Position numbers and translations under genes: made by a program
From: an uncultured Gammaproteobacteria bacterium
GTDB lineage: Bacteria > Patescibacteriota > Microgenomatia > Levybacterales > GWA1-39-11
Assembly (NCBI GenBank): GCA_964409875.1
Contig: CAYPEN010000006.1
Location: 1-52,280, forward strand
Length of the DNA stretch: 52,280 nt
Direction of reading: 5' to 3'
The notes under the pieces: generated by a model
Database searches by the model: none
What the model saw: the letters and a program-made list of their open reading frames with translations, nothing else
What the model was told of the DNA's origin: nothing
In this document: positions 1 to 52,280 of the stretch, in pieces
Numbering within the stretch: the first letter of the stretch is position 1
How the letters are laid out: every line of letters begins with the position of its first letter

Positions 1-2
1 CG

Positions 3-2051
3 AAGTTCCTGGACGACGCGATCCGTCTCGTGAGCGCCTCTGCCATGCGCAACTGGAACGTCACGGCCAACAACCTGCTGCGCGTGATCGACGACTTTAT
101 CAAGACCGTGGTCGGTGGCGGCACGATCAACACCCTGACCAAGTCGGACGTATTGCTGCTCACCGACCAGTTGATCAAGGCCAAGCTCAACGGACGGTTC
201 CTCGCGGACGCGCTCGTGCTGACCGACAGCTCCGTGCGCACGGCGCTGCGCAACAAGACGCTCGGGGAGACCATGACTCTCGCGGACGCGCTGTCCCGCA
301 CGCTTGTGCTCAACCGCTACCAGCTGGAGCAGCTCGCGCTCACCGACGGGTTCTCCAAGTTCATGCAGCGCGTGCGGCAACTGGACGACGCGCTTGTGCT
401 GACGGACCAGGCGCTGCCTTCGCGCGCCAAGGTCCTCACCGCGCAGGACCAGCTCACGCTCCTGGACAACGCGCTCGCCTACAAGCTGCGGGGCCGCACG
501 CAGCAAGACAACCTGACCCTCGCCGACGTGCTGGTCTCGGGACTCCTGCGCGCGCGGAGGCTGGACGAAAACGTGTTGCTGGTGGACTCCTTCACGAAGA
601 CCGTGCTGACCTCGAACATTGTCACGCGGCAGTTGTCGGACGCGCTCGCCCTGCGCGACGCGAACTTCTTCCACGACTGGACGGTGTTCTTCTCCGACCG
701 CGCGCTGCTGACGGACGAGGTGATCGCGGTCAAGCTCGCCGCCAACGTGAAGACCAAGCTCCTCACCGACAACCTGATCCTGCGCTCGGACGACGGCATC
801 CAGTACAACGACTTCCTGTACACAGAGCAGATCCAGCTCACCGACAGCCAGCTCATACTGGGACGCGGGCAAATCTTCCGGCTTGTCGACGACGCGCTGG
901 CGCTCGTCGACTTCGCAGCCGTGATCCGGGACCGCACCTTCGTCGAGCTGATGGTGCTTGACGACTCACAAGGACGGTACCGGGAACTCGCGATGATTGC
1001 GGACGACGACCTCGCGCTCGTGGACGACTTCGTTAAGACGCTGACCACAAGCAACGTCAAAACCAAGAACCTGGTCGACACGATCTTCCTGACCTCGGCC
1101 ACCTTGCGCCGCAACTACACGGTCATCGCCTCGCAGCTCTCGACCATGGCGGACACCTTCTCGAAGGTCATCACCGGCCCCGGCATCGTCGTGAAGAACT
1201 TGGTCGACAACCTCGTACTGCAATCTGATTCCTCCTGGGGCCGGGTGTTCTCGGTGCTGGCCACGGACGAGATTCAGGCGGTGATCGATGCTTTCAGCAA
1301 GTCCGTAACCTCGGGCGGCGTGGCAACCAAGAACCTGGTCGACAACCTCACGCTGCTCGACCAGCGCATCCAGTCGCGCTTCGTGTTCGCCGTGCGCAAC
1401 GACACCATTCCCTTCCTCACCGACAACGCGGTGACGGGCAAGCTTGCCATCCGCTGGATGTCGGACACGCTGCGGCTGGTGGACTCTTTCGCGATCGCGG
1501 CGGGCGCGCTGAACGTGAAGGTCCTGAGCGATTCCCTGCTCATCACGGACGGGAACCTCAAGTACCAGGTGTACTACCGGGCGCTCATCGACAACCTTGC
1601 GCTGCTCGACTCCCTGCAAACGACGGGCCGCAAGACCGTGGTGCTGGACGACGCCATTCAGGTGACCGACGCGACGCAGAAGTACCTGCTGCTCTCGCGT
1701 CAGTTGCAGGACTTCATCGTGAAAGTCACGGACGACAAGACACTTGTGAAGCTGCTTAACCGGGTGGACGCGCTGTCCCTGGCCGACGGGCAGGTCACCT
1801 TTGTGACCAAGGTGCGCTCATTTGTGGAAGCCGTGTTCCTCACGGACGATGTGCGCCGGGCGCTGAACCGCACTACAATTTCGACGGACACGTTGGCGCT
1901 GTCGGATGAGATGCTGGCGCGATTCTTGCCCCTCCTCCAGTACGAGGTGCGCATGAAGCTGTCGGTCGCGGCCAAGGAGATGGCGCTGGGGGTGGATGTG
2001 GTCACGCAATTGAGGGTTGATCCAAGAGCCATGGAGCTTGCTGTCGCATGA
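3..2051 (+). CDS. 5'-truncated repeat-rich putative virion/fibre protein with many D-x-L-x-L-x-D repeats
   Basis: Frame is open from position 3 (KFLDDAIRLV...) to the stop at 2051; recurring motifs such as DALVLTD, DNLTLAD, KNLVDNLTLLD; lies just before the neck genes. Confidence 0.75.
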   Translation, partial: KFLDDAIRLVSASAMRNWNVTANNLLRVIDDFIKTVVGGGTINTLTKSDVLLLTDQLIKAKLNGRFLADALVLTDSSVRTALRNKTLGETMTLADALSRTLVLNRYQLEQLALTDGFSKFMQRVRQLDDALVLTDQALPSRAKVLTAQDQLTLLDNALAYKLRGRTQQDNLTLADVLVSGLLRARRLDENVLLVDSFTKTVLTSNIVTRQLSDALALRDANFFHDWTVFFSDRALLTDEVIAVKLAANVKTKLLTDNLILRSDDGIQYNDFLYTEQIQLTDSQLILGRGQIFRLVDDALALVDFAAVIRDRTFVELMVLDDSQGRYRELAMIADDDLALVDDFVKTLTTSNVKTKNLVDTIFLTSATLRRNYTVIASQLSTMADTFSKVITGPGIVVKNLVDNLVLQSDSSWGRVFSVLATDEIQAVIDAFSKSVTSGGVATKNLVDNLTLLDQRIQSRFVFAVRNDTIPFLTDNAVTGKLAIRWMSDTLRLVDSFAIAAGALNVKVLSDSLLITDGNLKYQVYYRALIDNLALLDSLQTTGRKTVVLDDAIQVTDATQKYLLLSRQLQDFIVKVTDDKTLVKLLNRVDALSLADGQVTFVTKVRSFVEAVFLTDDVRRALNRTTISTDTLALSDEMLARFLPLLQYEVRMKLSVAAKEMALGVDVVTQLRVDPRAMELAVA

Positions 2052-2329
2052 AGATACCTATCACAGAACGCATCGGCGGGACCACCATCCGCGTCGCCAT
2101 GGTCAGCTCGGGTGCCGTTGGGGCCAATGCATGGTCCGCCATCTTCGACAAGAACGAGTCGCTGGTGAACTCCGTGACCGCGCAATCCAGCGGCAACGGG
2201 TTCTACTACGCGCTGCACACCCTGCCAAAGTCCAACGCGTGGTACGTGAACGAGTGGGGCATGATCCTTAACGCCAACACCTACGTGGATCGCCAGTTCA
2301 TCCGTGGACTGGTGCCGGAGGTCGACTGA
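2048..2329 (+). CDS. Hypothetical protein (putative virion component)
   Basis: 93 aa, ATGA overlap with the upstream gene, phage-typical codons. Confidence 0.7.
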   Translation: MKIPITERIGGTTIRVAMVSSGAVGANAWSAIFDKNESLVNSVTAQSSGNGFYYALHTLPKSNAWYVNEWGMILNANTYVDRQFIRGLVPEVD

Positions 2330-2330
2330 G

Positions 2331-2792
2331 ATGGGACGTTACACAGACTGGGACCGCGTCGTCCGCCGGTACGCGGACTTCGGCAAAGGCAACGGCGCAC
2401 AGGAAGACGCTCCGGAGTTCATCGCGCCCGCCGAGGACCAGGTGGACGCGGACCTCGCGAGCGCGTACGCCGTGCCGTTCTGCAACACCCCGTCACTCGC
2501 GCCTGGAGTCGTGGCGGACCTCGCGACCGACCTTGCCTACTGGAAAAAGATCGGCATCCGCAGCAAGAACGGCAAAGCGATCAAGGACTACTATGACCAG
2601 CGAGTCGAGGCCATCCTGCTCGGCAAAACGCTCGTCGTCACTAGCGGCGGGACGGTGGTGCCGATGCTCTCCATGGGCGGCGGTTGGTCCTCGACGGAAG
2701 GCTACGGCTCCTCCTTCGGGATGGACGATCCCACCGCGTGGGTCACGAACTCTGCCTGGCAGCAGGCCTCGGAGGACGCCCGTGGCGTCTAA
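2331..2792 (+). CDS. Head-tail adaptor (Mu gp36/DUF1320-like)
   Basis: ATG at 2331; YTDWDRVVRRY...AEDQVDADLASAYAVP...DLATDLAYW...YDQRVEAILLG pattern; first neck gene. Confidence 0.7.
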   Translation: MGRYTDWDRVVRRYADFGKGNGAQEDAPEFIAPAEDQVDADLASAYAVPFCNTPSLAPGVVADLATDLAYWKKIGIRSKNGKAIKDYYDQRVEAILLGKTLVVTSGGTVVPMLSMGGGWSSTEGYGSSFGMDDPTAWVTNSAWQQASEDARGV

Positions 2793-3237
2793 GACGGCAC
2801 TGGTCTTCACGACCAACACGTCCGAGATCGGCAAGCGCCTGCGCGAGCTGTCGGCGCGCGTGAAGGACCGCTCCAAGCCAGCGAAGCAACTGGCGGTGCA
2901 GTTGTACGGAGACACCCTGCGTAACTTCAACACTAACGGCGCGCTGTTCAAGAACAACTGGCCGCAGCTCGCCATCAGCACGCAGCACTACAAATCTTCG
3001 CGCGGCTGGTACGTGATGCTGGTGCGCACCGGCACCCTGCGCCAAGGGTTCTACCAGTACAGCACGCAGAACTACGCCGCCGTTGGGAACAAGGTGCCTT
3101 ACGCTTCATTCCACGAGACCGGGACTCGCTTCATGCCGCGTCGTCAGATTATGCCGTCCGCTGACTGGGCGGCCACGCGTGGTGTGCAGGTGTTCTCGGA
3201 GTACCTGAAGAGCAGCGTTAAGGAGGTTGGCCTGTGA
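2782..3237 (+). CDS. Virion morphogenesis / tail completion protein (Mu gpG-like)
   Basis: GTG at 2782 after GGAGG; W-x-x-L...LVRTGTLR...VGNKVPYASFHETGT-x-x-MPRR-x-x-M motif. Confidence 0.8.
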   Translation: MASKTALVFTTNTSEIGKRLRELSARVKDRSKPAKQLAVQLYGDTLRNFNTNGALFKNNWPQLAISTQHYKSSRGWYVMLVRTGTLRQGFYQYSTQNYAAVGNKVPYASFHETGTRFMPRRQIMPSADWAATRGVQVFSEYLKSSVKEVGL

Positions 3238-3674
3238 AACCCGTCAAGGCAGGGGACATGACGACGGCCATCCAGGCCATGCTGCGTGCCGACACCCGGC
3301 TTAACGGCACGGACGTCACGCGCTCAGAGCTTCTGAACGTGGACCCGTCCAAGTGCCCATGGATCGGCATCTACCGCAGCAACTCACAGTTCGAGGCGCG
3401 CACGCTGGGCTACGGGGCGGGGGCGCGTAGGCAGTTGACGGAGCTGGTGGTGTTTTGCCAGGAATCCGACAACGATAGCGGCGAGGAGGCCGAGGACCTG
3501 CACGAGACGCTCGTGGCCAACGTGCTCGACGTGCTGTTCTCTGACACGACCCTCTCGGGGACCGCGCGCACGATTACCCTGGCCAGCATCCAGTACCAAT
3601 TGATCACAGACAACGACGAGCAGCTCATGCACACCGCAGAGATTCACATCGTCGCCGAAACCGTTACACAATAG
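3234..3674 (+). CDS. Putative tail terminator
   Basis: 146 aa, PWIGIY motif, sits between the neck gene and the tail tube gene. Confidence 0.6.
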   Translation: MKPVKAGDMTTAIQAMLRADTRLNGTDVTRSELLNVDPSKCPWIGIYRSNSQFEARTLGYGAGARRQLTELVVFCQESDNDSGEEAEDLHETLVANVLDVLFSDTTLSGTARTITLASIQYQLITDNDEQLMHTAEIHIVAETVTQ

Positions 3675-3690
3675 GAGGCTAATGATTTAG

Positions 3691-4692
3691 ATGAGCTACG
3701 GGACCAATATCAAGTTCGGCATCGCGATGCAGACCTCGGGCGGCACGCTCGTTCCTGCCGCGAACGCCGGTTCGTACCACCACGTGCCGCTGCTGAGCGA
3801 GAATCTGGGCTTGGAGAAGTCCGAACTCACTTCGCAGAACCTCAACGGCTCCTTCGCGATCGGTGAGGTGTTCGACGGCATCAACAAGGTCGCGGGGACC
3901 ATCACCATGGAGGCGCTGCCGCGCCAGATGGGTGCGTTCCTGACCGCTGTCATCAACGATCCGATCCGCACCCTGTCCGGCTCCAACCTCACCAAGTGGG
4001 AGTTCTTGCCGCGCACCGCCGACTTCGACGCGAACTATTGCAACCGCCCCGTGACGGTGTTCAAGCAGTTCGCGGACGCGACCTCGGGCGAGCAGTTCTA
4101 CGACACGCAGTTCTCCGACATCGAGTGGACCATCTCCGCAGGCCAGCTCGTGAAGGTTGCCATGACGGCGGTCGGCGGCAAGCGCGTCACCAACGGCACG
4201 TCGATGAATTTGCCGATCGTGACGGCGGACCTCAATGACCAGTGGATGTGGGACGTAGCATCGCTCTCCTACGGCGGCAACGCGGTCAGCAACTTTTCCG
4301 AGATCAAGATCAAGGTCTCCGAGCAGATCGATCCTTTGTACGGCCTGAACGCGTCGCTCGATCCGATCAAGTTCACGCGCAAGGCATTCCGCGACGTGCT
4401 GGTGTCGGGCACGTTCTTCATGTCCGATCGCGCCATGCTGAACGACTTCGTGTCGAGCACCAAGCGCCAGCTGCTCGTGAGCCTCGTCAACTCGCGCATC
4501 GCGATCCAGTCCGGATACTTCCACAGCATGGTGCTTGACGTGCCGCAGGTGAAGATCACGGACTTCAAGCCTGGTGCCTCCGGCCCCGGCGAGGTCGCCG
4601 TGTCGTTCTCAGCGCGCGGAGTGCTGGACCCGACTAGCAACTACCAGTTCAAGGCGACGCTGACCAACACGTTCAACAACACTGTCTATTGA
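3691..4692 (+). CDS. Major tail tube protein
   Basis: 333 aa beta-rich protein (E-x-G-T-L...SEN-L-x-x-E-x-x-x-L-T-S...AGTITME); precedes chaperone and tape measure; no sheath gene nearby. Confidence 0.8.
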   Translation: MSYGTNIKFGIAMQTSGGTLVPAANAGSYHHVPLLSENLGLEKSELTSQNLNGSFAIGEVFDGINKVAGTITMEALPRQMGAFLTAVINDPIRTLSGSNLTKWEFLPRTADFDANYCNRPVTVFKQFADATSGEQFYDTQFSDIEWTISAGQLVKVAMTAVGGKRVTNGTSMNLPIVTADLNDQWMWDVASLSYGGNAVSNFSEIKIKVSEQIDPLYGLNASLDPIKFTRKAFRDVLVSGTFFMSDRAMLNDFVSSTKRQLLVSLVNSRIAIQSGYFHSMVLDVPQVKITDFKPGASGPGEVAVSFSARGVLDPTSNYQFKATLTNTFNNTVY

Positions 4693-4701
4693 GGAGGCAA
4701 G

Positions 4702-5103
4702 ATGAGTGGCTATGTTAGAAACCTGAAGCTGACCATCCCGTTCGACGGGGACGAAGTGAAGCTGACCTTGCGCAATCTGGAGCTGGCGGACTTCAACGCC
4801 ATCGTGGCCTCTCGCGAGCACGACGCAGATATGGTCGTGATCTCAGAGTTCGCCAAGCTCCTGCCCAAGTACGTCGTGGAGATGAAAGGGCTGCACGACG
4901 CCGCAGGGAACGAGGTTGGGATCGAGGAGGTGTGCACGGTGACGTACTTCGCGCCGATCCTGGGTCAGTGCTTCAGGTTCTTGCTTAGCGAGGCTGTCCT
5001 AAAAAACCGCAAGGCTTCAGACGAGACCTCGACCGCCTCCTCGTCGGAAACGAAGCCTACGACCGGATCAATCCAGGCGGTCTCGGGGCACTTGATTGGC
5101 TGA
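4702..5103 (+). CDS. Tail assembly chaperone (gpG analogue)
   Basis: 133 aa between tube and tape measure; contains in-frame slippery heptamer A AAA AAC. Confidence 0.8.
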   Translation: MSGYVRNLKLTIPFDGDEVKLTLRNLELADFNAIVASREHDADMVVISEFAKLLPKYVVEMKGLHDAAGNEVGIEEVCTVTYFAPILGQCFRFLLSEAVLKNRKASDETSTASSSETKPTTGSIQAVSGHLIG

Positions 5104-5252
5104 TGTTGTTCTACCTGACGCACCAACCCAACCCGTTCGGCGGGTGGACGCGCACGGAGTGGCCGGACGGACGGTCGGCGATCGAGCAACCGGCTGTCGC
5201 GGTGCAGGCGTTCATGATCGTGTCGCAGGCGATGGCGCACGCGGCAAAGTGA
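4702..5252 (+). CDS. Frameshifted tail chaperone (gpGT analogue, ~183 aa)
   Basis: -1 frame reads KPQGFRRDLDRLLVGNEAYD...EWPDGRSAIEQPAVAVQAFMIVSQAMAHAAK* and ends 6 nt before the tape measure ATG. Confidence 0.8.
5001..5007 (+). other. Programmed -1 ribosomal frameshift site (A AAA AAC)
   Basis: X XXY YYZ heptamer correctly phased (CTA AAA AAC); the -1 frame stays open to TGA at 5250-5252. Confidence 0.85.
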
Positions 5253-5258
5253 GGAATC

Positions 5259-7127
5259 ATGGCAGACGTTGAACTACGAGCGCAATTTATCGACGGTGCT
5301 TCCGAGGGCATCGCGCACGTTGCGGATAGCCTGAAGGAACTTGGTGCGGCTTACCTGGGCTTCGAAGGTATCAAGAAGCTCGTCGAGAACATCACCGAGG
5401 CGCAGGAATCCATCCTGGAGCTTGATCGTCTGTTCCGTTCCTTCGGCGACACGGTCAACGTCTCCAAGCAGGACATGATCGATTACGCCACCGCCATCCA
5501 GGAGAGCACCGCGCTGACCGACGACGCTGTGCTCAAGGGGCAGGCGGCACTGCTGAAGTACACGTCGATTACAGGAGAGGAGTTCAAGCGCGTCCGAGAC
5601 ATCGCGGTCGATCTCGGTGCCGAGATGGGCGGGGACGTCGCCGGTGCTGCGGACCTGCTGGGACGTGCGCTGGAGAACCCGTTGCAGGGCCTTCGCATCT
5701 TGCGCCAGCTCGGCATCGTGCTGTCCCCGGAGCAGCAAGAACTCGCCAAAAACATGATCGAGACGGGCCGTGCCGCGCAGGTGCAGGCGTTCCTGCTGGA
5801 GGAGCTAGAGAAGCGGCTCAAAGGCACAGCCAAGGAAGGCGCGGAGACGCTGGGCGGTGCGCTTACGCAGTTGAAGAACGCACTGAGCGACGCTTTCAAA
5901 GGCCAGGGCGCGGACGTCGATGGCCTAACCAAGTCTATCAAAACCCTGTCCGAAGAAGTCTCCAAACCTGAGTTCCGTGAGGTGCTTGGAGACCTGGTGA
6001 AACTGTTCGTGGGCTTGACCACGATTCTTGCGCGCACGGTTGGGTTGATGGGTGAGTTCATTAGCAAGATACAAGAGCTGTCCGCCAACTCAAAAGCCAT
6101 CCGGGTGCTCACCAACCTAATCCCAGGCGTTGGCGCGTTGCGCGGTCTCGGCGACATCGCAGACCTGATCGCCAACAAGTCCGGTGGAACCAAGGGTGGG
6201 TCGAGCGTTGTCCCTGGCCAAGGAGACGACGGCGGGTTGCGTTCTTTCCTGTCCAAGATTTACGGCAAGGGCGGTGGACTGAGTGGTCCGATCCTGGAGA
6301 CCCCGGAGGAGGCCAAGAAGCGACGCGCCAAGGAACTGCAAGACCTGATCGACAGCATCCAGGCGGACGTCGACCTGTTCAACAAGGCGGACGATGCCAC
6401 GAAGACGGTTGCTGAAAAGAACGAAGCCGCGATCAACGAGTTCATCGCCAACCTGAAAATCGCCACCAAGGACATCACCCTGAGCAACCAGGAGGCGATC
6501 GACCGTGGTATAGAGTTCTTGCAAGAGGACCTGGACAACGCCGCAAAGAACGCCAGCGCACGGCGCGTCACGCTGCCGAAGGAGGAGATCACCGAGTACC
6601 AGCGCCTCGCGCGCGACGCGGCCAAGTCCATCCAGTCTGCATTCGCCGACATGTTCTACAACATGGGCCAGGGCGCAAACAACTTCCTGAAAGACATGCT
6701 GAACGTGTTCAAGCGCATCCTGGCCGAGGCGCTTGCGCTGGACCTGGCCAAGGCGTTGAAGCTGGACCAACTGGGCAAGGCGGGAGGTGGTGGCAGTGGT
6801 GGCGGCGGGTCCGTGTTTGGCTCGATCCTCGGAGGGGTCATCGGTGCCTTCTTTGGCCACGCGGGCGGCACGAGCCAATTGTCCGGTCCCGCCATCGTGG
6901 GCGAGCGCGGCCCCGAGCTGTTCATCCCACCCGGCTTCGGTGGGTCGATCGTCCCCAACTACGCGCTCGGCGGCACGGGTGTCAACTACTCCCCCATCAC
7001 CAACATCAGCGCCGCACCCGAGACCGACATGAGCAAGCTCTCCGCCATCATTTCCATCAACAACGACCGGCAACGCGCGGAGATCATGCGCATGTTGTAC
7101 GACAACGGCTTCGGGAGGATGCGGTAA
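5259..7127 (+). CDS. Tape measure protein
   Basis: 622 aa, helical and Ala/Leu-rich; C-terminal AGG...PAIVGERGPELFIP...GSIVPN motif. Confidence 0.92.
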   Translation: MADVELRAQFIDGASEGIAHVADSLKELGAAYLGFEGIKKLVENITEAQESILELDRLFRSFGDTVNVSKQDMIDYATAIQESTALTDDAVLKGQAALLKYTSITGEEFKRVRDIAVDLGAEMGGDVAGAADLLGRALENPLQGLRILRQLGIVLSPEQQELAKNMIETGRAAQVQAFLLEELEKRLKGTAKEGAETLGGALTQLKNALSDAFKGQGADVDGLTKSIKTLSEEVSKPEFREVLGDLVKLFVGLTTILARTVGLMGEFISKIQELSANSKAIRVLTNLIPGVGALRGLGDIADLIANKSGGTKGGSSVVPGQGDDGGLRSFLSKIYGKGGGLSGPILETPEEAKKRRAKELQDLIDSIQADVDLFNKADDATKTVAEKNEAAINEFIANLKIATKDITLSNQEAIDRGIEFLQEDLDNAAKNASARRVTLPKEEITEYQRLARDAAKSIQSAFADMFYNMGQGANNFLKDMLNVFKRILAEALALDLAKALKLDQLGKAGGGGSGGGGSVFGSILGGVIGAFFGHAGGTSQLSGPAIVGERGPELFIPPGFGGSIVPNYALGGTGVNYSPITNISAAPETDMSKLSAIISINNDRQRAEIMRMLYDNGFGRMR

Positions 7128-8705
7128 GTGGCCCTGAACGATGTAATCTTCCCGCCCAACGTCCAGGTGCAGGACGAGGGCATCACGATCGTGGACGACA
7201 TGACTGAGGAGTTCCAGCCGTCGATGGCGCGTGGGCTGTCGCAGTTCCAGGTGTTCGGTGGTCCCCGGATCGCCATGACCCGTCGCATGATCGTGCGGCA
7301 GACGGACCTTGGCCAGATGCTCGCATGGCTCCATGCGATCCGGGGCAAAGGGCAGCGGTTCTACACTAGCCCAACCTACCCGCGTCGAGGCTCGATCGCG
7401 AGCACCGAGCTGTTCTCGAACAACACCTTTGCGAACGGCACGACGGGATGGCAGGCGCAATCGCAGACATCCTTGTCTGTTCTCGACGAGACGATGATTG
7501 TGCGCAGGTCTGCGATTGGTTCGACGCAATACCTGCTCTATCCGACGAGCAATCTCACGGTCACGCAGTACGCCGCCTACGCTGCGCGCGCCATCGTGAA
7601 GCAGGGGAGCGTCGCTCCTCCCAACGGCTTGCGATGGGCCGACAACCTGGCGAGCGCGTCGTTTGGCGCGAACATGTTCCTCGGAATGATCTATGCGTCC
7701 TATGTCCCGCTTTCGACGAGCGTGCTGCCAGGATTGTTCGACTCCGCGACCTCGGGCCAGATCGCGGGGGACTATATGACGGTGCCTTGGATGTCGTTCG
7801 CGCGCTGTGGCCTCGTGGACAACGCACCGAACGCGCTGCTGCAATCCGACACAATGGACAACGCCTCGTGGACGAAGACCGGGTGTACCGTCACAGGTAA
7901 CGCCTCGGCGGGCCCCGACGGCACGACAACGGCGGACATGATTGTTGAAACCGCCGTCACCTCCGCCCACAACATCTCACAAGGCGTCACCGTTGTCTCG
8001 ACCGCGCTCGAATACTCGGCCTCGGTTACCTGCAAGGCGAGCACGCGCACCTGGTGCTTCGTGCAGATGGCGGAGACGCTCGGTGGCACCACCGTGTTCG
8101 CGTACATCAACCTCTCGACGGGCGCTATCGGTACGACGTCCACGGGTGCCAATTGGTCGAACCTGCGCGTCGTTGTCGTCGATCAAGGCGGCGGGTTCTA
8201 CCGCATATCGATCACCGCGAAGAAGACGAACGCCGCCACCACGATCAGCTTCAACATTGGTGCCGCGACCGCCGACAACACTGGGTCGTACCTGGGCGTT
8301 GCGTCAACGAACGCGATCTTAATGTGGCACGCGACGCTCGCGCAGTCCTCCTGCCCCTGCCGGGGGACAGTGACGCTAACTACTGCATATCCCAATGGCG
8401 TCGCGCAGTCGGGGAACGGACTCTACACAAAGGGCTGGCCCGCCTCGCAGTCGGGGTTCCTGTTGTCGGGGGACATGATCCAGGCGGGCGACAACCTCGC
8501 CTTCATCACCGCCCCCGCGATCTCGGACGCTGCGGGACTCGCTTACCTGGAGTTCGGTCCCTCGATCGTCACGTCCCCCGACGACAACGACGCGGTCGTG
8601 GTCACGCAGCCCATGGGCAAGTTCGTGCAAAAGTCCGACCCGCAGATCACGAACCGCTTCGGGCTGTATGGTGAGATCAGCGTGGAGCTGGAGCAGAGGT
8701 ACTAA
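7128..8705 (+). CDS. Distal tail protein with inserted carbohydrate-binding-like domain(s)
   Basis: Follows the tape measure; Dit-like N and C ends (…LSGDMIQAGD…D-x-x-G-x-A-x-L-x-F-x-P) flank a ~350-aa beta-rich insert (NALLQSDTMDNASWTK…GPDGTTTADMIVE). Confidence 0.65.
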   Translation: MALNDVIFPPNVQVQDEGITIVDDMTEEFQPSMARGLSQFQVFGGPRIAMTRRMIVRQTDLGQMLAWLHAIRGKGQRFYTSPTYPRRGSIASTELFSNNTFANGTTGWQAQSQTSLSVLDETMIVRRSAIGSTQYLLYPTSNLTVTQYAAYAARAIVKQGSVAPPNGLRWADNLASASFGANMFLGMIYASYVPLSTSVLPGLFDSATSGQIAGDYMTVPWMSFARCGLVDNAPNALLQSDTMDNASWTKTGCTVTGNASAGPDGTTTADMIVETAVTSAHNISQGVTVVSTALEYSASVTCKASTRTWCFVQMAETLGGTTVFAYINLSTGAIGTTSTGANWSNLRVVVVDQGGGFYRISITAKKTNAATTISFNIGAATADNTGSYLGVASTNAILMWHATLAQSSCPCRGTVTLTTAYPNGVAQSGNGLYTKGWPASQSGFLLSGDMIQAGDNLAFITAPAISDAAGLAYLEFGPSIVTSPDDNDAVVVTQPMGKFVQKSDPQITNRFGLYGEISVELEQRY

Positions 8706-8708
8706 CGC

Positions 8709-9350
8709 ATGACGCGCTTCGTTTACGCCGCCGCAGAGTCCGCTTCGACCGAGCCCAAGGTGCAGTTCAGGCTCCTGGCCTCGGTCACGATGGTTTCGAC
8801 GACCGCACTACTGTGCACAGGCATGACGCCGATCGCCTGGGGCGCGAACACCTACTCCCCCGTCGGTATGCTCGGCGGCGTCGAGCGGGTGCAGGAGGAC
8901 AGCTCGCCGTTCCCGCGCACGCTACGTATGTGGCTGTCGGCTGTGGGAAGCGCGCAACTTGCGGACGCGTTGACAGAGAACCTTTACAACAAGAACGTGA
9001 AGATATACCGAGGGTTCCTTGATCAGTCGGGGTTGCTGGTATCGACCCCGGAACTCGCGTTCTCGGGCAGGATCAACAATGTGAAGATCAACCTACGCGA
9101 TCCTTCGCGAGGCTCCCACGTTGCGCTCGAAGTCGAGAGCCGCCTGCGGCGCGAGCCGCGCAGCGCGTGGTTCAACAAGGAGACGCTCTGGCAGACGTAC
9201 TCCGGAGACACGTTCTTCAACTTCATTGAGCAGATTCCTGGGTTCAAGGCACTGTGGGGCAACCGCGCCACGTACTTCAACGCCCCGTGGAACCACCCTG
9301 GCTTCCCTGGCGGGTATCCGGGGCTGCCAGGTTTCAGAGGAGGACGATAG
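8709..9350 (+). CDS. Tail tip / hub protein (gpL/DUF2163-like)
   Basis: 213 aa; WGANTYSPVGMLGGVERVQE...FSGRI...GDTFFNFI; canonical position. Confidence 0.7.
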   Translation: MTRFVYAAAESASTEPKVQFRLLASVTMVSTTALLCTGMTPIAWGANTYSPVGMLGGVERVQEDSSPFPRTLRMWLSAVGSAQLADALTENLYNKNVKIYRGFLDQSGLLVSTPELAFSGRINNVKINLRDPSRGSHVALEVESRLRREPRSAWFNKETLWQTYSGDTFFNFIEQIPGFKALWGNRATYFNAPWNHPGFPGGYPGLPGFRGGR

Positions 9351-9755
9351 ATGAGGGTATCGAATTGGCCATCCCAGTACCATCGAGCCGTCGCCAACGC
9401 GCGGCTGATCCCGTTCCGCTGGGGTGTGCATGACTGCGTGTTGTTCTCGGCGTATGTCGTGGACTCGATCTCGGACCTGGACGTTACGCCAAAGTTCAAG
9501 GCCCGCTACCACTGGCACAATGAGGAAAGCGCGCAGAAGATCATCGAGCAGGCGGGGGGGCTGAGCGCGCTCGTGTGTGAGTTCCTGGGTCCTCCCGTGT
9601 CGTGGACGCTGCTCTCGACAGGGGACGTCGTGCTCGCGAAAAGTGAAGAGAAGATCCTGCTCGCCATTCACGACGGGCACAACCTGCTGTACCCGGGAGT
9701 AAGCGGGATCGCGGCGCTCCCGCTGTCTTGCGCTTTGCACGGGTGGAGGGTATAA
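9351..9755 (+). CDS. Tail tip NlpC/P60-like protein (DUF6950-type)
   Basis: PFRWGVHDCVLF...GDVVL...AIHDG motifs. Confidence 0.8.
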   Translation: MRVSNWPSQYHRAVANARLIPFRWGVHDCVLFSAYVVDSISDLDVTPKFKARYHWHNEESAQKIIEQAGGLSALVCEFLGPPVSWTLLSTGDVVLAKSEEKILLAIHDGHNLLYPGVSGIAALPLSCALHGWRV

Positions 9756-9759
9756 GCGC

Positions 9760-12126
9760 ATGCCCACGCTGATCGCCGAAGCAGTTTTGTACGTGGTCGA
9801 GGTCTGGGGAGTTTCGGCGGCGACGGCTGTGGCTGTTGCCAATGTCGTGATCACGGGCGTGTACTACGCGGCGGCGAGCGCGCTGATCAATGCAGCGGTA
9901 AAAGCCCTGTCTCCCAGCCAGCCACGAGGAGCAGGGCGAGGGATGGAGGTGAACGTCACGGATGCAACGGCTCCCGCGCGCATCCTGTACGGCACGGTGA
10001 AGGTGGGTGGGGTGAACGTCATCCCGCCGTTCAACTCCGGGGGCAACGGCGAGGTCCTGCACCAGGTGCTCGCGCTCGCGGGCCACGAGGTAGACTCGAT
10101 CACGGACGTGTACTTCGACCAGGAGCAGATAACTTCCGCGAGCATCGGGTCGATCACAGGAGCGACCACCGACGGGTTGGTGTCTGCTGGCAAGTACGCC
10201 AACGCCGCGTACATTCGCCGCTACACAGGCACCTCGACGCAGACGCGGGACTTCCGCCTGAACAACGCCTTCCCCACGGCGTTCGGCACGGACTTCCGGG
10301 GGCGCGGCATTGCGTACGTCGCTCTCGACTTCATCTTCAACCAGGACGTCTACCCTTCGGGTCTTCCTTCCGCGTCCTTCGTCGTGAAGGGAAAGAAGGT
10401 TTACGACCCGCGTCTCGATGTGACGCCAGGGGCTTCGCCGACGAACCCGAGCTACATCGCGTGGTCCGACAACTCGGCGCTCGTGCTCGCGGACTACCTG
10501 CTGTCCCCACTGGGCGGGGAGTTCGACTCAACCGAGATTGACTGGAGTCTCGTCGTCGCGGCGGCAAACATCTGCGACGCGTCGCTCTCAGGTGGCAATG
10601 CGCCGCCCTCGGGTGCGCAGGCGCGCTACACCTGCAACCTGCTGCTCCAGGCGACCGACGACTTCCTCGGCAACTGCAAACTGATCACCGACACGATGCT
10701 TGGGCGTTTCGTGTTCCGCGACGGCCAGTGGCGCATCTACGCAGGTGCCTGGACCAGCCCCGTTCACAACATGGACCAGAAGTGCTTCGTGGGCCCCGTG
10801 TCGATCCAGGCGTCCTCGCCGCGCGATCAGCGATACAACACGGTGCGTGCCTTCTTCGTGAACCCGGCGAAGAACTGGCAACGGGTAGAGTGTTACCCGC
10901 GCGTCAACGCCACCTACAAGACGAATGATGGCTCCGAAGGGATCGCCAAGGAAATTGAAATCCCCGGCGTGACGAACGAGTACCGCGCCCAGTACATCAG
11001 CGAAATCCTCCTGCGGCAGTCCCGTAACCAGATACAGATCACAGGCCCAATGGGTCCTCAATGGCAACGGCTCGCGCTGTACGAAACGGTCTCATTTGAC
11101 TGGCCCGATATGGGCTGGAGCAGCAAGACCTTCCGCGTCGTCGGGTACTCGCTCAATCCGAACGGCTCGGTGGATGTGGGTCTCGCAGAGGAGCAGTCCG
11201 GGGACTGGACCGACCTCACGACCGCCGAGTACAACAACCCATCGACGTCCACGCTCCCAACGACGAACCCAACTACTCCCAGCGCGCCGCAGAACTTTGT
11301 CGCGTTGCTGTTTAATGGAGTGCTGAAGTTCGATTGGGATCGCCCGACGATCGAGCCTGTGGACACAAAGTACCGGATCGTGCGCGCGCCTGGGTCCGCG
11401 TCTGCTGTGCAAAGTGGAACAGAGATTTGGCGCGGTAACGCAACGGGCGTGCTGCTGCCAATCACCGATCCGTTCAGCCGCTACTGGTATCACGTGCAGG
11501 CGATGGTGAACAGCAATCTTGGACCCTACACGCCGAACACGTTTGGTCTTGGATTGATGCCCTACCCGATGGCGGACAACACGTTCTACACGCAACGCCT
11601 CAACCCTGACGCGGAGTTCCTGTACGCAAGCAACAGCTACTGGGGCGGTACATTTGGCTCTGTATTCTCGTTGTCTCCAACCGGAGGCCAGATTGCTGGA
11701 CGGTGTATCGTAACAGGATCACAGCAAGGCGTCGTTCGTAATATCCAGGCGCAGTATGTCAATTCTCTTTCTGGTAATTTTTACCCTGTTAAAAATGGCG
11801 AGTCTGTCAACGTCACTGTGCGTTGGCGACGAACGTCTGCGTTAACAGGTTCTGGCGGACTGAACTTGTTCTTGAATGCGGCTAACAAAGCCGGAAATTA
11901 CACGCTTCAATTGATCGGAGGAACATCGAACGACTTTCTCTACACCAACACATTTGCTCTTAACACTTGGTACACAAAAGTGTGGTCTGTGCAAATACTT
12001 AGCAACTCGGTTCACGTGTTGTCTCCACCAGAACTTCGTTTGTCTAATTCCGATCACCTTCGATCCGGGACAATTGAAATTGATTACTTCGATTGCCGGG
12101 TGTTCCCCGGACTTGCAACGCCATGA
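9760..12126 (+). CDS. Central tail tip / host specificity protein (gpJ-like)
   Basis: 788 aa; PARILYGTVKVGG, RGRGIAY, VKGKKVYDPR, WSDNSALVLADYL, RYTCN motifs; FN3-like region and variable C-terminus. Confidence 0.9.
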   Translation: MPTLIAEAVLYVVEVWGVSAATAVAVANVVITGVYYAAASALINAAVKALSPSQPRGAGRGMEVNVTDATAPARILYGTVKVGGVNVIPPFNSGGNGEVLHQVLALAGHEVDSITDVYFDQEQITSASIGSITGATTDGLVSAGKYANAAYIRRYTGTSTQTRDFRLNNAFPTAFGTDFRGRGIAYVALDFIFNQDVYPSGLPSASFVVKGKKVYDPRLDVTPGASPTNPSYIAWSDNSALVLADYLLSPLGGEFDSTEIDWSLVVAAANICDASLSGGNAPPSGAQARYTCNLLLQATDDFLGNCKLITDTMLGRFVFRDGQWRIYAGAWTSPVHNMDQKCFVGPVSIQASSPRDQRYNTVRAFFVNPAKNWQRVECYPRVNATYKTNDGSEGIAKEIEIPGVTNEYRAQYISEILLRQSRNQIQITGPMGPQWQRLALYETVSFDWPDMGWSSKTFRVVGYSLNPNGSVDVGLAEEQSGDWTDLTTAEYNNPSTSTLPTTNPTTPSAPQNFVALLFNGVLKFDWDRPTIEPVDTKYRIVRAPGSASAVQSGTEIWRGNATGVLLPITDPFSRYWYHVQAMVNSNLGPYTPNTFGLGLMPYPMADNTFYTQRLNPDAEFLYASNSYWGGTFGSVFSLSPTGGQIAGRCIVTGSQQGVVRNIQAQYVNSLSGNFYPVKNGESVNVTVRWRRTSALTGSGGLNLFLNAANKAGNYTLQLIGGTSNDFLYTNTFALNTWYTKVWSVQILSNSVHVLSPPELRLSNSDHLRSGTIEIDYFDCRVFPGLATP

Positions 12127-12142
12127 GGAGGCCCAGATTCAA

Positions 12143-12613
12143 TTGTTGATCACACTCACGCGGGACCAGTACCTGCCAGACTGCACGCTCGGCGTGTTGG
12201 AGGTCGCGGGGAAACGCTTCTTCACGATCGAGCGCCCGTGGGTCCCGGACCCTGTGGGGAAGTCCGGGGTGAAGTACAAGTCTTGCGTGAGCGAGGGCGT
12301 GTACCGGCTTTCGCCATTCACCCGGCCTTCCGGGGAGAAGGCGTTCCGGTTGTCGAACCCGACGTTGGATGTGTTCGAGTCCCCGACCGATGTGCCGAAG
12401 GGCAGGGAAGAGTCCACCCGGACGCTTGTGCTGATCCATGCGGCCAACTACGTGTACGACGTCGTTGGTTGCATTGGCCCCGGCATGAGCAGAACGAAGG
12501 TGGCGCAGGGGTGGATGGTAACGAATTCGCGGGAAGCGATGAACCAAATCAGGACGCTGGTTGGATCAACCTATGACATATCGCTTTTGATAAAAAAGCC
12601 GGAGGCTGCGTGA
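12143..12613 (+). CDS. DUF5675-like protein, candidate endolysin
   Basis: Start (TTG 12143 or ATT 12137) follows GAGGAGG; TLG-x-L...TIERPW...SCV-x-EGVY...LIHAAN...GCI-x-PG...SREAM; first gene of the lysis cassette. Confidence 0.7.
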   Translation: MLITLTRDQYLPDCTLGVLEVAGKRFFTIERPWVPDPVGKSGVKYKSCVSEGVYRLSPFTRPSGEKAFRLSNPTLDVFESPTDVPKGREESTRTLVLIHAANYVYDVVGCIGPGMSRTKVAQGWMVTNSREAMNQIRTLVGSTYDISLLIKKPEAA

Positions 12614-12616
12614 TGG

Positions 12617-13039
12617 ATGGAAAGTTTTCAAAAACTAATCGAATGGTTGTTGAACATTGGGGTGAACTGGCCGGACATGACGGCCATAAGCGTGGGGACT
12701 GTGTCCGGGTGGTCGATAGCAACCGTCATTGAATTCTTGATGTCGGGGATCGGACTGCGGCAGTTGTTCGTGAAGAAGGTAATGGTGGTGAGCACGATCC
12801 TGTTCTCGTGGGTGTTTTCAGTCGTTTTGTGGATAGAGCTGGACCCAGCAGACCCGTTAAAGACCGTGGTCATCGTGTGCGGGGTGCTCGCGCCGATCAG
12901 CCCGTTGAGCTACGTGGTGGTGGCGCGCACCGCCAGCAAGTACGTTCCCTGGATCAATTCGTTATGGGCAGTAACTGAGGAGACGAAACGTGGAGACAAA
13001 GCAATTGGACCAGACGCAGGAAGAAACGACCCAGCATAA
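12617..13039 (+). CDS. Putative holin (about 3 TM segments)
   Basis: Hydrophobic segments, charged C-terminus, position between candidate endolysin and spanins. Confidence 0.65.
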   Translation: MESFQKLIEWLLNIGVNWPDMTAISVGTVSGWSIATVIEFLMSGIGLRQLFVKKVMVVSTILFSWVFSVVLWIELDPADPLKTVVIVCGVLAPISPLSYVVVARTASKYVPWINSLWAVTEETKRGDKAIGPDAGRNDPA

Positions 13040-13106
13040 CTGGTGGTTGGAGATCGCGATCGGGTGGGCTACCGTCCTGTTACTGATCGCACTTTTCTGG
13101 CATTAA
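12990..13106 (+). CDS. 38-aa single-pass membrane protein (not in ORF track)
   Basis: GAGGAG 7 nt before GTG; METKQLDQTQEETTQHNWWLEIAIGWATVLLLIALFWH*; stops 3 nt before the i-spanin start. Confidence 0.6.
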   Translation: METKQLDQTQEETTQHNWWLEIAIGWATVLLLIALFWH

Positions 13107-13109
13107 CCC

Positions 13110-13472
13110 GTGAACCCCTGGTTCATCCTCGGGGTCCTGCTCGCCGTGCTCGGTGCCGGGGCTTCGGGATATTTGAAGGGGCGTCACGACGTGACGGTGG
13201 AAACGGCGGCGGCGCAAAAGCACGACAAGGACCTGATCGACGCCGCCGTTTCCAAGATCGACACATCTGTCGCGCAACGCATCGCAAGCATCGAGGTGAA
13301 GCATGTCACGGTACGCCAGGAGCTTCAGAAAGAGATCGTTGACCGTTCTGTGTACCGGGACTGCGTCAACACTCCTGCTGGGCTGTCACTCATTAACTCA
13401 GCCCTTACCGGCGAGCCGCAACCCCTCGCCCCTGGTGGTGGCCAGTTGCCCGGAACTGGTCCCTCTCACTGA
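13110..13472 (+). CDS. Inner-membrane spanin (Rz-like)
   Basis: N-terminal TM, helical periplasmic part, C-terminal Y-x-D-C...G-L-x-L-I-N-x-A motif. Confidence 0.85.
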   Translation: MNPWFILGVLLAVLGAGASGYLKGRHDVTVETAAAQKHDKDLIDAAVSKIDTSVAQRIASIEVKHVTVRQELQKEIVDRSVYRDCVNTPAGLSLINSALTGEPQPLAPGGGQLPGTGPSH

Positions 13473-13617
13473 CCCGTCCTTCGGGGCGACGGTGATGAAG
13501 CTAATTGACGTTGCCGCTCAATATCGAGTGTGCCGCCTAGCTGCGCTTGCCGGTTCCGATAGTCCAGCGGCCACGAGCAAGAGAACTGGCAAAGCCGACG
13601 GCAAAGGCGACCAGTGA
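13303..13617 (+). CDS. Outer-membrane spanin lipoprotein (Rz1-like), overlapping the i-spanin
   Basis: Basic N-terminus, lipobox LLLG-C, Pro-rich mature part with C-P and Y-x-x-C; alternate frame overlapping the 3' half of Rz. Confidence 0.85.
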   Translation: MSRYARSFRKRSLTVLCTGTASTLLLGCHSLTQPLPASRNPSPLVVASCPELVPLTDPSFGATVMKLIDVAAQYRVCRLAALAGSDSPAATSKRTGKADGKGDQ

Positions 13618-13638
13618 CCGGGCAGACAGGGATGTCGC

Positions 13639-13842
13639 TCATCTCTCCTCCTCGAACCTAAGTTCCAGGGCCTCTGCCGTTGGCGTGCTCACCTTGACCA
13701 CCTTCATGCGGATTTTCTTACCCTCGCGCAAGTCGATGTCGTGCTTGCTGACGCGCAGGGTGTTGTCAGATTCCCGTGCGGCCAGGGCCGCGAGGATCGA
13801 GGTGAGCAGGGCAACCTGCTCGTGTAAGATGCGCGGGTTCAT
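13639..13842 (-). CDS. Hypothetical protein
   Basis: 67 aa from ATG at 13842 with GGAGG; TGATG coupling to the upstream gene. Confidence 0.65.
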   Translation of the reverse strand: MNPRILHEQVALLTSILAALAARESDNTLRVSKHDIDLREGKKIRMKVVKVSTPTAEALELRFEEER

Positions 13843-14402
13843 CAAAACCTCCACGCCGCAAGCACGAAGTCGGAGCCGAGGTTCGGAGTTTTGGTGCCCG
13901 CGTTGCTGCTGTGTGAATACTCGACCGAGAAGTGCTCGGTGGCCCGATAGCGCAAGGTGAGCCAGAAGGTAGCCCCCGCAGCGTTGTACGCGTCCGTGCG
14001 GAACACTGTTTGCACTCCGAGGCCAAGGTCAAAGCGCCGGTAGCCCGAGAGCACCTGACAGCCGACCTGCGCGTTCTGGTCCTGCTCCTGCGCGACCTTC
14101 ACCGTAACCGCCTTGTCCCCGCGCGGGCTGTGCTCGATCGTCTGCACGTTGCGCGTGTAGGTCGAAGGCCCGTACAGCAGGATGCGGCAGCGGACATCCG
14201 CCTTGTCCGCCACCACGTGCGGAAAGTACACGAGCGCGGCAGCGGCCCAGGTGGGACCTCGGACAACCTTGCTCCCCGCTTGCACCTCGAAGTCCGCCGC
14301 GCGAGAGCATCGCGGCATGAAGGTCAGGATGAAGCACAGCACGAACACCACCACGATCCACCACGCCCCGACGGAGCGCACCCAGTCAATTAGTTTCTTC
14401 AT
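13842..14402 (-). CDS. pagL: PagL-like lipid A 3-O-deacylase / acyloxyacyl hydrolase-type outer-membrane beta-barrel
   Basis: AGGAGG plus ATG at 14402; N-terminal hydrophobic signal, alternating beta-strands, H-S-S-N-A-G-x-x-x-P-N-x-G-x-D motif, terminal W-R-F. Confidence 0.78.
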   Translation of the reverse strand: MKKLIDWVRSVGAWWIVVVFVLCFILTFMPRCSRAADFEVQAGSKVVRGPTWAAAALVYFPHVVADKADVRCRILLYGPSTYTRNVQTIEHSPRGDKAVTVKVAQEQDQNAQVGCQVLSGYRRFDLGLGVQTVFRTDAYNAAGATFWLTLRYRATEHFSVEYSHSSNAGTKTPNLGSDFVLAAWRF

Positions 14403-14848
14403 ACAAAGGTTCCTCCTATCACGCTGCTGCCCACCGGCGGACTCATCTTCTGCTTTGGCCACACCTCCTCCATCAGGAAGTCGTTTGCCATGTCGTGCGC
14501 GACGCACACCCGGAAGTCCTGCGCCTGCTCCAATGCCGCCCGACGTTTGGTAACCGGGCGGTTGGCGTCGTAGGCTTTCGCCCGCTGCACGTTCGCGCGC
14601 CACGCCACGAGCGCGCGTCCCATCGCTTGCGCAATGGCCATGTTCTCGTCATACGCAATCCCGCGCCCGTTGCGCTTACGAATGTCCTTCCAAGCGTACA
14701 CGAACAACGCCGTGATCCACTTCGAGGTGTCGGTGGAGCCGTGGCCTTTGTACTTGCCACGCGTGCGGGGTTTGGTGGAAGCCTTGGCAATCTCCTTCTC
14801 GATGAATTGCAGGTACTCGACAATCGACCTGCCTTTTCGCTTCTTCAT
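14399..14848 (-). CDS. Hypothetical basic protein
   Basis: 149 aa, strong RBS (TAAGGAGG), ATGA-coupled on both sides. Confidence 0.7.
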   Translation of the reverse strand: MKKRKGRSIVEYLQFIEKEIAKASTKPRTRGKYKGHGSTDTSKWITALFVYAWKDIRKRNGRGIAYDENMAIAQAMGRALVAWRANVQRAKAYDANRPVTKRRAALEQAQDFRVCVAHDMANDFLMEEVWPKQKMSPPVGSSVIGGTFV

Positions 14849-15309
14849 ATTTCCTCCTTACTGTTTGGTATACGCGGTACTGTGGGGTGACCGAGGCTTT
14901 CCAGCTCGGCAAGTTCGCGCCTCAATTCGGCGATGCGCTTGATCCGCCGTTCCTCGCGGACACGGGCTTGAGCTTCCGCCCACGCGGGTTGCATCAGTGG
15001 GTCCATCGGCTCGCCATCCTCCCAGGTGAACTGTTCTAGGCCGAAATGCGCCGAGCAGCCGCAGCAGAACGTACCGGTGTAGAAGTTCGGATCACGCGCA
15101 TACGTTTCAGCCAATGACCGGCCCATCGTCGTCACCGTGCGGCACTTGTTGTGGATGTAGCTATGGCGGACCGGCTTCAGAAACCCTTTGGCGCGCTCCT
15201 CCGGCGACAGGACCACGTAGCCCTCCTGCTGGCCGTTCTTCTTCAGCTTCGTGTGGCTGCGGTCGGCGGGCACCGGGCTGCCATCGGTCAGTTGGATGCG
15301 GTCGTTCAT
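14845..15309 (-). CDS. Conserved phage hypothetical protein with Cys/His (Zn-binding) motifs
   Basis: YVVLSPEERAKGFLKPVRHSY-x-H-x-x-C...AETYARDP-x-FY-x-x-TFC-x-x-C-x-x-H. Confidence 0.75.
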   Translation of the reverse strand: MNDRIQLTDGSPVPADRSHTKLKKNGQQEGYVVLSPEERAKGFLKPVRHSYIHNKCRTVTTMGRSLAETYARDPNFYTGTFCCGCSAHFGLEQFTWEDGEPMDPLMQPAWAEAQARVREERRIKRIAELRRELAELESLGHPTVPRIPNSKEEI

Positions 15310-15485
15310 ACGGCCTCATTTCTCGCAGTGCTGGCATTGTTGATCAGTTCAAGCAGCCGCTTTATCTCTGCTTCCGCCAACTCGGCGCGACTGCGTTGCC
15401 ATGCGCCCCAAGTGAATGATCCATTCAAGTGCGGAATCGGCTCCGGTCCAATAGCGGCAAGTTTTTGGGCGTAGGATTCAGTCAT
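15306..15485 (-). CDS. Hypothetical protein (59 aa, not in ORF track)
   Basis: MTESYAQKLAAIGPEPIPHLNGSFTWGAWQ...NEAV*; ATGA overlaps at both ends fill the gap exactly. Confidence 0.65.
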   Translation of the reverse strand: MTESYAQKLAAIGPEPIPHLNGSFTWGAWQRSRAELAEAEIKRLLELINNASTARNEAV

Positions 15486-15754
15486 GATCTACCTCGATTG
15501 GTTGCTGCGTCATGCGCGGCCAGGCGCTCGGCCTCAGCGCGGCTGATGATTTTGAAGTCGAATGATTCTTTGTGGCCGTGCGTGAAAAGAAAGCCGCCTG
15601 TGCCGCTCCGGTACTCGCGGTCGAATGCGATGAAATCCTCAACAGTCAGCGTGACCGAACCGCCGAGCTTGCGAAGCGCGACAGCGAAAATTTTCTCCCA
15701 CTGACCGGAAAGCTGGTCCAAAACAGGGGCGTCGTTCATCTTCACGACGGTCAT
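15482..15754 (-). CDS. Hypothetical protein
   Basis: 90 aa, ATGA-coupled in the operon. Confidence 0.7.
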   Translation of the reverse strand: MTVVKMNDAPVLDQLSGQWEKIFAVALRKLGGSVTLTVEDFIAFDREYRSGTGGFLFTHGHKESFDFKIISRAEAERLAAHDAATNRGRS

Positions 15755-16026
15755 TCTTTACCCTCCGGTATAGATGGTGATGCGCTGGGAACTGCTCCCG
15801 GCGTTGGCGGTAGCGGCATCCAATGCGTGACACGCATCGGCTGGTCTGTGTAATGCCCTTCGACGATTCCGGTGCTGAGGTAAAATCCTTCCTCGCCTGC
15901 GTTACCCCACCAGTGGACGACAAAGGGCGGAAATTGCTGGAAAGTGATCCATTGATCATAGGGACCACAGCACGCGAGGATATGCGTCCCGTCTCTTGGC
16001 GCTTCGCTTATCGGTCGCCAGTTCAT
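15751..16026 (-). CDS. DUF551-type phage protein
   Basis: MNWRPISEAPRDGTHIL...VTHWMPLPPTP. Confidence 0.85.
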   Translation of the reverse strand: MNWRPISEAPRDGTHILACCGPYDQWITFQQFPPFVVHWWGNAGEEGFYLSTGIVEGHYTDQPMRVTHWMPLPPTPGAVPSASPSIPEGKE

Positions 16027-16214
16027 AGAGCAGTTTCCTGCGCTGGAGTGTTTATCGCCAACTCTGTTGGCTTGCCGCATTCAGGGCAAAACTTGTCACG
16101 CTTATAGTATTTGTGGCCGCTGCAAGCGATCACGTACCAGCACACCAAATCGCCGTCGCCCGGATCGAAGTCGTGATAGGTGTAGATGCACGTTTTCCCA
16201 CGTTCCTCGCTCAT
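16023..16214 (-). CDS. Small Zn-ribbon protein
   Basis: C...ACSG...KFCPECGK; ATGA-coupled. Confidence 0.7.
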   Translation of the reverse strand: MSEERGKTCIYTYHDFDPGDGDLVCWYVIACSGHKYYKRDKFCPECGKPTELAINTPAQETAL

Positions 16215-16783
16215 CGACTCGTTCCTCCGTCTTGAACGCTTCCCCACTGTGAGGCCATCGCATAGGCAATGCCCTCATACGTCCTGCTGCGCCGTTTCCA
16301 TCGATCAGGGCCAGGTGACATGCGGTGTACCTTCGGCTCTCGGCCTTCCACAATGTTGGTCGGCGTGAGCTTTGGCAGGTTCTTGAGCCAAAGGCAGGTA
16401 GCCTTCGTCTCACCGTGGCCGAACATCCACGGCTGAACAATCTGATCCGGCTTGCGAATCCGGCTGCTGATGACGCTGATGGGGTTTTCGATGGCGATGC
16501 GTTCTATTGGCGCATTCATCAATTCCCGCACGAATGCCAGCGCCGCAGCTTGCTCGGGTTGCTTGTCCTTGAACCACCTGGAGCCGGACACGGCTAGGTG
16601 AGTGCAGGGCGGATGGGCGATCATCAGATCCCAGCCCTCATCTAGTACGTCCATCACGCCGCACTGGAAATGCTGGCCGGGGCGCTCTGTGGGCAACAGG
16701 TCGCACGACCAAGCATCGTGGCCAAATCCGGCAAACGCATCGCGCACCGTGCCGCTGAACTCGCAGGCTACCAGCACCCTCAT
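16211..16783 (-). CDS. Phage DNA cytosine methyltransferase-like protein (short C5-MTase family)
   Basis: MRVLVACEFSGTVRDAF...SCDLLP...WDLMIAHPPCTHL (PPC catalytic motif), IENP, KATCLWLKNLP, RSRTY-x-GIA-x-AMA-x-QW. Confidence 0.75.
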   Translation of the reverse strand: MRVLVACEFSGTVRDAFAGFGHDAWSCDLLPTERPGQHFQCGVMDVLDEGWDLMIAHPPCTHLAVSGSRWFKDKQPEQAAALAFVRELMNAPIERIAIENPISVISSRIRKPDQIVQPWMFGHGETKATCLWLKNLPKLTPTNIVEGREPKVHRMSPGPDRWKRRSRTYEGIAYAMASQWGSVQDGGTSR

Positions 16784-17256
16784 GTGCCGGTTCCCTCACC
16801 GGCACCGCGCATGCCAGCGTCAATGATTGCGTCCATGCGTTCTTCGTCACAGCCTTTCAGGATCAATTGCTTCCAAACTGCGCTCAGGGATTCTTCGTCC
16901 GGCGTATCAAGACGCGATTCCGACCGGCGAATCCACCGATACCGCTGCGCGTCCTTCTCCAGCCGCTCATAATCGTCAGCGCCGGCTCTCGCCTCGGCGT
17001 TGAACAAGTTGAGAGTGTCGCGCAGGTCGTCCCGCTCCGCCTCAAGCTCGGCAATCCGCTCCTGCATCCGCGTCCACTCGCCGCTCGATTGCAGGCCAGC
17101 CTCACCAGCGGCTAGGCGCGCCTCAAGCTCGGCGACGCGGGCGGCGTGGTCGGCATGCGGGACCCATTCTCCGTCATCGGCTTCGCGCATATCGCACTGC
17201 GGCTGCGGCGGCCAATGCAGCGATTCGTAAGAATATGACTCGTATCGCTTAATCAT
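16780..17256 (-). CDS. Hypothetical coiled-coil protein (Ea22/ead-like)
   Basis: DGEWV-x-x-ADH...LEKDAQRYRWIR...DAIIDA pattern. Confidence 0.65.
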   Translation of the reverse strand: MIKRYESYSYESLHWPPQPQCDMREADDGEWVPHADHAARVAELEARLAAGEAGLQSSGEWTRMQERIAELEAERDDLRDTLNLFNAEARAGADDYERLEKDAQRYRWIRRSESRLDTPDEESLSAVWKQLILKGCDEERMDAIIDAGMRGAGEGTGT

Positions 17257-17283
17257 GTTTCGGTCCTTCGTCGGAAACGCGCC

Positions 17284-17469
17284 TCATGGCTTGTACTCCT
17301 CGCAACGCCACTCCCGCGCCTCCCCGAACAAGTGACCGGTGGTCTTGCACTGCTGCTCGGCCTTCGCCAGGCCCAACTGCATCCCGAACCAAATGCTGAT
17401 GGCGCACAGGACGATGGCCAGCACAAGGATGCTGATCTCCTCGGCCAGGGTGATCTCTCGCTTGAGCAT
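17284..17469 (-). CDS. Small membrane protein
   Basis: 61 aa with one TM segment. Confidence 0.6.
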   Translation of the reverse strand: MLKREITLAEEISILVLAIVLCAISIWFGMQLGLAKAEQQCKTTGHLFGEAREWRCEEYKP

Positions 17470-17472
17470 GGG

Positions 17473-17673
17473 TCAATCCTCCATTGAAGGGCGTTGCAGG
17501 GTTGAGGAGAACCTCCGCTCCTCGTGCGCCGCCTTGCGGATGTCGCGCAGGCGGTCGTGCTCGTCCAGGAACTTGCGCAGCACCAGGCACACCAGGATGA
17601 AGCAACCGAAGATGAAGAAGAACGCGAGCCACTTGGCACGCATGGTTTCGGGGTCAGCAATATAAGCAATCAT
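17473..17673 (-). CDS. Small membrane protein
   Basis: 66 aa from ATG at 17673 with GGAGG; TM WLAFFFIFGCFILVCLVL. Confidence 0.6.
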   Translation of the reverse strand: MIAYIADPETMRAKWLAFFFIFGCFILVCLVLRKFLDEHDRLRDIRKAAHEERRFSSTLQRPSMED

Positions 17674-18125
17674 GTCCGTCCTCCGTTTGAAAGTTGATCG
17701 ACCACATCGTCCATCGTCTTGCACACGTAGACACCCTTGGTCCACCTGCACAGATTCTCGCCCGACACAATCTTCCGCCCCCGCAACAGCATGAGCGCCT
17801 GCGTGGGTTCCAGTAGTATATATTCCCGCCAGGTGAGAGGTCCAATAACACCCATTAACAGCCAACTACTCTGGTAAAAGCGCGTGTTGTGATGTGCCAA
17901 TAGCCAAGAGGCTTGGGACAAGGTGAATTCGCTGTGCGGGCTGTAAGGCTTGCCGGGGCGAGGATGATTACAGGTTTTAAGTTCTACCCACCCGCACCAA
18001 GGCTCCATGACGTACTCCACATCCGATACCCCGGCAACAGTGCTGGTCTCTATCCTCGTGAACAGGCCACGAGATTTGGTGGCCGCGTCCAGCTTGGCCC
18101 ATAGCTTGGCTTCGGTGTCAATCAT
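17670..18125 (-). CDS. PD-(D/E)xK nuclease (resolvase / VRR-NUC-like)
   Basis: E-x-x-LW...TRIET...GVSDV...WVELK...Q-x-x-W; ATGA-coupled to polA. Confidence 0.75.
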   Translation of the reverse strand: MIDTEAKLWAKLDAATKSRGLFTRIETSTVAGVSDVEYVMEPWCGWVELKTCNHPRPGKPYSPHSEFTLSQASWLLAHHNTRFYQSSWLLMGVIGPLTWREYILLEPTQALMLLRGRKIVSGENLCRWTKGVYVCKTMDDVVDQLSNGGRT

Positions 18126-20044
18126 TTGCACTCTCCCCAATTGGCTCCGGTGGACATGTCCACCAGCAACGGAACTCGCATCTTAACGCAGGTCTCCATG
18201 ATATGCTTGGCCTCGGCAAAGGCTTCCTCTGCCCGTGACGTTTGGTCATCGCTCCAGTCCAGTTCATCGTGCACGGTTAGGTGCGGGATGCCTGTGTAGG
18301 CAAAGACGCCGGATTGGTAACACTTCACCATGGCAGCTTTGATAATGTCAGCGGCGCTGCCTTGTAACAGTGCGTTGAGTGCGGTGTGTGCGGCAATACG
18401 TTCCCCGGTCTCCGGGTCCTGCTTAAAGCGTCTGCGGCGTTTTAGGATGGTGCGGATGAACCCGCGTCGCTGTGCAAGGCGCTGCGCATCGTTATAGGTC
18501 TTCTTGGCACTGGGCATGGCTTCAAAGTACGCGTTGTAGAGACGCTCACCCAGCTCCGCATCCACCCCCAGGCTGCGCACCAGTTTCTCTTTCCCCATGC
18601 CATACACCAGTCCGAAGTTCAGGTTCTTGGCCGGTGTGCGGTCCAACATGATGCCGGTGATCTCCCTGCACATCTCAATGGCCAGTTTGTGGAAGTCCGT
18701 GGTGGGATCATTGTTATACCGCTTGCGCAGCTCCTCTGACCCGTTGCCGACGGCGTAGTGCACTAGCGCACGGTACTCAACTTGCGAGTAGTCCGCACGC
18801 CGCCACTTGCATCCATCCTCCGGGATAAACAAGCCGCGCAGCAGCGGCCCCAGCACCTTGTGACGGCTGGGGATGTTTTGCAGGTTGGGGTTGGAGGAGC
18901 TGAAGCGCCCGGACACCGTACCGTAATCATCGCTTCGTAGGGAATTGAACTGGCAGTGGAGTCTGCCGTCCAGGTGGTTCTCCAAGATGTAACTCTCCAC
19001 GAATGGGTTGGCCGCCTTTTCGTATAACCGCACACCCAACACCTGCTCCGCCAGCGGATGGTCACAATTCTCTAACCACTGTTTGGTGAAGCTTGGGTTC
19101 CCCGCTTCCGTGCGGGTGTACTCCACCCCCGCGCGGTCAAACGCGTGCGCAATACTGGCGGCGCTCCACACATCCACCTCTTTAATCTGTTCCTGGAACT
19201 GCGTGGCCTGCTCGCGCAACCACCTGGCCGCTGCTTGCGCCCGCTGCACATCCACCCGCACACCACGAAACCGCATGTCGAGCAGAAGAGGGATCAGTGC
19301 GCACTCCATGCGAAACAGTTCTGTCAGCCCTTCCTCGTGCAACCTGGCGCGCTGTTCTTTGAGCACGCGCAACGGCAACAGCGCGTCGCTCTCTGCATAC
19401 GGTCCCACGAGCGATGGTGGTGCACGGTAGATGTTGGCGCGCTGCTTGCCGTCGACAGCTCCACCAAAGGAATCCGCGCACCACTGGTACAGGAGCGGGG
19501 TGTCTTTACCCTGTCCCAGATACTGCTGCGCCAGCACTTCGAGGGCGTAGCTTCGTGCCTGCTCATCCAGTAACGGCTCCGCCAGCTGGACGTCAAACAA
19601 CTCCCCCGTGGGCCGTGGCACCCCTTCCGCGCGCAACCACTCAAGGTCATACAGGAGGTTGGCCCCCACCACCGGCACACCGGTCGCTAGTTGTTCTCCC
19701 AGCCACGCAAAAGCCTTCTCCGCATCCTGGTTGAGTGGCTTCTCCCCTTCGTGCTCGTGGCGCAAGGGGAAGTACCAACCCCGGTCCTCGGTGGCAATGG
19801 AGAACCCCACCACGTGTCCGTCCTTGCGCACCCCACCCGGACCCTTCTCTATAAGGTTGGGGTCCTTGGTTTCCGTGTCCAGACCCAGCACCTTGGCACC
19901 GGCAAGGTTGGGGAACTCCGTGTGCGGGGTCCACCCCGTCACCGGCACGGCCACTTGCCGGTGGTAGTGGCTGACGCTGGCTTTGGCCATGCGCTGCACC
20001 GGGTAGTCCTGCCACCATAGCCCCACGGAGTCGAACCGTGTCAT
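18122..20044 (-). CDS. polA: Family A DNA polymerase with 3'-5' exonuclease
   Basis: Exo motifs LDTETK, NLLYDL, YAESDA; TVSGRFSSSNPNLQNIP, motif A DYSQVEYR, motif B AKNLNFGLVYG (Phe at the E. coli 762 position), motif C VHDE. Confidence 0.97.
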   Translation of the reverse strand: MTRFDSVGLWWQDYPVQRMAKASVSHYHRQVAVPVTGWTPHTEFPNLAGAKVLGLDTETKDPNLIEKGPGGVRKDGHVVGFSIATEDRGWYFPLRHEHEGEKPLNQDAEKAFAWLGEQLATGVPVVGANLLYDLEWLRAEGVPRPTGELFDVQLAEPLLDEQARSYALEVLAQQYLGQGKDTPLLYQWCADSFGGAVDGKQRANIYRAPPSLVGPYAESDALLPLRVLKEQRARLHEEGLTELFRMECALIPLLLDMRFRGVRVDVQRAQAAARWLREQATQFQEQIKEVDVWSAASIAHAFDRAGVEYTRTEAGNPSFTKQWLENCDHPLAEQVLGVRLYEKAANPFVESYILENHLDGRLHCQFNSLRSDDYGTVSGRFSSSNPNLQNIPSRHKVLGPLLRGLFIPEDGCKWRRADYSQVEYRALVHYAVGNGSEELRKRYNNDPTTDFHKLAIEMCREITGIMLDRTPAKNLNFGLVYGMGKEKLVRSLGVDAELGERLYNAYFEAMPSAKKTYNDAQRLAQRRGFIRTILKRRRRFKQDPETGERIAAHTALNALLQGSAADIIKAAMVKCYQSGVFAYTGIPHLTVHDELDWSDDQTSRAEEAFAEAKHIMETCVKMRVPLLVDMSTGANWGECK

Positions 20045-21009
20045 ACAGTAACCCCCACCACCACGCCAACCAACCCTTCCCCCTTGAAGGGTACGCGTGG
20101 GAACTTCGACCAGTCAGCCGCGTGGGCAGCGCCCAGCGCCAATAACAGGGGTGTTGCGTGGAACGCGCACTGGCCAAACTGCACCTCGAGGTCCGCCACC
20201 GTGGCCGAAACGGCACCGGCCAAGGTGCTGACGTCGGTGCCGGTTAGCAGCACAATGGGGTGCTTGGGGTCCGGACAGAACGGCTGCACCTGCTCCACCG
20301 CCTGCGCAACGCTGGGCGGGACCTTGGCGTACCTGGCACCGGCATGCAGCTCCTTGAGCAACTTGTCCATGTCTGGCCACGTGTCGGCAGGTACCAGCAC
20401 CGAGCGCAACCACACACCGTCCGGGAGCCAAATACCCACGGTGGTGTCAAGCAGCGCCATGGCCTGCGGCTCGGTGTCCAGGCGCAACAGCTCCTCCACC
20501 ATGTCGCACGGCAGCGCCGCCGTGGGCAGGGACACGGGGAGCGTGGCACGTACCACGATCACGTTGTTGCTGGCGTATGCGTACTTACCCTTGATCAATA
20601 TGCTGGTGCTCCACATGCGCTGCGCGTCGGTCCCCATGAACGGGCGCAGGGTGCGCAGCACGTGCAGCAGCCCCGGTGGGAGCTTGACCTTGTCCTTGGC
20701 CACCAGCGGCTCCAAGGGGAAGTCCTCGACCCTCCCCGCAGGGAGCGTGGCGCGGAACTTCCCCTGTCGCACCACCAGTGTCTGTTCCGCGTGCTCGAAG
20801 GTTGGCTCCTCCCCCTGACGCACGGCAGCCAGGAACTTGTCCAGTTCCACGGTAAAGGACAGCGCCTTGTCCACGGGGCACGGGGCACTGATATGCAATT
20901 GTCCGTTGAATGCGTGGAGCCGTTGCTTGTGCACGGCCACGTGGGTAAGCACCGGGACAAGGTCCTTGGTGCTGACAGCGCCTTTTACGATGTTGAGTGC
21001 GTTAAGCAT
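20041..21009 (-). CDS. DNA polymerase III beta-clamp-like protein
   Basis: 322 aa; MLNALNIVKGAVSTKDLVPVLTH...F-x-A-x-L...VEDFP, the N-terminal pattern of DnaN; directly upstream of polA. Confidence 0.65.
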   Translation of the reverse strand: MLNALNIVKGAVSTKDLVPVLTHVAVHKQRLHAFNGQLHISAPCPVDKALSFTVELDKFLAAVRQGEEPTFEHAEQTLVVRQGKFRATLPAGRVEDFPLEPLVAKDKVKLPPGLLHVLRTLRPFMGTDAQRMWSTSILIKGKYAYASNNVIVVRATLPVSLPTAALPCDMVEELLRLDTEPQAMALLDTTVGIWLPDGVWLRSVLVPADTWPDMDKLLKELHAGARYAKVPPSVAQAVEQVQPFCPDPKHPIVLLTGTDVSTLAGAVSATVADLEVQFGQCAFHATPLLLALGAAHAADWSKFPRVPFKGEGLVGVVVGVTV

Positions 21010-21905
21010 TAGGTGAGACTCAATTGGGAACCCACAAAGGTCTTGGCGGCAAATTGCTCCATGAGCTGGAAGGTGCGCGCGTTCACCACGTCACGGTAGG
21101 AGAAGTGGCTGGCGCACTGCTCGGCGGTCACCCCGGCTTCCGCAAGCCACGCATCCACCTGGATGCGCTGCACCGGGGTCAGCCGCTGGTAGTGCCATGA
21201 CTCCATGTCCTTGACCTTGGGGGAGTTGCTCGAGAACACCACCTTGCGCAAGCCCCTGGGTGTGATAAAGGCGCACGCACCAAACACCCCGGTCATGAGC
21301 CAACTCGTGCTGTCCACACTGAACCACGGGTAACGGAACATTAGCAATTGATCGGTGAGACCAAACCCATGGAGCTTGACGCGTGGCGTGCCGTCGCGCT
21401 TGGTCAGGAAGCGGGTCCACAGGTCATCCAGCCACCCGACTAGCCACTTGGTGGTCTCCGGAACCATGCCGCCGATAAAGATATAGTCGTGACCCTCATC
21501 CAGATACTTGACCAGCCACTTCGTATCCTCGCGTGCATGGAACACCGGCTGCACCTTGCAGCCAAGCTTGCGCAGCTCCGTGAAATACTCATAGGACTTC
21601 TCCGGGTCGCCAATGGCATCCAACGAACTGCACACCGTCCACACCGCCTTGGTCCGGTGCAGGAACTCCGCGTACCGCTCCACCGTGATGGTGGTCTTCT
21701 GGGTAAAGGCGGTGAACGCACCGCTGTCCAGGAACAGGTCCAGACCCATCTCTGCGCACTCCCGCGCGTCGCGCGACAGGGTGTTGCCGTCCAGGAACCC
21801 GTGGTAGTAGTAGGTGAACAGCCGCCGCTGCACGTTCTTAATCCACGCAGCCGCCTTGCCTTGGGACTCTACCGCATTGCGCTCCCCGGCCAGGTACACC
21901 TTCAT
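21009..21905 (-). CDS. dpdA: DpdA, TGT-fold DNA 7-deazaguanine transglycosylase
   Basis: ATG at 21905; LFLDSGAFTAF, SLDAIGD, PVFH, YIFIGG, KLHGFG, YPWFSVDSTSW; co-transcribed with que genes. Confidence 0.85.
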   Translation of the reverse strand: MKVYLAGERNAVESQGKAAAWIKNVQRRLFTYYYHGFLDGNTLSRDARECAEMGLDLFLDSGAFTAFTQKTTITVERYAEFLHRTKAVWTVCSSLDAIGDPEKSYEYFTELRKLGCKVQPVFHAREDTKWLVKYLDEGHDYIFIGGMVPETTKWLVGWLDDLWTRFLTKRDGTPRVKLHGFGLTDQLLMFRYPWFSVDSTSWLMTGVFGACAFITPRGLRKVVFSSNSPKVKDMESWHYQRLTPVQRIQVDAWLAEAGVTAEQCASHFSYRDVVNARTFQLMEQFAAKTFVGSQLSLT

Positions 21906-22336
21906 GGCAGCGAGTCCAGGACAATGGGGTGCATGCCATGGTGGCGCTTCATCCATTGCGCCTGGAAACCAAGGGACGGACGCGGCAGGTCGCCAAAGGC
22001 CCACTCAATCCCCGGCCAGTTTTCAAATGGCGCGAAGTACCGGCGGGGTGTCACAAACAGCAGGGAGTCCACCGTCTTGCGGTGCTTGTCTATCTGACCA
22101 AAGACCTTCTTTACCCACGCGTCGTCTGCGCGTGCGCCAATGGTCTGGTCATAGGGTGCAATCACCGCCTGCGGGGAGATGAGGCCATAGCGGGCGCTTA
22201 GGATAAACCACGGGTTCCCCGTGCTGACAGCAAATCGCTTGGCCATCTGAAACAGCTTCCCCGTGTACATGTGCTGCGCCTCGCACATGCTGCTCCGCTT
22301 GTCCTTGCCGCAGGAAATCACAACACCGGTGGTCAT
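21902..22336 (-). CDS. DUF6884-like protein with Cys motif, inside the deazaguanine operon
   Basis: VISCGKDK...A-x-x-MYTG-x-LF...[23 protein letters not shown]; ATGA-coupled to folE and dpdA. Confidence 0.7.
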
Positions 22337-23229
22337 CGCACCATCCTCAGAAACTCGGCGCGCGCTGCCGGGTCGTCCAGGAACGCACCTAGCAGACATG
22401 ACGTGGTGGTGCTGGACCCCTGCGCCCGCACACCACGGGACTCCATGCACAAGTGACGACACTCCAGCATCACGCCGACCCCGATGGGGTGCAGTGCGTT
22501 GGCCAGCGCATGCGCAATCTGCTTGGTCATGCGCTCCTGCACCTGCAAGCGCCGCGCGTACACGTTTACCAGCCTTGCAAACTTGGACAACCCCAGCACC
22601 TTGCCGTGCGGGATATACGCCACGTGCGCCACGCCAAAGAACGGTGCCAAGTGGTGCTCGCAGTGGGAGTACACCGGGATGTCTTTCACCAGCACCATCT
22701 CGTTGTACTCCTCCGCGCCGTCTTCAAAGCACTTGAGCAGGTCCGCGGGTTCCTGGCTGTAGCCTTCCGTGTATTGTCCCCACGCCTTAATGAACCTGCG
22801 CGGTGTGTCCACCAGCCCTTCCCGCTTGGGGTCCTCGCCGATGTACTGGAGGAGCCGGGTGGGGATGTCCTCGGCACTCCCGCCTGCGTTTCCCTCCCAC
22901 GGAAACACCAGCCAGTCGGCAGGGTTCTCCCACAGGGCGAAGAACGGCGTACTGGGGTAGCGCACCTTGTACCTGGCGCGCGTGGCTCCGCTGTCTATGA
23001 TGTCATCCACAAAGTAGTGCGCCTGACTGGGTGTGTCCACAACCTGTCCCTTTAGGATGAACTGCGACACCAAGTACGCGGCAGGAACGCCACCTCGAGG
23101 CACACCGTAGATATTAATGTGGTCGGACTCAAAATGCCCGGTGTCGGCCCAGTGGCGTTGGATCTGCCCAGCCACACGTCCCGCCGCAAACTGCACCTCG
23201 TTCTGGCGCAGAATGACCTTGTTCTTCAT
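22333..23229 (-). CDS. folE: Fusion of a type I phosphoribosyltransferase-like domain and GTP cyclohydrolase I
   Basis: N-part: [26 protein letters not shown]-part: [31 protein letters not shown]-x-[21 protein letters not shown]. Confidence 0.92.
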
Positions 23230-23885
23230 TGCATGTACTCCAGCGGGTCCTTGATACCGTTGGCGGCGAAGCCTTCCAGGCGCTCCTGACAGCTCCCGCA
23301 CACTCCGCACGCCTTGTCCAAGCCCTTGTAACAGGTCCAGGACTTGGCGTAGTCCAATCCCAGCGCCTTGCCGCGCGCAATAATCTCGACCTTGGTTTCG
23401 TTCAAGTATGGTGCACACACCTGCACCGGTTGCCAGTTGGCAATCTTGGCCACTTGGTTCATGAGGTCGATAAATTCAGGTCGGCAGTCGGGATAGATAG
23501 TGTGATCGCCTGCGTGCACACCGCACGCCACCCGATCCAGGTTGTTGGACACGGCGTAGGCTATGGCAACGGACAACATGATCATGTTCCGGTTAGGGAC
23601 CACGGTGAGCTTCATATTGTCTGCCGCATAGTGGCCCTCCGGGACCGGGGTGTCCCCGGTAAGGGCTGAGCGCGTCATGGCGATTCCCGCAATCGTGCGC
23701 ATATTCACCACGTGCGCGGGAACGCCCAGCTCGTGGCACACTCGCTTGGCGTACTCCAGCTCCTTGGCATGGCGCTGACCGTAGTCAAACAGCAGGCAGG
23801 AATGCAGGAATCCCGTTTCGTGCAGCTCGTTCACCAACGTGAACGAGTCCATGCCGCCGGAGTAAATTGCAACTGTGTCTTTCAT
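23226..23885 (-). CDS. queC: 7-cyano-7-deazaguanine synthase QueC
   Basis: SGGMDS, FDYGQRH-x-x-[20 protein letters not shown]...[10 protein letters not shown]; no glutamine amidotransferase fusion. Confidence 0.97.
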
Positions 23886-24595
23886 GGCAGTCCTATGATC
23901 TTGTGTTGTTGAAGGGAGAGTCTGTAGCCGTGGCGCATGCACAGGTCCACGCACCGCGCGATGGCGGCTTGCGTGGCGTCCTTGTCGGCTCCATGGTCCA
24001 TGGGTTGCAGCCACACCTTGTAGTGCATGGCCGGGTGGCCGGGTGGCCGCGCAAGCACCACCTTGCGTCCGTGCTCCTGCGTTGAGGACAGCGGCAGACC
24101 ATCCACGGGGTCAATCTGCGTGTCGGCACCCACCAGGTACTTCCAGCAGATGGCGTCATTCTCCACGATCGCATTCACGTGCGCGGTCTTGGGCGACACC
24201 ACAATCTGCGTCCCCAGCGGCAGTTCCTCCAAGGGCGCAAAGCTACCCGCCGTTTCGATCTGCACTTGCCGGTGGCCACGCTGCACAAGGCGGATGAATG
24301 GGGTCACATTCTGACGCAACGGTTCCCCGCCCGTGATCACCACCAGCGAATATTGCTTGATGGGGTATTGGAACACCTGCGCGGCAAGGGTTTCTATGTC
24401 CACAACTTTACGCTTGCTGGTAAAGTCCGTGTCACAGAAATAGCACTTGAGGTGGCACCCGGCCAAGCGCACAAAGACGGCAGGGACCCCGGCATGGGGT
24501 CCCTCCCCTTGGATGGTAGGGAACACCTCCACCACGTCCAGGGACAACCCATCGTGCCCTTTGAGCAGGGGTTCGGTTTCATTTTTACCGAACAT
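23882..24595 (-). CDS. queE: 7-carboxy-7-deazaguanine synthase QueE (radical SAM)
   Basis: EVFPTIQGEG-x-x-AGVPAVFVRLAGCHLKCYFCDT, TGGEPL, IETAG, VSPK, LQP, RLSLQQHK. Confidence 0.96.
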   Translation of the reverse strand: MFGKNETEPLLKGHDGLSLDVVEVFPTIQGEGPHAGVPAVFVRLAGCHLKCYFCDTDFTSKRKVVDIETLAAQVFQYPIKQYSLVVITGGEPLRQNVTPFIRLVQRGHRQVQIETAGSFAPLEELPLGTQIVVSPKTAHVNAIVENDAICWKYLVGADTQIDPVDGLPLSSTQEHGRKVVLARPPGHPAMHYKVWLQPMDHGADKDATQAAIARCVDLCMRHGYRLSLQQHKIIGLP

Positions 24596-24776
24596 GCTTA
24601 TCGTCCTCCAGTGCCGGGATGCGCAGGGGTGGTAGTTCGTTTGTATCGAACACCTCCTCCACCCACCGCTGGGTGCACTCTCGCAAAATGTCCACGTTGT
24701 CGGGAGACTGGTTAAGCGCCGCCTCCAAGTGCGCATCCGTATAGGCCCGGAATAGACGGCCACTGCTATCGCTCAT
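24585..24776 (-). CDS. Hypothetical protein within the que cluster
   Basis: 63 aa, ATGA-coupled to queD. Confidence 0.6.
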   Translation of the reverse strand: MSDSSGRLFRAYTDAHLEAALNQSPDNVDILRECTQRWVEEVFDTNELPPLRIPALEDDKHVR

Positions 24777-25210
24777 AAGACATGTGCTCCTTCGTAGTTC
24801 TCCGCTGTTGCACTACACTTGCGCGTCTCTTCGACAATCACTTCGACCAGATACACCTCCCGGGGAAGCACTTGGGGTCCCACCACCCGGAGCAGGTACT
24901 CTGCCATGTTCTCTGCCGTTGGGTTGAACGGCACCACGGCAATCCCTTGGGGATCTACCAACTTTAAGATGTTGAACCACGGGTCGTCCATGTACATCAG
25001 GAACCGGTGGTCCCAGTTAACCTCGAGCCACGAGCACAGACGGTCCTTGATGGCGGTAAAGTCCAGCACCCGGCCCACATCGTCCAGTTGCTTGGTGGTG
25101 ATGGTAAAGTGCACACGGTAGTTGTGGCCGTGCAGGTGTGCGCACTTGCTTTCGTGTCCAAACACACGGTGACCGGCGCTGAAGTCGTGGTACCTGGTTG
25201 CGGTGATCAT
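24773..25210 (-). CDS. queD: 6-carboxy-5,6,7,8-tetrahydropterin synthase QueD
   Basis: FSAGHR...C-x-x-LHGHNY, LDF, WDHRFL, PTAENMA, EET. Confidence 0.95.
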   Translation of the reverse strand: MITATRYHDFSAGHRVFGHESKCAHLHGHNYRVHFTITTKQLDDVGRVLDFTAIKDRLCSWLEVNWDHRFLMYMDDPWFNILKLVDPQGIAVVPFNPTAENMAEYLLRVVGPQVLPREVYLVEVIVEETRKCSATAENYEGAHVL

Positions 25211-25222
25211 GTTTGTCTCCTC

Positions 25223-25253
25223 ACCGGCAAGGGAACCCCCCCCCCTTGCCGGT
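25223..25253 (-). promoter_or_regulatory. 11-bp perfect hairpin directly 5' of the queD RBS
   Basis: ACCGGCAAGGG (25223-33) / CCCTTGCCGGT (25243-53) with a 9-nt loop; GAGGAG follows immediately on the - strand; no U-tract. Confidence 0.55.
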
Positions 25254-25265
25254 TGCCGGTGGTGG

Positions 25266-25976
25266 TTACTTCTTGGCCAGCGCCTTGCGGAAGTCCCCGC
25301 CGATCCAGCTGGACACGGTGGTGGGCTGGACCCCCTGCTTGTTGGCCAGTTTCTCGACCCACTGCTTCTTCTCTCCGTGCTCCAGGGCCTCGTACTCCTT
25401 CAGCCCCGCCTTGAAGGCAACGAAGCACTTCTCCTTGGCGGTTCCTTCGCGAAAACCACCCGCACCCTTCTTGGCCGGGGTGCTGGCCTTCTTCGCTGGC
25501 GCAGCCTTCTTGGCGGCGCTCTTCTTGGTGGCGGGCTTGGTCTTCTTGGCGGTCACTTTCGTCTCCTGATTGGTGTTGGTTGAATCGGTCGTCGTCTCGT
25601 CCGTTGCCGGGGTCCCGGTTTCCGTCTCACTCTTCATGGTCAAATGCTCCTCGTCATCAATTGCGTCCTCGTCGATGTGGGTGGTGTCCACCCCGTTGGC
25701 CTTGGCGCGCAGGAGGACTGTCTGCGCTGCTTTGGTGATGCCATTGCGGGCACCGATCTGTGTGAACTGGTCCACCGCCTGCGTGGCGGGGTAGAGGCCG
25801 TCCTTGTACGGCACCGTGCGGCACTTGGCGAACAGCTCCACCGGACGCTTGACCAAGTGCACCGGATAGTCCGCCATAACGCACAGCATGTACTTGCGGC
25901 CCTTCATGCACAGCGCGGGCTTCTGCAACTGCGTGCGCTCTTGATGTACGTACAGAACCTTGAATTCGTTGCTCAT
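25266..25976 (-). CDS. Protein with an acidic linker, histone H1-like Lys/Ala repeats and a C-terminal HTH-like domain
   Basis: TAKKTKPATKKSAAKKAAPAKKASTPAKKG, then a helical domain ending GVQPTTVSSW. Confidence 0.7.
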   Translation of the reverse strand: MSNEFKVLYVHQERTQLQKPALCMKGRKYMLCVMADYPVHLVKRPVELFAKCRTVPYKDGLYPATQAVDQFTQIGARNGITKAAQTVLLRAKANGVDTTHIDEDAIDDEEHLTMKSETETGTPATDETTTDSTNTNQETKVTAKKTKPATKKSAAKKAAPAKKASTPAKKGAGGFREGTAKEKCFVAFKAGLKEYEALEHGEKKQWVEKLANKQGVQPTTVSSWIGGDFRKALAKK

Positions 25977-25977
25977 G

Positions 25978-26208
25978 TTACACCTTCACCGAGGTCATCT
26001 CGGCCACGTCGGCCGCGCTGTACTGCATGATGGTGGTGCCGGTGCACAGCACCGCACCGGTTGCCTTGCTGCGGCCACCGTTGGTGGCGTCCAGCATGGC
26101 GCGCACGACGTTGACGTCTCGCATGTTGTCCCGGTGACCCCACGCGCTGTAGCGGTGGGAGCCGTCCTCCAGGACTACGATAAGGGTGATGTGGTTTTGC
26201 TTGGCCAT
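25978..26208 (-). CDS. Hypothetical protein, first gene after the promoter
   Basis: 76 aa, GGAG upstream. Confidence 0.65.
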   Translation of the reverse strand: MAKQNHITLIVVLEDGSHRYSAWGHRDNMRDVNVVRAMLDATNGGRSKATGAVLCTGTTIMQYSAADVAEMTSVKV

Positions 26209-26257
26209 GTTCCGTGTCTCCGTTGTTAAGATGCTTATTTACTATCTCAATGTGGTT

Positions 26258-26286
26258 ACTGTACGCGCGACGCTGATATAGATCAA
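26258..26286 (-). promoter_or_regulatory. Sigma70-like promoter (-35 TTGATC, 17-nt spacer, -10 TACAGT)
   Basis: AT-rich intergenic region; correct spacing; faces the DNA-modification and polymerase operon. Confidence 0.65.
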
Positions 26287-26328
26287 TCACTTTGCGAAAA
26301 ATATAACTCTTTTAATATCAATCACTTA
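26282..26328. repeat. Direct repeat ATCAATCACTT x2; the second copy fits the IHF consensus WATCAANNNNTTR
   Basis: Copies at 26282-26292 and 26317-26327; the first overlaps the -35 element. Confidence 0.6.
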
Positions 26329-27846
26329 CGCACGGGGAAACGGGTAACCCCAATTATTGGACGCCTGCACCACGTGCAGCGCCTCGCGTGCACGGGTGGC
26401 ACCCACGTACCACACCCGGTGCTCCTCGTCCGGGTCCCGCTGCGCCTCCTCCCATACGCGTTTGCTCTGGTCCAGCACCAGCAGCACGTTCGGTGCTTCC
26501 GCGCCTTTGCTTCCATGTATCGTATCTAATTGTACTTGAGCGGACAATTGAAGCGTGCCGTGGTGACGCAGCAGTCCGCGATAGTACATGCGGCGCTTGA
26601 GCGGGATGCTGTCCAGCACTTCGAACCACGGGTCACTGGCACACAAGAGACCGTGCGAACTCTGCAAGTCGTCAAACGACACGCGTTGCGTGTCTCCTAA
26701 CGACGGCAACTTCTTATACCCGTGCTTGATCTGCCTCTTGGTGGCCAGATGCTCGTACAACGTGCGCGCGTCCGCACCCAGCACGTCCTTCCCGGCGCGC
26801 AGGCGCTCCCATGTGTAGATGGCTGTGCGCTCCGCATCGCGAATGGAGCTGTAGCCGTGCTGCGTGTAGACCACGTTACGTGCCTCCAGACTCTGTTGCA
26901 ACCCTTGCAACAGGTAACGGTTACGCACCAGCCAGAGCCACTTGTCTTCCTTGCCCACGCGCACGTGATCGGCGTTGGCGTGCACGTAGATCTGCCCTTG
27001 TGAATCGCGCGGCAGAAATTGCTTGTCCACCCGGCGCTTGATGCGTCCGGCAAGCTTGGCCGCCACCGCGTGCACCGCCTTGGGTAACCGGTAGCTCTGG
27101 GTCAGGATACGGCGCTCACCTTCCAGGCCCAAGAAGGTTTGCACGTCGGCACCGGCCCATTGGTAAATCGCCTGATCATCATCCCCTGCCACGTACTGCA
27201 CCTGTGCGGTGGAAGTGGCCTGCAACGCCGCCAGCCATTGCAACGCGGACAAGTCTTGCGCCTCATCCACAAACGCAACGTCGACATCCAGCGTCCGTTC
27301 CAGCTTCACGAATTCGTGCAGCACGTCCGTGAAGTCGAGCAGCCCCTTCGTTTCTTTGAACGACCGGTAGCTGGCCGCAAAGTGCTCCACCACCTGCCAG
27401 GACAAATCGGTACGCACCTGTGTCCACACATCCTTTAAGGACTGACCGCGCAAGCGCGCCAGGTTATCCAGCGCCAGCAGCACATCGCCTTTCTCCAATG
27501 AGGAAATGCCTTCCGCAGCCGCCTCGCTCACCGCCACGTTGCCAAACTTCAATCCCATTGCATTACCAAACTCGTCCATGCTGCCACGATCCACCACGTC
27601 CCCATGCCGCAGCCGTAGCGCCTTGTAACACATGGAATGGATCGTGCGAAAGTGCGGCAGATCCTTGACCTTGAATCCCAGCACTTGCTCCACCCGCTCC
27701 AATGCCTCCCGCCGCGCACGGCGCGTGAAGGTCAGGAACGCGATGCGCTCCGGCGGGACACCTGCTTTGAGATGTTCCTCCAGACGGTGCAAGAGCGTGG
27801 TGGTCTTGCCGGTGCCGGGTGGACCGAAGTAGATGATGCGGTTCAT
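26326..27846 (-). CDS. Superfamily 1 (UvrD/Rep-like) DNA helicase
   Basis: GPPGTGKT, AFLTFTR, FRTIHS, FVDEAQD, AGDDDQAIY, QSYRLP, TIHGSKGAE, YVGATRA. Confidence 0.95.
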   Translation of the reverse strand: MNRIIYFGPPGTGKTTTLLHRLEEHLKAGVPPERIAFLTFTRRARREALERVEQVLGFKVKDLPHFRTIHSMCYKALRLRHGDVVDRGSMDEFGNAMGLKFGNVAVSEAAAEGISSLEKGDVLLALDNLARLRGQSLKDVWTQVRTDLSWQVVEHFAASYRSFKETKGLLDFTDVLHEFVKLERTLDVDVAFVDEAQDLSALQWLAALQATSTAQVQYVAGDDDQAIYQWAGADVQTFLGLEGERRILTQSYRLPKAVHAVAAKLAGRIKRRVDKQFLPRDSQGQIYVHANADHVRVGKEDKWLWLVRNRYLLQGLQQSLEARNVVYTQHGYSSIRDAERTAIYTWERLRAGKDVLGADARTLYEHLATKRQIKHGYKKLPSLGDTQRVSFDDLQSSHGLLCASDPWFEVLDSIPLKRRMYYRGLLRHHGTLQLSAQVQLDTIHGSKGAEAPNVLLVLDQSKRVWEEAQRDPDEEHRVWYVGATRAREALHVVQASNNWGYPFPRA

Positions 27847-28310
27847 GGTTGCTCCGCTGTGATTTCCCACAGCACCCGTGCAATGTGTCCGGTGCCAATG
27901 GGGTTGCGTTTGGCACGCAGCTTGACGCTTGAGGCTGCCCACCCAGCTCGAGGCGGTAGTTCTTTGACCCGTCTCCACCCAGCTGCGCGCAACGATGCGC
28001 CGGTTTCGTTGGCTTGCGTGTACGTGATAGCGCGCAAATACCCCATCGCCTTGGCTGCACGCCACACCGCACCGTATAACATGGAGTTAGCGTTGCGTGT
28101 GCCGTCGGTACACGTGCGGTTTACTTCGATGGTTGTACCATTATCAAAATGACGTGCAATTGGACGGCCAGCCATCGCAACACCGATCAACACAATTCCG
28201 TCAGCTAAACCGATAGAAAATTTATGGCCTCGAGGTGGTGCATTGTGACGATGGTACTTGGCGACAAATTCACATGCAGTTCTGAACGTGACCGGAACTA
28301 TGTGCATCAC
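27843..28310 (-). CDS. XF1762-type protein (Mom-related, GNAT-like), candidate DNA modifier
   Basis: HRH-x-x-PPRGHKF...GRP-x-AR-x-x-D...EV-x-R-x-CTDG-x-x-NA-x-S-x-LYGA...ITYT...E-x-GASL-x-AAGW; visibly more AT-rich than its neighbours. Confidence 0.65.
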   Translation of the reverse strand: MMHIVPVTFRTACEFVAKYHRHNAPPRGHKFSIGLADGIVLIGVAMAGRPIARHFDNGTTIEVNRTCTDGTRNANSMLYGAVWRAAKAMGYLRAITYTQANETGASLRAAGWRRVKELPPRAGWAASSVKLRAKRNPIGTGHIARVLWEITAEQP

Positions 28311-29836
28311 ATGTCCCCCTCTTTGGCGAAGTCCTTGGCTGGGATGTCAACCGGTTCCTGCTGCGGCTCCGGTGCCACCCAGACGTTGATGTTGCGACGG
28401 CCCACGCGGAACTGTTTGTGTGTGACGCCAAACGTGCGCAGGTGCCGGTAGAGCATGGCCTTGGGAATGCCGCGCACGTGCTGGCTCTCCAGGTACCTGG
28501 CAAAGTCGGCACTGCGAAAGTACACAAACCCTTCCTCCGTGAACGGCCGACCCGTGAGTATCTCTTCCCGCGTCTCCGCCTTGGCAAAGTCCAGGCAAAA
28601 AGATTGCAAGTGGAACTCCAGGTCCCCCGCTATCCCGGCGTCCGCCGGTGCCGCCACCTCGGTCGCGTTCTTAAGTATCCCGTTCACCACCTCTCGCCAC
28701 TGGTTCTCCTTTAAGCGCGGCGGACTTATATTAAGATGCTGGATGCAGTGGGTAATAAAATTGCCTTGGTATTGCAAATCCTGGGAGTCCAGTTGCAACC
28801 GCACACCGTTCACCGTCACCAGCCAATACGGTGGTGTGGTCAGAATCTTCTGTGCGTGACTGTCCACCGTGATACCCCAATCCTCCTCGCTCCCCCCAAC
28901 GCCGAACTCCCGCGTCCGGCACAGTGCCTTGTTGCACACCGCCTTGCACGGCGGCTTGTCGCACGTGTAGGCGTAGTCCTTTCGCTTAAGGGACTTCTGG
29001 ATGCTTTTGACCTCAATCTCCGACAGCGGCGGCTTGAAATAATCCACGTTGTAGGAGAACAACCGAGTCTCCCACTCATCCGGAAACCGTTTCTTAAGGT
29101 ACACCCCCACCGCAAACAGCCCCATGTTGCGGGAGCCTTCCGGGAACCCCGTGCGCCCAAGCGATTGCAAACAGGGCGGGGCCTCGCGGAACTCCTCCCC
29201 CTGCGGCACCGCCAATGCCTCCAACTGTTCGGCGGTGATGCGAATGGTGTGTGCACGCTCCAGGAACGCATCCGGGGTCAACGGCACGCCCAGGTAAATG
29301 CCGTATCTGGCGGTGTCGTGCTCAATGCAATCAAAGTACGGCATGTTGATCCAGTTGCCAACATCCGCCTCCGACAACAGTGCATTCTGTTTGGGGAATA
29401 TCTCGCTTCCCCCGTACCCAAGGACCGAGGCCCACTCAGCCAGCCGTTGGCGCAGGAGCTTGGCTGGCAGGGGTTCTGCGCCAAACACCGCCACGTGCGC
29501 ACCGCCCGACTTGCTGCGGAAAGGCAGCAACGGCAGATTCGCCGTTGCCACCCGCCGCTCCACTTCCACCAGGTCCACGGGGTACTGGTCCACATCAATC
29601 ACGCCGAACCAGCACGTGGCATCGTCCGTTACCGGGATGATGCCGATGCCACGTGCGCCGCTCAAGTGCGCTTCCCACAACGCCGGGGTCACGGGTTCAC
29701 GCACCGTGTCTGCTCTGCCTTCGACCTTCAAGCCTCCGTATTTACGCTGGTTGATGACGTAGCGCCCATAGGCGCGATTCAGCCCCTGGAACAATTCCCC
29801 AAAGCGCAGGGCCAGCGCACTGACGTCATCCGCCAT
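28307..29836 (-). CDS. Archaeo-eukaryotic-type primase with PriCT-like domain
   Basis: HL-x-G-x-x-GIGI-x-P, IDVD, RSKSGGAH, EIFPKQ, GNWINMPY; PPC...EGSRN-x-x-LF. Confidence 0.8.
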   Translation of the reverse strand: MADDVSALALRFGELFQGLNRAYGRYVINQRKYGGLKVEGRADTVREPVTPALWEAHLSGARGIGIIPVTDDATCWFGVIDVDQYPVDLVEVERRVATANLPLLPFRSKSGGAHVAVFGAEPLPAKLLRQRLAEWASVLGYGGSEIFPKQNALLSEADVGNWINMPYFDCIEHDTARYGIYLGVPLTPDAFLERAHTIRITAEQLEALAVPQGEEFREAPPCLQSLGRTGFPEGSRNMGLFAVGVYLKKRFPDEWETRLFSYNVDYFKPPLSEIEVKSIQKSLKRKDYAYTCDKPPCKAVCNKALCRTREFGVGGSEEDWGITVDSHAQKILTTPPYWLVTVNGVRLQLDSQDLQYQGNFITHCIQHLNISPPRLKENQWREVVNGILKNATEVAAPADAGIAGDLEFHLQSFCLDFAKAETREEILTGRPFTEEGFVYFRSADFARYLESQHVRGIPKAMLYRHLRTFGVTHKQFRVGRRNINVWVAPEPQQEPVDIPAKDFAKEGDM

Positions 29837-29842
29837 GGTTGC

Positions 29843-30685
29843 TTACGCATCGAGCTCGTTGTCATCCAAGTCACTCGGCGTACCGCCACGGCCCCCACCG
29901 GCAACGCCGGAGTCCTGGAGCTCGGAGTAATCCACCCGGCTCTGGTTCACCCGCATGGACTCGTAGAACGCCTGCGCGGTCTGGAACTCCTCCAGCCGCA
30001 TCACCGGCTCCCGGTCCACGCCTTCCCAGATGTACCACGTGCCCTGGTCATTGCTCACTTCCTTGGTCTTGAGCGTGAACACCTGCTGATACCGCTTGGG
30101 GTGTGCCGACACCACCGCACCGTCTTTCGTGCGCAGAGGAGAGATGGCACTGGCGTTCCAGTCCTTGGAGAATTTGAGCATGGTGGAGGACATGGGGATG
30201 AGCGCACCCTCCATGCTGTCGTCCTCGTTGAGCACAATCACGAAATGGCTGTGCGTGCGCACCAGTTCATTCCCATTGGGGAGGATCTGCTTGCGGCTGT
30301 CCTCTGCCTGCCGGGCTTGGCGCACTAGGGGTGTGTTGCTGGGGTGCACGGCCACCAAGCCGCCGCCCTTGTTGCGCGGCACCCATTCGATGTAGGTTTC
30401 GATGAAGTAACAGGGGATCACCCGCACTTCCTTGGCCAGCGCCTTGGTGACGGTGTTGAAAATGTCCCCCGGTGCCGCACCCTTGATGTACTCCGGGCGC
30501 GTCTTTTTCACTTGCGGTGACAGGTCCTGGAGGATGCGCAGGAAGGGAATCGAAAACGCGTCCCCCTTCGTCTCCTCAAACCCCGTCCCCTTGTCGGCCG
30601 CGATGGCCTGTGCCAAATCCGTAGGGACCAACGCGCCGCTCTTCTTGGCCGTGGTGGCCACCTCTTGCTTCTTGCCTGTTGCCAT
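29843..30685 (-). CDS. Putative ssDNA-binding protein
   Basis: IPFLRILQ-x-LSPQV, G-x-IFNTVT, YIEW, aromatic-rich beta core, acidic C-tail (DLDDNELDA); lies in the replication module. Confidence 0.65.
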   Translation of the reverse strand: MATGKKQEVATTAKKSGALVPTDLAQAIAADKGTGFEETKGDAFSIPFLRILQDLSPQVKKTRPEYIKGAAPGDIFNTVTKALAKEVRVIPCYFIETYIEWVPRNKGGGLVAVHPSNTPLVRQARQAEDSRKQILPNGNELVRTHSHFVIVLNEDDSMEGALIPMSSTMLKFSKDWNASAISPLRTKDGAVVSAHPKRYQQVFTLKTKEVSNDQGTWYIWEGVDREPVMRLEEFQTAQAFYESMRVNQSRVDYSELQDSGVAGGGRGGTPSDLDDNELDA

Positions 30686-30687
30686 GA

Positions 30688-31281
30688 TTACTTGCTCCGC
30701 TTCTGTTTGATTGGTTTAACAACTACGACCGGTTGTACATGATGCGTGATGGATTTGGGTAGCGGCTTTGCGGCCTCCACCTGCTCCTTCACAAAGGCTT
30801 TGAGCGTTCCGGCATGCACACCGGAGCGCATCTCGTAGGGAACCTTAGCCTTGTCCAGCAGCGCACGCACACGCTTAATGAACCTGGTGTCCCCCTTCTC
30901 CGCCACGATGGAAAACTGCGTTTTGACCAACGCACCAAATCCATTGTCGTCCAGCCACCTGGTAGCCTCCTCGGCGTTCGCCGCGCTGATGCTGGCGTAC
31001 ACCTCCTTGGTGCGGATGAACTCATCCTCGTCAATCACCATCCGTTCCATGGCCGCCTCGTCCATAAGCGATGGCAGCACCTCCTGGGACAGGCGCGCCA
31101 CCTCTTTGGACGCCGTGGTGGTGCGCTCGTTCAAGTCCCCCACCATGCGCTGCGCCATGCGCAGCTCCAGGGCGGTGGCCTTGATGCGTCCGAGCAGGTC
31201 CGGTGCCGGGGCGTCTGATGTGTCCGCCGCAATGGCTACCGCCAATGCGGGGTCAAGCGTCTGCGTCTTCTTCGTTGCCAT
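30688..31281 (-). CDS. Conserved phage replication-module protein
   Basis: LP-x-x-M-x-E...A-x-x-WL-x-x-NG-x-G-x-LVK...VH-x-x-TLKAFVKE. Confidence 0.65.
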   Translation of the reverse strand: MATKKTQTLDPALAVAIAADTSDAPAPDLLGRIKATALELRMAQRMVGDLNERTTTASKEVARLSQEVLPSLMDEAAMERMVIDEDEFIRTKEVYASISAANAEEATRWLDDNGFGALVKTQFSIVAEKGDTRFIKRVRALLDKAKVPYEMRSGVHAGTLKAFVKEQVEAAKPLPKSITHHVQPVVVVKPIKQKRSK

Positions 31282-31471
31282 CTGCAAATCTCCGTTGTCC
31301 GTGTGGTTGCCCTTCCGCGCGGGAGATTTTAATGTCCTGCCCTGCGCGGAACCCAAGGCGAATGCTGCCATCCGCCAATGTACCCAATACCTCAACCGTG
31401 GCGATGGGATCACCCGTTGCACGTTGCAACAGGTCCACCGCCTGCCCTGCCTTGCGAGTCAAAATCAACAT
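31253..31471 (-). CDS. csrA: CsrA/RsmA-like RNA-binding regulator
   Basis: MLILTRKAGQ...V-x-VLG...IRLG-x-x-A-x-x-DI-x-I-x-RAE follows the CsrA pattern including the conserved C-terminal Arg; AAGGAG RBS. Confidence 0.8.
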   Translation of the reverse strand: MLILTRKAGQAVDLLQRATGDPIATVEVLGTLADGSIRLGFRAGQDIKISRAEGQPHGQRRFADGNEEDADA

Positions 31472-31472
31472 A

Positions 31473-33047
31473 TCATACGTTCTCCTTAATGTCCGCCGTC
31501 TTCCAAGTCATTAAAACCTTTGCCATGGTGGTGTGCTGTGCAAGCGCCGCCGCAATGTTCTCTTCCACCCCTGCGTTGATGGCGCGCAGGTCATACACGT
31601 TCACCGTCCCGCGCTGGCCAATGCGGTGCGCACGGTCCTCGGCCTGAATGCGCTGTGCGTAGGAATAGGAATTAGAGTAGAACACCATGGACTGTGCCAC
31701 GGAGAAGTCCAGCCCTACTCCAGCTGTACGTGGGTGGGCGACCAGCACGCGCAAGCTCGAGACACGGTCCTTAAATTTGGCTACGATGTCTGCCCGTTCT
31801 GGCTTGCTGGTCGCCCCATACATAAGTGCGCTGTCGGGTAACAGGTCCTTGAGCGCACGCAATTCCGCCTTAAATTGTCCCCACACTATCACTTTCTCCC
31901 CCGCCGCCAATGCGTTCTCCACCAATTGCAGCGTGCGCTGCATGCGCGGGTTTTTGTCAATGGGGTCTATGGGTTGGGTGTGCTTGTTGTCATCTGTAAC
32001 GAAGCCGCCGCAGCACTGCTGGAGGCGCAGCATCATGGTGAGCTTGATTTTCATGGTGAGCCTGCGGTCCGAGACGAGGAGCAATTCCGCAAGCTCCTCC
32101 TCGTCTAGGTCCGCATGCTTAAGAGGGGCTACCGATTGTCCCGCCTCCGCCTTCTGCAACATGACCACGGCGTCTTCCTTGATGCGATCATAGAGCGCCG
32201 ACTGTGCAGGGGTTAGGTGTACCGGCACGTTGGTGTAGACCTTGGGTGGGATGTCCAGGCAGTCCTCTTTCCGCTGCCTGAAGCTGTACTTGGCGACGCG
32301 GTCGTACAGTTCCTCGAGGTTCCGGTACTCCACCAACTGGTCGTATTCCACCGTGCGCAGTTGCTTGGTCTTTTTGTCGACAAACCTGGCGTGTTCGCGG
32401 GTGAACCGGCCATAGCGATGCTTGAAAGACACAAAGCTGCTGGCATAGCCCAGGATGCGCTCATCCAGGAACTTGAACTGTGGGTAGAGGTCAAACGGTG
32501 TTTGCGTTTCTGGGGTCCCCGTGAGGATGCGGCGTGCGAACGCCAGGGGTGCCAATTGCAGACAGCGCCGCGTGCGGGTGGCCTTGGGTGTCTTAATGGC
32601 CAAGTGGGATTCGTCTATCACAAACAGTACGGGTGCGCTTTTGAGGAAGGTGGCGGCCACGTTGTAACCCGCCTTGGTGGTTACTGCTTCGTGGTTCATG
32701 GCCAAGACACGAAGATGCACCGAACTTGCTGCTTTAGCAAGTTCGGTGCATAGGCGTCGCTGGCGCTGGCTGCCCGCCTCCCACGTGACCGCCTTATAAG
32801 GGATGCGCGGTGGCACGTGCTTGGGGAGTTCCTGCAACACCCACTGTGAATCGACCTCATTGGGCGCCAACACCAACAGGCCACGGATCTTGCCGCGCTC
32901 GTAGAGGAAGCAGGCGGTGTCTATGGTGACCTTGGTCTTCCCTGTGCCGGGGTCCATAAGCAACGCAAACGCCACCTTCTTGGCACTGGCTTCAAAGCCC
33001 AGCCCTTGGTGTGGATAGTGTGGCAGATGGGGAGTGTATTCGATCAC
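31473..33047 (-). CDS. SNF2-family helicase (start uncertain)
   Basis: YPHQ, LMDPGTGKT, VIDESH, LTGTP, L-x-Q-x-x-GG, KVIVW, G-x-GLDF, QAEDRAHRIGQ. Confidence 0.93.
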   Translation of the reverse strand: MIEYTPHLPHYPHQGLGFEASAKKVAFALLMDPGTGKTKVTIDTACFLYERGKIRGLLVLAPNEVDSQWVLQELPKHVPPRIPYKAVTWEAGSQRQRRLCTELAKAASSVHLRVLAMNHEAVTTKAGYNVAATFLKSAPVLFVIDESHLAIKTPKATRTRRCLQLAPLAFARRILTGTPETQTPFDLYPQFKFLDERILGYASSFVSFKHRYGRFTREHARFVDKKTKQLRTVEYDQLVEYRNLEELYDRVAKYSFRQRKEDCLDIPPKVYTNVPVHLTPAQSALYDRIKEDAVVMLQKAEAGQSVAPLKHADLDEEELAELLLVSDRRLTMKIKLTMMLRLQQCCGGFVTDDNKHTQPIDPIDKNPRMQRTLQLVENALAAGEKVIVWGQFKAELRALKDLLPDSALMYGATSKPERADIVAKFKDRVSSLRVLVAHPRTAGVGLDFSVAQSMVFYSNSYSYAQRIQAEDRAHRIGQRGTVNVYDLRAINAGVEENIAAALAQHTTMAKVLMTWKTADIKENV

Positions 33048-33142
33048 AAGACCCGGCTCCGTGTTCCCTGTTGCGGTGCCAACCGTAACCCGAGCGCGGC
33101 AATCTTTGCAAGTGGCCGCCGTGCACAAAAGTACCGCCCCCC

Positions 33143-33374
33143 TACTACAGGTACTACGCTGCTACATGGGGTTGGATGGGTGTAGTACATAGCAGTGGCA
33201 CAATCAGCAGTGTGGTACTACACAACGGAACGACGCAAAAATGCCTATATAAATAGTGTTTGGGGGTATACCGGTGTGGAGTATGTAGTAGCGTAGTAGC
33301 ACCCCCCCAAGGTACTCTCAAAAAACCCTTTTTTCTTGACCCCACCCCCCCCTTACTACGGCTATAGGTACTAC
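33143..33374. repeat. Cluster of 8 TACTAC/GTAGTA hexamers in the divergent intergenic region (candidate origin or packaging site)
   Basis: TACTAC at 33143, 33152, 33216, 33354, 33369; GTAGTA at 33182, 33285, 33293; central AT-rich stretch. Confidence 0.7.
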
Positions 33375-33447
33375 AAACCTACACCGGGTGGCGGCGTGCG
33401 CTGCTGGGCTTGTAATTGTCGGCCGGCTTTGGTATTTACGTGCACCC

Positions 33448-33852
33448 ATGGCAGCACGCGCGAAACCCCACCCCTGTACTCCAGGCACGTTCGATGCCAA
33501 AAAAAGGCGCAAGTTCCTGGATGCTTACGCGGAAGGGGCCACGGTTCGTATCGCGTGCAAGAAGGCGGGCATATCCACCGTCACTGTCTCCAACACTGTG
33601 CGCAAGGACCCGGAGTTCAAACGCCAGTACGAAGAGGCCATGGATCGGAACACGGATGCACTGGAGCAGATTGTGGATGGGATGGCGCGTGGCAAGAAGC
33701 CAAACATGATCGCATGTTTCTTCCTGCTCAAGGCCCGTCGGCCGCATGTGTATCGCGACAACCACACTGTCCAGATCTCTGCCGCTGCTGAGACCGTTGC
33801 CGCCTTCGTTGGTGCAATGGCGAAGGTGCAGGGCAGTGCAACCCAAACCTAA
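33448..33852 (+). CDS. terS: Terminase small subunit
   Basis: HTH-type: FLDAY-x-x-G-x-TV-x-x-AC-x-x-AGIS...DPEF...FLLKA-x-RP-x-x-YRD; precedes terL. Confidence 0.8.
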   Translation: MAARAKPHPCTPGTFDAKKRRKFLDAYAEGATVRIACKKAGISTVTVSNTVRKDPEFKRQYEEAMDRNTDALEQIVDGMARGKKPNMIACFFLLKARRPHVYRDNHTVQISAAAETVAAFVGAMAKVQGSATQT

Positions 33853-35482
33853 AGAATCACTCGTCGACCTGAACGTCAAGTACATTGAGCACGTGCGCCG
33901 TGAACCGGTGTGGTTTGCCGAACAAACGTTGCGGCACCGTGCACTGCCAGGTGAAGCCACCCTGGCTGAAGCTCCGGAGAAGTCTTGGGAGCTGGATGAG
34001 TGGACCAAGCAAGCGATGGAGGCCATTGCAGATGTCTGGCGCAAGAAAAACGGCATACCCACCAGGTACAACCACGCTGGCATCCCCCAGATCACAGTAC
34101 GATCGCCTCACGGCTCTGGAAAGACTCATTCAGCTGCTGTTATCTGTCATTGGTTCAACACAGCATTTCCTGGACGCGTCGTTTGCACCGCGCCTAAGCT
34201 TGATCAGCTCCGAACTCGTGTATGGGGCGCGCTTCGAAAGGTTGACGCTCGAGCAGAAGCGTTCCATCGTGCGACTCACGTTATCAATGACACGACCGTC
34301 TATTGGTACCAGGTCAACGACTACGGCAAGATTGTCGAAAACAAGAACTGGTGCATCCTTGCGGAGACCGCGAGCCACCCGGAATCCCTAGCGGGACACC
34401 ACGAACGATACCAGTTGGTGCTGGTCGAGGAGGCCACAGGTGTATCGGAAGCGTTATATCCCGTCGTATTTGGCGCGTTGTCCACGGGAGAGTTACAGGT
34501 TCTACTCCTCATCTCGAATCCGACAAAACGCACGGGTACTTTTGGTGCATCCCACCTGTCCGCGAAGGAAGCACCCAACTGGTTCCGCATTCACGTTAAC
34601 CTCAAGAACAGCAAACGGATTGATCGTTCCTATGTTGCGCGCATGGAAACGAAATATGGGAAGGAATCGCCGATTGTGGCAGTCCGGTGTTACGGGGATT
34701 TCCCCACGGATGACCCCAGGCAACTCATTTCATATTCTTGGATTACGGATGCGCAATCACGCGAGTTCGATCCGATTCTCGGCGATGGCTCGTTACCCAG
34801 AACGCGGATTGTTGTGGACGTGGCTGATGGTGGAGAAGACGAGACCGTTGTTACGATCGGCAAACGGTTCCAGTCGATGGACGTCTTCCTGAAGCAGCGG
34901 CAGTACAGCTTCCCTTCCGCGTTCTCCCCCATCATGGCGGCGGATGCGGCGGAACAGATGTGGAAGGAGTATGGATGTGACGCAACAAAAGGTGACGACA
35001 TCGTTGTCGACTCCTTGGGAGTCGGGGCTGGCACAGCAGGCGATCTTGCAAGGCGTGGATACCCCGTCATCCGCTACGTGGGTGGTTCGGCATCAGACGA
35101 CACGGCTCGTTGGCGAAATCGCCGAACACAAAGTTATCTCGTGCTGCGTGATCGTTTCCGAGACGGGCGAATTGTTATTTCAGAGGACTTTTGCGAGACC
35201 GCTGAAGAGACCGACGAACTTGTTGCCCAGCTTTGCACCATCCAGACCAAGCCCACCGACCGGCTAGAAGACCTGCTCACCAAGGAAGAGATGAAGGACG
35301 CGGGCGTCAAGTCCCCGGACCGCGCCGACACCCTGGCCATGTTCTATGCGACGCAAGCACCCCTCTCCGTCACCAACAACCCCAAAGCCCCGGGAGCACA
35401 GCACGAAGTGATGCCTGAGTTCATCATCCACCAGCACAATTACTTCAGTGGCTACGAAGATTTGAACGGAGGCTCCCGGTAG
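33836..35482 (+). CDS. terL: Terminase large subunit (start uncertain)
   Basis: Walker A VRSPHGSGKT, Walker B-like LVLVEEA, ISNP, nuclease motifs VDVADGGEDET and SPDRAD. Confidence 0.92.
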   Translation: MQPKPKESLVDLNVKYIEHVRREPVWFAEQTLRHRALPGEATLAEAPEKSWELDEWTKQAMEAIADVWRKKNGIPTRYNHAGIPQITVRSPHGSGKTHSAAVICHWFNTAFPGRVVCTAPKLDQLRTRVWGALRKVDARAEAFHRATHVINDTTVYWYQVNDYGKIVENKNWCILAETASHPESLAGHHERYQLVLVEEATGVSEALYPVVFGALSTGELQVLLLISNPTKRTGTFGASHLSAKEAPNWFRIHVNLKNSKRIDRSYVARMETKYGKESPIVAVRCYGDFPTDDPRQLISYSWITDAQSREFDPILGDGSLPRTRIVVDVADGGEDETVVTIGKRFQSMDVFLKQRQYSFPSAFSPIMAADAAEQMWKEYGCDATKGDDIVVDSLGVGAGTAGDLARRGYPVIRYVGGSASDDTARWRNRRTQSYLVLRDRFRDGRIVISEDFCETAEETDELVAQLCTIQTKPTDRLEDLLTKEEMKDAGVKSPDRADTLAMFYATQAPLSVTNNPKAPGAQHEVMPEFIIHQHNYFSGYEDLNGGSR

Positions 35483-35485
35483 CGC

Positions 35486-37858
35486 ATGGTTGTCCTCGCC
35501 AACAACCTCGTCACTCCGCAACCGCAGACCGAAGCGCAAGCTGCGGCGCAGGCGCAGGAAGCCGCGCGCCTTGCGATCGCCGAGGAGAAAGCGGAGGCTA
35601 CGGAGTACCAGCCGCAGCTCATCACCGCTTATCAAACCTCCTCCATGTACACACTGCGCGGCATCCCGCGCTACAACCCGGACAACCTGGTCGGGCGCAA
35701 GGGCCTGCGCGTGTACTCGGACATGATGAACGATGAGCAGGTGAAGGCGGTCATGAACTTTCGGCGCGACGCCGTGACCGCTCGCGCATGGACGCTGCGC
35801 TTCGAGGAAGGGTGCGACCTGCCCGAGGAAGAACAGGCTAACCGCGTTAGCCTCATGACCCGGCTCATCAACGAGATGGACGGGAGCTTCGTGGACGCGC
35901 TGAACGCGATCCTGCGCGCCATGATCTACGGTTACTCGGTTACGGAGAAAATCTACGACTACTGCGAGGTGGAGGGGCTAAACTACTACTACGTGGCGCA
36001 GGTGCAGGCCAAGCCCCTGGACACGTTCTGGTTCGAGTGCGACGCCTACGGGCGCATCACGAAGTTCTACCAGCTCCTCGGCGGCGTGAAGAACGAGCTG
36101 GACCTCGAAAAGTTCATCATCATGGTGCACAACCCCGAGGAGGACAACGTGTTTGGACGTTCGGAGCTGCGCGCGGCGTACCGCTCCTGGTACTCGAAGG
36201 ACGTGATCATCAAGTTCTGGAACCTGTGGATGGAGCGCATGGCGGGCGGGTTCCTTGCTGTGACGCGAGACCCTGCTGTGCAGACCGTGGTGCCAGGTAG
36301 CCCCGAGTACGCCGCGCTCCAGAAAGCCTTGTCCTCGATCACCACGACCACCAGCATGCTGCTCCCGGCTGGGTTCACGCCGCAGCTCATCACCCCTGGC
36401 AACACCGATCAATACGAAGCAGCACTCTCATGGCACGACAGGGCGATAGCGAAGAGCCAACTGGTCCCCAACCTCCTGGGTGTGTCGGACCAAGGTGCGC
36501 ACGGTGCGCTGGCCCAATCGACGACGCAACTGGAGGCGTTCGCCTGGACGCTGGCCAATATCTCCAGGCGTTTAGAAGACTGCGTGAACAGTCAGTTCCT
36601 GTACGAGCTGTGCGAGAAGAACTTTGGGGACGGCGAGTACCCGTCCTTTGCGTTCAGTGCCGTTACGGACGCGCAGCTCCAGTGGATCATCACGTCGTGG
36701 AAAGATCTAGTAGGCGCAAAGTCAATGCACGTCACGCCGAAGGACGAGGCGCATATTCGAAAGATCCTGGACTTCCCACCCATCACGGAAGAGGAGATAC
36801 AGGCAGCGGACGAGAAGGCCAAGGCGGACACCATCGAAATCGCACAAGCAAGCAGACCTGCCCCTGGTGCTTCACAGGGGAGTGCGTTTGGCCGCCGTGG
36901 TGCGCGTTCGACCGCTCATCCGCACGGAAAGCCGCGTACCGTTTCCTTGGATACGTTTACCCGCGCCGCCGCAAGGGTTGACTTCGCGGTAATTGACAAC
37001 TCGCTCAAGCGTATCGAGCGCGACCGCGTGAAGGACCTCGCAAAGGAGACGGCGCGCGCCCTGTCCCGACTCCTGACGGACGAGCGCCTCACTTTCATCC
37101 TGAAGGACGACATCACGCACATCGCGCATGTGGAGTTCGACGGCACCGACAAGGGACGCATCAAGCAGGTGTGCCGCGACGCGCTCCAGGCTGCGTGGTC
37201 CTTGGGCCGTGAAGAGGCGCAGCGCGAGATGGCCAAGGCGCGCAAGAAACCGTTCAAGCGCACGTTCGCCAACACGTTGTCGGATGCCATTAAGCTCCTC
37301 GACACAACCAGTTTTCGCATGGCGGGCGACCTCACCGACACTGCTCGACGCATCATCAGCACACAGCTCATCCAGGCGGTCAAGGGCAACAAGTCGGTCG
37401 GGGAAGCCCGCGATGCGATCATCGAGGCGTTCGTGAAGAAGGGCCTCACGGACGTCGACTCCATGGGCGACTACTTGGCCTCGGACCAGCGCGCGGTGCT
37501 GGAGGCATTGCAGGCCGAAGGGTACAAGGGGGATGACTCCTCCTACCTCGACACCATGATCAAGACCACGACCTTCGACGCCATGAACCAAGCGCGGTTG
37601 GACTCCTTCCGCGACCCGGACCTCGGGGACTTTGTTTCGGCCTTAGAGTACTCGGCGATCCTGGACGATCATACAACGGAGATATGTACCGAGCTCAATG
37701 GGAGCACTTGGCGCACAGACAATCCTCTGTGGGATATGTATACACCACCCAATCATTTTAACTGCCGATCAGTTGTAGTTCCGATTACAACGGTGGATGG
37801 GTGGGACGGCGAGGAAGATCCGGCCCCAAGTGTGCAGCCGCAGGAGGGCTTTAAGTGA
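35486..37858 (+). CDS. Portal protein (Mu gp29/DUF935-like) fused to a gpF-like head morphogenesis domain
   Basis: N-part GYSVTE...HNP...FG-x-S-x-LR-x-x-Y-x-x-W-x-x-K; C-part TT-x-x-DA-x-NQAR...Y-x-AILD-x-x-TT-x-x-C...PPNHFNCRS; one open frame of 790 aa. Confidence 0.88.
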   Translation: MVVLANNLVTPQPQTEAQAAAQAQEAARLAIAEEKAEATEYQPQLITAYQTSSMYTLRGIPRYNPDNLVGRKGLRVYSDMMNDEQVKAVMNFRRDAVTARAWTLRFEEGCDLPEEEQANRVSLMTRLINEMDGSFVDALNAILRAMIYGYSVTEKIYDYCEVEGLNYYYVAQVQAKPLDTFWFECDAYGRITKFYQLLGGVKNELDLEKFIIMVHNPEEDNVFGRSELRAAYRSWYSKDVIIKFWNLWMERMAGGFLAVTRDPAVQTVVPGSPEYAALQKALSSITTTTSMLLPAGFTPQLITPGNTDQYEAALSWHDRAIAKSQLVPNLLGVSDQGAHGALAQSTTQLEAFAWTLANISRRLEDCVNSQFLYELCEKNFGDGEYPSFAFSAVTDAQLQWIITSWKDLVGAKSMHVTPKDEAHIRKILDFPPITEEEIQAADEKAKADTIEIAQASRPAPGASQGSAFGRRGARSTAHPHGKPRTVSLDTFTRAAARVDFAVIDNSLKRIERDRVKDLAKETARALSRLLTDERLTFILKDDITHIAHVEFDGTDKGRIKQVCRDALQAAWSLGREEAQREMAKARKKPFKRTFANTLSDAIKLLDTTSFRMAGDLTDTARRIISTQLIQAVKGNKSVGEARDAIIEAFVKKGLTDVDSMGDYLASDQRAVLEALQAEGYKGDDSSYLDTMIKTTTFDAMNQARLDSFRDPDLGDFVSALEYSAILDDHTTEICTELNGSTWRTDNPLWDMYTPPNHFNCRSVVVPITTVDGWDGEEDPAPSVQPQEGFK

Positions 37859-37947
37859 AGGAGTTTATTCGCTGGACAAAGTGGTCGTTCCGCGTCTCTT
37901 TGTCGATGGTGGCCGTGGTGGGGGTCGTATGGGCGGTGTTCTCGTGA
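37855..37947 (+). CDS. 30-aa membrane peptide (not in ORF track)
   Basis: AGGAGG 7 nt upstream; MKEFIRWTKWSFRVSLSMVAVVGVVWAVFS*; GTGA overlaps at both ends. Confidence 0.5.
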   Translation: MKEFIRWTKWSFRVSLSMVAVVGVVWAVFS

Positions 37948-38132
37948 AGCGCATGTGCTGCCTGAATGTGCACATGCACTTCGAGGCCGATACGTTGGAG
38001 GAAGCGTGTTCGCTGCTGAGCGACCACTTTTTCGCGCTCAGTGAGAATGACCTTGAGTCCCCGGACATTCTTAAGTGCACCGAGGTCAGCAAGGCGAGCT
38101 TGCAACTATTGCAACAGGAAACACTCCATTGA
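37944..38132 (+). CDS. Hypothetical protein (62 aa)
   Basis: GTGA-coupled to the upstream peptide. Confidence 0.5.
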   Translation: MKRMCCLNVHMHFEADTLEEACSLLSDHFFALSENDLESPDILKCTEVSKASLQLLQQETLH

Positions 38133-38317
38133 GCATCACGATTGATATCGGCGGCCCTTTGCTGTTGCGCGTGTTGGACGAGGACGGCGTTTCCGTGCTG
38201 CTGGAGCGATACCTGCGCAAGGGCGAGACCCTGTTCCTGGACACGGAACCGGACCCGCCCGCGCAACGCGTGGTGACGATGGTCATGGGCGATAAGGTCG
38301 CATTGAAGGAAGGATGA
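38129..38317 (+). CDS. Hypothetical protein (62 aa)
   Basis: TTG start overlapping the upstream stop. Confidence 0.5.
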   Translation: MSITIDIGGPLLLRVLDEDGVSVLLERYLRKGETLFLDTEPDPPAQRVVTMVMGDKVALKEG

Positions 38318-38628
38318 TTGTGGCACGCATACTGGTGGACAATGTGCGCATGGCCGATGGCCAATTCGAGAAGTCCATCGCGCTGTGCGCGGCTGACGCG
38401 CTGCCCTTGTTCGGCGATGGTTGGCGCAATGACCATCATGTCAGCATGGCGGACGTGCTGCCTGTGTCCGGCGATGGGTGGCACAACCGCCTGGACGCGT
38501 GTTTCGTGGAGGAGATCGGCGTCATTACGCCCGACCAGTGGAACGCGCTCACGCATCTGGTGGCGGAGGACGAGGTGGAGCTTGAGAACAAACTTGCCGG
38601 GAGGCAGCAGACAACGTGGTTGAAATAA
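38314..38628 (+). CDS. Hypothetical protein with an internal 13-aa duplication
   Basis: ADALPLFGDGWRN / ADVLPVSGDGWHN; ATGA-coupled. Confidence 0.55.
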   Translation: MIVARILVDNVRMADGQFEKSIALCAADALPLFGDGWRNDHHVSMADVLPVSGDGWHNRLDACFVEEIGVITPDQWNALTHLVAEDEVELENKLAGRQQTTWLK

Positions 38629-39704
38629 AAGGCGCACACCTGTTCAGCGTCGGCACGTGGAACGACTTGACGTTCACGGAAGCCGACCTCGACCAGATCG
38701 TGCAATCGTTCAAAGACCTGAAGCTCTCGGGCCGCGTGCCGCTTAAGTTCGGGCACAACGACGAGCAGCCCATGACCGACGGCAAGCCCGCTATCGGCTG
38801 GGTGTCGCGCGTGTGGCGCGAGGGCAAGAAGCTGTTCGGCGACTTCAGCAACGTCCCGACCAAGGTGGCCGAGGCCATCAAGAACCAGCTGTACAAATTC
38901 GTTTCGATCGAGCTGTTACGCGATGCCGAGCGAGATGGGGTCACATACCCCTCAGTCCTCGACGCCGTAGCGCTCCTTGGCGCGGACCCTCCTGCGGTGC
39001 GCGATCTTGAATCTTTGAGCGCGCTAGCATGGTCACGCAAGGAAACCGGACTCCGGTTCTCTGCGCGACTCGCGTTCACGCAGGGAAACCCATCTTTCAA
39101 CAATTCAGGAGAATCCAAACCAATGGATAAAGAGGAAATCCAGCGAGCAATCGCGGAGGCACTCGCACCCATTCAGGCGCAGGCGACAGAACTTCAGCAG
39201 AAGTTCTCCGCCAGTGAAGATAAGGTTGCGAAGCTCACCGCCGAGAACGCTGCGCTGAAGAAGAGCGAAGAGGACCGCGCCAAGGCGGACCGTCAAGCGA
39301 AGATCGACGCCAACAAGGAGCGGTTCACCTCGATGACCGAGCGCGCCGTCAAGGCGGGCGAGATCACCCCGGCTGAACGCAACACGCTGCGCGAGAAATT
39401 CATGAAGGACGACGAAACCGTCCTCGCGATCGACTTCGCCATCGTCGAGATGCTCACGGGCAAGGCAGAGACCGACACGCGCAAGCGCAAGGTGGACGCC
39501 TTCTCACGCAGCAACGAGGACATGAACTCGGACGCTGACGAGGCCGCTGAATCCGCCAAGGTCAAGCTCGACGAGCACGTCGCGGGCATGATCACGCGCG
39601 GGGACAAGCGCGACAAGTTCACGCTGATGACCGAGGCCATGCGGTTGCACCCGCACCTGGCGCAGGCGGTCCACGGCACCTACCTGGCAGGAGATCGTGA
39701 GTAA
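38616..39704 (+). CDS. Prohead protease / scaffold (Mu gpI-like)
   Basis: GTWN...PLKFGH...A-x-GW...Y-x-x-VS-x-E...L-x-AVALLGA-x-PPAV; coiled-coil C-half. Confidence 0.85.
   Translation: MVEIKGAHLFSVGTWNDLTFTEADLDQIVQSFKDLKLSGRVPLKFGHNDEQPMTDGKPAIGWVSRVWREGKKLFGDFSNVPTKVAEAIKNQLYKFVSIELLRDAERDGVTYPSVLDAVALLGADPPAVRDLESLSALAWSRKETGLRFSARLAFTQGNPSFNNSGESKPMDKEEIQRAIAEALAPIQAQATELQQKFSASEDKVAKLTAENAALKKSEEDRAKADRQAKIDANKERFTSMTERAVKAGEITPAERNTLREKFMKDDETVLAIDFAIVEMLTGKAETDTRKRKVDAFSRSNEDMNSDADEAAESAKVKLDEHVAGMITRGDKRDKFTLMTEAMRLHPHLAQAVHGTYLAGDRE
39123..39704 (+). CDS. Putative internally initiated scaffolding protein
   Basis: In-frame ATG at 39123 preceded by AGGAG in a locally AT-rich patch, at the protease/coiled-coil boundary. 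Confidence 0.55.
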   Translation: MDKEEIQRAIAEALAPIQAQATELQQKFSASEDKVAKLTAENAALKKSEEDRAKADRQAKIDANKERFTSMTERAVKAGEITPAERNTLREKFMKDDETVLAIDFAIVEMLTGKAETDTRKRKVDAFSRSNEDMNSDADEAAESAKVKLDEHVAGMITRGDKRDKFTLMTEAMRLHPHLAQAVHGTYLAGDRE

Positions 39705-40087
39705 TGGCACTCGACGGACAGAACAGCAAGTGGCAGATCGTCGCGGCAGAAGACCTGCTGACGGGTGCCATGCACAAGGCGGTGGTGGTTGGCGGCACGC
39801 TCGCGCAGGCGGGCTCGGCCACCTACCCCATGCCTCCCTTCGGCATCTTGAAGTCCCAAGGCAAGAGCGGCGAGCAGGTCGCCGTGGCGGTCGAAGGATT
39901 CGTCAAGGCGTTCGTGGGTGGCGCGGTGAACACGCTCGGGTGGCCGCTCGTTGCGGCGAACTCCGGGTTCCTCGTCGCGGGCTCCTACGCCTCGGCGGGT
40001 TCCTCGCAGTACCCGGTCGTGGGACGCCTCGTGGGTCCCGGCGCTGCGGCGTCGGGTGATTTGGCAACCATCTTTTTGACGCCGTAA
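39704..40087 (+). CDS. Capsid decoration / cement protein (DUF2190-like)
   Basis: 127 aa Gly/Ala/Val-rich protein between protease and capsid; G-x-x-V-x-V-x-x-x-G pattern. Confidence 0.7.
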   Translation: MALDGQNSKWQIVAAEDLLTGAMHKAVVVGGTLAQAGSATYPMPPFGILKSQGKSGEQVAVAVEGFVKAFVGGAVNTLGWPLVAANSGFLVAGSYASAGSSQYPVVGRLVGPGAAASGDLATIFLTP

Positions 40088-40102
40088 GGAGGCGCGCAAA
40101 AC

Positions 40103-41071
40103 ATGAAAAGGCAAAAATTTGCGCAGTCTCAGGGCGTGCGCGACCTGCACCTGGCCACCTGGCTCAACCAGATGGCCATTGGCTACACGCCGCAGGGCAT
40201 CATCGCGGACCAGATCTTCCCGGTCATCCGCGTCGGCAAGCAGTCGGACATCTACCCGGTGTTCTCGCGTCAGGAAATGCTGACCATCGAGAACACGGAC
40301 CGTGCGCCCGGCACCGCCGCCAAGAAGATCACCCGGTCGGTCAGCTCCGGCACGTACTTCGCCAAGAACTACGCGCTGAAGACCGAGCTGACGGTGGAAG
40401 ATCGCGCCAACATGGACCCGGCGCTGGCGATGGAGTTGATCGGCGGGCGGGGACGCTACCTGCTCAACAAGCTGACCCTGGATTGGGACCGCCGCGTCTC
40501 GCTGCTGGTGAACAGCACGAGCAACGTCGGCAGCTCCGCCGTGGTCGGTTCCGCGTGGAGCGGTGCGGGTTCGCCCATCACCAACATGTGGACAGCGATC
40601 GACAACGTGCGGTATGCCACCGGCTACCGTCCGAACAAGGGCGTGCTCGGCACCAAGGCGTGGGACTCCCTGCGCCGCGACGTGACCGTGCGCAACCTCC
40701 TGTTCGGCACCAACAACGGCGGCGGCTATCCGTCGCTGGACCAGGTGAAGTCGATCTTCGAGCTGGATAGCGTGCTGATTGGCGCGTCGTTCTATTCCAG
40801 CACGAACGAGGCACAGGCTGAGTCGATCCAGGTGGTGTGGCCCGACAACGTGCTGATCTCCTACACCGCTCCCAACCCCACGCGCGATGACCCGTCCTTC
40901 GGTTATTCGTTCCGTTGGGCGGGAGAAGGTCTGTCGGAGTTCAACATTGAGGTCCACCCGTACGATCCCGTCATCAAGGCGGAAGAGATCGAGGCGGGCT
41001 ACTACCAGGACGAGAAGATCACCGGCAAGGAGTACAGCTTCCTGATCCGCGCCGTGAATAGCTCGCAGTAA
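40103..41071 (+). CDS. Major capsid protein
   Basis: 322 aa; IADQIFP-x-I-x-V-x-KQS-x-x-Y...RAPGT...P-x-x-x-V-x-G-x-x-x-W-x-x-L; position after the decoration gene. Confidence 0.88.
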   Translation: MKRQKFAQSQGVRDLHLATWLNQMAIGYTPQGIIADQIFPVIRVGKQSDIYPVFSRQEMLTIENTDRAPGTAAKKITRSVSSGTYFAKNYALKTELTVEDRANMDPALAMELIGGRGRYLLNKLTLDWDRRVSLLVNSTSNVGSSAVVGSAWSGAGSPITNMWTAIDNVRYATGYRPNKGVLGTKAWDSLRRDVTVRNLLFGTNNGGGYPSLDQVKSIFELDSVLIGASFYSSTNEAQAESIQVVWPDNVLISYTAPNPTRDDPSFGYSFRWAGEGLSEFNIEVHPYDPVIKAEEIEAGYYQDEKITGKEYSFLIRAVNSSQ

Positions 41072-41156
41072 GTTTCGCTTTCTCCGTGGGGCGAACGTCC
41101 TGGGCACGACGTAAAAAGGCCCACTTGTTCGATCAACACAGTTAAGGAGTATGACA

Positions 41157-41234
41157 ATGCCAGCCGTTCCAAGACGTCCCCCACCCAAGCCCAAAGGACC
41201 GCGCCCGCCGATGCCCGGGAAGAAGCCGTGCTGA
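41157..41234 (+). CDS. 25-aa Pro/Arg/Lys-rich peptide (not in ORF track)
   Basis: AAGGAG 7 nt upstream; MPAVPRRPPPKPKGPRPPMPGKKPC*. Confidence 0.5.
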   Translation: MPAVPRRPPPKPKGPRPPMPGKKPC

Positions 41235-41365
41235 GGAAGCCGGAGCCGGAGCGCAACGGCGAGCGCAAGCGCGACGCCGAGCGAACACGTGACCTGCGCG
41301 ACTGGCAGGCGGCGGTCAACAAGGGCTACCGCAACAAAGCCCTGCTGGAGAGGATGAAAAAATGA
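41228..41365 (+). CDS. 45-aa charged peptide (not in ORF track)
   Basis: MLRKPEPERNGERKRDAERTRDLRDWQAAVNKGYRNKALLERMKK*; overlaps both neighbours. Confidence 0.5.
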   Translation: MLRKPEPERNGERKRDAERTRDLRDWQAAVNKGYRNKALLERMKK

Positions 41366-41526
41366 TGCCCGATGACGAGACCCCAGCGGCGGAAGCCGCG
41401 CCCGAGGCTGCGGAAGTGCCTGCCGAGGAAAAGCCCACGCGCCTGGAGAGCGTGGACCAAGACAACACCACCAATCGTTACGGCGAGCGTGCGCCGAACG
41501 AACTGAAGCAACCGAAGGAGGAATGA
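41362..41526 (+). CDS. 54-aa acidic peptide (not in ORF track)
   Basis: GGAGAGG RBS; MMPDDETPAAEAAPEAAEVPAEEK...; ATGA-coupled. Confidence 0.55.
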   Translation: MMPDDETPAAEAAPEAAEVPAEEKPTRLESVDQDNTTNRYGERAPNELKQPKEE

Positions 41527-41789
41527 TGCTGCGCCCATGCAACACAGACGGGACCGTGAAGGACCCGAAGGATTACACGATCGGTGAGCGCGAGGCTGTC
41601 ATCATCGAGATCGAAAACGCCTCGCGCGGTCGCGCGGCGGGTCCCGAGGCCGTGGCCTTCGCACACCGTCTGCGAGACGACTACAAGGGCGAGGGCAAGG
41701 TCCTGGGTGGCCGCGACCTCGACATCAACACGCAGGCGGTCACCCCCTCCAAGGGCGCGGCGGACCTGCTCTCTTCACGCAAGAATTGA
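41523..41789 (+). CDS. Hypothetical protein
   Basis: 88 aa, AAGGAGG RBS, ATGA-coupled. Confidence 0.65.
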   Translation: MMLRPCNTDGTVKDPKDYTIGEREAVIIEIENASRGRAAGPEAVAFAHRLRDDYKGEGKVLGGRDLDINTQAVTPSKGAADLLSSRKN

Positions 41790-41803
41790 CAGGAGGCACG
41801 AAA

Positions 41804-44755
41804 GTGGATGTAACTCTGCACGCTCTGGGAATGCCGTTCAACGGCAAGACCATCTTTGAGAAGTCCCTCGGTGGGTCCGAGACGGCTGCGTATTACCTCG
41901 CGCGGGAACTCGCGCGACGCGGGCACAACGTGAAGGTGTTCACGACGCACCCCGAGGAAGGCACCTGGGATGGCGTCGAGTACATCAACTGCGGGGAACC
42001 CACTGAGGCGTGTCCGTTCGGGTCGAAGTTCCATTTCTTCGCCGCGAACACGCCTCAGGACGTCCTCATCGTGCAGCGCCAGCCCAAGGCGTTCCACTAC
42101 CAGTGGGCGAGCAAGGTCAACATCCTCCAGTGCCACGACCTCGGTCTATATCGGCAGTCGAACGACCTCGGCGAGTCGTTGTGGAATTTATCCGCGATCA
42201 CGGGCGTGAGCTCCTGGCACTGCGACCAGATGGCGAAGGTCTATCCCATCCCGCGCGACCGGTTCACCGTCATCCCCAATGGCGTGGACCTCGACATGTA
42301 CGATTCAATCCCGGCCACGGAGAAGTTCACCAATGACGGCACGCTGCGACTCCTCTACCAATCGCGCCCAGAGCGCGGACTTGAGCACTTGGTGCGTCCT
42401 GGTGGAATCATGGACCGGCTACGAGAGCAACCCATCCACCTGCACGTCTGCGCCTACGACTGCACCGTCCCGGAGATGGTGGGTTACTACGCGCAACTCG
42501 AAGCATGGGCGGAGCTGCTTCCGAATGTCTCCATGCTTGGGGCCTTGAGCAAGCCCGACCTCGCCGCCGTGCAAAAGGCCATGGACCTGCTCGTGTACCC
42601 GACGGAGTTCGAGGAGGTGTCCTGCATCACGGCGATGGAAGCGATGGCCGCGCACCTACCGATGATAACGTCCGAAGTGGCCGCGCTACCCGAGACGTGC
42701 GCGGACTCTGGCACGATCCTGATCCCGTTGAAGGACGGCAAGGCGGACGAGGACGCGTTCGTCGAGGAGCTGATCAAGCAGGCGGGGGATTACTCTCGCG
42801 CATTGCAGCGTGGAGCGCAGATGGATGCCGCGCGCGGCGTGTCTTGGGAAAAGGCCGGGTTCGACCTGGAGCTGCTTTGCAGCAGTCTCCTGAATAAGCG
42901 CAGCGGCTCTGCAATCGCAATGGCCAAGTCCGCAATTGAGTATTCGGACATTGACGTGGCGCGAGAAGCTTGCGATATGTTTTCAAAAGGCTCGGCTAAG
43001 AATTTGATGATATCGCAAAGGCTCGACGAAGAGCTGCACACCATGTACGCCTTCACCGAGTCGCAGGAAGCGTACAAGGCGCACTACGCCAAGCATCAAG
43101 GCGCGTACTACGATGGCCCCGGCGAGTCCGCGATCGGCGAGGACGTCACGAACACGCCGCGCTTTCGGGGCACCGTACTCTCCGCCTCACCCAAGATCAA
43201 GGCGTCGGGTGGCAAAGGCTTGCAGGTCCTGGACTACGGCTGCGCGCATGGTCACTACCTGGTGCCACTCGCAAAGGCGCTCCCGGACTCGAACCTGACG
43301 GGCGTGGACATCTCTGCGCGCGCTATCGGGGCCGCGACCCGCTGGGTGCAACAGGAGGGCCTCGGCAACGTCACGCTCGTGAACGCGGGACAGGAGTGGC
43401 TCGACGAGGACAAAAACCAAGGCAAGTTCGACCTCGTGCTCGCGTGCGAGGTCGTCGAACACGTCATCAACTACGAGGACCTGCTGAACCAGTTCCGCTC
43501 CGTGCTCAAGCCCGACGGCCTGCTCGTCATCACGACGCCTTACGGACGGTGGGAGTGGATCGGTCGGGAAGCCTGCAAGATGGGCCGCGAGCACCTGCGA
43601 CAGTTCGAGCGCGAGGACTTGGTGGAGCTGTTCAAGAACCACAAGGCCGACATCATCTGCGCACCTTCAGGCCAGGACCAAGGCGGCTTCGCTATTGGTT
43701 CTTGGATCACCGCCATTACCTTCAACGGCGATGAGCCACTCGGCAAGATCGACCTGCCGCGCAAGATGTCCCAGTACGCGACGCGCCAAACGGTGAGCGC
43801 GTGTTACATCGTGAAGAACGGCGAGAACATTTTGCGCAGGTCCCTAGACTCGATCGCCGACTACGTGGACGAGGTGCGGATCGGGGTCGATAAGACGACC
43901 AAGGACAACACCTGGCGCGTGATCGCGGAGTTCTGCGCCGCCAACCCGTGGCTCTCAGTGCATAGCCAGGAGATTGATTCCCCCACCGAGATCGGGTTCG
44001 ACGCCGCGCGCAACGCGGTGCACGACGGCGCGGAAGGGGACTGGATCTTCTGGCTGGACGCGGACGAGGAAGTGATCGGTGCACCACAGCTGCACAAGTA
44101 CCTGAAGCCCTCGCTCTGCGACGGGGTGCACTTCCCGCAGGTGCACTACTCGACGCAACCCGCCGCCGTGATCGCGACCGACCGCCCGTGCCGCCTGTAC
44201 CGCAACGGCATCGGTGCGCGCATCTACGGCCTGGTGCACGAGCACGTGGAGGTTGAGATCGGCAAGGCGGTTCCGAACGCTATCATGCGCGACGACATCC
44301 AGTTCTGCCACTCAGGCTACGTCACCGAGGAGGTGCGGCGCAAGCGGTTTCAGCGCAACATGCCGCTCTTGATCAAGGACCTGGAGAAGTACCCTGACCG
44401 CACGCTCAACAAGTTTCTTTACATGCGCGACGCTGCGCAAGGCATCGCGTTCAACCCGCGTGGCGGGTCGGTCGAGGTGCAGGACGCGCAGCGCGTGGTG
44501 GACATGTTCTCAGAGATGCTGGACCATCCAGGCCCCGTGTCGCGTATTCTGATCGACTCCCTGAATTACTACAGCCTTTGCGTCGAAGTCCTGGGAACGG
44601 GCTTCGAGGCCGAGATGCAGTTCAAAACCAAACGCCTACCGCTCGCGGGCGGGTCCTCTATCAAGGGCCGGTTCTACAATCGCGAGCATTTCCTGAAACT
44701 CAGCAACCGGCTTTTCAAGGAGGCCACTGACAAGTATGAAGACAAGTATTTTTGA
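41804..44755 (+). CDS. Tri-domain protein: GT-B (GT4-like) glycosyltransferase + class I SAM methyltransferase + GT-A (GT2-like) glycosyltransferase
   Basis: GTG after AGGAGG. GT4: GGSET...RGH-x-V, IPNGVD, S-x-P-x-RGL, E-x-SCITAMEAMA. MTase: VLDYGCAHG, GVDIS, FDLV...EV-x-EH, LKPDG-x-L-x-ITTP. GT2: YIVKNGE, WLDADE, G-x-VHE. Confidence 0.9.
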   Translation: MDVTLHALGMPFNGKTIFEKSLGGSETAAYYLARELARRGHNVKVFTTHPEEGTWDGVEYINCGEPTEACPFGSKFHFFAANTPQDVLIVQRQPKAFHYQWASKVNILQCHDLGLYRQSNDLGESLWNLSAITGVSSWHCDQMAKVYPIPRDRFTVIPNGVDLDMYDSIPATEKFTNDGTLRLLYQSRPERGLEHLVRPGGIMDRLREQPIHLHVCAYDCTVPEMVGYYAQLEAWAELLPNVSMLGALSKPDLAAVQKAMDLLVYPTEFEEVSCITAMEAMAAHLPMITSEVAALPETCADSGTILIPLKDGKADEDAFVEELIKQAGDYSRALQRGAQMDAARGVSWEKAGFDLELLCSSLLNKRSGSAIAMAKSAIEYSDIDVAREACDMFSKGSAKNLMISQRLDEELHTMYAFTESQEAYKAHYAKHQGAYYDGPGESAIGEDVTNTPRFRGTVLSASPKIKASGGKGLQVLDYGCAHGHYLVPLAKALPDSNLTGVDISARAIGAATRWVQQEGLGNVTLVNAGQEWLDEDKNQGKFDLVLACEVVEHVINYEDLLNQFRSVLKPDGLLVITTPYGRWEWIGREACKMGREHLRQFEREDLVELFKNHKADIICAPSGQDQGGFAIGSWITAITFNGDEPLGKIDLPRKMSQYATRQTVSACYIVKNGENILRRSLDSIADYVDEVRIGVDKTTKDNTWRVIAEFCAANPWLSVHSQEIDSPTEIGFDAARNAVHDGAEGDWIFWLDADEEVIGAPQLHKYLKPSLCDGVHFPQVHYSTQPAAVIATDRPCRLYRNGIGARIYGLVHEHVEVEIGKAVPNAIMRDDIQFCHSGYVTEEVRRKRFQRNMPLLIKDLEKYPDRTLNKFLYMRDAAQGIAFNPRGGSVEVQDAQRVVDMFSEMLDHPGPVSRILIDSLNYYSLCVEVLGTGFEAEMQFKTKRLPLAGGSSIKGRFYNREHFLKLSNRLFKEATDKYEDKYF

Positions 44756-45302
44756 ACGTCTGAAGATGGCAGGCCAAGTCGTCGCGGGCACCCTGCGCCC
44801 GGACGAGATGGTGGCCATCAAAGGCTACTGGGACGTCGAGCACCATGTGGCTCAGCCAGAAGGCGGATGGAAGGTGAAGCGGTGGACGCGCGAGAACGTG
44901 GTGACCGCTGCGGGCATGAACCGCATCGCCAACCGCGCGGTGAACATGACGGTGAACTCGTGGTTCAACTACCTGGTCATCGGCACGCAGACATCCGCGC
45001 CTGCCGACACGGACACGCAGGCGAACGTCGGCGAGGTGACGAACGGCCGCAAGATTGCCGCCGTCAACATCCAGTCTCGCGAATGGATCAGCCTGACGAG
45101 CACCTGGGCGGGGAACGCCGACGGCCTGACGGGCATCGCGCTCGACTCTGCCGCGATCTCCGACTATGTGAACAGTTCGGCGAGCACAGGCCTTATTGCC
45201 AACCGCGTGAACGGCATGGCGGTGACGCTGGCGGCGTCGGACTTCCTGAATCTCACGGTGCGCATCCGCGTGGGTTCCCACAACCAAGCTCACACGACCT
45301 GA
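44736..45302 (+). CDS. Putative virion structural protein (fibre/collar anchor-like)
   Basis: ENVVT-x-AG-x-N-x-IA...Y-x-x-IGT-x-T-x-AP-x-x-TDT...EV...R, a pattern common in phage virion proteins. Confidence 0.6.
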   Translation: MKTSIFERLKMAGQVVAGTLRPDEMVAIKGYWDVEHHVAQPEGGWKVKRWTRENVVTAAGMNRIANRAVNMTVNSWFNYLVIGTQTSAPADTDTQANVGEVTNGRKIAAVNIQSREWISLTSTWAGNADGLTGIALDSAAISDYVNSSASTGLIANRVNGMAVTLAASDFLNLTVRIRVGSHNQAHTT

Positions 45303-45313
45303 AGGAGGACAAA

Positions 45314-45502
45314 ATGGACCCGAGAGCACAAGCGAGCGAACACGCGGCGAAGTCAAAGGCCGCGTGGGACGCGGGCGATCACCACACGGCGTGGCTGGAG
45401 ATGAAGGCGGCGCAGGAACACATTGCCGACGGCAAGGTGGACCAGCAAGGCAACGGCACCCTGGTCGTAAATCGTCCGGGAGCCGCCCCGGAGGCGCTGT
45501 AA
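45314..45502 (+). CDS. Hypothetical protein (62 aa)
   Basis: AAGGAGG RBS plus ATG at 45314. Confidence 0.65.
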   Translation: MDPRAQASEHAAKSKAAWDAGDHHTAWLEMKAAQEHIADGKVDQQGNGTLVVNRPGAAPEAL

Positions 45503-46197
45503 TGTTCCGCATCACGAACATCCATCAGATCGAGATGACCTCGCACTGCAACTTGCGGTGCCGGTACTGCACGTCTCCCAATCTGAAGCGGCCCAAAGTC
45601 CACATGTCGGCGGAGCACTACGCTCTGGCGCTTAAGTGGGCGAGAATGTTCGTGCACGGCTACGGCCAGAGGTCATTGAACCTGGCCGGGATCGGCGAGT
45701 CCACCATGCACCCTGATTTCGTCCGCAACGTGCACCTCGCTCGCGAGGCAGTCGGACCTGGGTGCGAATTGGTGCTCGCGACCAATGGCGTAGCCGTAAC
45801 CGAGGAGATGATGCGGGGGATAGCCCCCGCTCGTCCCAAGGTGTTTGTTTCGATGCACAGGCCGGAGAAGGCGGGACCGGCCATAGAGCTGGCGAAGAAG
45901 CATGGGTTGTTCGCTGGAGCTTCTGCTGATCCGTCGCTCGCCGCCACCAACTGGGCAGGGCAGGTAAAGTGGCACGTGTCCGTGCCGCAGCGTCGTCCGT
46001 GCATGTGGGTGAAGGGCGGGATGGTCATGGTCATGGCGGATGGCCGTGTCACGAGGTGCTCTTATGATGCGTCGGGGGTGGGGGTCATTTGCAACGTCGA
46101 GGACGATCTACGCAATTTCACAACGACGCCTTATTCGCTTTGTGCTACGTGCGATCAGGACGTAGGGGTCGAGCTGCCAAAGGAGGCCGTGGCCTGA
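45502..46197 (+). CDS. Radical SAM protein with SPASM/twitch-like C-terminal Cys cluster
   Basis: IEMTSHCNLRCRYC (CxxxCxxC), GIGES-x-x-HP, TNG; C-term PC-x-W...ADG-x-V-x-x-C-x-x-D...C-x-x-C. Confidence 0.9.
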   Translation: MFRITNIHQIEMTSHCNLRCRYCTSPNLKRPKVHMSAEHYALALKWARMFVHGYGQRSLNLAGIGESTMHPDFVRNVHLAREAVGPGCELVLATNGVAVTEEMMRGIAPARPKVFVSMHRPEKAGPAIELAKKHGLFAGASADPSLAATNWAGQVKWHVSVPQRRPCMWVKGGMVMVMADGRVTRCSYDASGVGVICNVEDDLRNFTTTPYSLCATCDQDVGVELPKEAVA

Positions 46198-46198
46198 C

Positions 46199-47818
46199 GT
46201 GTCGAGAATCTACCGCCGTTTCATCCGCGAGACCGCAGGGCGCATCCAGCTCCCGGCCCCGCAAATCTTCTTCCAGATGCTCAGCGACAACGTGCCGGTC
46301 GCGGACATCGCGACTGCGGCGTTGCAGATATTCCCACGGATCAAGGTCAAGACTTTCGACGAGCTGCTCAGGCTTGTCGACGCAAACACGGTCTCATTAA
46401 ACGTTGCCAACAGCGTCAAGTACCCGGTCCTGTTCCCCCGTATGAACGGGGGAACACAAGGATATACGACGGCATGGGTGGCCGATGGATTCACAAATAT
46501 GGACGCCGTGTTGCTTGGAGGACGTTTTGAAAACGTTCCTAGCACGCGCCCAGCCGTGATCAACGCACTTCAAGCCGGCAACGGGTTCGGCGTGACGTGT
46601 AAAGCATCACAGTACATGATCTCGGACTACTACACGACGAACAACAATTATTCAATGAGCGAGGCGAACGCGCCCGTGTGGAACGCCTATCTCAACACAA
46701 ACAACGTTCATCTGTACCTGAATGGAACTAGCGGGACGAAAGCGCCAAACTTTTTTAGGACCGACTTTACGCAGGTCAACCAGTCGGACTACTCAAGCGT
46801 CCCAACGGTTGGCGGGCGCAAGGTAGAGGATGAGTTCGCAAGGCAGGCGCTCAACAATTTTGTAAGTGGCGGATTGTCAGGTTGCGCCCCAAACCTGTAC
46901 TCATTCTTCCACGACAACATCGCAGCCTACGCGGGCGCGGGAACCAACATACCGGCGAACGCCGACTGGAATCGCGACGGGACGTCCGACGTAACCAAGT
47001 CAGACGCCGTGGCGCTGCAATACCGCACCGGACTGAAGCGGTATGTCGATTACATCCGCGCCAATCAGCCCGGATTAAAGGTGGTTGCGAATCTTGCGGC
47101 GACAACGCTCGATGCGAGTGGTAACAGATGTTACGACGTTGGGCCATCTGCGCTTTCCCCGATCTACGGCATCTGGGACGGGTGCATGTTTGAGACCGTC
47201 TATGGCGATAAGACCTACTCGATGATTCAGTGGGCAGGACTTCAAGCCACAATCAAAGCCGCGCAATACTATCAGGACTTTTGCATCGACCCACAGCTGA
47301 CGCAGTTCGCGATCATCGGCATGCAGTCGAATGGCACCGACACCATTCGCACGGCGCTCGGGCAGGCGTTTCGCTGGTCGTTCACCGCTTGCCTTGTGTT
47401 CACTGACATGGGGTACTGCTGGACCGGCTCTAGCGGCAATCGACCGGACGGTATTTCCCCGAAGCTTGATTTTTTTGGCGAGTTCTCGGCGCACCCGAAC
47501 ACGGGCGTGTGCTCGACCGCCTGGAGCAACGCTGCGCAGTGGCGTAAGTGGATGGGCACTCGCCAAGGCCCGCGCGTCGCGTACAACGCAAGCCCCTGGC
47601 AGAACGGCTGCTACCGCCGCATTTTCAACGGACAGAACGGCAAGCCCGTCATGGCGATCCACAACCCGAATACCACGCCCGCGACGGTGACGCTGGACGC
47701 GAACTACCGGCGCTTGACGGGAGGCTCGGACCCCGCCGTGAACGACGGGCGCGCGCAAAACACGGGGTCCACGGTCAACCTCTTGGGGCAGGACGGCATC
47801 ATCCTGCTGGGGCAGTAG
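46199..47818 (+). CDS. Putative glycoside hydrolase-like protein (GHL15-type TIM barrel)
   Basis: FFHDN, DWNRDG, WDGCMFE; C-terminal G-x-Y-x-R-x-F...HNP...V-x-L...Y-x-x-L-x-G...L-x-x-x-DG-x-IL. Confidence 0.55.
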   Translation: MSRIYRRFIRETAGRIQLPAPQIFFQMLSDNVPVADIATAALQIFPRIKVKTFDELLRLVDANTVSLNVANSVKYPVLFPRMNGGTQGYTTAWVADGFTNMDAVLLGGRFENVPSTRPAVINALQAGNGFGVTCKASQYMISDYYTTNNNYSMSEANAPVWNAYLNTNNVHLYLNGTSGTKAPNFFRTDFTQVNQSDYSSVPTVGGRKVEDEFARQALNNFVSGGLSGCAPNLYSFFHDNIAAYAGAGTNIPANADWNRDGTSDVTKSDAVALQYRTGLKRYVDYIRANQPGLKVVANLAATTLDASGNRCYDVGPSALSPIYGIWDGCMFETVYGDKTYSMIQWAGLQATIKAAQYYQDFCIDPQLTQFAIIGMQSNGTDTIRTALGQAFRWSFTACLVFTDMGYCWTGSSGNRPDGISPKLDFFGEFSAHPNTGVCSTAWSNAAQWRKWMGTRQGPRVAYNASPWQNGCYRRIFNGQNGKPVMAIHNPNTTPATVTLDANYRRLTGGSDPAVNDGRAQNTGSTVNLLGQDGIILLGQ

Positions 47819-47821
47819 CGC

Positions 47822-48976
47822 ATGGCCAACTACTCAGACGACTTCAACAGATCGAACGGTAGCATCGGCTCCGACTACACAGCGATGACCGGGTTATCGA
47901 TCCCGGTCGTGAACACCAACCAGGTGGCCGCTGGGTCTTCCGCGTCGTTCGCCGCGCGTGTGACCGTCGTCTCGTGGGGCGACAACCAGCGATCCAACAT
48001 ACGCATGAAGGCGTGCTCGACGAGTTGCGGCATCATGGCGGGCGTGCGCTTCCAGTCGACCGCCATGAACGGCTACGCCTTGCAGTTCTCAGGGGCCATT
48101 GGCGCGAGCCAAGCTTGGAGGCTCAAGCGCATCACTGCGAACGCAGAAACACTCTTGGCTTCCGGCACCGCCTCGACGGCAGCGAACGACATCATCTCGG
48201 TCAGCGCCGTCGGTACCGTGATCACGGGGTACTTGAACGGCGCGATCCTTGCGCAGGTGGTCGACACAACCTACCCCACGGGCGGTGCGCCCGGGATGTA
48301 CCTGTTCGGCAGCTCGGCCGTGGGCACCCTCGCGGCGGATGACTTCTCTGCGACCGACGAGGGGTTTGCCTCGGACGACTTCAACCGCCCGGACGACACC
48401 TCGCTTGGCGCGAACTACACCGTGCAGTTCGGCCTGAACGACATGAAGATCGTGTCGGCCAAGGCGATCCCGACCAACTACTCGAACGACTGCGGCGCGC
48501 TGTGGGACACCTCGCTCTTCGCGAACGACCAAGCGGGCGAGATCATCGTCGGGACCTTGGGTAGCCCCGGCGTCGTGGGCGCGGGTGTCGGCGTGCTGCT
48601 GCGCGGGAGCTTCGGCCTGGAGACGTTCTATCGCGCCTACGCGAGCCTCGCCTCCAACAGTGTGAAGATTGCGCGACGCCTTGCAGGTACGGGCAGCTCC
48701 TTGGCGACCCTCACGGGCGCCGGTATCGCCTCAGGGGACATCTTCCGGTTCGACGCCACCGGCACCACGCTCACCGTCTATAAGAACGGCACGCAGATAC
48801 TCCAGACCACGGACTCGAACATCGCGGGCGGCCAGGTGGGCGTGACCTATTCCTCGACCGACTCCGCTGGCACGGACTCGATCGCGGCGTTCAACGCCTA
48901 CGGTGCGCAGCCGATCCCGGGTGCGCTGTACCCCGACTGGGCCAGCTCCATTGCGCGCGTGGTGCGCAACCTATGA
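47822..48976 (+). CDS. Tandem beta-sandwich (lectin/ConA-like) virion protein
   Basis: Two homologous ~180-aa halves, each starting SDDFNR-x-x...G-x-x-Y and ending with G-x-x-I-x-x-Y-x-NG...D...G-x-x-G. Confidence 0.6.
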   Translation: MANYSDDFNRSNGSIGSDYTAMTGLSIPVVNTNQVAAGSSASFAARVTVVSWGDNQRSNIRMKACSTSCGIMAGVRFQSTAMNGYALQFSGAIGASQAWRLKRITANAETLLASGTASTAANDIISVSAVGTVITGYLNGAILAQVVDTTYPTGGAPGMYLFGSSAVGTLAADDFSATDEGFASDDFNRPDDTSLGANYTVQFGLNDMKIVSAKAIPTNYSNDCGALWDTSLFANDQAGEIIVGTLGSPGVVGAGVGVLLRGSFGLETFYRAYASLASNSVKIARRLAGTGSSLATLTGAGIASGDIFRFDATGTTLTVYKNGTQILQTTDSNIAGGQVGVTYSSTDSAGTDSIAAFNAYGAQPIPGALYPDWASSIARVVRNL

Positions 48977-50799
48977 GCGGAATTTCTCGAATCATCTCTG
49001 CCGTCTGCAATCAAGGACCGAGAGCACCAAGCATATTGTCCAAGTATATGCTGGATGTTCTTTCCTTGGCAGACTCTAAAACTGCAACTGTTTTTCATAC
49101 CGATGTGGGCGCTCCTGTGCTGCTTGCCACGGATATTGTGGCTGGACCGATAACAGGTGGCGAGAACGGCAACGGCATATACATCAACCTGTATGGCTTT
49201 AACTTCGGTACTACGGGCATGGGCACTACGATCAAAGCCTATGCTCAGTATTCCGGTACTTGGCACGAGGTGGCCGGCTATCTTCAGTTTTCCGACACGG
49301 CCTGCGCCCCCATCTTCGGAATTCGCAAATTATGCATCGAGATTGGAGCCATAACTGGCGCGACAGCAGGCAGCGTGCTCAACTTAAAAGTCAGCGTTGG
49401 TGGCGTAGACTCGAACACTGACCAGACATTCATGGTCGCGCCTGGAGACATCTACTACGTTGACCCATCGTCGGGTAGCGAAGCGACCGGTACGAAGAAC
49501 GACATTACTAAGCCGTACTTGTACCCGCAGGTGTGGAACGGAAGCTCATTCACCGGCATCTGGTCAACGCTCAAAGCCGGGGACTTCATTGTCCTGCGCG
49601 CTGGAAGCTACAGCAGCACCAATGGCTATGATAGCCGGTGGATTCGCTTCCGCACTTCCGTCACCGGAAGCGCGCCCGATGGCACCAGCGGCAAAGGCTA
49701 CGTGTCCATTCGCGCTTACCCAGGAGAGACGCCAACGTGGAATGGCGCAAGTGGATCGTATGGGGCGATCCACGGCTGCGGAACTGCGAACTCCAGCAGC
49801 GGTTATGGTCGCTATACAGTTATCTCTGGGGTGAAGTTCGTTGGACCATCGACAAGCGGCTCTACTGATGCAGGCCCAATCAACTTGCAAACTGGGGCTA
49901 ACTATTGGCGGGTATTCGACAACGATATCACTTGGCCATCGACCGATAGTGGAACCTCGCACCAAAAGGCGGGTGGAATTGCAGGTAACGGGAATCCGTT
50001 AATGATCATGTTCAACTACGTGCATGACATCGCTGGCGGCGATTCGTCGAGCTTGGAGAACCACGGCATATACCTCGACGGTTCGAACAACTGCGCGGCA
50101 AATTTCGATATTTCCTACAACTACATCAAGAACGTTACGACAGGATCGCTAATCCAGTGCCACAACCAATCGGCAGCGGACCTGTTCACCAACGGCCGCA
50201 TATACAACAACTGGTGCGAGAACAGTGGCAAGTACGGAATCAACCTGGACTCGTTCCAGAATATTGACGTGTGGAACAACGTTGTGCAGGGCACGAAGCG
50301 CAACGGGCTGCGGTTCAACCCGAACACCTCGCAGACCAATGTGCAGGGGCGTGCAGCGTTCAACACGTTCTACAACTGCTACAGCGACACGACTGGCGCG
50401 TACCCCGGTGTGATTTCTCAAGAGGCGTCACCCGCAGCGGGCAGCGGCACGAACTACATTAAAATTTCGCAGAACATCGTGTGCCTGGCGTCGAGCCGCA
50501 CGAACACGAACGTCAGCTTCGTTCAGGACAACGGCGGCTTCTGCACGTTCGACCAGAATCTGTATTACGACTACAAGAGCCTGGTCACGTCCAAGTACAG
50601 TGGGGATGCCAACGGCCTTTATGGATCGCCGACCTTCAATACGCCTGGGTCAGACTTCGGTCTGGCGACAGGGAGTGCGGCAATCGCTGCAGCTACCGAT
50701 GCAGTATTGTTTACCGTGAGTACGGACTTCGTGTACAAGGCGCGGCCTTATAGTGGAAGGTCGTACCCGTCAATCGGTGCGTACGAGGTCACATTCTAA
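48973..50799 (+). CDS. IPT/TIG-like domain plus right-handed beta-helix (pectate-lyase-like) depolymerase-like protein
   Basis: GP-x-TGGE...I-x-G-x-NFG; YYV-x-P-x-x-G...GD-x-I-x-LRAG-x-Y; I-x-AYPGE; repeated Asn-ladder strands (NY-x-HD, HGIY, NN-x-x-x-N). Confidence 0.7.
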   Translation: MSGISRIISAVCNQGPRAPSILSKYMLDVLSLADSKTATVFHTDVGAPVLLATDIVAGPITGGENGNGIYINLYGFNFGTTGMGTTIKAYAQYSGTWHEVAGYLQFSDTACAPIFGIRKLCIEIGAITGATAGSVLNLKVSVGGVDSNTDQTFMVAPGDIYYVDPSSGSEATGTKNDITKPYLYPQVWNGSSFTGIWSTLKAGDFIVLRAGSYSSTNGYDSRWIRFRTSVTGSAPDGTSGKGYVSIRAYPGETPTWNGASGSYGAIHGCGTANSSSGYGRYTVISGVKFVGPSTSGSTDAGPINLQTGANYWRVFDNDITWPSTDSGTSHQKAGGIAGNGNPLMIMFNYVHDIAGGDSSSLENHGIYLDGSNNCAANFDISYNYIKNVTTGSLIQCHNQSAADLFTNGRIYNNWCENSGKYGINLDSFQNIDVWNNVVQGTKRNGLRFNPNTSQTNVQGRAAFNTFYNCYSDTTGAYPGVISQEASPAAGSGTNYIKISQNIVCLASSRTNTNVSFVQDNGGFCTFDQNLYYDYKSLVTSKYSGDANGLYGSPTFNTPGSDFGLATGSAAIAAATDAVLFTVSTDFVYKARPYSGRSYPSIGAYEVTF

Positions 50800-51584
50800 T
50801 GGCATACGCTTTTGTTCAGCAAAAAGATGCCATTGTACTGTCAGCAGGTACGACGGCAACGACGCCGAACACCGACTCTGCGTTGACAGCGGGTAACATT
50901 GTTTTTTGGTGTGCAACGTATGGTAGCTCGTCGTCGAAAACCGTTACCATGTCGGACTCCAGTGGGCTACTGTCGTTTACTCAGTGCGGGAGCATCTTTG
51001 ACGCAACTGACGACGGCTCGCTTGTATGGGGCTATGCGGTCGTCAACACCAGTGGCGTGACGGCGGTTACCGCAACGATCTCCTCCAGCGTTTCATTCAC
51101 CGGCGTCTACATTGCCGAGTATTCTGGATTGAGCCTCACACCGTATACCAGCGGCGAAGCGGTCGCGTTTCGCAGTGCCGCACCTGGCACTACAACCGAT
51201 GCCATTACCAGTGGCAATACGCCATCATTGGCAACAGTACCGGCTGCTGTTGTTGGCTTTTGCTTCGATCGTGCCGGTGCGAATGCTCCCGCTGCTGGTA
51301 CCGGATTTACCGGCCTTTCCTCGGTGTGGAGTGGGTACGGCGTCTCAGAGCATAAGCGTGTGACAGCAAACTCGGCAGTTGCGGCCACGTTTACAGCATC
51401 GAATGGATCGAATAACTACTATACGGCAGTGCTGGTACTCGCCGAGGCTACTCCAGGAGGAATTGTTAATACAAAGAACCTAAGCGAATCTCTGACACTT
51501 TCCGATAGCATAAATGCGATGCGCATTTTGCCAATCCTAGATGATACATCGATGATTGCGAACGTATTCAGGAGCATTCAGTAG
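50799..51584 (+). CDS. Ser/Thr-rich beta-sandwich virion-like protein with a C-terminal KNL-x-E-x-L-x-L-x-D motif
   Basis: TAGN-x-x-x-x-x-A, G-x-x-x-x-EYSG; ends GGIVNTKNLSESLTLSDS. Confidence 0.6.
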   Translation: MAYAFVQQKDAIVLSAGTTATTPNTDSALTAGNIVFWCATYGSSSSKTVTMSDSSGLLSFTQCGSIFDATDDGSLVWGYAVVNTSGVTAVTATISSSVSFTGVYIAEYSGLSLTPYTSGEAVAFRSAAPGTTTDAITSGNTPSLATVPAAVVGFCFDRAGANAPAAGTGFTGLSSVWSGYGVSEHKRVTANSAVAATFTASNGSNNYYTAVLVLAEATPGGIVNTKNLSESLTLSDSINAMRILPILDDTSMIANVFRSIQ

Positions 51585-52280
51585 ATGACTGCACCGTTCC
51601 CATTATTCCAGAACAACGCGGCGAGCAGCCTTTCGGTCGCGGTGTCGAGCAACACGCAAGCCTCAATCACCTTGCAGACCGGGCACGGTGCCAGGTTCCC
51701 CTCCCCGCTCGCCCCGGACTACTTCATGGTGACGCTCGACGATGGCACCAACGTCGAGGTCTGCAAGTGCATCGCGCGCTCGGGAGACGTGCTCACCGTG
51801 CTGCGCGGCTACGAGGGCACGACGGCACAATCCTCCTTCGCCGTCAACGTGACCAAGGTCGAGCACCGGCTGACGGCCATGACCCTGGACCGGTTCATCG
51901 ACCGCTCCAGCTGGCCACTTGCCTCCACTCGCCCGATCATCGGCGTCGCTTCCTGGCAGAACCTCGGCTTTACGCTCCCCACGGTCGGCGGCACGGTGGC
52001 GGGTCAGGTGCTCACCAACAGCTCCTACCGCGGGCAACAGCTTCGCACACGCATCACAAGCGCCGCGAGCGCCTCCACGCCCGCCCACATCCGCAACGCG
52101 CAGCCCGCCGCGAGCGGGCAGCCTGGGTTCCGGTTCACGACGCGCTTTGGCTTCGCGATCGCCCCGAGCAGCTCGCACTTTTTCATCGGCCTTGTTGGGA
52201 CGACGGGTGTGGTGGGCTCGTCCTCCCCACCCAGCTCCCTGACCAATGCCATGGTGTTGGGGTTCGTCAACTCTGGCCTC
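51585..52280 (+). CDS. 3'-truncated fibre protein with a phage fibre N-terminal anchor domain (not in ORF track)
   Basis: Open to the window end: F-x-NNAASSL...G-x-GARFP...YFMVTL...E-x-x-K-x-x-ARSGD-x-LTV-x-RG-x-EGT. Confidence 0.75.
   Translation, partial: MTAPFPLFQNNAASSLSVAVSSNTQASITLQTGHGARFPSPLAPDYFMVTLDDGTNVEVCKCIARSGDVLTVLRGYEGTTAQSSFAVNVTKVEHRLTAMTLDRFIDRSSWPLASTRPIIGVASWQNLGFTLPTVGGTVAGQVLTNSSYRGQQLRTRITSAASASTPAHIRNAQPAASGQPGFRFTTRFGFAIAPSSSHFFIGLVGTTGVVGSSSPPSSLTNAMVLGFVNSGL

Follow-up and report, generated by a model that had tools for sequence, protein, structure and literature searches.

What a phosphoribosyltransferase (PRT) domain does at the N-terminus of a phage GTP cyclohydrolase I (FolE) is the question raised by one gene in the 52,280-nucleotide stretch of DNA analysed here, which we call the window. 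The gene occupies positions 22333–23229 on the minus strand, the strand of all features described below, and its translation runs without stops through 298 residues to the stop codon. The first-pass annotation had read this gene as a PRT–FolE fusion resembling xanthine-guanine PRT (XGPRT), had offered guanine salvage or a nucleotide-level route into DNA as its possible purposes, and had allowed for a sequencing artefact at the junction. The fusion itself is borne out by a single ORF, by a PRT fold recovered by profile and structure model, and by an intact FolE half.

The fusion gene belongs to an operon. Directly upstream lies QueC without a Gat domain (23226–23885; PF06508, E 3.5e-60), whose stop codon overlaps the ATG of the fusion gene (ATGA). 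Beyond QueC are a gene for a QueE-like radical SAM enzyme (23882–24595), which has weak Pfam Radical_SAM/Fer4_12 matches and corresponds to QueE in related loci, and QueD of the PTPS family (24773–25210; PF01242, E 2.6e-27). On the other side, the stop codon of the fusion gene overlaps the ATG of a DUF6884 gene (21902–22336; PF21818, E 7e-26; phrog_5935), which is ATGA-coupled on both sides and stands between FolE and a DpdA-type DNA guanine transglycosylase gene (21009–21905; phrog_887 “queuine tRNA-ribosyltransferase”, E 1.3e-46). This DpdA-type gene is homologous to the “tRNA ribotransferase” gene of Pseudomonas phage NP1, and to a gene in 70 of the 80 related loci described below. A sliding-clamp-like gene (20041–21009) and PolA (18122–20044) follow, and from QueE to PolA each successive gene pair overlaps, by ATGA or by one base. 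The window thus qualifies as a Queuovirinae-type phage 7-deazaguanine DNA modification cluster, and it shares its gene order with two phages classified in the Queuovirinae, NP1 and Vibrio phage 1.207.B. A megablast search with 8 kb of the window matched no phage record, and the DUF6884 neighbour and the DpdA-like protein had no sequence match in the PDB.

Residues 1–113 of the fusion protein (22891–23229) were confirmed, by profile, alignment and Foldseek comparison of a predicted structure, as a minimal type I PRT domain that is XGPRT-like in sequence and fold. Direct assignment had given little: the domain alone matched no Pfam or PHROGs model (no PF00156 at E ≤ 0.1), its match to the NCBIfam xanthine PRT was weak (E 0.0015; NF006613, 18.1 bits against a cut-off of 138), and a single-sequence PDB search matched xanthine PRT weakly (E 0.07). 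A profile and a structure model were therefore needed. The profile, built from 43 homologous N-terminal domains, matched the Yersinia and E. coli XGPRTs end to end at E 1.6e-8. The AlphaFold model of residues 1–118 (pLDDT 94.8) has, as Foldseek also indicates, the five-stranded α/β core of the PRT fold; its best PDB matches are the E. coli and Yersinia XGPRTs (4jls/1a95; Foldseek E 4e-6, TM 0.64–0.68), followed by a Pyrococcus purine PRT, Sulfolobus HGXPRT and HGPRTs. All 42 PDB matches at E ≤ 0.001 have the PRT fold, nearly all of them are purine PRTs, and XGPRT comes first. The proposed likeness to XGPRT thereby stood up to both the profile and the structural comparison. A few homologues carry a precomputed PF00156 match.

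Conservation was assessed over 123 homologues with 34–67% identity to the window protein. The PPi-binding loop GVPRGG (residues 42–47; 23089–23106), which contains the RGG of the RGG/KGG signature and aligns with SRGG of XGPRT, has P44, R45, G46 and G47 invariant. The PRPP-binding motif (residues 71–83; 22981–23019) aligns with XGPRT IVIDDLVDTGGT and follows the pattern of a hydrophobic run, two acidic residues, two hydrophobic residues and D-[ST]-G-x-T; D75, D76 and T83 are invariant, and D79, S80 and G81 are conserved in at least 97% of the homologues (D79 in 121/123; S80 and G81 in at least 98%). Asp79 is the last Asp of DDxxD, which is typical of 6-oxopurine PRTs and not of adenine, uracil or orotate PRTs. 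The segment WLVFPWE (residues 106–112; 22894–22914) aligns with TWIEQPWD of XGPRT and supplies the stacking Trp and, six positions on, an acidic residue; W106, P110 and W111 are invariant, F109 and E112 are conserved in at least 97%, and position 112 is Glu or Asp in all 123. The conserved residues are thus those of the PPi loop, the Mg/ribose acidic pair and the 5′-phosphate loop, together with the stacking aromatic residue and its acidic companion six positions on, and such conservation, as judged from the alignment, is far above chance. The motifs quoted in the first-pass annotation lie where it had placed them, with its PRPP loop at residues 74–83.

The FolE half (type IA; residues 115–298; 22336–22887) is, by sequence and model, ordinary and intact. 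PF01227 matches residues 124–297 (E 1.6e-70; 236.6 bits, cut-off 27), and the NCBIfam FolE models NF006825 and TIGR00063 score 240.9 bits (cut-off 174) and 218.8 bits (cut-off 181.6), respectively. The zinc and catalytic residues C190, E191, H192 and H193 (the CEHH motif; 22651–22662), R258, H259 and C261, the last being the second zinc Cys within RHLC (residues 258–261), are present and near-invariant in the 123 homologues. Also conserved among the homologues are R145, K148, S215, K216, R219 and R265, which, from the alignment with E. coli FolE, we take to hold the triphosphate. The full-length AlphaFold model has a pLDDT of 96.3 and a pTM of 0.85. Its C-terminal 185 residues superpose on the FolE structures of Thermus, human and Mycobacterium (TM ~0.9, ~50% identity), the match to Thermus thermophilus FolE 1wm9 having 50% identity, a TM of 0.93 and an rmsd of 1.7 in Foldseek. 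The window protein therefore shares with type IA FolE the fold, the zinc and catalytic residues and the triphosphate-binding residues of its C-terminal part, and differs in its N-terminal PRT: about 185 of 298 columns align, and none of the solved FolE structures matched by Foldseek covers the PRT part.

The fusion is genuine and common in phages. Among 80 IMG/VR viral loci retrieved with the N-terminal domain profile, PRT and FolE are encoded in one ORF in 78 and by adjacent genes in one (L035), and the remaining locus is cut. DpdA was detected in 70 of these loci, QueE in 76, QueD in 73 and QueC in 66; the QueC is long and Gat-QueC-like in 12 of the 66, and plain QueC occurs as well. In tblastn, at least 34 phage records have the full-length architecture, including Pseudomonas phages NP1, PaMx25, JG012 and JG054, Vibrio phages VpKK5 and 1.207.B, and phages of Stenotrophomonas, Xanthomonas, Variovorax and Sphingomonas; the fusion proteins in these records are annotated just as GTP cyclohydrolase. 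A large protein collection holds more than 120 distinct clusters of 290–320 residues with full coverage, and when 1.84 billion representatives were searched exhaustively with a profile, 829 proteins matched at E ≤ 1e-10, a mix of fusions of about 300 residues, shorter proteins, and fusions of about 583 residues with an HNH intein within FolE. An artefact at the junction can be set aside, since the junction is continuous across the IMG/VR loci, the isolate records and the 4 contigs that carry the exact window protein, and its residues S118, A119, D121, I122, P123 and R125 are conserved. The E. coli phages of the subfamily do without the domain: it occurs in none of the 41 FolE-bearing Escherichia phage records, with no Escherichia phage among the full-length or N-terminal domain matches, and it was not found in Pseudomonas phage iggy. 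Phages 9g, CAjan and iggy nevertheless replace 16–32% of their G residues (PMC10484667), and the FolE of 9g, without the extra domain, has had its function demonstrated by assay or folE complementation (PMC6884629). The domain is thus dispensable for DpdA1-type modification.

The fused domain has stand-alone relatives. The PRTs of Cellulophaga phage phiST (CGPG_00045), Campylobacter phage CP220, Flavobacterium phage immuto_2-6A (gp211) and Brevundimonas phage MaInes all fall in one PHROG, 8995, which aligns with the fused domain in hhalign with a probability of 99.2% and E 2e-19; the N-terminal domain of the window by itself stays below a match to the PHROG 8995 model. A separate PRT gene adjoins FolE in immuto_2-6A and MaInes, two of the four phage groups examined, and in the loci L003 and L035. 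In immuto_2-6A, a 131-residue “phosphoribosyl transferase” is encoded directly upstream of FolE in a deazaguanine cluster. In MaInes, FolE is followed directly by a 161-residue “xanthine phosphoribosyltransferase” beside a ribonucleotide reductase (RNR) and a dNMP kinase, with QueC, QueD and QueE further along. On a 97-kb metagenomic contig, the gene for a separate 156-residue PRT immediately precedes FolE, the gene order being QueE-QueD-PRT-FolE-TGT-like. In phiST and in 15 CP220-type Campylobacter phage records, the PRT homologues are encoded elsewhere in the genome. These stand-alone proteins share with the fusion their homology, a WIVFPWE ending and a setting in phages with the 7-deazaguanine pathway; they differ in being separate genes, and in accompanying DpdA3 in the complete-replacement phages, whereas the fusion accompanies DpdA1-like genes.

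Structural comparison of the fused domain with XGPRT (Gpt of E. coli and Yersinia pestis; 1a95, 4jls and 6kp5) showed that both have the α/β core and the RGG PPi loop, that the DDxxD[ST]GxT PRPP motif of each includes the Asp of 6-oxopurine type, and that in each the stacking Trp is followed by an acidic residue six positions later. The differences are as follows: (i) the fused domain has 113–118 residues, compared with 152 in XGPRT, and is joined to FolE; (ii) in the alignment it lacks the flexible catalytic loop (loop II, ~17–20 residues of XGPRT), whose residues are present in XGPRT and in the phiST and MaInes PRTs, and in whose place stands the short conserved motif VVDxPxxAD (in the window VVDTPSQ, residues 64–70; 23020–23040), with V64 in 94/123, P67 in 103/123 and A70 in 119/123 homologues; (iii) most of the hood (~14–17 residues) is missing; and (iv) the position of the Lys that reads O6, in the XGPRT segment FAKPAG, is Asn in the window, Pro in the closest relatives, and Lys or Arg in 88 of the 123 homologues. 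Of the features that would read the base, the fused domain in the window therefore retains the invariant Trp106, with the hood segment deleted and Asn at the Lys position. The loss is graded across the family. The MaInes and phiST PRTs keep the XGPRT loop and hood, the immuto_2-6A PRT keeps the hood only, the CP220 PRT has a much shortened loop region, only a stub of the hood remains in the NP1 fusion, and the window copy has neither loop nor hood, so that the fused domain appears to mark the reduced extreme of a range of XGPRT-like phage enzymes. In HGPRTs, kcat falls by orders of magnitude when the flexible loop is lost.

From the fold, motifs, conservation, fusion and genomic company of the domain, we infer a substrate, a catalytic competence and a physiological role, and the reading that we tentatively favour, at a little under an even chance, is that it serves as a guanine sink and salvage enzyme for the by-product of DpdA. 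The FolE domain would act as a normal GTP cyclohydrolase I and commit GTP to preQ0 synthesis by the QueD, QueE and QueC encoded alongside. DpdA-type enzymes exchange guanine in DNA for a free 7-deazaguanine base and release guanine, so that a phage modifying at least a quarter of its G residues would drain GTP and flood the cell with guanine. The N-terminal domain, as a minimal 6-oxopurine PRT of the XGPRT type binding PRPP-Mg and a purine base, would convert the guanine expelled by DpdA to GMP, which host Gmk and Ndk would return to the GTP pool on which FolE draws; the base removed from DNA would thus become the precursor of the base inserted. In TGT-type enzymes, guanine itself is a substrate of the exchange half-reaction, as tRNA-guanine transglycosylase exchange assays show. 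Removal of guanine may therefore also eliminate a competitor of 7-deazaguanine in the second half-reaction.

Several observations argue for guanine salvage, which the first-pass annotation had suggested and which remains the most economical reading of the near-universal co-occurrence with DpdA. The nearest relatives of the domain in sequence and predicted structure are xanthine-guanine PRTs, and the near-invariance of its PPi, Mg-ribose and 5′-phosphate residues, DDxxD Asp, Trp and acidic residue points to selection on a working ligand site. The domain goes with DpdA, the releaser of guanine, in 70 of the 80 loci; it occurs with both plain QueC and Gat-QueC, which suggests a role independent of the final modification; and split PRT genes lie beside FolE, some with the full XGPRT loop and hood. 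Homologous PRTs are encoded by all three phages reported to replace G completely, CP220, phiST and immuto_2-6A (Cui et al. 2023, PMC10516641), where guanine release would be largest. Moreover, a preQ0-consuming PRT would be expected to draw on the very base that DpdA needs as substrate. What weakens the salvage reading is the loss of the flexible loop and of the greater part of the hood, the O6-reading Lys not kept in the window copy, the scores under the Pfam, PHROG and NCBIfam thresholds, the purine PRTs that the hosts themselves own, and the 16–32% modification attained by Escherichia phages and iggy without the domain. Nor does channelling explain why the domain is fused to FolE rather than to DpdA, because GMP is not a FolE substrate and the triphosphate-holding residues are kept; for the same reason, there is no support for a short-cut with GMP from the PRT as the direct input to FolE.

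The pattern of loss can also be read the other way. The parts lost from the domain serve catalysis and enclosure of the base, and those kept bind nucleotide or PRPP, with the short conserved VVDxPxxAD motif standing in for the loop, as might be expected of a non-catalytic module that binds PRPP, GMP/GTP, guanine or (p)ppGpp and regulates FolE. Such a module would be comparable to the PRT-fold regulators PurR and PyrR, and in function to the control of mammalian GTP cyclohydrolase I by GFRP, whose complexes are FolE decamers controlled via accessory proteins. It would fit with the pTM of the full-length model, which suggests fixed packing of the domain on the first helix of FolE, with the presence of a ppGpp-bound PRT-like protein (5vog) among the structural matches, and with the fact that the domain accompanies FolE, not DpdA, being fused to it or neighbouring it in either order. 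The catalytic-type Asp79 and the acidic pair D75/D76 are, however, essentially invariant, and some stand-alone relatives with full loop and hood look like working enzymes; we consider regulation of FolE rather unlikely. Less probable still is a structural or assembly appendage without a ligand role, such as a docking platform for DpdA or Que proteins or the relic of a former enzyme. The domain is indeed much reduced and below family thresholds, and in some chromosomal copies in Dehalococcoidia the FolE half has lost catalytic residues, which shows that the architecture can outlast the canonical chemistry, but the PRPP, PPi and Mg residues are invariant over the 123 sequences, which is unexpected for a scaffold and makes this explanation very improbable.

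A further candidate substrate is the 7-deazaguanine base itself. Like TubE in tubercidin synthesis, the domain and its stand-alone relatives might phosphoribosylate such a base (CDG, ADG, preQ0 or a derivative) and open a nucleotide-level branch that feeds incorporation during replication or serves another purpose. TubE, a homologue of purine PRTs whose gene accompanies FolE, QueD and QueE homologues, uses CDG and PRPP (PMC6112128) and is an example of a PRT at work in a 7-deazapurine pathway; by description, to which the likeness is confined, TubE and ToyH of the tubercidin and toyocamycin pathways differ from the window protein in belonging to actinomycete secondary metabolism, in not being fused to FolE, in having no DNA transglycosylase partner and in using CDG as substrate. 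The distribution of phrog_8995 is suggestive as well, since it occurs in CP220, phiST and immuto_2-6A, where G replacement is complete and experimental validation of DpdA3 in E. coli was unsuccessful, and the ADG nucleoside has been reported in CP220-infected cells (PMC10516641). The MaInes PRT, too, lies within an RNR-dNMP kinase-FolE-PRT block. Against such a branch stand the DpdA detected in 70 of the 80 fusion loci, the proof that DpdA1-type enzymes insert the free base post-replicatively (PMC6884629), and the presence of the domain whatever the QueC type; in addition, the usual contact of the conserved Asp79 is N7, an atom absent from deazapurines. In the window, no homologue of the MaInes or phiST RNR, the MaInes dNMP kinase or the immuto_2-6A thymidylate kinase was found. 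The route through PolA that the first-pass annotation had offered as its alternative is likewise unsupported there: the window encodes DpdA, and in this phage group DpdA usually has PolA and the clamp as neighbours, their adjacency reflecting the standard replication module. Phosphoribosylation of a 7-deazaguanine base thus seems improbable for the domain and its relatives, and there is a similarly slight chance for the wider proposal that the domain and the CP220, phiST, immuto_2-6A and MaInes PRTs make 7-deazaguanine nucleotides, with some phage 7-deazaguanine DNA made, or helped, via the nucleotide pool. Such a route would contradict the current proposal that all these modifications are post-replicative, and a 7-deazapurine PRT would have the widest consequences of the readings considered.

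For guanine salvage by the PRT domain, then, the co-occurrence with DpdA and the XGPRT likeness stand, and the reduced catalytic apparatus and the modification of related phages without the domain count against it. The first-pass annotation knew of no characterisation of the fusion, and this agrees with the literature: a full-text search, whose coverage did not extend to Crippen et al. 2019 on CP220, found no description of the fusion and no PRT linked to phage DpdA systems, and no mention of a PRT or a FolE fusion was found in Hutinet 2019, Cui 2023 or the iggy paper. “DpdA” and “phosphoribosyltransferase” co-occurred in only one paper of the full-text library, on actinomycete gene clusters. 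Both folds and the pathway were already established; the novelty lies in the architecture and in the repeated association of the genes. A domain fusion inside this same phage pathway has a precedent in the Gat-QueC of phage 9g-type clusters, which changes the pathway output; Gat-QueC, however, concerns another enzyme and step and, unlike the PRT–FolE fusion, has been characterised.

The scheme of phage 7-deazaguanine DNA modification in the literature comprises FolE-QueD-QueE-QueC plus DpdA. To these, our results add a sixth recurring component, an XGPRT-like PRT, which is fused to FolE in a large siphovirus clade and encoded separately in the examined phages of Campylobacter, Cellulophaga, Flavobacterium and Brevundimonas, adjacent to FolE in the last two. 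The same fusion is carried by the cultivable phages NP1, PaMx25 and VpKK5, in which each reading is directly testable. If the domain regulates FolE, it would represent a new mode of GTP cyclohydrolase I control, and if it ribosylates a deazapurine, the question of a nucleotide-level route would be reopened. If the domain salvages guanine, it would close a cycle, with the excised base serving as precursor of the base inserted, and remove a competitor of the exchange, and it would help to explain how these phages replace up to 100% of their G residues without exhausting GTP.

XGPRT-like phosphoribosyltransferases (PRTs) are encoded by stand-alone genes in Campylobacter phage CP220 (locus L100, 5992–6405; coordinates local to each compared locus), Cellulophaga phage phiST (L097, 6989–7417), Flavobacterium phage immuto_2-6A (L007, 11896–12291), and Brevundimonas phage MaInes (L098, 7001–7486). 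In the first 3 of these phages, G is reported to be fully replaced by a 7-deazaguanine (PMC10516641). A single PHROG (8995) covers the separate PRTs of all 3 complete-replacement phages and that of MaInes, whose gene lies within an RNR–dNMP kinase–FolE–PRT block. No mention of the separate PHROG 8995 PRT was found in the 7-deazaguanine pathway papers searched.

PRT–FolE fusions also occur on chromosomes of Dehalococcoidia/Tepidiformaceae MAGs (L095, 6920–7837; L088, 6896–7804; L090, 6836–7843), where they are remote from any Que or DpdA genes. The L095 fusion retains the PRT motifs; in its FolE half, CEKH replaces CEHH and NYLC replaces RHLC, substitutions by which this half may have lost GTP cyclohydrolase function. 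Some fusions carry an HNH endonuclease-bearing intein whose insertion point corresponds to approximately position 70 of the Pfam model for FolE (proteins P0188, P0240, and P0260, ~583 aa; L009, 6992–8740). In Pseudomonas phage NP1, the PRT–FolE gene and DpdA are separated by a gene for a homing endonuclease (L001, 6851–7294). The DpdA-matching ORFs of 2 related loci (L011, 7867–10407; L025, 7498–9468) are 650–850 aa long compared with the usual ~300 aa, which suggests an additional domain or an intein.

In the window, QueC (23226–23885, minus strand) is of the plain type, 219 aa long and lacking a Gat domain; neither QueF nor ArcS was seen nearby. By published rules, this combination predicts dPreQ0 as the DNA modification of the window phage. 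Between FolE and DpdA, ATGA-coupled on either side, lies a DUF6884 gene (21902–22336, minus strand; PF21818, E 7e-26; phrog_5935, unknown function), which has a faint YaaA-like match; a PDB sequence search with its protein returned no match. A DUF6884 gene is also present within 3 of the 80 related viral deazaguanine clusters (L008, 3836–4324; L018, 7660–8310; L032, 5276–5701). The window's DUF6884 gene belongs to a seven-gene run of QueE, QueC, PRT–FolE, DUF6884, DpdA, clamp, and PolA (18122–24595, minus strand), in which every junction is an ATGA or a single-base stop/start overlap. Such overlaps imply that the DNA modification genes would be translationally coupled with the replication genes.

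Follow-up and report, generated by a model that had tools for sequence, protein, structure and literature searches.

The window, by which is meant the whole stretch of 52,280 nucleotides of DNA that was analysed, appears to belong to a tailed siphovirus. Its host was probably Gram-negative, because the phage encodes both an Rz-like spanin and a J-type tail tip with relatives only in phages of Gram-negative hosts. No integrase was recognized among the open reading frames (ORFs) screened. Within the head module lies a single gene in which a GT4-type glycosyltransferase, a methyltransferase and a GT2-type glycosyltransferase are fused (Table 1). The ORF spans positions 41786-44755 of the forward strand and its start is likely the GTG codon at 41804, giving a product of 983 amino acids; this codon was preferred to a TTG at 41786, which was dropped, because it is the GTG that is preceded by a strong Shine-Dalgarno sequence. 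A preliminary description of this DNA had placed the gene just after the capsid gene, on the late strand and far from the genes of DNA metabolism, and this was borne out in each respect: three small ORFs separate it from the capsid gene, it shares its strand with the terminase, portal, protease and tail genes, and the replication genes lie at 13.6-33.1 kb on the opposite strand. A scan for promoters and terminators from the capsid gene to the radical-SAM gene returned nothing above shuffled expectation; since no convincing element of either kind lies between the capsid gene and the fusion, the latter is probably co-transcribed with the head operon. The next gene, encoding a protein of 188 amino acids, overlaps the 3' end of the fusion by 20 nt. 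For a 539-aa protein encoded downstream, neither a family match nor a PDB match was obtained.

Table 1. Features of the locus, with positions in the window
Feature	Position	Strand	Remarks
7-Deazaguanine cluster (FolE, QueD, QueE, DpdA-like transglycosylase)	21009-25210	opposite	Early operon; recognized pathway
Major capsid protein gene	40103-41071	+	phrog_1005 major head protein, 1.3e-52; C-terminus ...FLIRAVNSSQ; candidate acceptor
Shine-Dalgarno AGGAGG	41791-41796	+	7 nt 5' of the GTG start at 41804; read from sequence
GT4-methyltransferase-GT2 fusion gene	41804-44755	+	983-aa protein, predicted soluble
GT4 domain (GT-B, retaining-type), aa 1-340	41804-42823	+	Pfam, invariant motifs, Foldseek
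All-helical linker, aa 341-465	42824-43198	+	AlphaFold2 helices 348-468
Class-I SAM methyltransferase domain, aa 466-640	43199-43723	+	Pfam Methyltransf_23/31/12/25/11
GT2 (GT-A) domain, GmaR/SunS/ThuS type, aa 641-840	43724-44323	+	Pfam, profile, fold
C-terminal helical and beta-hairpin region, aa 841-983, with stop codon	44324-44755	+	AlphaFold2
188-aa beta-sandwich protein gene	44736-45302	+	phrog_4176 "tail fiber protein", 1.6e-08
BtrN-like radical-SAM enzyme, 231 aa	45502-46197	+	Pfam Radical_SAM; ATG at 45502, ORF opens at 45364

Domains of the fusion protein

The initial recognition of three intact catalytic domains in one chain was confirmed: Pfam models matched them above their gathering scores and their motifs were invariant in an alignment of 49 homologues sharing 45-93% identity. 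The AlphaFold2 model of the whole chain is compact (pLDDT 91.7, pTM 0.91), and no transmembrane segment was identified, the 19-residue Kyte-Doolittle mean peaking at 1.1. The N-terminal domain is a CAZy GT4-type GT-B glycosyltransferase, predicted to catalyze retaining transfer from a nucleotide-sugar. It matched Glyco_transf_4 (PF13439) over residues 23-164 with 55.8 bits (cut-off 28.5), and its C-terminal part, residues 224-323, matched the Glyco_trans_1_4 and Glycos_transf_1 models (PF13692, 45.9 bits with a cut-off of 27; PF00534, 40.5 bits with a cut-off of 26.4). Residues G23-G24-S25-E26, R188-P-E-R-G192 and the E271/E279 pair of the EX7E motif are invariant (49/49). The domain adopts the two-Rossmann GT-B fold, and Foldseek aligned it with GlgM, PimA, glycogen synthase, MshA, WaaG and BshA at TM(target) values of 0.6-0.77; these relatives are generic, comprising enzymes that act on small molecules, lipids and polysaccharides, a methylmannose-polysaccharide mannosyltransferase included. 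The linker that follows gave no family match, and its pLDDT, mostly 85-97, falls to 66-75 at residues 431-450.

The central domain is a class-I SAM-dependent methyltransferase, as indicated by models above threshold (Methyltransf_23, PF13489, at residues 469-613 with 77.2 bits and a cut-off of 27, and four further models), motif I (LDYGCAHGH) and an acidic residue after strand 2; D477-x-G-C-A-H-G-H484 and D502 are present in all 49 sequences. Its relatives in the PDB are generic O-, N- and protein-lysine methyltransferases, with a glucose O-methyltransferase among them at 4e-07, and the domain could equally act on protein rather than on a glycan. The GT2 domain matched Glycos_transf_2 (PF00535) over residues 667-757 with 36.9 bits (cut-off 23.3). 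The signature reported for it at the outset was located as IVKNGE (residues 669-674), LDADE (751-755) and GLVHEH (809-814), and D696, D752-x-D754-E755 and H812-E813-H814 are invariant (49/49). Beyond it, AlphaFold2 predicts helices at residues 842-930, strands at 934-957 and a helix at 960-974, a region in which the same alignment has numerous conserved residues. Three homologues contain inteins, two of them inside the EX7E motif of GT4 and one just before the VHEH of GT2.

In a search of the PDB with the family profile, the GT2 domain matched GmaR (1.4e-24), SunS (1.2e-17) and ThuS (7.7e-13) ahead of the next GT-A enzyme (4.6e-08) in the best 60 of 109 matches. With the AlphaFold2 model, SunS and ThuS were the top GT-A fold matches of Foldseek, the alignments of 300-360 columns extending past the GT-A core. 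Among the matches listed, the domain thus appears nearer by both sequence and fold to GmaR, SunS and ThuS than to other GT2 enzymes, and it is classed as a relative of this type, with a GT-A fold, DxD and the KNE and VHE motifs, for which a protein or peptide acceptor is predicted. The best NCBIfam GT2 match was the SunS family TIGR04195, and as its score of 34.3 bits (cut-off 350) lies far below the equivalog level, the domain is a relative of SunS and not a SunS equivalog. GmaR transfers GlcNAc onto flagellin (PMC9638930), while ThuS glycosylates peptides at Cys and Ser (PMC12457901). A domain of the GmaR/SunS kind could also have a non-virion protein or peptide as its acceptor.

Conservation beside the capsid gene and candidate acceptors

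The survey of homologue neighborhoods called for in the preliminary description tied the fusion to the capsid gene. Full-length fusions were found at 89 distinct loci (31-98% identity), and a capsid homologue lay upstream, at a median gap of 413 nt, in all 71 loci of the glycosyltransferase-seeded search whose sequence reached 3 kb or more upstream. An independent search seeded with capsid homologues (33-57% identity) likewise found the fusion in 49 of the 49 loci that continued downstream for 3.5 kb or more. In every locus of both sets (71/71 and 49/49) it is located between the capsid and neck genes, a position that by itself does not establish function in a phage operon. The fusion is therefore a core gene of a large clade of uncultured siphoviruses and is tied to the capsid gene; matches to its GT2 region at E <= 1e-30 form at least 311 clusters at 50% identity. 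Megablast with the fusion gene gave no match in cultured phages, and tblastn against 50,697 phage records yielded 18 partial, single-domain matches (24-35% identity), none from a mycobacteriophage. Five cultured phages sharing the capsid family and the head-module order have no fusion gene, and in a scan of GTDB genomes all matches lay on phage-sized contigs of metagenome-assembled genomes, with no isolate and no prophage context among them, and yielded no host assignment. No genes for nucleotide-sugar synthesis accompany the fusion.

Capsid proteins of the clade run 3-10 residues beyond the C-terminus of the outgroup proteins, with the pattern V-[NGTA]-S-[SA]-.... This Ser-bearing tail is a conserved feature of 103 capsid proteins from the clade and is missing from those of cultured outgroup phages, a correlation based on five outgroups and on clade members that share ancestry. 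The 188-aa protein (AlphaFold2 pLDDT 77.8) resembles, among predicted viral structures, small beta-sandwich viral proteins and tail-fibre or tail-collar domains, and among solved structures it matched weakly a tail chain of Haloferax virus HFTV1 (E 4e-3). Its C-terminus, RIRVGSHxxH[ST][ST], is conserved. Its gene lies immediately downstream of the fusion in 39 of 69 loci; where it is missing, a head-tail adaptor gene directly follows. Because it is absent from 29 of the 69 loci, the protein was ruled out as an obligatory acceptor. The earlier statement that many virion proteins are very rich in Ser and Thr proved overstated, the combined content being 12-20% in structural versus 9-11% in replication proteins, and as an argument for a virion acceptor it is weak.

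The radical-SAM gene occurs in the head module of 19 of 34 loci, at variable positions. The encoded protein has a CxxxCxxC motif and a C-terminal C-x13-G-x4-C ... CxxC motif, and its family profile matched BtrN over nearly the full length (2.7e-14), the best and only near-full-length relative of solved structure. BtrN is a radical-SAM 2-deoxy-scyllo-inosamine dehydrogenase whose substrate is a sugar-like cyclitol. The phage protein is similarly small and, like BtrN, has near its C-terminus a Cys motif that could accommodate an auxiliary cluster; BtrN, however, belongs to a bacterial aminoglycoside pathway, whereas the phage gene lies in a head module.

Proposed glycosylation of a virion protein

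These sequence features are best explained if the fusion serves head morphogenesis as a soluble enzyme with three functions, expressed late and acting in the cytoplasm. Its product is most likely a short methylated glycan carried by a structural protein of the virion, a reading to which somewhat better than even chances are given. A virion-protein target had been suggested in the preliminary description, and three results strengthen the case for it: throughout the clade the fusion and the capsid gene always occur together; GmaR, SunS and ThuS, the nearest relatives of the GT2 domain in sequence and fold, all glycosylate proteins or peptides; and DNA modification is already supplied by the 7-deazaguanine genes, a cluster of their own in the early operon. 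That a virion protein is modified is inferred, and the same holds for a protein being the acceptor at all, for which protein and which residue receive the glycan, for the sugars, for the sequence of the reactions and for the group that takes the methyl. In the proposed scheme, the GmaR/SunS-like GT-A domain (DxD, metal-dependent, inverting type) would take the first sugar from a nucleotide-sugar of the host and attach it to a Ser or Thr (or Cys) of the acceptor, with the helical C-terminal region of the GT2 part helping to recognize the acceptor protein. The N-terminal GT4 domain (EX7E, retaining type) would then add a second sugar, and the central SAM methyltransferase would methylate the glycan; this order, in which GT2 primes, GT4 extends and the methyltransferase caps, is presumed. 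In approximately half of the clade, this phage included, the BtrN-like enzyme would probably oxidize a sugar hydroxyl as a fourth step. The major capsid protein would be the most probable acceptor, because only in phages with the fusion does it end in the short Ser-bearing tail (...AVNSSQ here), and the co-translated, fibre-like 188-aa protein is a secondary candidate. As the window encodes both the fusion and every candidate acceptor, the hypothesis is directly testable in Escherichia coli without the phage.

A bolder version is entertained tentatively, at well below even chances: obligatory, self-contained capsid glycosylation may be central to head morphogenesis throughout a large clade of siphoviruses that infect Gram-negative bacteria and occur worldwide. 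The GmaR/SunS-like domain would O-glycosylate the clade-specific C-terminal Ser of the capsid protein, the other two domains of the fusion would extend (GT4) and methylate (methyltransferase) the glycan, and in many members the BtrN-like enzyme would oxidize it, to give a uniform coat of modified sugar.

The same GT2 kinship also invites a different reading, considered improbable, in which the acceptor is a protein or peptide outside the virion. It might be a subunit of a host surface organelle, such as flagellin or pilin, or else a phage protein without a structural role, for instance a scaffolding protein, and its modification would serve to change the physiology of the host, to prevent superinfection or to control assembly. 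The nearest characterized relatives do act on flagellin (GmaR) and secreted peptides (SunS and ThuS), and a soluble, cytoplasmic enzyme would be compatible with such acceptors. Genes for host manipulation, however, are usually variable and peripheral, whereas all clade members sampled have the fusion as a core gene at one fixed place, between capsid and neck genes, although their hosts probably differ; moreover, no precursor-peptide or export genes lie nearby.

Slightly less probable again is a non-protein glycoconjugate made late in infection, i.e., a methylated oligo- or polysaccharide or an intermediate of LPS or capsule, serving for example a surface change or release. Mycobacterial pairs of GT4 enzymes and O-methyltransferases make methylated polysaccharides, the GT4 relatives of the fusion include WaaG, PimA, glycogen synthase and the methylmannose-polysaccharide mannosyltransferase, and a polysaccharide lyase gene occurs in the same variable region of related phages. 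Against this, the fusion has no membrane segments and is accompanied by no flippase, polymerase or lipid-carrier genes, its GT2 domain groups with protein glycosyltransferases and not with the GT2 enzymes of polysaccharide synthesis, and it is a core gene of the head operon in a phage with no integrase among its screened ORFs.

Hypermodification of DNA with a methylated sugar, as by the T4 glucosyltransferases or the 5hmC/5hmU-dependent glycosyltransferase clusters, is very unlikely: phage GT-A and GT-B enzymes do glycosylate DNA, some of their clusters lie near structural genes (bioRxiv 10.1101/2023.12.21.572611) and this phage clearly invests in DNA modification, but neither a TET/5mYOX nor a thymidylate-synthase-like hydroxymethylase was detected among the ORFs screened with PHROGs, Pfam and NCBIfam (a few small ORFs matched nothing), the modification genes present constitute a separate 7-deazaguanine pathway on the other strand, and the GT2 relatives are protein glycosyltransferases. 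In four related loci from a PolA-seeded scan, which covered their replication modules, there is no deazaguanine cluster; a DpdA-seeded scan for co-occurrence of the fusion with the cluster found no loci.

Comparison with known glycosylation systems

To our knowledge, phage-encoded glycosylation of virions has been demonstrated only in mycobacteriophages, where it is accessory and shields virions from antibodies. Here all sampled phages of a diverse environmental clade keep a single fused enzyme beside the capsid gene. If the capsid is modified, surface glycans would be an ancient and essential trait of some phages of Gram-negative hosts, relevant to how stable the particles are, how they adsorb and how they evade grazing or immunity, as well as to the reading of cryo-EM densities, and the fusion would represent a compact enzyme with three activities for protein glycoengineering in the bacterial cytoplasm. 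Gtr seroconversion systems are built of membrane-embedded GtrA/GtrB/GtrC-like proteins in temperate phages; features of such O-antigen modification were not found, the fusion having no hydrophobic segment (maximum 19-residue mean 1.1) and the screened ORFs no integrase.

As do GmaR, SunS and ThuS, the GT2 part of the fusion combines KNE, DAD(E/N) and VHE motifs with a GT-A domain followed by helical repeats (PMC9638930). GmaR of Listeria and the glycocin S-/O-glycosyltransferases SunS and ThuS are, however, stand-alone bacterial enzymes without a GT4 or methyltransferase domain, their acceptors are flagellin or bacteriocin precursors, and they share only approximately 16-30% identity with the GT2 domain.

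The concept of virion glycosylation by viral methyltransferases and glycosyltransferases is already known from the mycobacteriophages Corndog and Che8 and from chlorovirus A064R. Cluster O mycobacteriophages carry an O-methyltransferase gene and three glycosyltransferase genes within the head operon (Corndog gp35-gp38; PMC4351075), and in mycobacteriophages the capsid and tail-tube subunits are reported to bear glycans at their C-termini (PMC12619734 and PMC11256854, which cite Freeman et al., 2023). Both systems thus associate phage-encoded glycosyltransferase and methyltransferase activities with structural genes in a head operon. The Corndog enzymes, however, are encoded by separate genes between portal and protease that vary among phages, whereas the present activities reside in one 983-aa core protein encoded after the capsid gene, with no homology to the mycobacteriophage enzymes by tblastn (50,697 phage records). 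The hosts of Corndog and Che8 are Actinobacteria and that of the present phage is probably Gram-negative; their glycans are reported on virion subunits, for which the present system offers a correlate, the Ser-bearing C-terminal tail of the capsid protein.

A064R of chlorovirus PBCV-1 is a GT-GT-methyltransferase fusion that elongates the glycan of the capsid protein and methylates its terminal sugar (PMC7826918). In common with A064R (and A111/114R), the present enzyme is virus-encoded and unites two glycosyltransferase domains with a methyltransferase; A064R was absent from the best 60 of 109 PDB matches. A064R, from a giant virus of eukaryotes, comprises 638 amino acids and extends N-linked glycans with rhamnose; the phage fusion differs from it in its order, GT4-methyltransferase-GT2, and in a GT2 domain that resembles a protein-priming enzyme.

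Genome layout and the fusion gene

The window resembles a nearly complete siphovirus genome of approximately 52 kb, within which no integrase was recognized and no tRNA gene was found. The fusion gene belongs to the late operon on the + strand, and the replication genes occupy the opposite strand between 13.6 and 33.1 kb, which bears out the late-strand position in the head module, away from the DNA-metabolism genes, claimed in the preliminary description. The fusion of the portal to the MuF-like domain is kept in relatives and reaches 1053 aa in the related metagenomic locus L002. Further along the head module, a Gly/Ala-rich protein without family match, the position of which is conserved in relatives, is probably a decoration protein. 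The block between the radical-SAM and neck genes (46199-50799 plus 30-2051, +) is variable; its proteins of 539, 384, 608, and 673 aa contain 14-20% Ser+Thr and mostly lack matches, the 384-aa protein being assigned to phrog_2804 (virion structural protein), and they may represent head or neck fibres, or depolymerases. The L002 counterpart of this block holds a polysaccharide lyase gene at 16763-17677. Two genes of the replication module match Pfam DUF7307 and Pam3_Gp34, families named after gp33 and gp34 of cyanophage Pam3, and the corresponding genes also adjoin primase/helicase genes in three related loci (L169-L171). Given the Rz-like spanin and the relatives of the J-like tail-tip protein (741 records; the organisms listed for them were all phages infecting Gram-negative bacteria), the host is probably a Gram-negative (diderm) bacterium.

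Coordinates of the principal features in the window
Feature	Position (nt)	Strand	Remarks
Resumed late operon	30-12126	+	673-aa protein, neck proteins, tail tube, tape measure, distal tail protein, J-like tip protein
J-like tail-tip protein	9760-12126	+	
Rz-like spanin	13110-13472	+	
DpdA/TGT-like transglycosylase	21009-22004	-	
FolE	22333-23418	-	180-aa N-terminal extension
QueE	23882-24763	-	
QueD	24773-25210	-	
235-aa ORF	25266-25976		adjoins deazaguanine set; without match
DUF7307 and Pam3_Gp34 genes	29843-31422	-	
Terminase large subunit	33746-35482	+	
Portal (Mu type) fused to MuF-like head-morphogenesis domain	35486-37858	+	one 790-aa chain
Head protease/scaffold	38616-39704	+	
Gly/Ala-rich 127-aa protein	39704-40087	+	
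Major capsid protein	40103-41071	+	phrog_1005
Three small overlapping ORFs	41228-41789	+	
Fusion gene	41804-44755	+	ORF spans 41786-44755
188-aa protein	44736-45302	+	ATG overlaps end of fusion gene
Radical-SAM protein	45502-46197	+	ORF opens at 45364
Proteins of 539, 384, and 608 aa	46199-50799	+	

Because an AGGAGG sequence lies 7 nt upstream, the GTG at 41804 is the likely start of the fusion gene, and it returns the length of 983 aa first reported. The three-domain architecture recognized from the sequence alone was recovered by Pfam above curated cut-offs, with PHROGs and NCBIfam concurring: GT4 at the N-terminus (aa 23-164, completed by a C-terminal half of GT1 type at aa 224-323), then a SAM methyltransferase of class I (aa 469-613), and finally GT2 (aa 667-757). 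The catalytic domains had been described as intact, and when 49 full-length homologues (45-93% identity) were aligned, the signatures of all three were indeed invariant, viz. GGSE, RPERG, and E271-x7-E279 in GT4; D477xGCAHGH and D502 in the methyltransferase; and D696, D752xD754E, and H812-E-H814 in GT2. The AlphaFold2 model built from this alignment is compact (pLDDT 91.7, pTM 0.91), with helical regions separating GT4 from the methyltransferase and following GT2, and no hydrophobic segment able to span a membrane was found in the protein. Three homologues (P0087, P0108, and P0074) carry inteins, two of them inside the EX7E motif of GT4 (EFEEVS/intein/CITAMEAM), ahead of the invariant Cys274, and one immediately before the VHEH motif of GT2. 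Inteins usually insert at functionally critical sites, a pattern into which these fit.

Distribution and linkage to the capsid gene

The fusion gene was absent from the cultured phages searched. Metagenomes yielded more than 120 clusters (90% identity) of full-length homologues that share the three-domain architecture, their contigs reaching 64 kb, and matches in GTDB were confined to phage-sized MAG contigs. With GT2 and the C-terminal region as query, 311 clusters at 50% identity were obtained (E ≤ 1e-30); nearly all of the best 150 were approximately 950-1050 aa in length and matched at their C-terminal third, and so represent the same fusion. Loci gathered from IMG/VR and examined by tblastn comprised 89 distinct full-length examples, 71 of which included 3 kb or more of upstream sequence. 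A capsid homologue was present upstream on the same strand in all 71, at a median gap of 413 nt. In an independent set seeded with capsid homologues of 33-57% identity, the fusion was present in 49 of the 49 loci that extended downstream by 3.5 kb or more; the survey of homologous neighbourhoods called for at the outset thus upheld the linkage from both directions. The closest cultured phages by capsid (22-28% identity), namely RDJL Phi 1, KPP23, Arthrobacter phage Ottawa, CRP-6, and a Bacillus phage, share the head-module order and lack the fusion. Linkage in all sampled loci, together with absence from these outgroups, identifies the fusion as a core head-module gene that defines the clade, and not as a moron.

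Two neighbours may belong to the same system. The radical-SAM gene was found in 19 of 34 well-covered loci, where it variously follows the fusion, separates it from the capsid gene, or precedes the protease gene. Alignment of 24 family members revealed CxxxCxxC and a conserved C-terminal C-x13-G-x4-C...CxxC, and the family profile matched BtrN at 2.7e-14 over almost its whole length; other radical-SAM entries were matched at the N-terminal core only. BtrN is a small radical-SAM dehydrogenase, the substrate of which is an aminocyclitol, and the near-full-length match makes a sugar-tailoring role plausible. The gene for the 188-aa protein directly follows the fusion in 39 of 69 loci, and where it is missing a Mu gp36-like head-tail adaptor often comes right after the fusion. 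In the present phage, translation of the 188-aa gene is coupled to that of the fusion through a 20-nt overlap, and it encodes a protein modelled as a beta-sandwich (pLDDT 77.8), the fold of which resembles tail-fibre/tail-collar domains and small viral proteins, including those of archaeal viruses. Its C-terminus, RIRVGSHxxH[ST][ST], is invariant, and the protein looks structural.

Candidate acceptors and proposed course of the reaction

On balance, the fusion is probably a cytoplasmic enzyme that, while heads are being assembled, attaches a short methylated glycan to a protein of the virion, the capsid protein being the likeliest one. Going by what relatives do, GT2 would act first and GT4 second, the methyltransferase step would follow, and the radical-SAM enzyme could optionally oxidize the product. 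A candidate acceptor site was recognized by comparison of 103 distinct capsid proteins, all from fusion-bearing loci. Capsid chains of the clade run 3-10 residues past the last hydrophobic stretch (...FLLxAV) in the pattern V-[N/G/T/A]-S-[S/A]-..., their ends being of the types NSS with final T, Q, S, H, or N (31 proteins), [G/T/D/Q]SS with final T, Q, N, or V (21), GSAQANGLT-like (22), ASGAAGLG-like (7), and VTSV (9); in the present phage the tail reads VNSSQ (last five codons, 41054-41068). The five cultured outgroup capsids have no such Ser-bearing tail, as their chains stop where it would begin (...GGIVA, ...AGIVQ, ...STAVI, ...DTVVA, and ...NPLIK). Glycans of mycobacteriophages are reported from the C-termini of capsid and tail-tube subunits (PMC12619734, summarising Freeman et al. 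2023). The tail may be regarded as a candidate site, its association with the fusion being a correlation that shared ancestry could have caused.

The closest solved relatives of the GT2 domain are protein or peptide glycosyltransferases. As a single sequence compared with those of the PDB, it best matched GmaR (4.3e-14), ThuS (5.1e-08), and SunS (7e-03); the family profile gave GmaR 1.4e-24, SunS 1.2e-17, and ThuS 7.7e-13, the next GT-A enzyme following at 4.6e-08. SunS and ThuS were also the top GT-A matches of the whole model in Foldseek, with alignments of 300-360 columns that extend into the helical region. Since GT2 falls far below the NCBIfam SunS equivalog cut-off, it is a relative of GmaR, SunS, and ThuS outside the narrow SunS family. 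In GmaR, the N-terminal domain is the part that glycosylates flagellin with GlcNAc, and the TPR repeats coming after it are believed to hold the protein substrate (PMC9638930); ThuS glycosylates Cys and Ser of peptides (PMC12457901). The likeness of the GT4 domain is spread over many retaining GT-B enzymes (GlgM, PimA, MshA, WaaG, and a methylmannose-polysaccharide mannosyltransferase) and does not point to any particular acceptor; the methyltransferase has generic relatives. A non-virion protein or peptide as the target of the fusion is considered unlikely. Less likely again is a non-protein glycoconjugate, LPS having been the example named in the preliminary description. Glycosylation of DNA is highly improbable: relatives of GT2 act on proteins, no route to hydroxymethyl-pyrimidines turned up in the ORFs screened, and a complete-looking deazaguanine module already exists elsewhere in the genome. 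DNA glycosylation clusters normally accompany TET- or ThyS-like enzymes (bioRxiv 10.1101/2023.12.21.572611). The 7-deazaguanine DNA-modification set lies within the replication (early) operon (21009-25210, -), and as no QueC was recognized in it, the modified base of the phage may be a less common derivative.

Comparison with known systems

Modification of virion proteins by virus-encoded glycosyltransferases, the role preferred here for the fusion, is a kind of system already known from mycobacteriophages and a chlorovirus. The products of the O-methyltransferase and glycosyltransferase genes in the head operon of Corndog-type phages are expressed, unpackaged, and have been proposed to modify the capsid (PMC4351075), and the capsids of Che8-type phages are described as glycosylated (PMC11256854). 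In a chlorovirus, the capsid glycan is completed by A064R, a fusion of the order GT-GT-methyltransferase (PMC7826918). The present fusion, of the order GT4-methyltransferase-GT2, appears unrelated in sequence to the mycobacteriophage and chlorovirus enzymes. What is new is this fusion itself, the presence of a GmaR/SunS-type domain within a phage head module, the strict conservation of the fusion as a core gene, its association with a BtrN-like radical-SAM enzyme, and the probable Gram-negative host.

Follow-up and report, generated by a model that had tools for sequence, protein, structure and literature searches.

The gene of interest lies at positions 45502-46197 (+ strand) of the window, that is, of the whole 52,280-nucleotide stretch of DNA analysed here, and is part of the block of head genes in a wastewater phage not yet cultured. 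Its 231-aa translation (hereafter rSAM) matches the Pfam Radical_SAM profile PF04055 with an E-value of 1.2e-10 and 42.2 bits against a cut-off of 29.5, over residues 10-119, so open reading frame and profile agree with the radical SAM gene that the first-pass annotation had placed at these positions. The true start is the ATG at 45502; homologues align with the same first residue, a GGAGG lies 8 nt 5' of the ATG, and the ATG overlaps the TAA stop codon (TAATG) of a preceding 62-aa ORF (45314-45502, + strand), which has a strong ribosome-binding site (AGGAGGA) and no Pfam match. When the small ORFs up to 900 nt from rSAM were clustered, over 96 loci, no conserved one emerged, only pieces of known neighbours and off-frame ORFs; hence, the 62-aa ORF is unlikely to be a partner or precursor peptide in general, and we rejected it in that role. 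Metatranscriptome reads from two wastewater RNA runs (about 1% of each) did not map to positions 39500-48500.

The genes around rSAM are those of a phage head module. Upstream of it, all on the + strand, lie genes for a Mu-type portal protein with a MuF domain (35486-37858; PF06074, E 1e-42), a head maturation protease/scaffold (38616-39704; phrog_976, E 1.2e-31), a probable cement or decoration protein (39704-40087; a weak match to PF09956, Phage_cement_2, at E 0.011, and a position between the protease and capsid genes) and the major capsid protein (40103-41071; phrog_1005, E 1.3e-52). These are followed by a gene for a 989-aa fusion of GT4, class I methyltransferase (MT) and GT2 domains (41786-44755, + strand; Pfam), the likely partner pathway of rSAM, and by one for a 188-aa fibre-like protein (44736-45302, + strand; phrog_4176, 'tail fiber protein', E 1.6e-8). 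In most relatives the gene for the latter comes after that for the GT fusion or the capsid protein, and the protein is a possible glycosylation target. With a virion structural protein encoded downstream of rSAM as well (47822-48976), the earlier description of the gene as embedded among virion genes is borne out. Its placement two genes after the GT fusion was nearly right: the fusion is near, but both the 44736-45302 gene and the 62-aa ORF intervene. The best PDB matches of the GT2 part of the fusion are GmaR (2.7e-26), the O-GlcNAc transferase of Listeria flagellin, and SunS (2e-19), which, with ThuS, is a glycocin S-glycosyltransferase, while the GT4 part matches MshA-like enzymes. The fusion differs from GmaR and SunS/ThuS in that its GT2 domain is joined to a GT4 domain and a methyltransferase and is encoded after a capsid gene. 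Judged by these matches, a phage-encoded glycosyltransferase of apparently protein-directed type is thus present near the structural genes.

The domain identity and cluster motifs of rSAM are well established. In an alignment of 51 homologues (mean column identity 51%) all seven motif cysteines are invariant: the three of the radical SAM [4Fe-4S] motif, C16-N-L-R-C20-R-Y-C23 (45547-45570, + strand), and the four of a twitch (half-SPASM) auxiliary-cluster domain, C167-x13-G181-x4-C186 ... C214-x2-C217 (46000-46152, + strand), in which G181 is invariant too. The CxxxCxxC motif and the C-terminal auxiliary-cluster cysteines that the first-pass annotation had picked out are therefore those that the clade retains. 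Among the C-terminal cysteines of the window protein (167, 186, 197, 214 and 217) only C197 is not conserved, C88 is not conserved either, and the 51 homologues hold no invariant cysteine beyond the seven cluster ligands. With only four conserved C-terminal cysteines and a chain that stops 14 residues past C217, there is no seven-Cys SPASM motif. All five residues of G63-I-G-E-S67 (45688-45702, + strand), which form a SAM-binding motif of 'GGE' type where strand 2 ends, are also invariant and can be aligned to the GE motif that BtrN, CteB and PDB entry 7wzv carry. The loop after strand 5, N150-W-A-G-Q154 (45949-45963, + strand), in which W151, A152, G153 and Q154 do not vary, is a family signature and a candidate element for substrate binding; its NWAG motif is retained in the sister clade described below.

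The AlphaFold (AF2) model of rSAM (pLDDT 91.8) has a core of five strands and four helices in alternation, with an abridged beta5/alpha4, and a C-terminal domain in which a beta hairpin (residues 174-184, with strands at 174-177 and 182-184) and a helix (residues 212-216) pack against the core, as they do in BtrN. Its top fold matches are radical SAM enzymes without exception. The Pfam SPASM profile PF13186 does not match the window protein at E<=0.1; more distant family members do match, over profile positions from 1 to between 39 and 49, and hhalign pairs their Cys one to one with those of the window family (E 3e-28). Neither Pfam nor the model gives any sign of an RRE, a leader-binding domain or an N-terminal extension in the 231 residues, the last 92 residues, when searched by themselves against PDB sequences, gave chance matches only, and a fold search of BFVD found no viral structural relative nearer than BtrN.

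The top PDB fold match is BtrN with its substrate, the 2-deoxy-scyllo-inosamine dehydrogenase of the butirosin pathway (PDB 4m7t/4m7s), with E 1.4e-11 and TM-scores of 0.70 (query) and 0.66 (target); the superposition has an rmsd of 3.3 over 206 columns and 19% identity in the structural alignment. The two proteins are alike in size (about 250 vs. 231 aa) and in having a single C-terminal auxiliary cluster with four Cys ligands in the order C...C...CxxC. In BtrN these ligands are reportedly residues 169/187/232/235 (2013 structure paper). The invariant Cys pattern together with a model closest to BtrN leads us to conclude that rSAM is, as modelled, a compact two-cluster twitch enzyme with one auxiliary cluster, and not a SPASM enzyme, QueE, viperin or MoaA; the BtrN-type twitch assignment made from the letters alone was thus upheld. 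The likeness has limits, however: sequence similarity to BtrN is detectable in the N-terminal half only (BtrN and 7wzv are both matched by sequence profile at E 1.4e-4, the BtrN match covering rSAM residues 6-118), the RPK after the cluster loop and the NWAGQ loop are signature motifs of the rSAM family and not of BtrN, and BtrN belongs to an aminoglycoside gene cluster whereas rSAM belongs to a phage head module with a GT fusion. On the identity and the extent of the profile match we rejected rSAM as a BtrN orthologue (a DOIA dehydrogenase), and with phage head genes and a GT fusion as neighbours we likewise rejected a 2-deoxystreptamine aminoglycoside cluster as its context.

Other small twitch enzymes act on sugars or cyclitols as well. 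HygY (an epimerase), SpeY (a dehydrogenase) and NeoN abstract hydrogen from a sugar carbinol carbon, and the twitch epimerases have an extra conserved Cys as hydrogen donor, for which the rSAM clade, with no invariant Cys beyond its ligands, has no counterpart. The top single-sequence PDB match to rSAM (E 0.0011) is 7wzv, deposited as a '4Fe-4S cluster-binding domain-containing protein', which we take to be possibly SpeY. As for QueE, rSAM matches only phrog_2076 at E 0.0034 and we rejected the assignment; the true QueE is encoded at 23882-24763 (- strand) in a QueD-QueE-QueC-FolE-DUF6884-DpdA cluster, in keeping with the first-pass view that the two are distinct.

Models of prokaryotic viperins match rSAM in part (NCBIfam at 46.5 bits; PADLOC pVip at E 1.8e-12), as does MoaA, and viperins are present among the fold matches. 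This could suggest that rSAM makes a diffusible small molecule that has nothing to do with the decoration of virion or DNA, such as a nucleotide analogue like those of viperins or a product of cofactor type, and that serves in host takeover or counter-defence. MoaA has a three-Cys auxiliary cluster that binds GTP, and viperins lack an auxiliary cluster. The matches in question span only the generic core in the first ~110 residues (residues 12-110 for NCBIfam; profile positions 5-99 of 257 for pVip) and fall far below the cut-offs (46.5 vs. 180 bits for viperin, 29.2 vs. 284 for MoaA), the model has TM-scores of 0.45-0.49 to viperins vs. 0.70 to BtrN, and rSAM has four auxiliary Cys with a spacing other than that of MoaA; we rejected both assignments. 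A small-molecule role would also leave the conserved late-operon and GT context unexplained, and we consider it very unlikely.

The family, which is compact, strongly conserved and restricted to phages, comprises about 925 proteins, with six MAG contigs, and a tblastn search of 50,697 INPHARED cultured-phage records found no cultured phage that carries rSAM. Within the module rSAM is the most conserved gene (median identity 56% vs. 45% for the capsid protein). Its position varies among 79 non-redundant loci: about 68 of them have it in the head module and 31 have it between portal and protease, there 3-8 kb from the GT gene, while at two loci (L030 and L055) it lies in a replication module. 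In the rSAM tree, repeated relocations end directly beside the GT gene.

Residence in the head module, often in the portal-protease gap or right after the capsid gene, would also suit an rSAM that modifies a virion protein itself, independently of any glycan, through an anSME-like oxidation of Ser or Cys, a cross-link or an epimerised residue; the target could be the capsid, cement, portal or scaffold protein or the fibre-like one of 188 aa. The fold matches next after BtrN (anSME, ChlB, CteB and SkfB) favour such a role, and CteB (1e-7) and ChlB (1e-6) are the top sequence-profile matches and outscore BtrN in that search. Specifically, what anSMEcpe, CteB, ChlB and SkfB have in common with rSAM is the core at the N terminus and the auxiliary domain's first half, and anSME is a radical dehydrogenase too. 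However, anSMEcpe, CteB and ChlB (not SkfB) carry a SPASM motif of 7-8 Cys and two auxiliary clusters, vs. the single cluster of rSAM; RiPP maturases come with an RRE domain and a precursor encoded next to them, and rSAM and its flanks have neither of these, nor any peptide-binding extension. With four auxiliary Cys, no added domain and no conserved flanking small ORF at 96 loci, a SPASM/RiPP maturase was rejected. The replication-module copies and the sister clade, which occurs with a GT in a DNA-modification cluster with head genes absent nearby, speak against a virion-protein substrate as well. Overall, direct action on a virion protein seems unlikely to us.

Glycosyltransferase (GT) and MT domains are visible in the examined stretch of 52 of 75 rSAM loci, at a median distance of 1.2 kb, so a lack of linkage between homologues and GT genes, named beforehand as grounds for refuting the glycan proposal, was not what we saw; 21 of the 23 loci without a visible GT stop short on the flank that should carry it, and the other two are the replication-module loci L030 and L055. 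At two loci the fusion was found elsewhere on the same contig (L055 via L130, and L043 via L110), so of the replication-module pair only L030 has no GT assigned to it. Four loci (L051, L052, L082 and L083), a divergent lineage in which capsid identity is only 24-35%, have split genes, GT2-TPR followed by MT-GT4, with rSAM immediately downstream; the GT2 plus TPR layout of SunS is that of this split-gene lineage. The fusion itself is a core gene after the capsid gene at no fewer than 80 loci, and tblastn of cultured phages gave no full GT fusion, only partial single-domain matches. It is important to note that at least 13 fully covered head modules bear the fusion without rSAM, so the GT pathway does not need rSAM and rSAM is accessory. 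Further, head linkage and GT linkage are confounded, because most GT-linked loci represent one broad lineage whose head modules have the fusion as a core gene, and the co-occurrence is partly phylogenetic inertia. One protein (P0182) seems to join GT4 to rSAM, but we rejected it as evidence: the MT-GT4 gene of that contig is split among four reading frames, and faulty assembly may have produced the in-frame fusion.

The window also encodes the complete 7-deazaguanine DNA-modification cluster named above (QueD to DpdA; 21009-25210, - strand; Pfam and PHROG matches), which serves here as a comparator only; a domain of the type of ArcS, the partner of the archaeosine radical SAM enzyme RaSEA, was not seen among the window ORFs scanned. 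The presence of the cluster brings up the possibility that rSAM works on the 7-deazaguanine modification, or on another nucleotide or base, as a partner of que, DpdA or DUF6884 genes, with its head-module site being incidental. For the window protein the genomic data point the other way: the que cluster is some 21 kb away from rSAM and on the opposite strand, none of about 75 loci of the window clade (both replication-module loci included) has a que gene nearby, and one contig that carries que genes and the GT fusion (L163, the same contig as L126) has no rSAM in its covered head module. Of the best 80 QueC loci (with 10-kb flanks), a single contig recurs in the GT set and no contig recurs in the rSAM set, and a DpdA pattern search for genome-level co-occurrence gave no match.

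The sister clade, with all Cys aligned (hhalign probability 99.8%, E 3e-28), counts in favour of a deazaguanine-related role, although its identity to the window clade is only about 23-24%. Its rSAM adjoins a GT-B glycosyltransferase inside DpdL/DpdA clusters that lack QueC and have no head genes nearby, after a QueD paralogue with the DpdL motif LxxxHRHxF and before DpdA. The order of this cassette is DpdL-rSAM-160aa-GT-DpdA. The rSAM/160-aa/GT trio is absent from the published account of DpdL-type 7-deazaguanine (dDG) phage clusters (PMC10516641); these are QueC-less clusters with the sister-clade rSAM, whereas the window has QueC and its rSAM lies outside the que cluster. The first-pass suggestion that the enzyme might take part in base maturation is thus weak for the window protein, for which we find it quite improbable, yet the deazaguanine option stays alive for the family as a whole because of the sister clade. 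A neighbouring GT is the one context common to both clades. We entertain, more tentatively than the reading for the window enzyme given below, the idea that the family is a phage-specific radical sugar tailor, always with a GT-B, which would act on a virion glycan here and on a 7-deazaguanine-derived DNA modification in the sister clade.

Given that rSAM, nearly always found in a head module, co-occurs with the GT fusion wherever the flanks suffice, it most likely remodels a sugar that is put on the particle. That is, we see about an even chance that rSAM is a radical dehydrogenase or epimerase with an accessory role in sugar tailoring in the GT-fusion pathway. The protein-directed type of the GT2 domain (GmaR/SunS-like, by sequence), the TPR in the split lineage, the lack of peptide features and the signs of selection on rSAM (its high conservation, and an intein at the cluster motif of one family member) count for this reading; the higher scores of the peptide-modifying CteB and ChlB in the N-terminal half, the portal-protease placement and the replication-module copies count against it. 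As for substrate, reaction type and virion target, we infer the following course. The [4Fe-4S] cluster at C16/C20/C23 would cleave SAM reductively, and the resulting 5'-deoxyadenosyl radical would take a hydrogen from a hydroxyl-bearing carbon of the sugar, which may already be on a virion protein, through the GmaR/SunS-like GT2 and GT4 domains, or still be in a nucleotide-sugar donor. The auxiliary cluster, fully Cys-ligated by C167/C186/C214/C217, could then accept an electron to yield a keto-sugar, as in BtrN-type dehydrogenation. Alternatively, the hydrogen might be returned to the opposite face of the sugar (epimerisation), which is less likely because there is no extra invariant Cys to serve as hydrogen donor. 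In either case the outcome would be an unusual sugar on a capsid or head-fibre glycan.

The glycosylation of phage virions, recognised only recently, has an effect on how the immune system sees therapeutic phages. To our knowledge, radical chemistry has not been linked to virion glycosylation, nor has such remodelling of a particle sugar yet been shown for any virus, and we know of no radical SAM enzyme in the virion glycosylation systems of mycobacteriophages. In the latter, glycosyltransferases and a methyltransferase are reportedly thought to decorate capsid or tail proteins (work of Freeman et al. from 2023, ref. 61 of PMC12801897), a role like the one proposed here for the GT4-MT-GT2 fusion. 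If the family-wide tailoring reading is true, the reaction of rSAM would be the first step by a radical SAM enzyme in the glycosylation of viral particles. Should rSAM form keto-sugars or epimerise sugars on a protein-linked glycan, it would represent a new enzymatic route to unusual viral surface sugars and, at 231 aa, a minimal twitch enzyme for mechanistic and biocatalytic work. Through the sister clade, it would also point to an undescribed hypermodification, a glycosylated deazapurine, in phage 7-deazaguanine DNA.

The gene at positions 45502-46197 (+ strand) of the window translates to a protein of 231 aa, here called rSAM, and its start is backed by the N-termini of homologues, a GGAGG 8 nt upstream and a TAATG overlap with a preceding 62-aa ORF. 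Pfam Radical_SAM matches the protein with 42.2 bits against a threshold of 29.5 (E 1.2e-10), and in an alignment of 51 sequences (mean column identity 51%) exactly seven cysteines are invariant, C16, C20, C23, C167, C186, C214 and C217, the remaining two of the window protein, C88 and C197, being variable. That is, the CxxxCxxC motif and the C-terminal auxiliary-cluster cysteines that the first-pass annotation had noticed are conserved far beyond chance, and the motif, start and Pfam evidence together confirm that this is a radical SAM protein. The C-terminal pattern, C167-x13-G181-x4-C186 ... C214-x2-C217, corresponds to the first half of the SPASM signature, and the chain ends 14 residues past C217, therefore offering space for a single auxiliary cluster. 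One family member of 630 aa (P0125) is interrupted by a LAGLIDADG intein precisely at the last cysteine of CxxxCxxC (…RCAY/C…HN/CTSP…), and splicing would regenerate the motif of the family.

The AlphaFold2 model, based on the same alignment, is confident (pLDDT 91.8, pTM 0.89) and has five strands alternating with four helices; the four auxiliary cysteines sit on the hairpin and short helix that come next. The PDB entry closest in fold is BtrN bound to SAM and substrate (E 1.4e-11, TM 0.70/0.66; rmsd 3.3 Å over 206 columns at 19% identity); the next matches, ChlB, anSME, CteB and SkfB, show far higher rmsd and part coverage of larger proteins, the resemblance to viperins and HydE is limited to the core, and a BFVD fold search gave no closer viral structural relative. 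Sequence profiles match the N-terminal half only (CteB 1e-7, ChlB 1e-6, 7wzv and BtrN 1.4e-4), the NCBIfam models for a tungsten-cofactor maturase, viperin, MoaA and PqqE match partially and far under their cut-offs, and matches to PADLOC pVip are partial. With BtrN as the best fold match and family matches that are only partial or below threshold, rSAM is therefore predicted to be a twitch-type radical SAM enzyme of BtrN-like architecture, orthologous neither to BtrN nor to any named family. The defining tests for SPASM, QueE, viperin and MoaA membership failed in each case; the earlier distinction from QueE thus holds, and the QueE gene itself lies in the (-)-strand que cluster. Generic similarity of the core is the one observation that would speak for the making of a viperin-like or cofactor-like small molecule, a role to which we assign very little probability.

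The window is essentially the complete, circularly permuted genome (~52 kb) of an uncultured tailed phage, which is found repeatedly in metagenomes from wastewater, river and activated sludge; an IMG/VR contig of 94-98% identity runs through window 33769-52280, then ~360 nt, then window 1-2116. Its late module starts at 33746 (+) with terminase, Mu-type portal/MuF, head protease, a cement-like protein and the major capsid protein, continues with a GT4-methyltransferase-GT2 gene (the GT fusion; 41786-44755, +, 989 aa), a 188-aa fibre-like protein, the 62-aa ORF and rSAM, and ends with several large virion proteins and then tail genes across the window ends, while replication genes occupy the - strand. 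No RNA read matched 39500-48500 in the roughly 1% inspected of each of two wastewater metatranscriptome runs. The 62-aa ORF (45314-45502), whose stop overlaps the rSAM start, is preceded by a strong AGGAGGA ribosome-binding site, lacks Cys and Pfam matches, and is without a conserved counterpart beside rSAM across the family loci.

Relatives of rSAM number 925 at E<=1e-3 in a collection of 5.8 billion proteins, the best 120 of the 925 being 220-280 aa long and 56-99% identical, many on contigs of 40-64 kb, and in an exhaustive library of 50% clusters, 103 match at E<1e-30, rising to 614 at E<1e-10. Neither rSAM nor the full GT fusion was found in cultured phages, and a search of 185,579 species genomes for rSAM returned six matching contigs, all MAG-derived, one of them a 484-kb Solirubrobacterales contig in which the match is presumably prophage-borne. 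Over 35 loci, conservation within the module is highest for rSAM, at a median identity of 56% (capsid protein 45%, GT domains 42-46%, portal 36%).

The gene context was surveyed in 79 IMG/VR loci around rSAM relatives, with flanks of up to 10 kb onto which the window proteins were mapped. rSAM lies between portal and protease in 31 of these non-redundant loci, deep branches among them, has the arrangement of the window, behind the capsid gene, the fusion and the 188-aa gene, in 23, and is immediately upstream of the GT fusion in 11-14; the few other positions include two replication modules (between exonuclease and Pol III alpha in locus L030, and between primase-helicase and PolA in L055). 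The linkage to GT genes on which the first-pass reading depended was found, GT4/MT/GT2 domains being seen in 52 of 75 rSAM loci with a median spacing of 1.2 kb, and we regard it, like the family and fold assignments, as solid. The fetched stretch ends on the side expected to hold the fusion in 21 of the 23 loci without visible GT domains, the fusion occurs elsewhere on the same contig in two cases (L055 with L130, L043 with L110), and GT absence is left unexplained only in L030, where rSAM sits in the replication module; no genome with rSAM and without GT genes was established among the 75 loci. The fusion directly follows the capsid gene as a core gene (434 IMG/VR matches), an arrangement present in hundreds of uncultured phage contigs, yet at least 13 fusion-bearing loci spanning portal to tail tube are without rSAM, which is therefore an accessory gene of the lineage. 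In a divergent lineage with capsid identity of 24-35% (L051, L052, L082 and L083), separate GT2-TPR and MT-GT4 genes carry the three catalytic domains in a changed order, with rSAM immediately downstream; according to the rSAM tree, the gene has moved several times to a place beside a GT gene. One of these loci, L083 (CAWERC010000007.1, 484 kb, a Solirubrobacterales MAG), holds the GT2-TPR/MT-GT4/rSAM trio and a distant capsid gene; this stretch of a bacterial contig is presumably a prophage, and an actinobacterial host for the split-gene lineage is thus possible. An apparent GT4-rSAM fusion protein (P0182) was rejected as unreliable because the GT gene on its contig is riddled with frameshifts: the MT-GT4 gene at 4773-6300 of this ENA contig (L244) is broken over four reading frames, producing the fused ORF, either through gene decay or through an error of long-read assembly.

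The GT2 domain of the fusion has its best matches in GmaR (E 2.7e-26), the Listeria flagellin O-GlcNAc transferase, and SunS (~2e-19), the glycocin S-glycosyltransferase; the GT4 domain matches MshA/PimA-type enzymes, and the methyltransferase domain has generic class I matches, one of them a sugar O-methyltransferase. The GT2 gene of the split lineage bears TPR repeats, like SunS-type peptide glycosyltransferases. Together, the GmaR/SunS-like GT2, the TPR repeats and the fixed place after the capsid gene suggest that the fusion glycosylates a virion protein.

By predicted fold and motifs, we liken the action of rSAM to that of BtrN and related twitch enzymes of sugars and cyclitols, although it is a member of no characterised family. 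We see about an even chance, by this analogy, that rSAM tailors the sugar of the GT pathway through a putative radical hydrogen abstraction and oxidation to a keto-sugar. SAM would be cleaved at the C16/C20/C23 cluster, and hydrogen would then be taken from a sugar's carbinol carbon, whether the fusion has already transferred this sugar or the nucleotide donor still carries it; R30 and K32, invariant residues directly behind the cluster loop, are candidates for diphosphate binding, and oxidation via the fully Cys-ligated auxiliary cluster would yield the keto-sugar, as in BtrN. Epimerisation would be the alternative outcome, against which counts that the clade of the window protein, clade (i), has no invariant Cys past the seven cluster ligands to serve as hydrogen donor (51-sequence alignment). 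Direct modification of a head protein by rSAM would fit its position in the head module and its similarity to SPASM enzymes, but it appears unlikely given that rSAM has one auxiliary cluster only and no RRE, and given the lack of a conserved flanking peptide across family loci, the copies in replication modules and the genomic setting of a sister clade. We know of no description of a phage protein-glycosyltransferase that is paired with a radical SAM enzyme, and a full-text search of the literature on phage virion glycosylation and radical SAM found nothing relevant.

The sister clade (~245 aa) aligns with rSAM over its full length (hhalign probability 99.8%, E 3e-28); all cysteines line up, and so do the NWAG loop and the DGRxxxC motif. 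Its members lie in low-GC phages within a conserved cassette, without QueC, of QueD, QueE, FolE, a QueD paralogue, rSAM, a ~160-aa unknown, a GT-B glycosyltransferase and DpdA (L071 9607-13189; L239/L240 5891-11472; L242/L243). The QueD paralogue bears LxxxHRHxF, the defining motif of DpdL (PMC10516641), a paper in which the rSAM/~160-aa/GT trio is unmentioned, and the cassette suggests a further, undescribed modification of 7-deazaguanine DNA. A GT neighbour is thus the sole context common to the sister clade and clade (i). While the sister clade would favour a role of rSAM in deazaguanine or nucleotide chemistry, we hold this to be quite improbable, since the window gene lies 21 kb from the que cluster and on the opposite strand, and que genes are absent near every clade (i) copy (flanks of up to 10 kb).

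The que cluster of the window (21009-25210, -) has the order QueD-QueE-QueC-FolE-DUF6884-DpdA, with the preQ0 pathway complete (QueD, QueE, QueC, FolE); FolE has an N-terminal extension of ~180 aa, the DUF6884 protein matches PF21818 (E 1.5e-25), and DpdA is divergent, with a match to PHROG 887 only and none in Pfam. Between rSAM and the tail genes, four large ORFs (46199-51584; 539, 384, 608 and 261 aa) occur elsewhere only in L001, a relative at 96% identity; the 539-aa ORF, starting 2 nt past the rSAM stop, matches nothing in Pfam or PHROGs, one of the four is a PHROG 'virion structural protein', and another has a faint match to the pectate-lyase-like DUF5123. Finally, homologues of cyanophage Pam3 gp34 and gp33 (29843-31422, -; PF23977 E 4e-59, PF23984 E 2e-22) are adjoined by an AEP-type primase akin to the primase domain of the TOTE conflict system.
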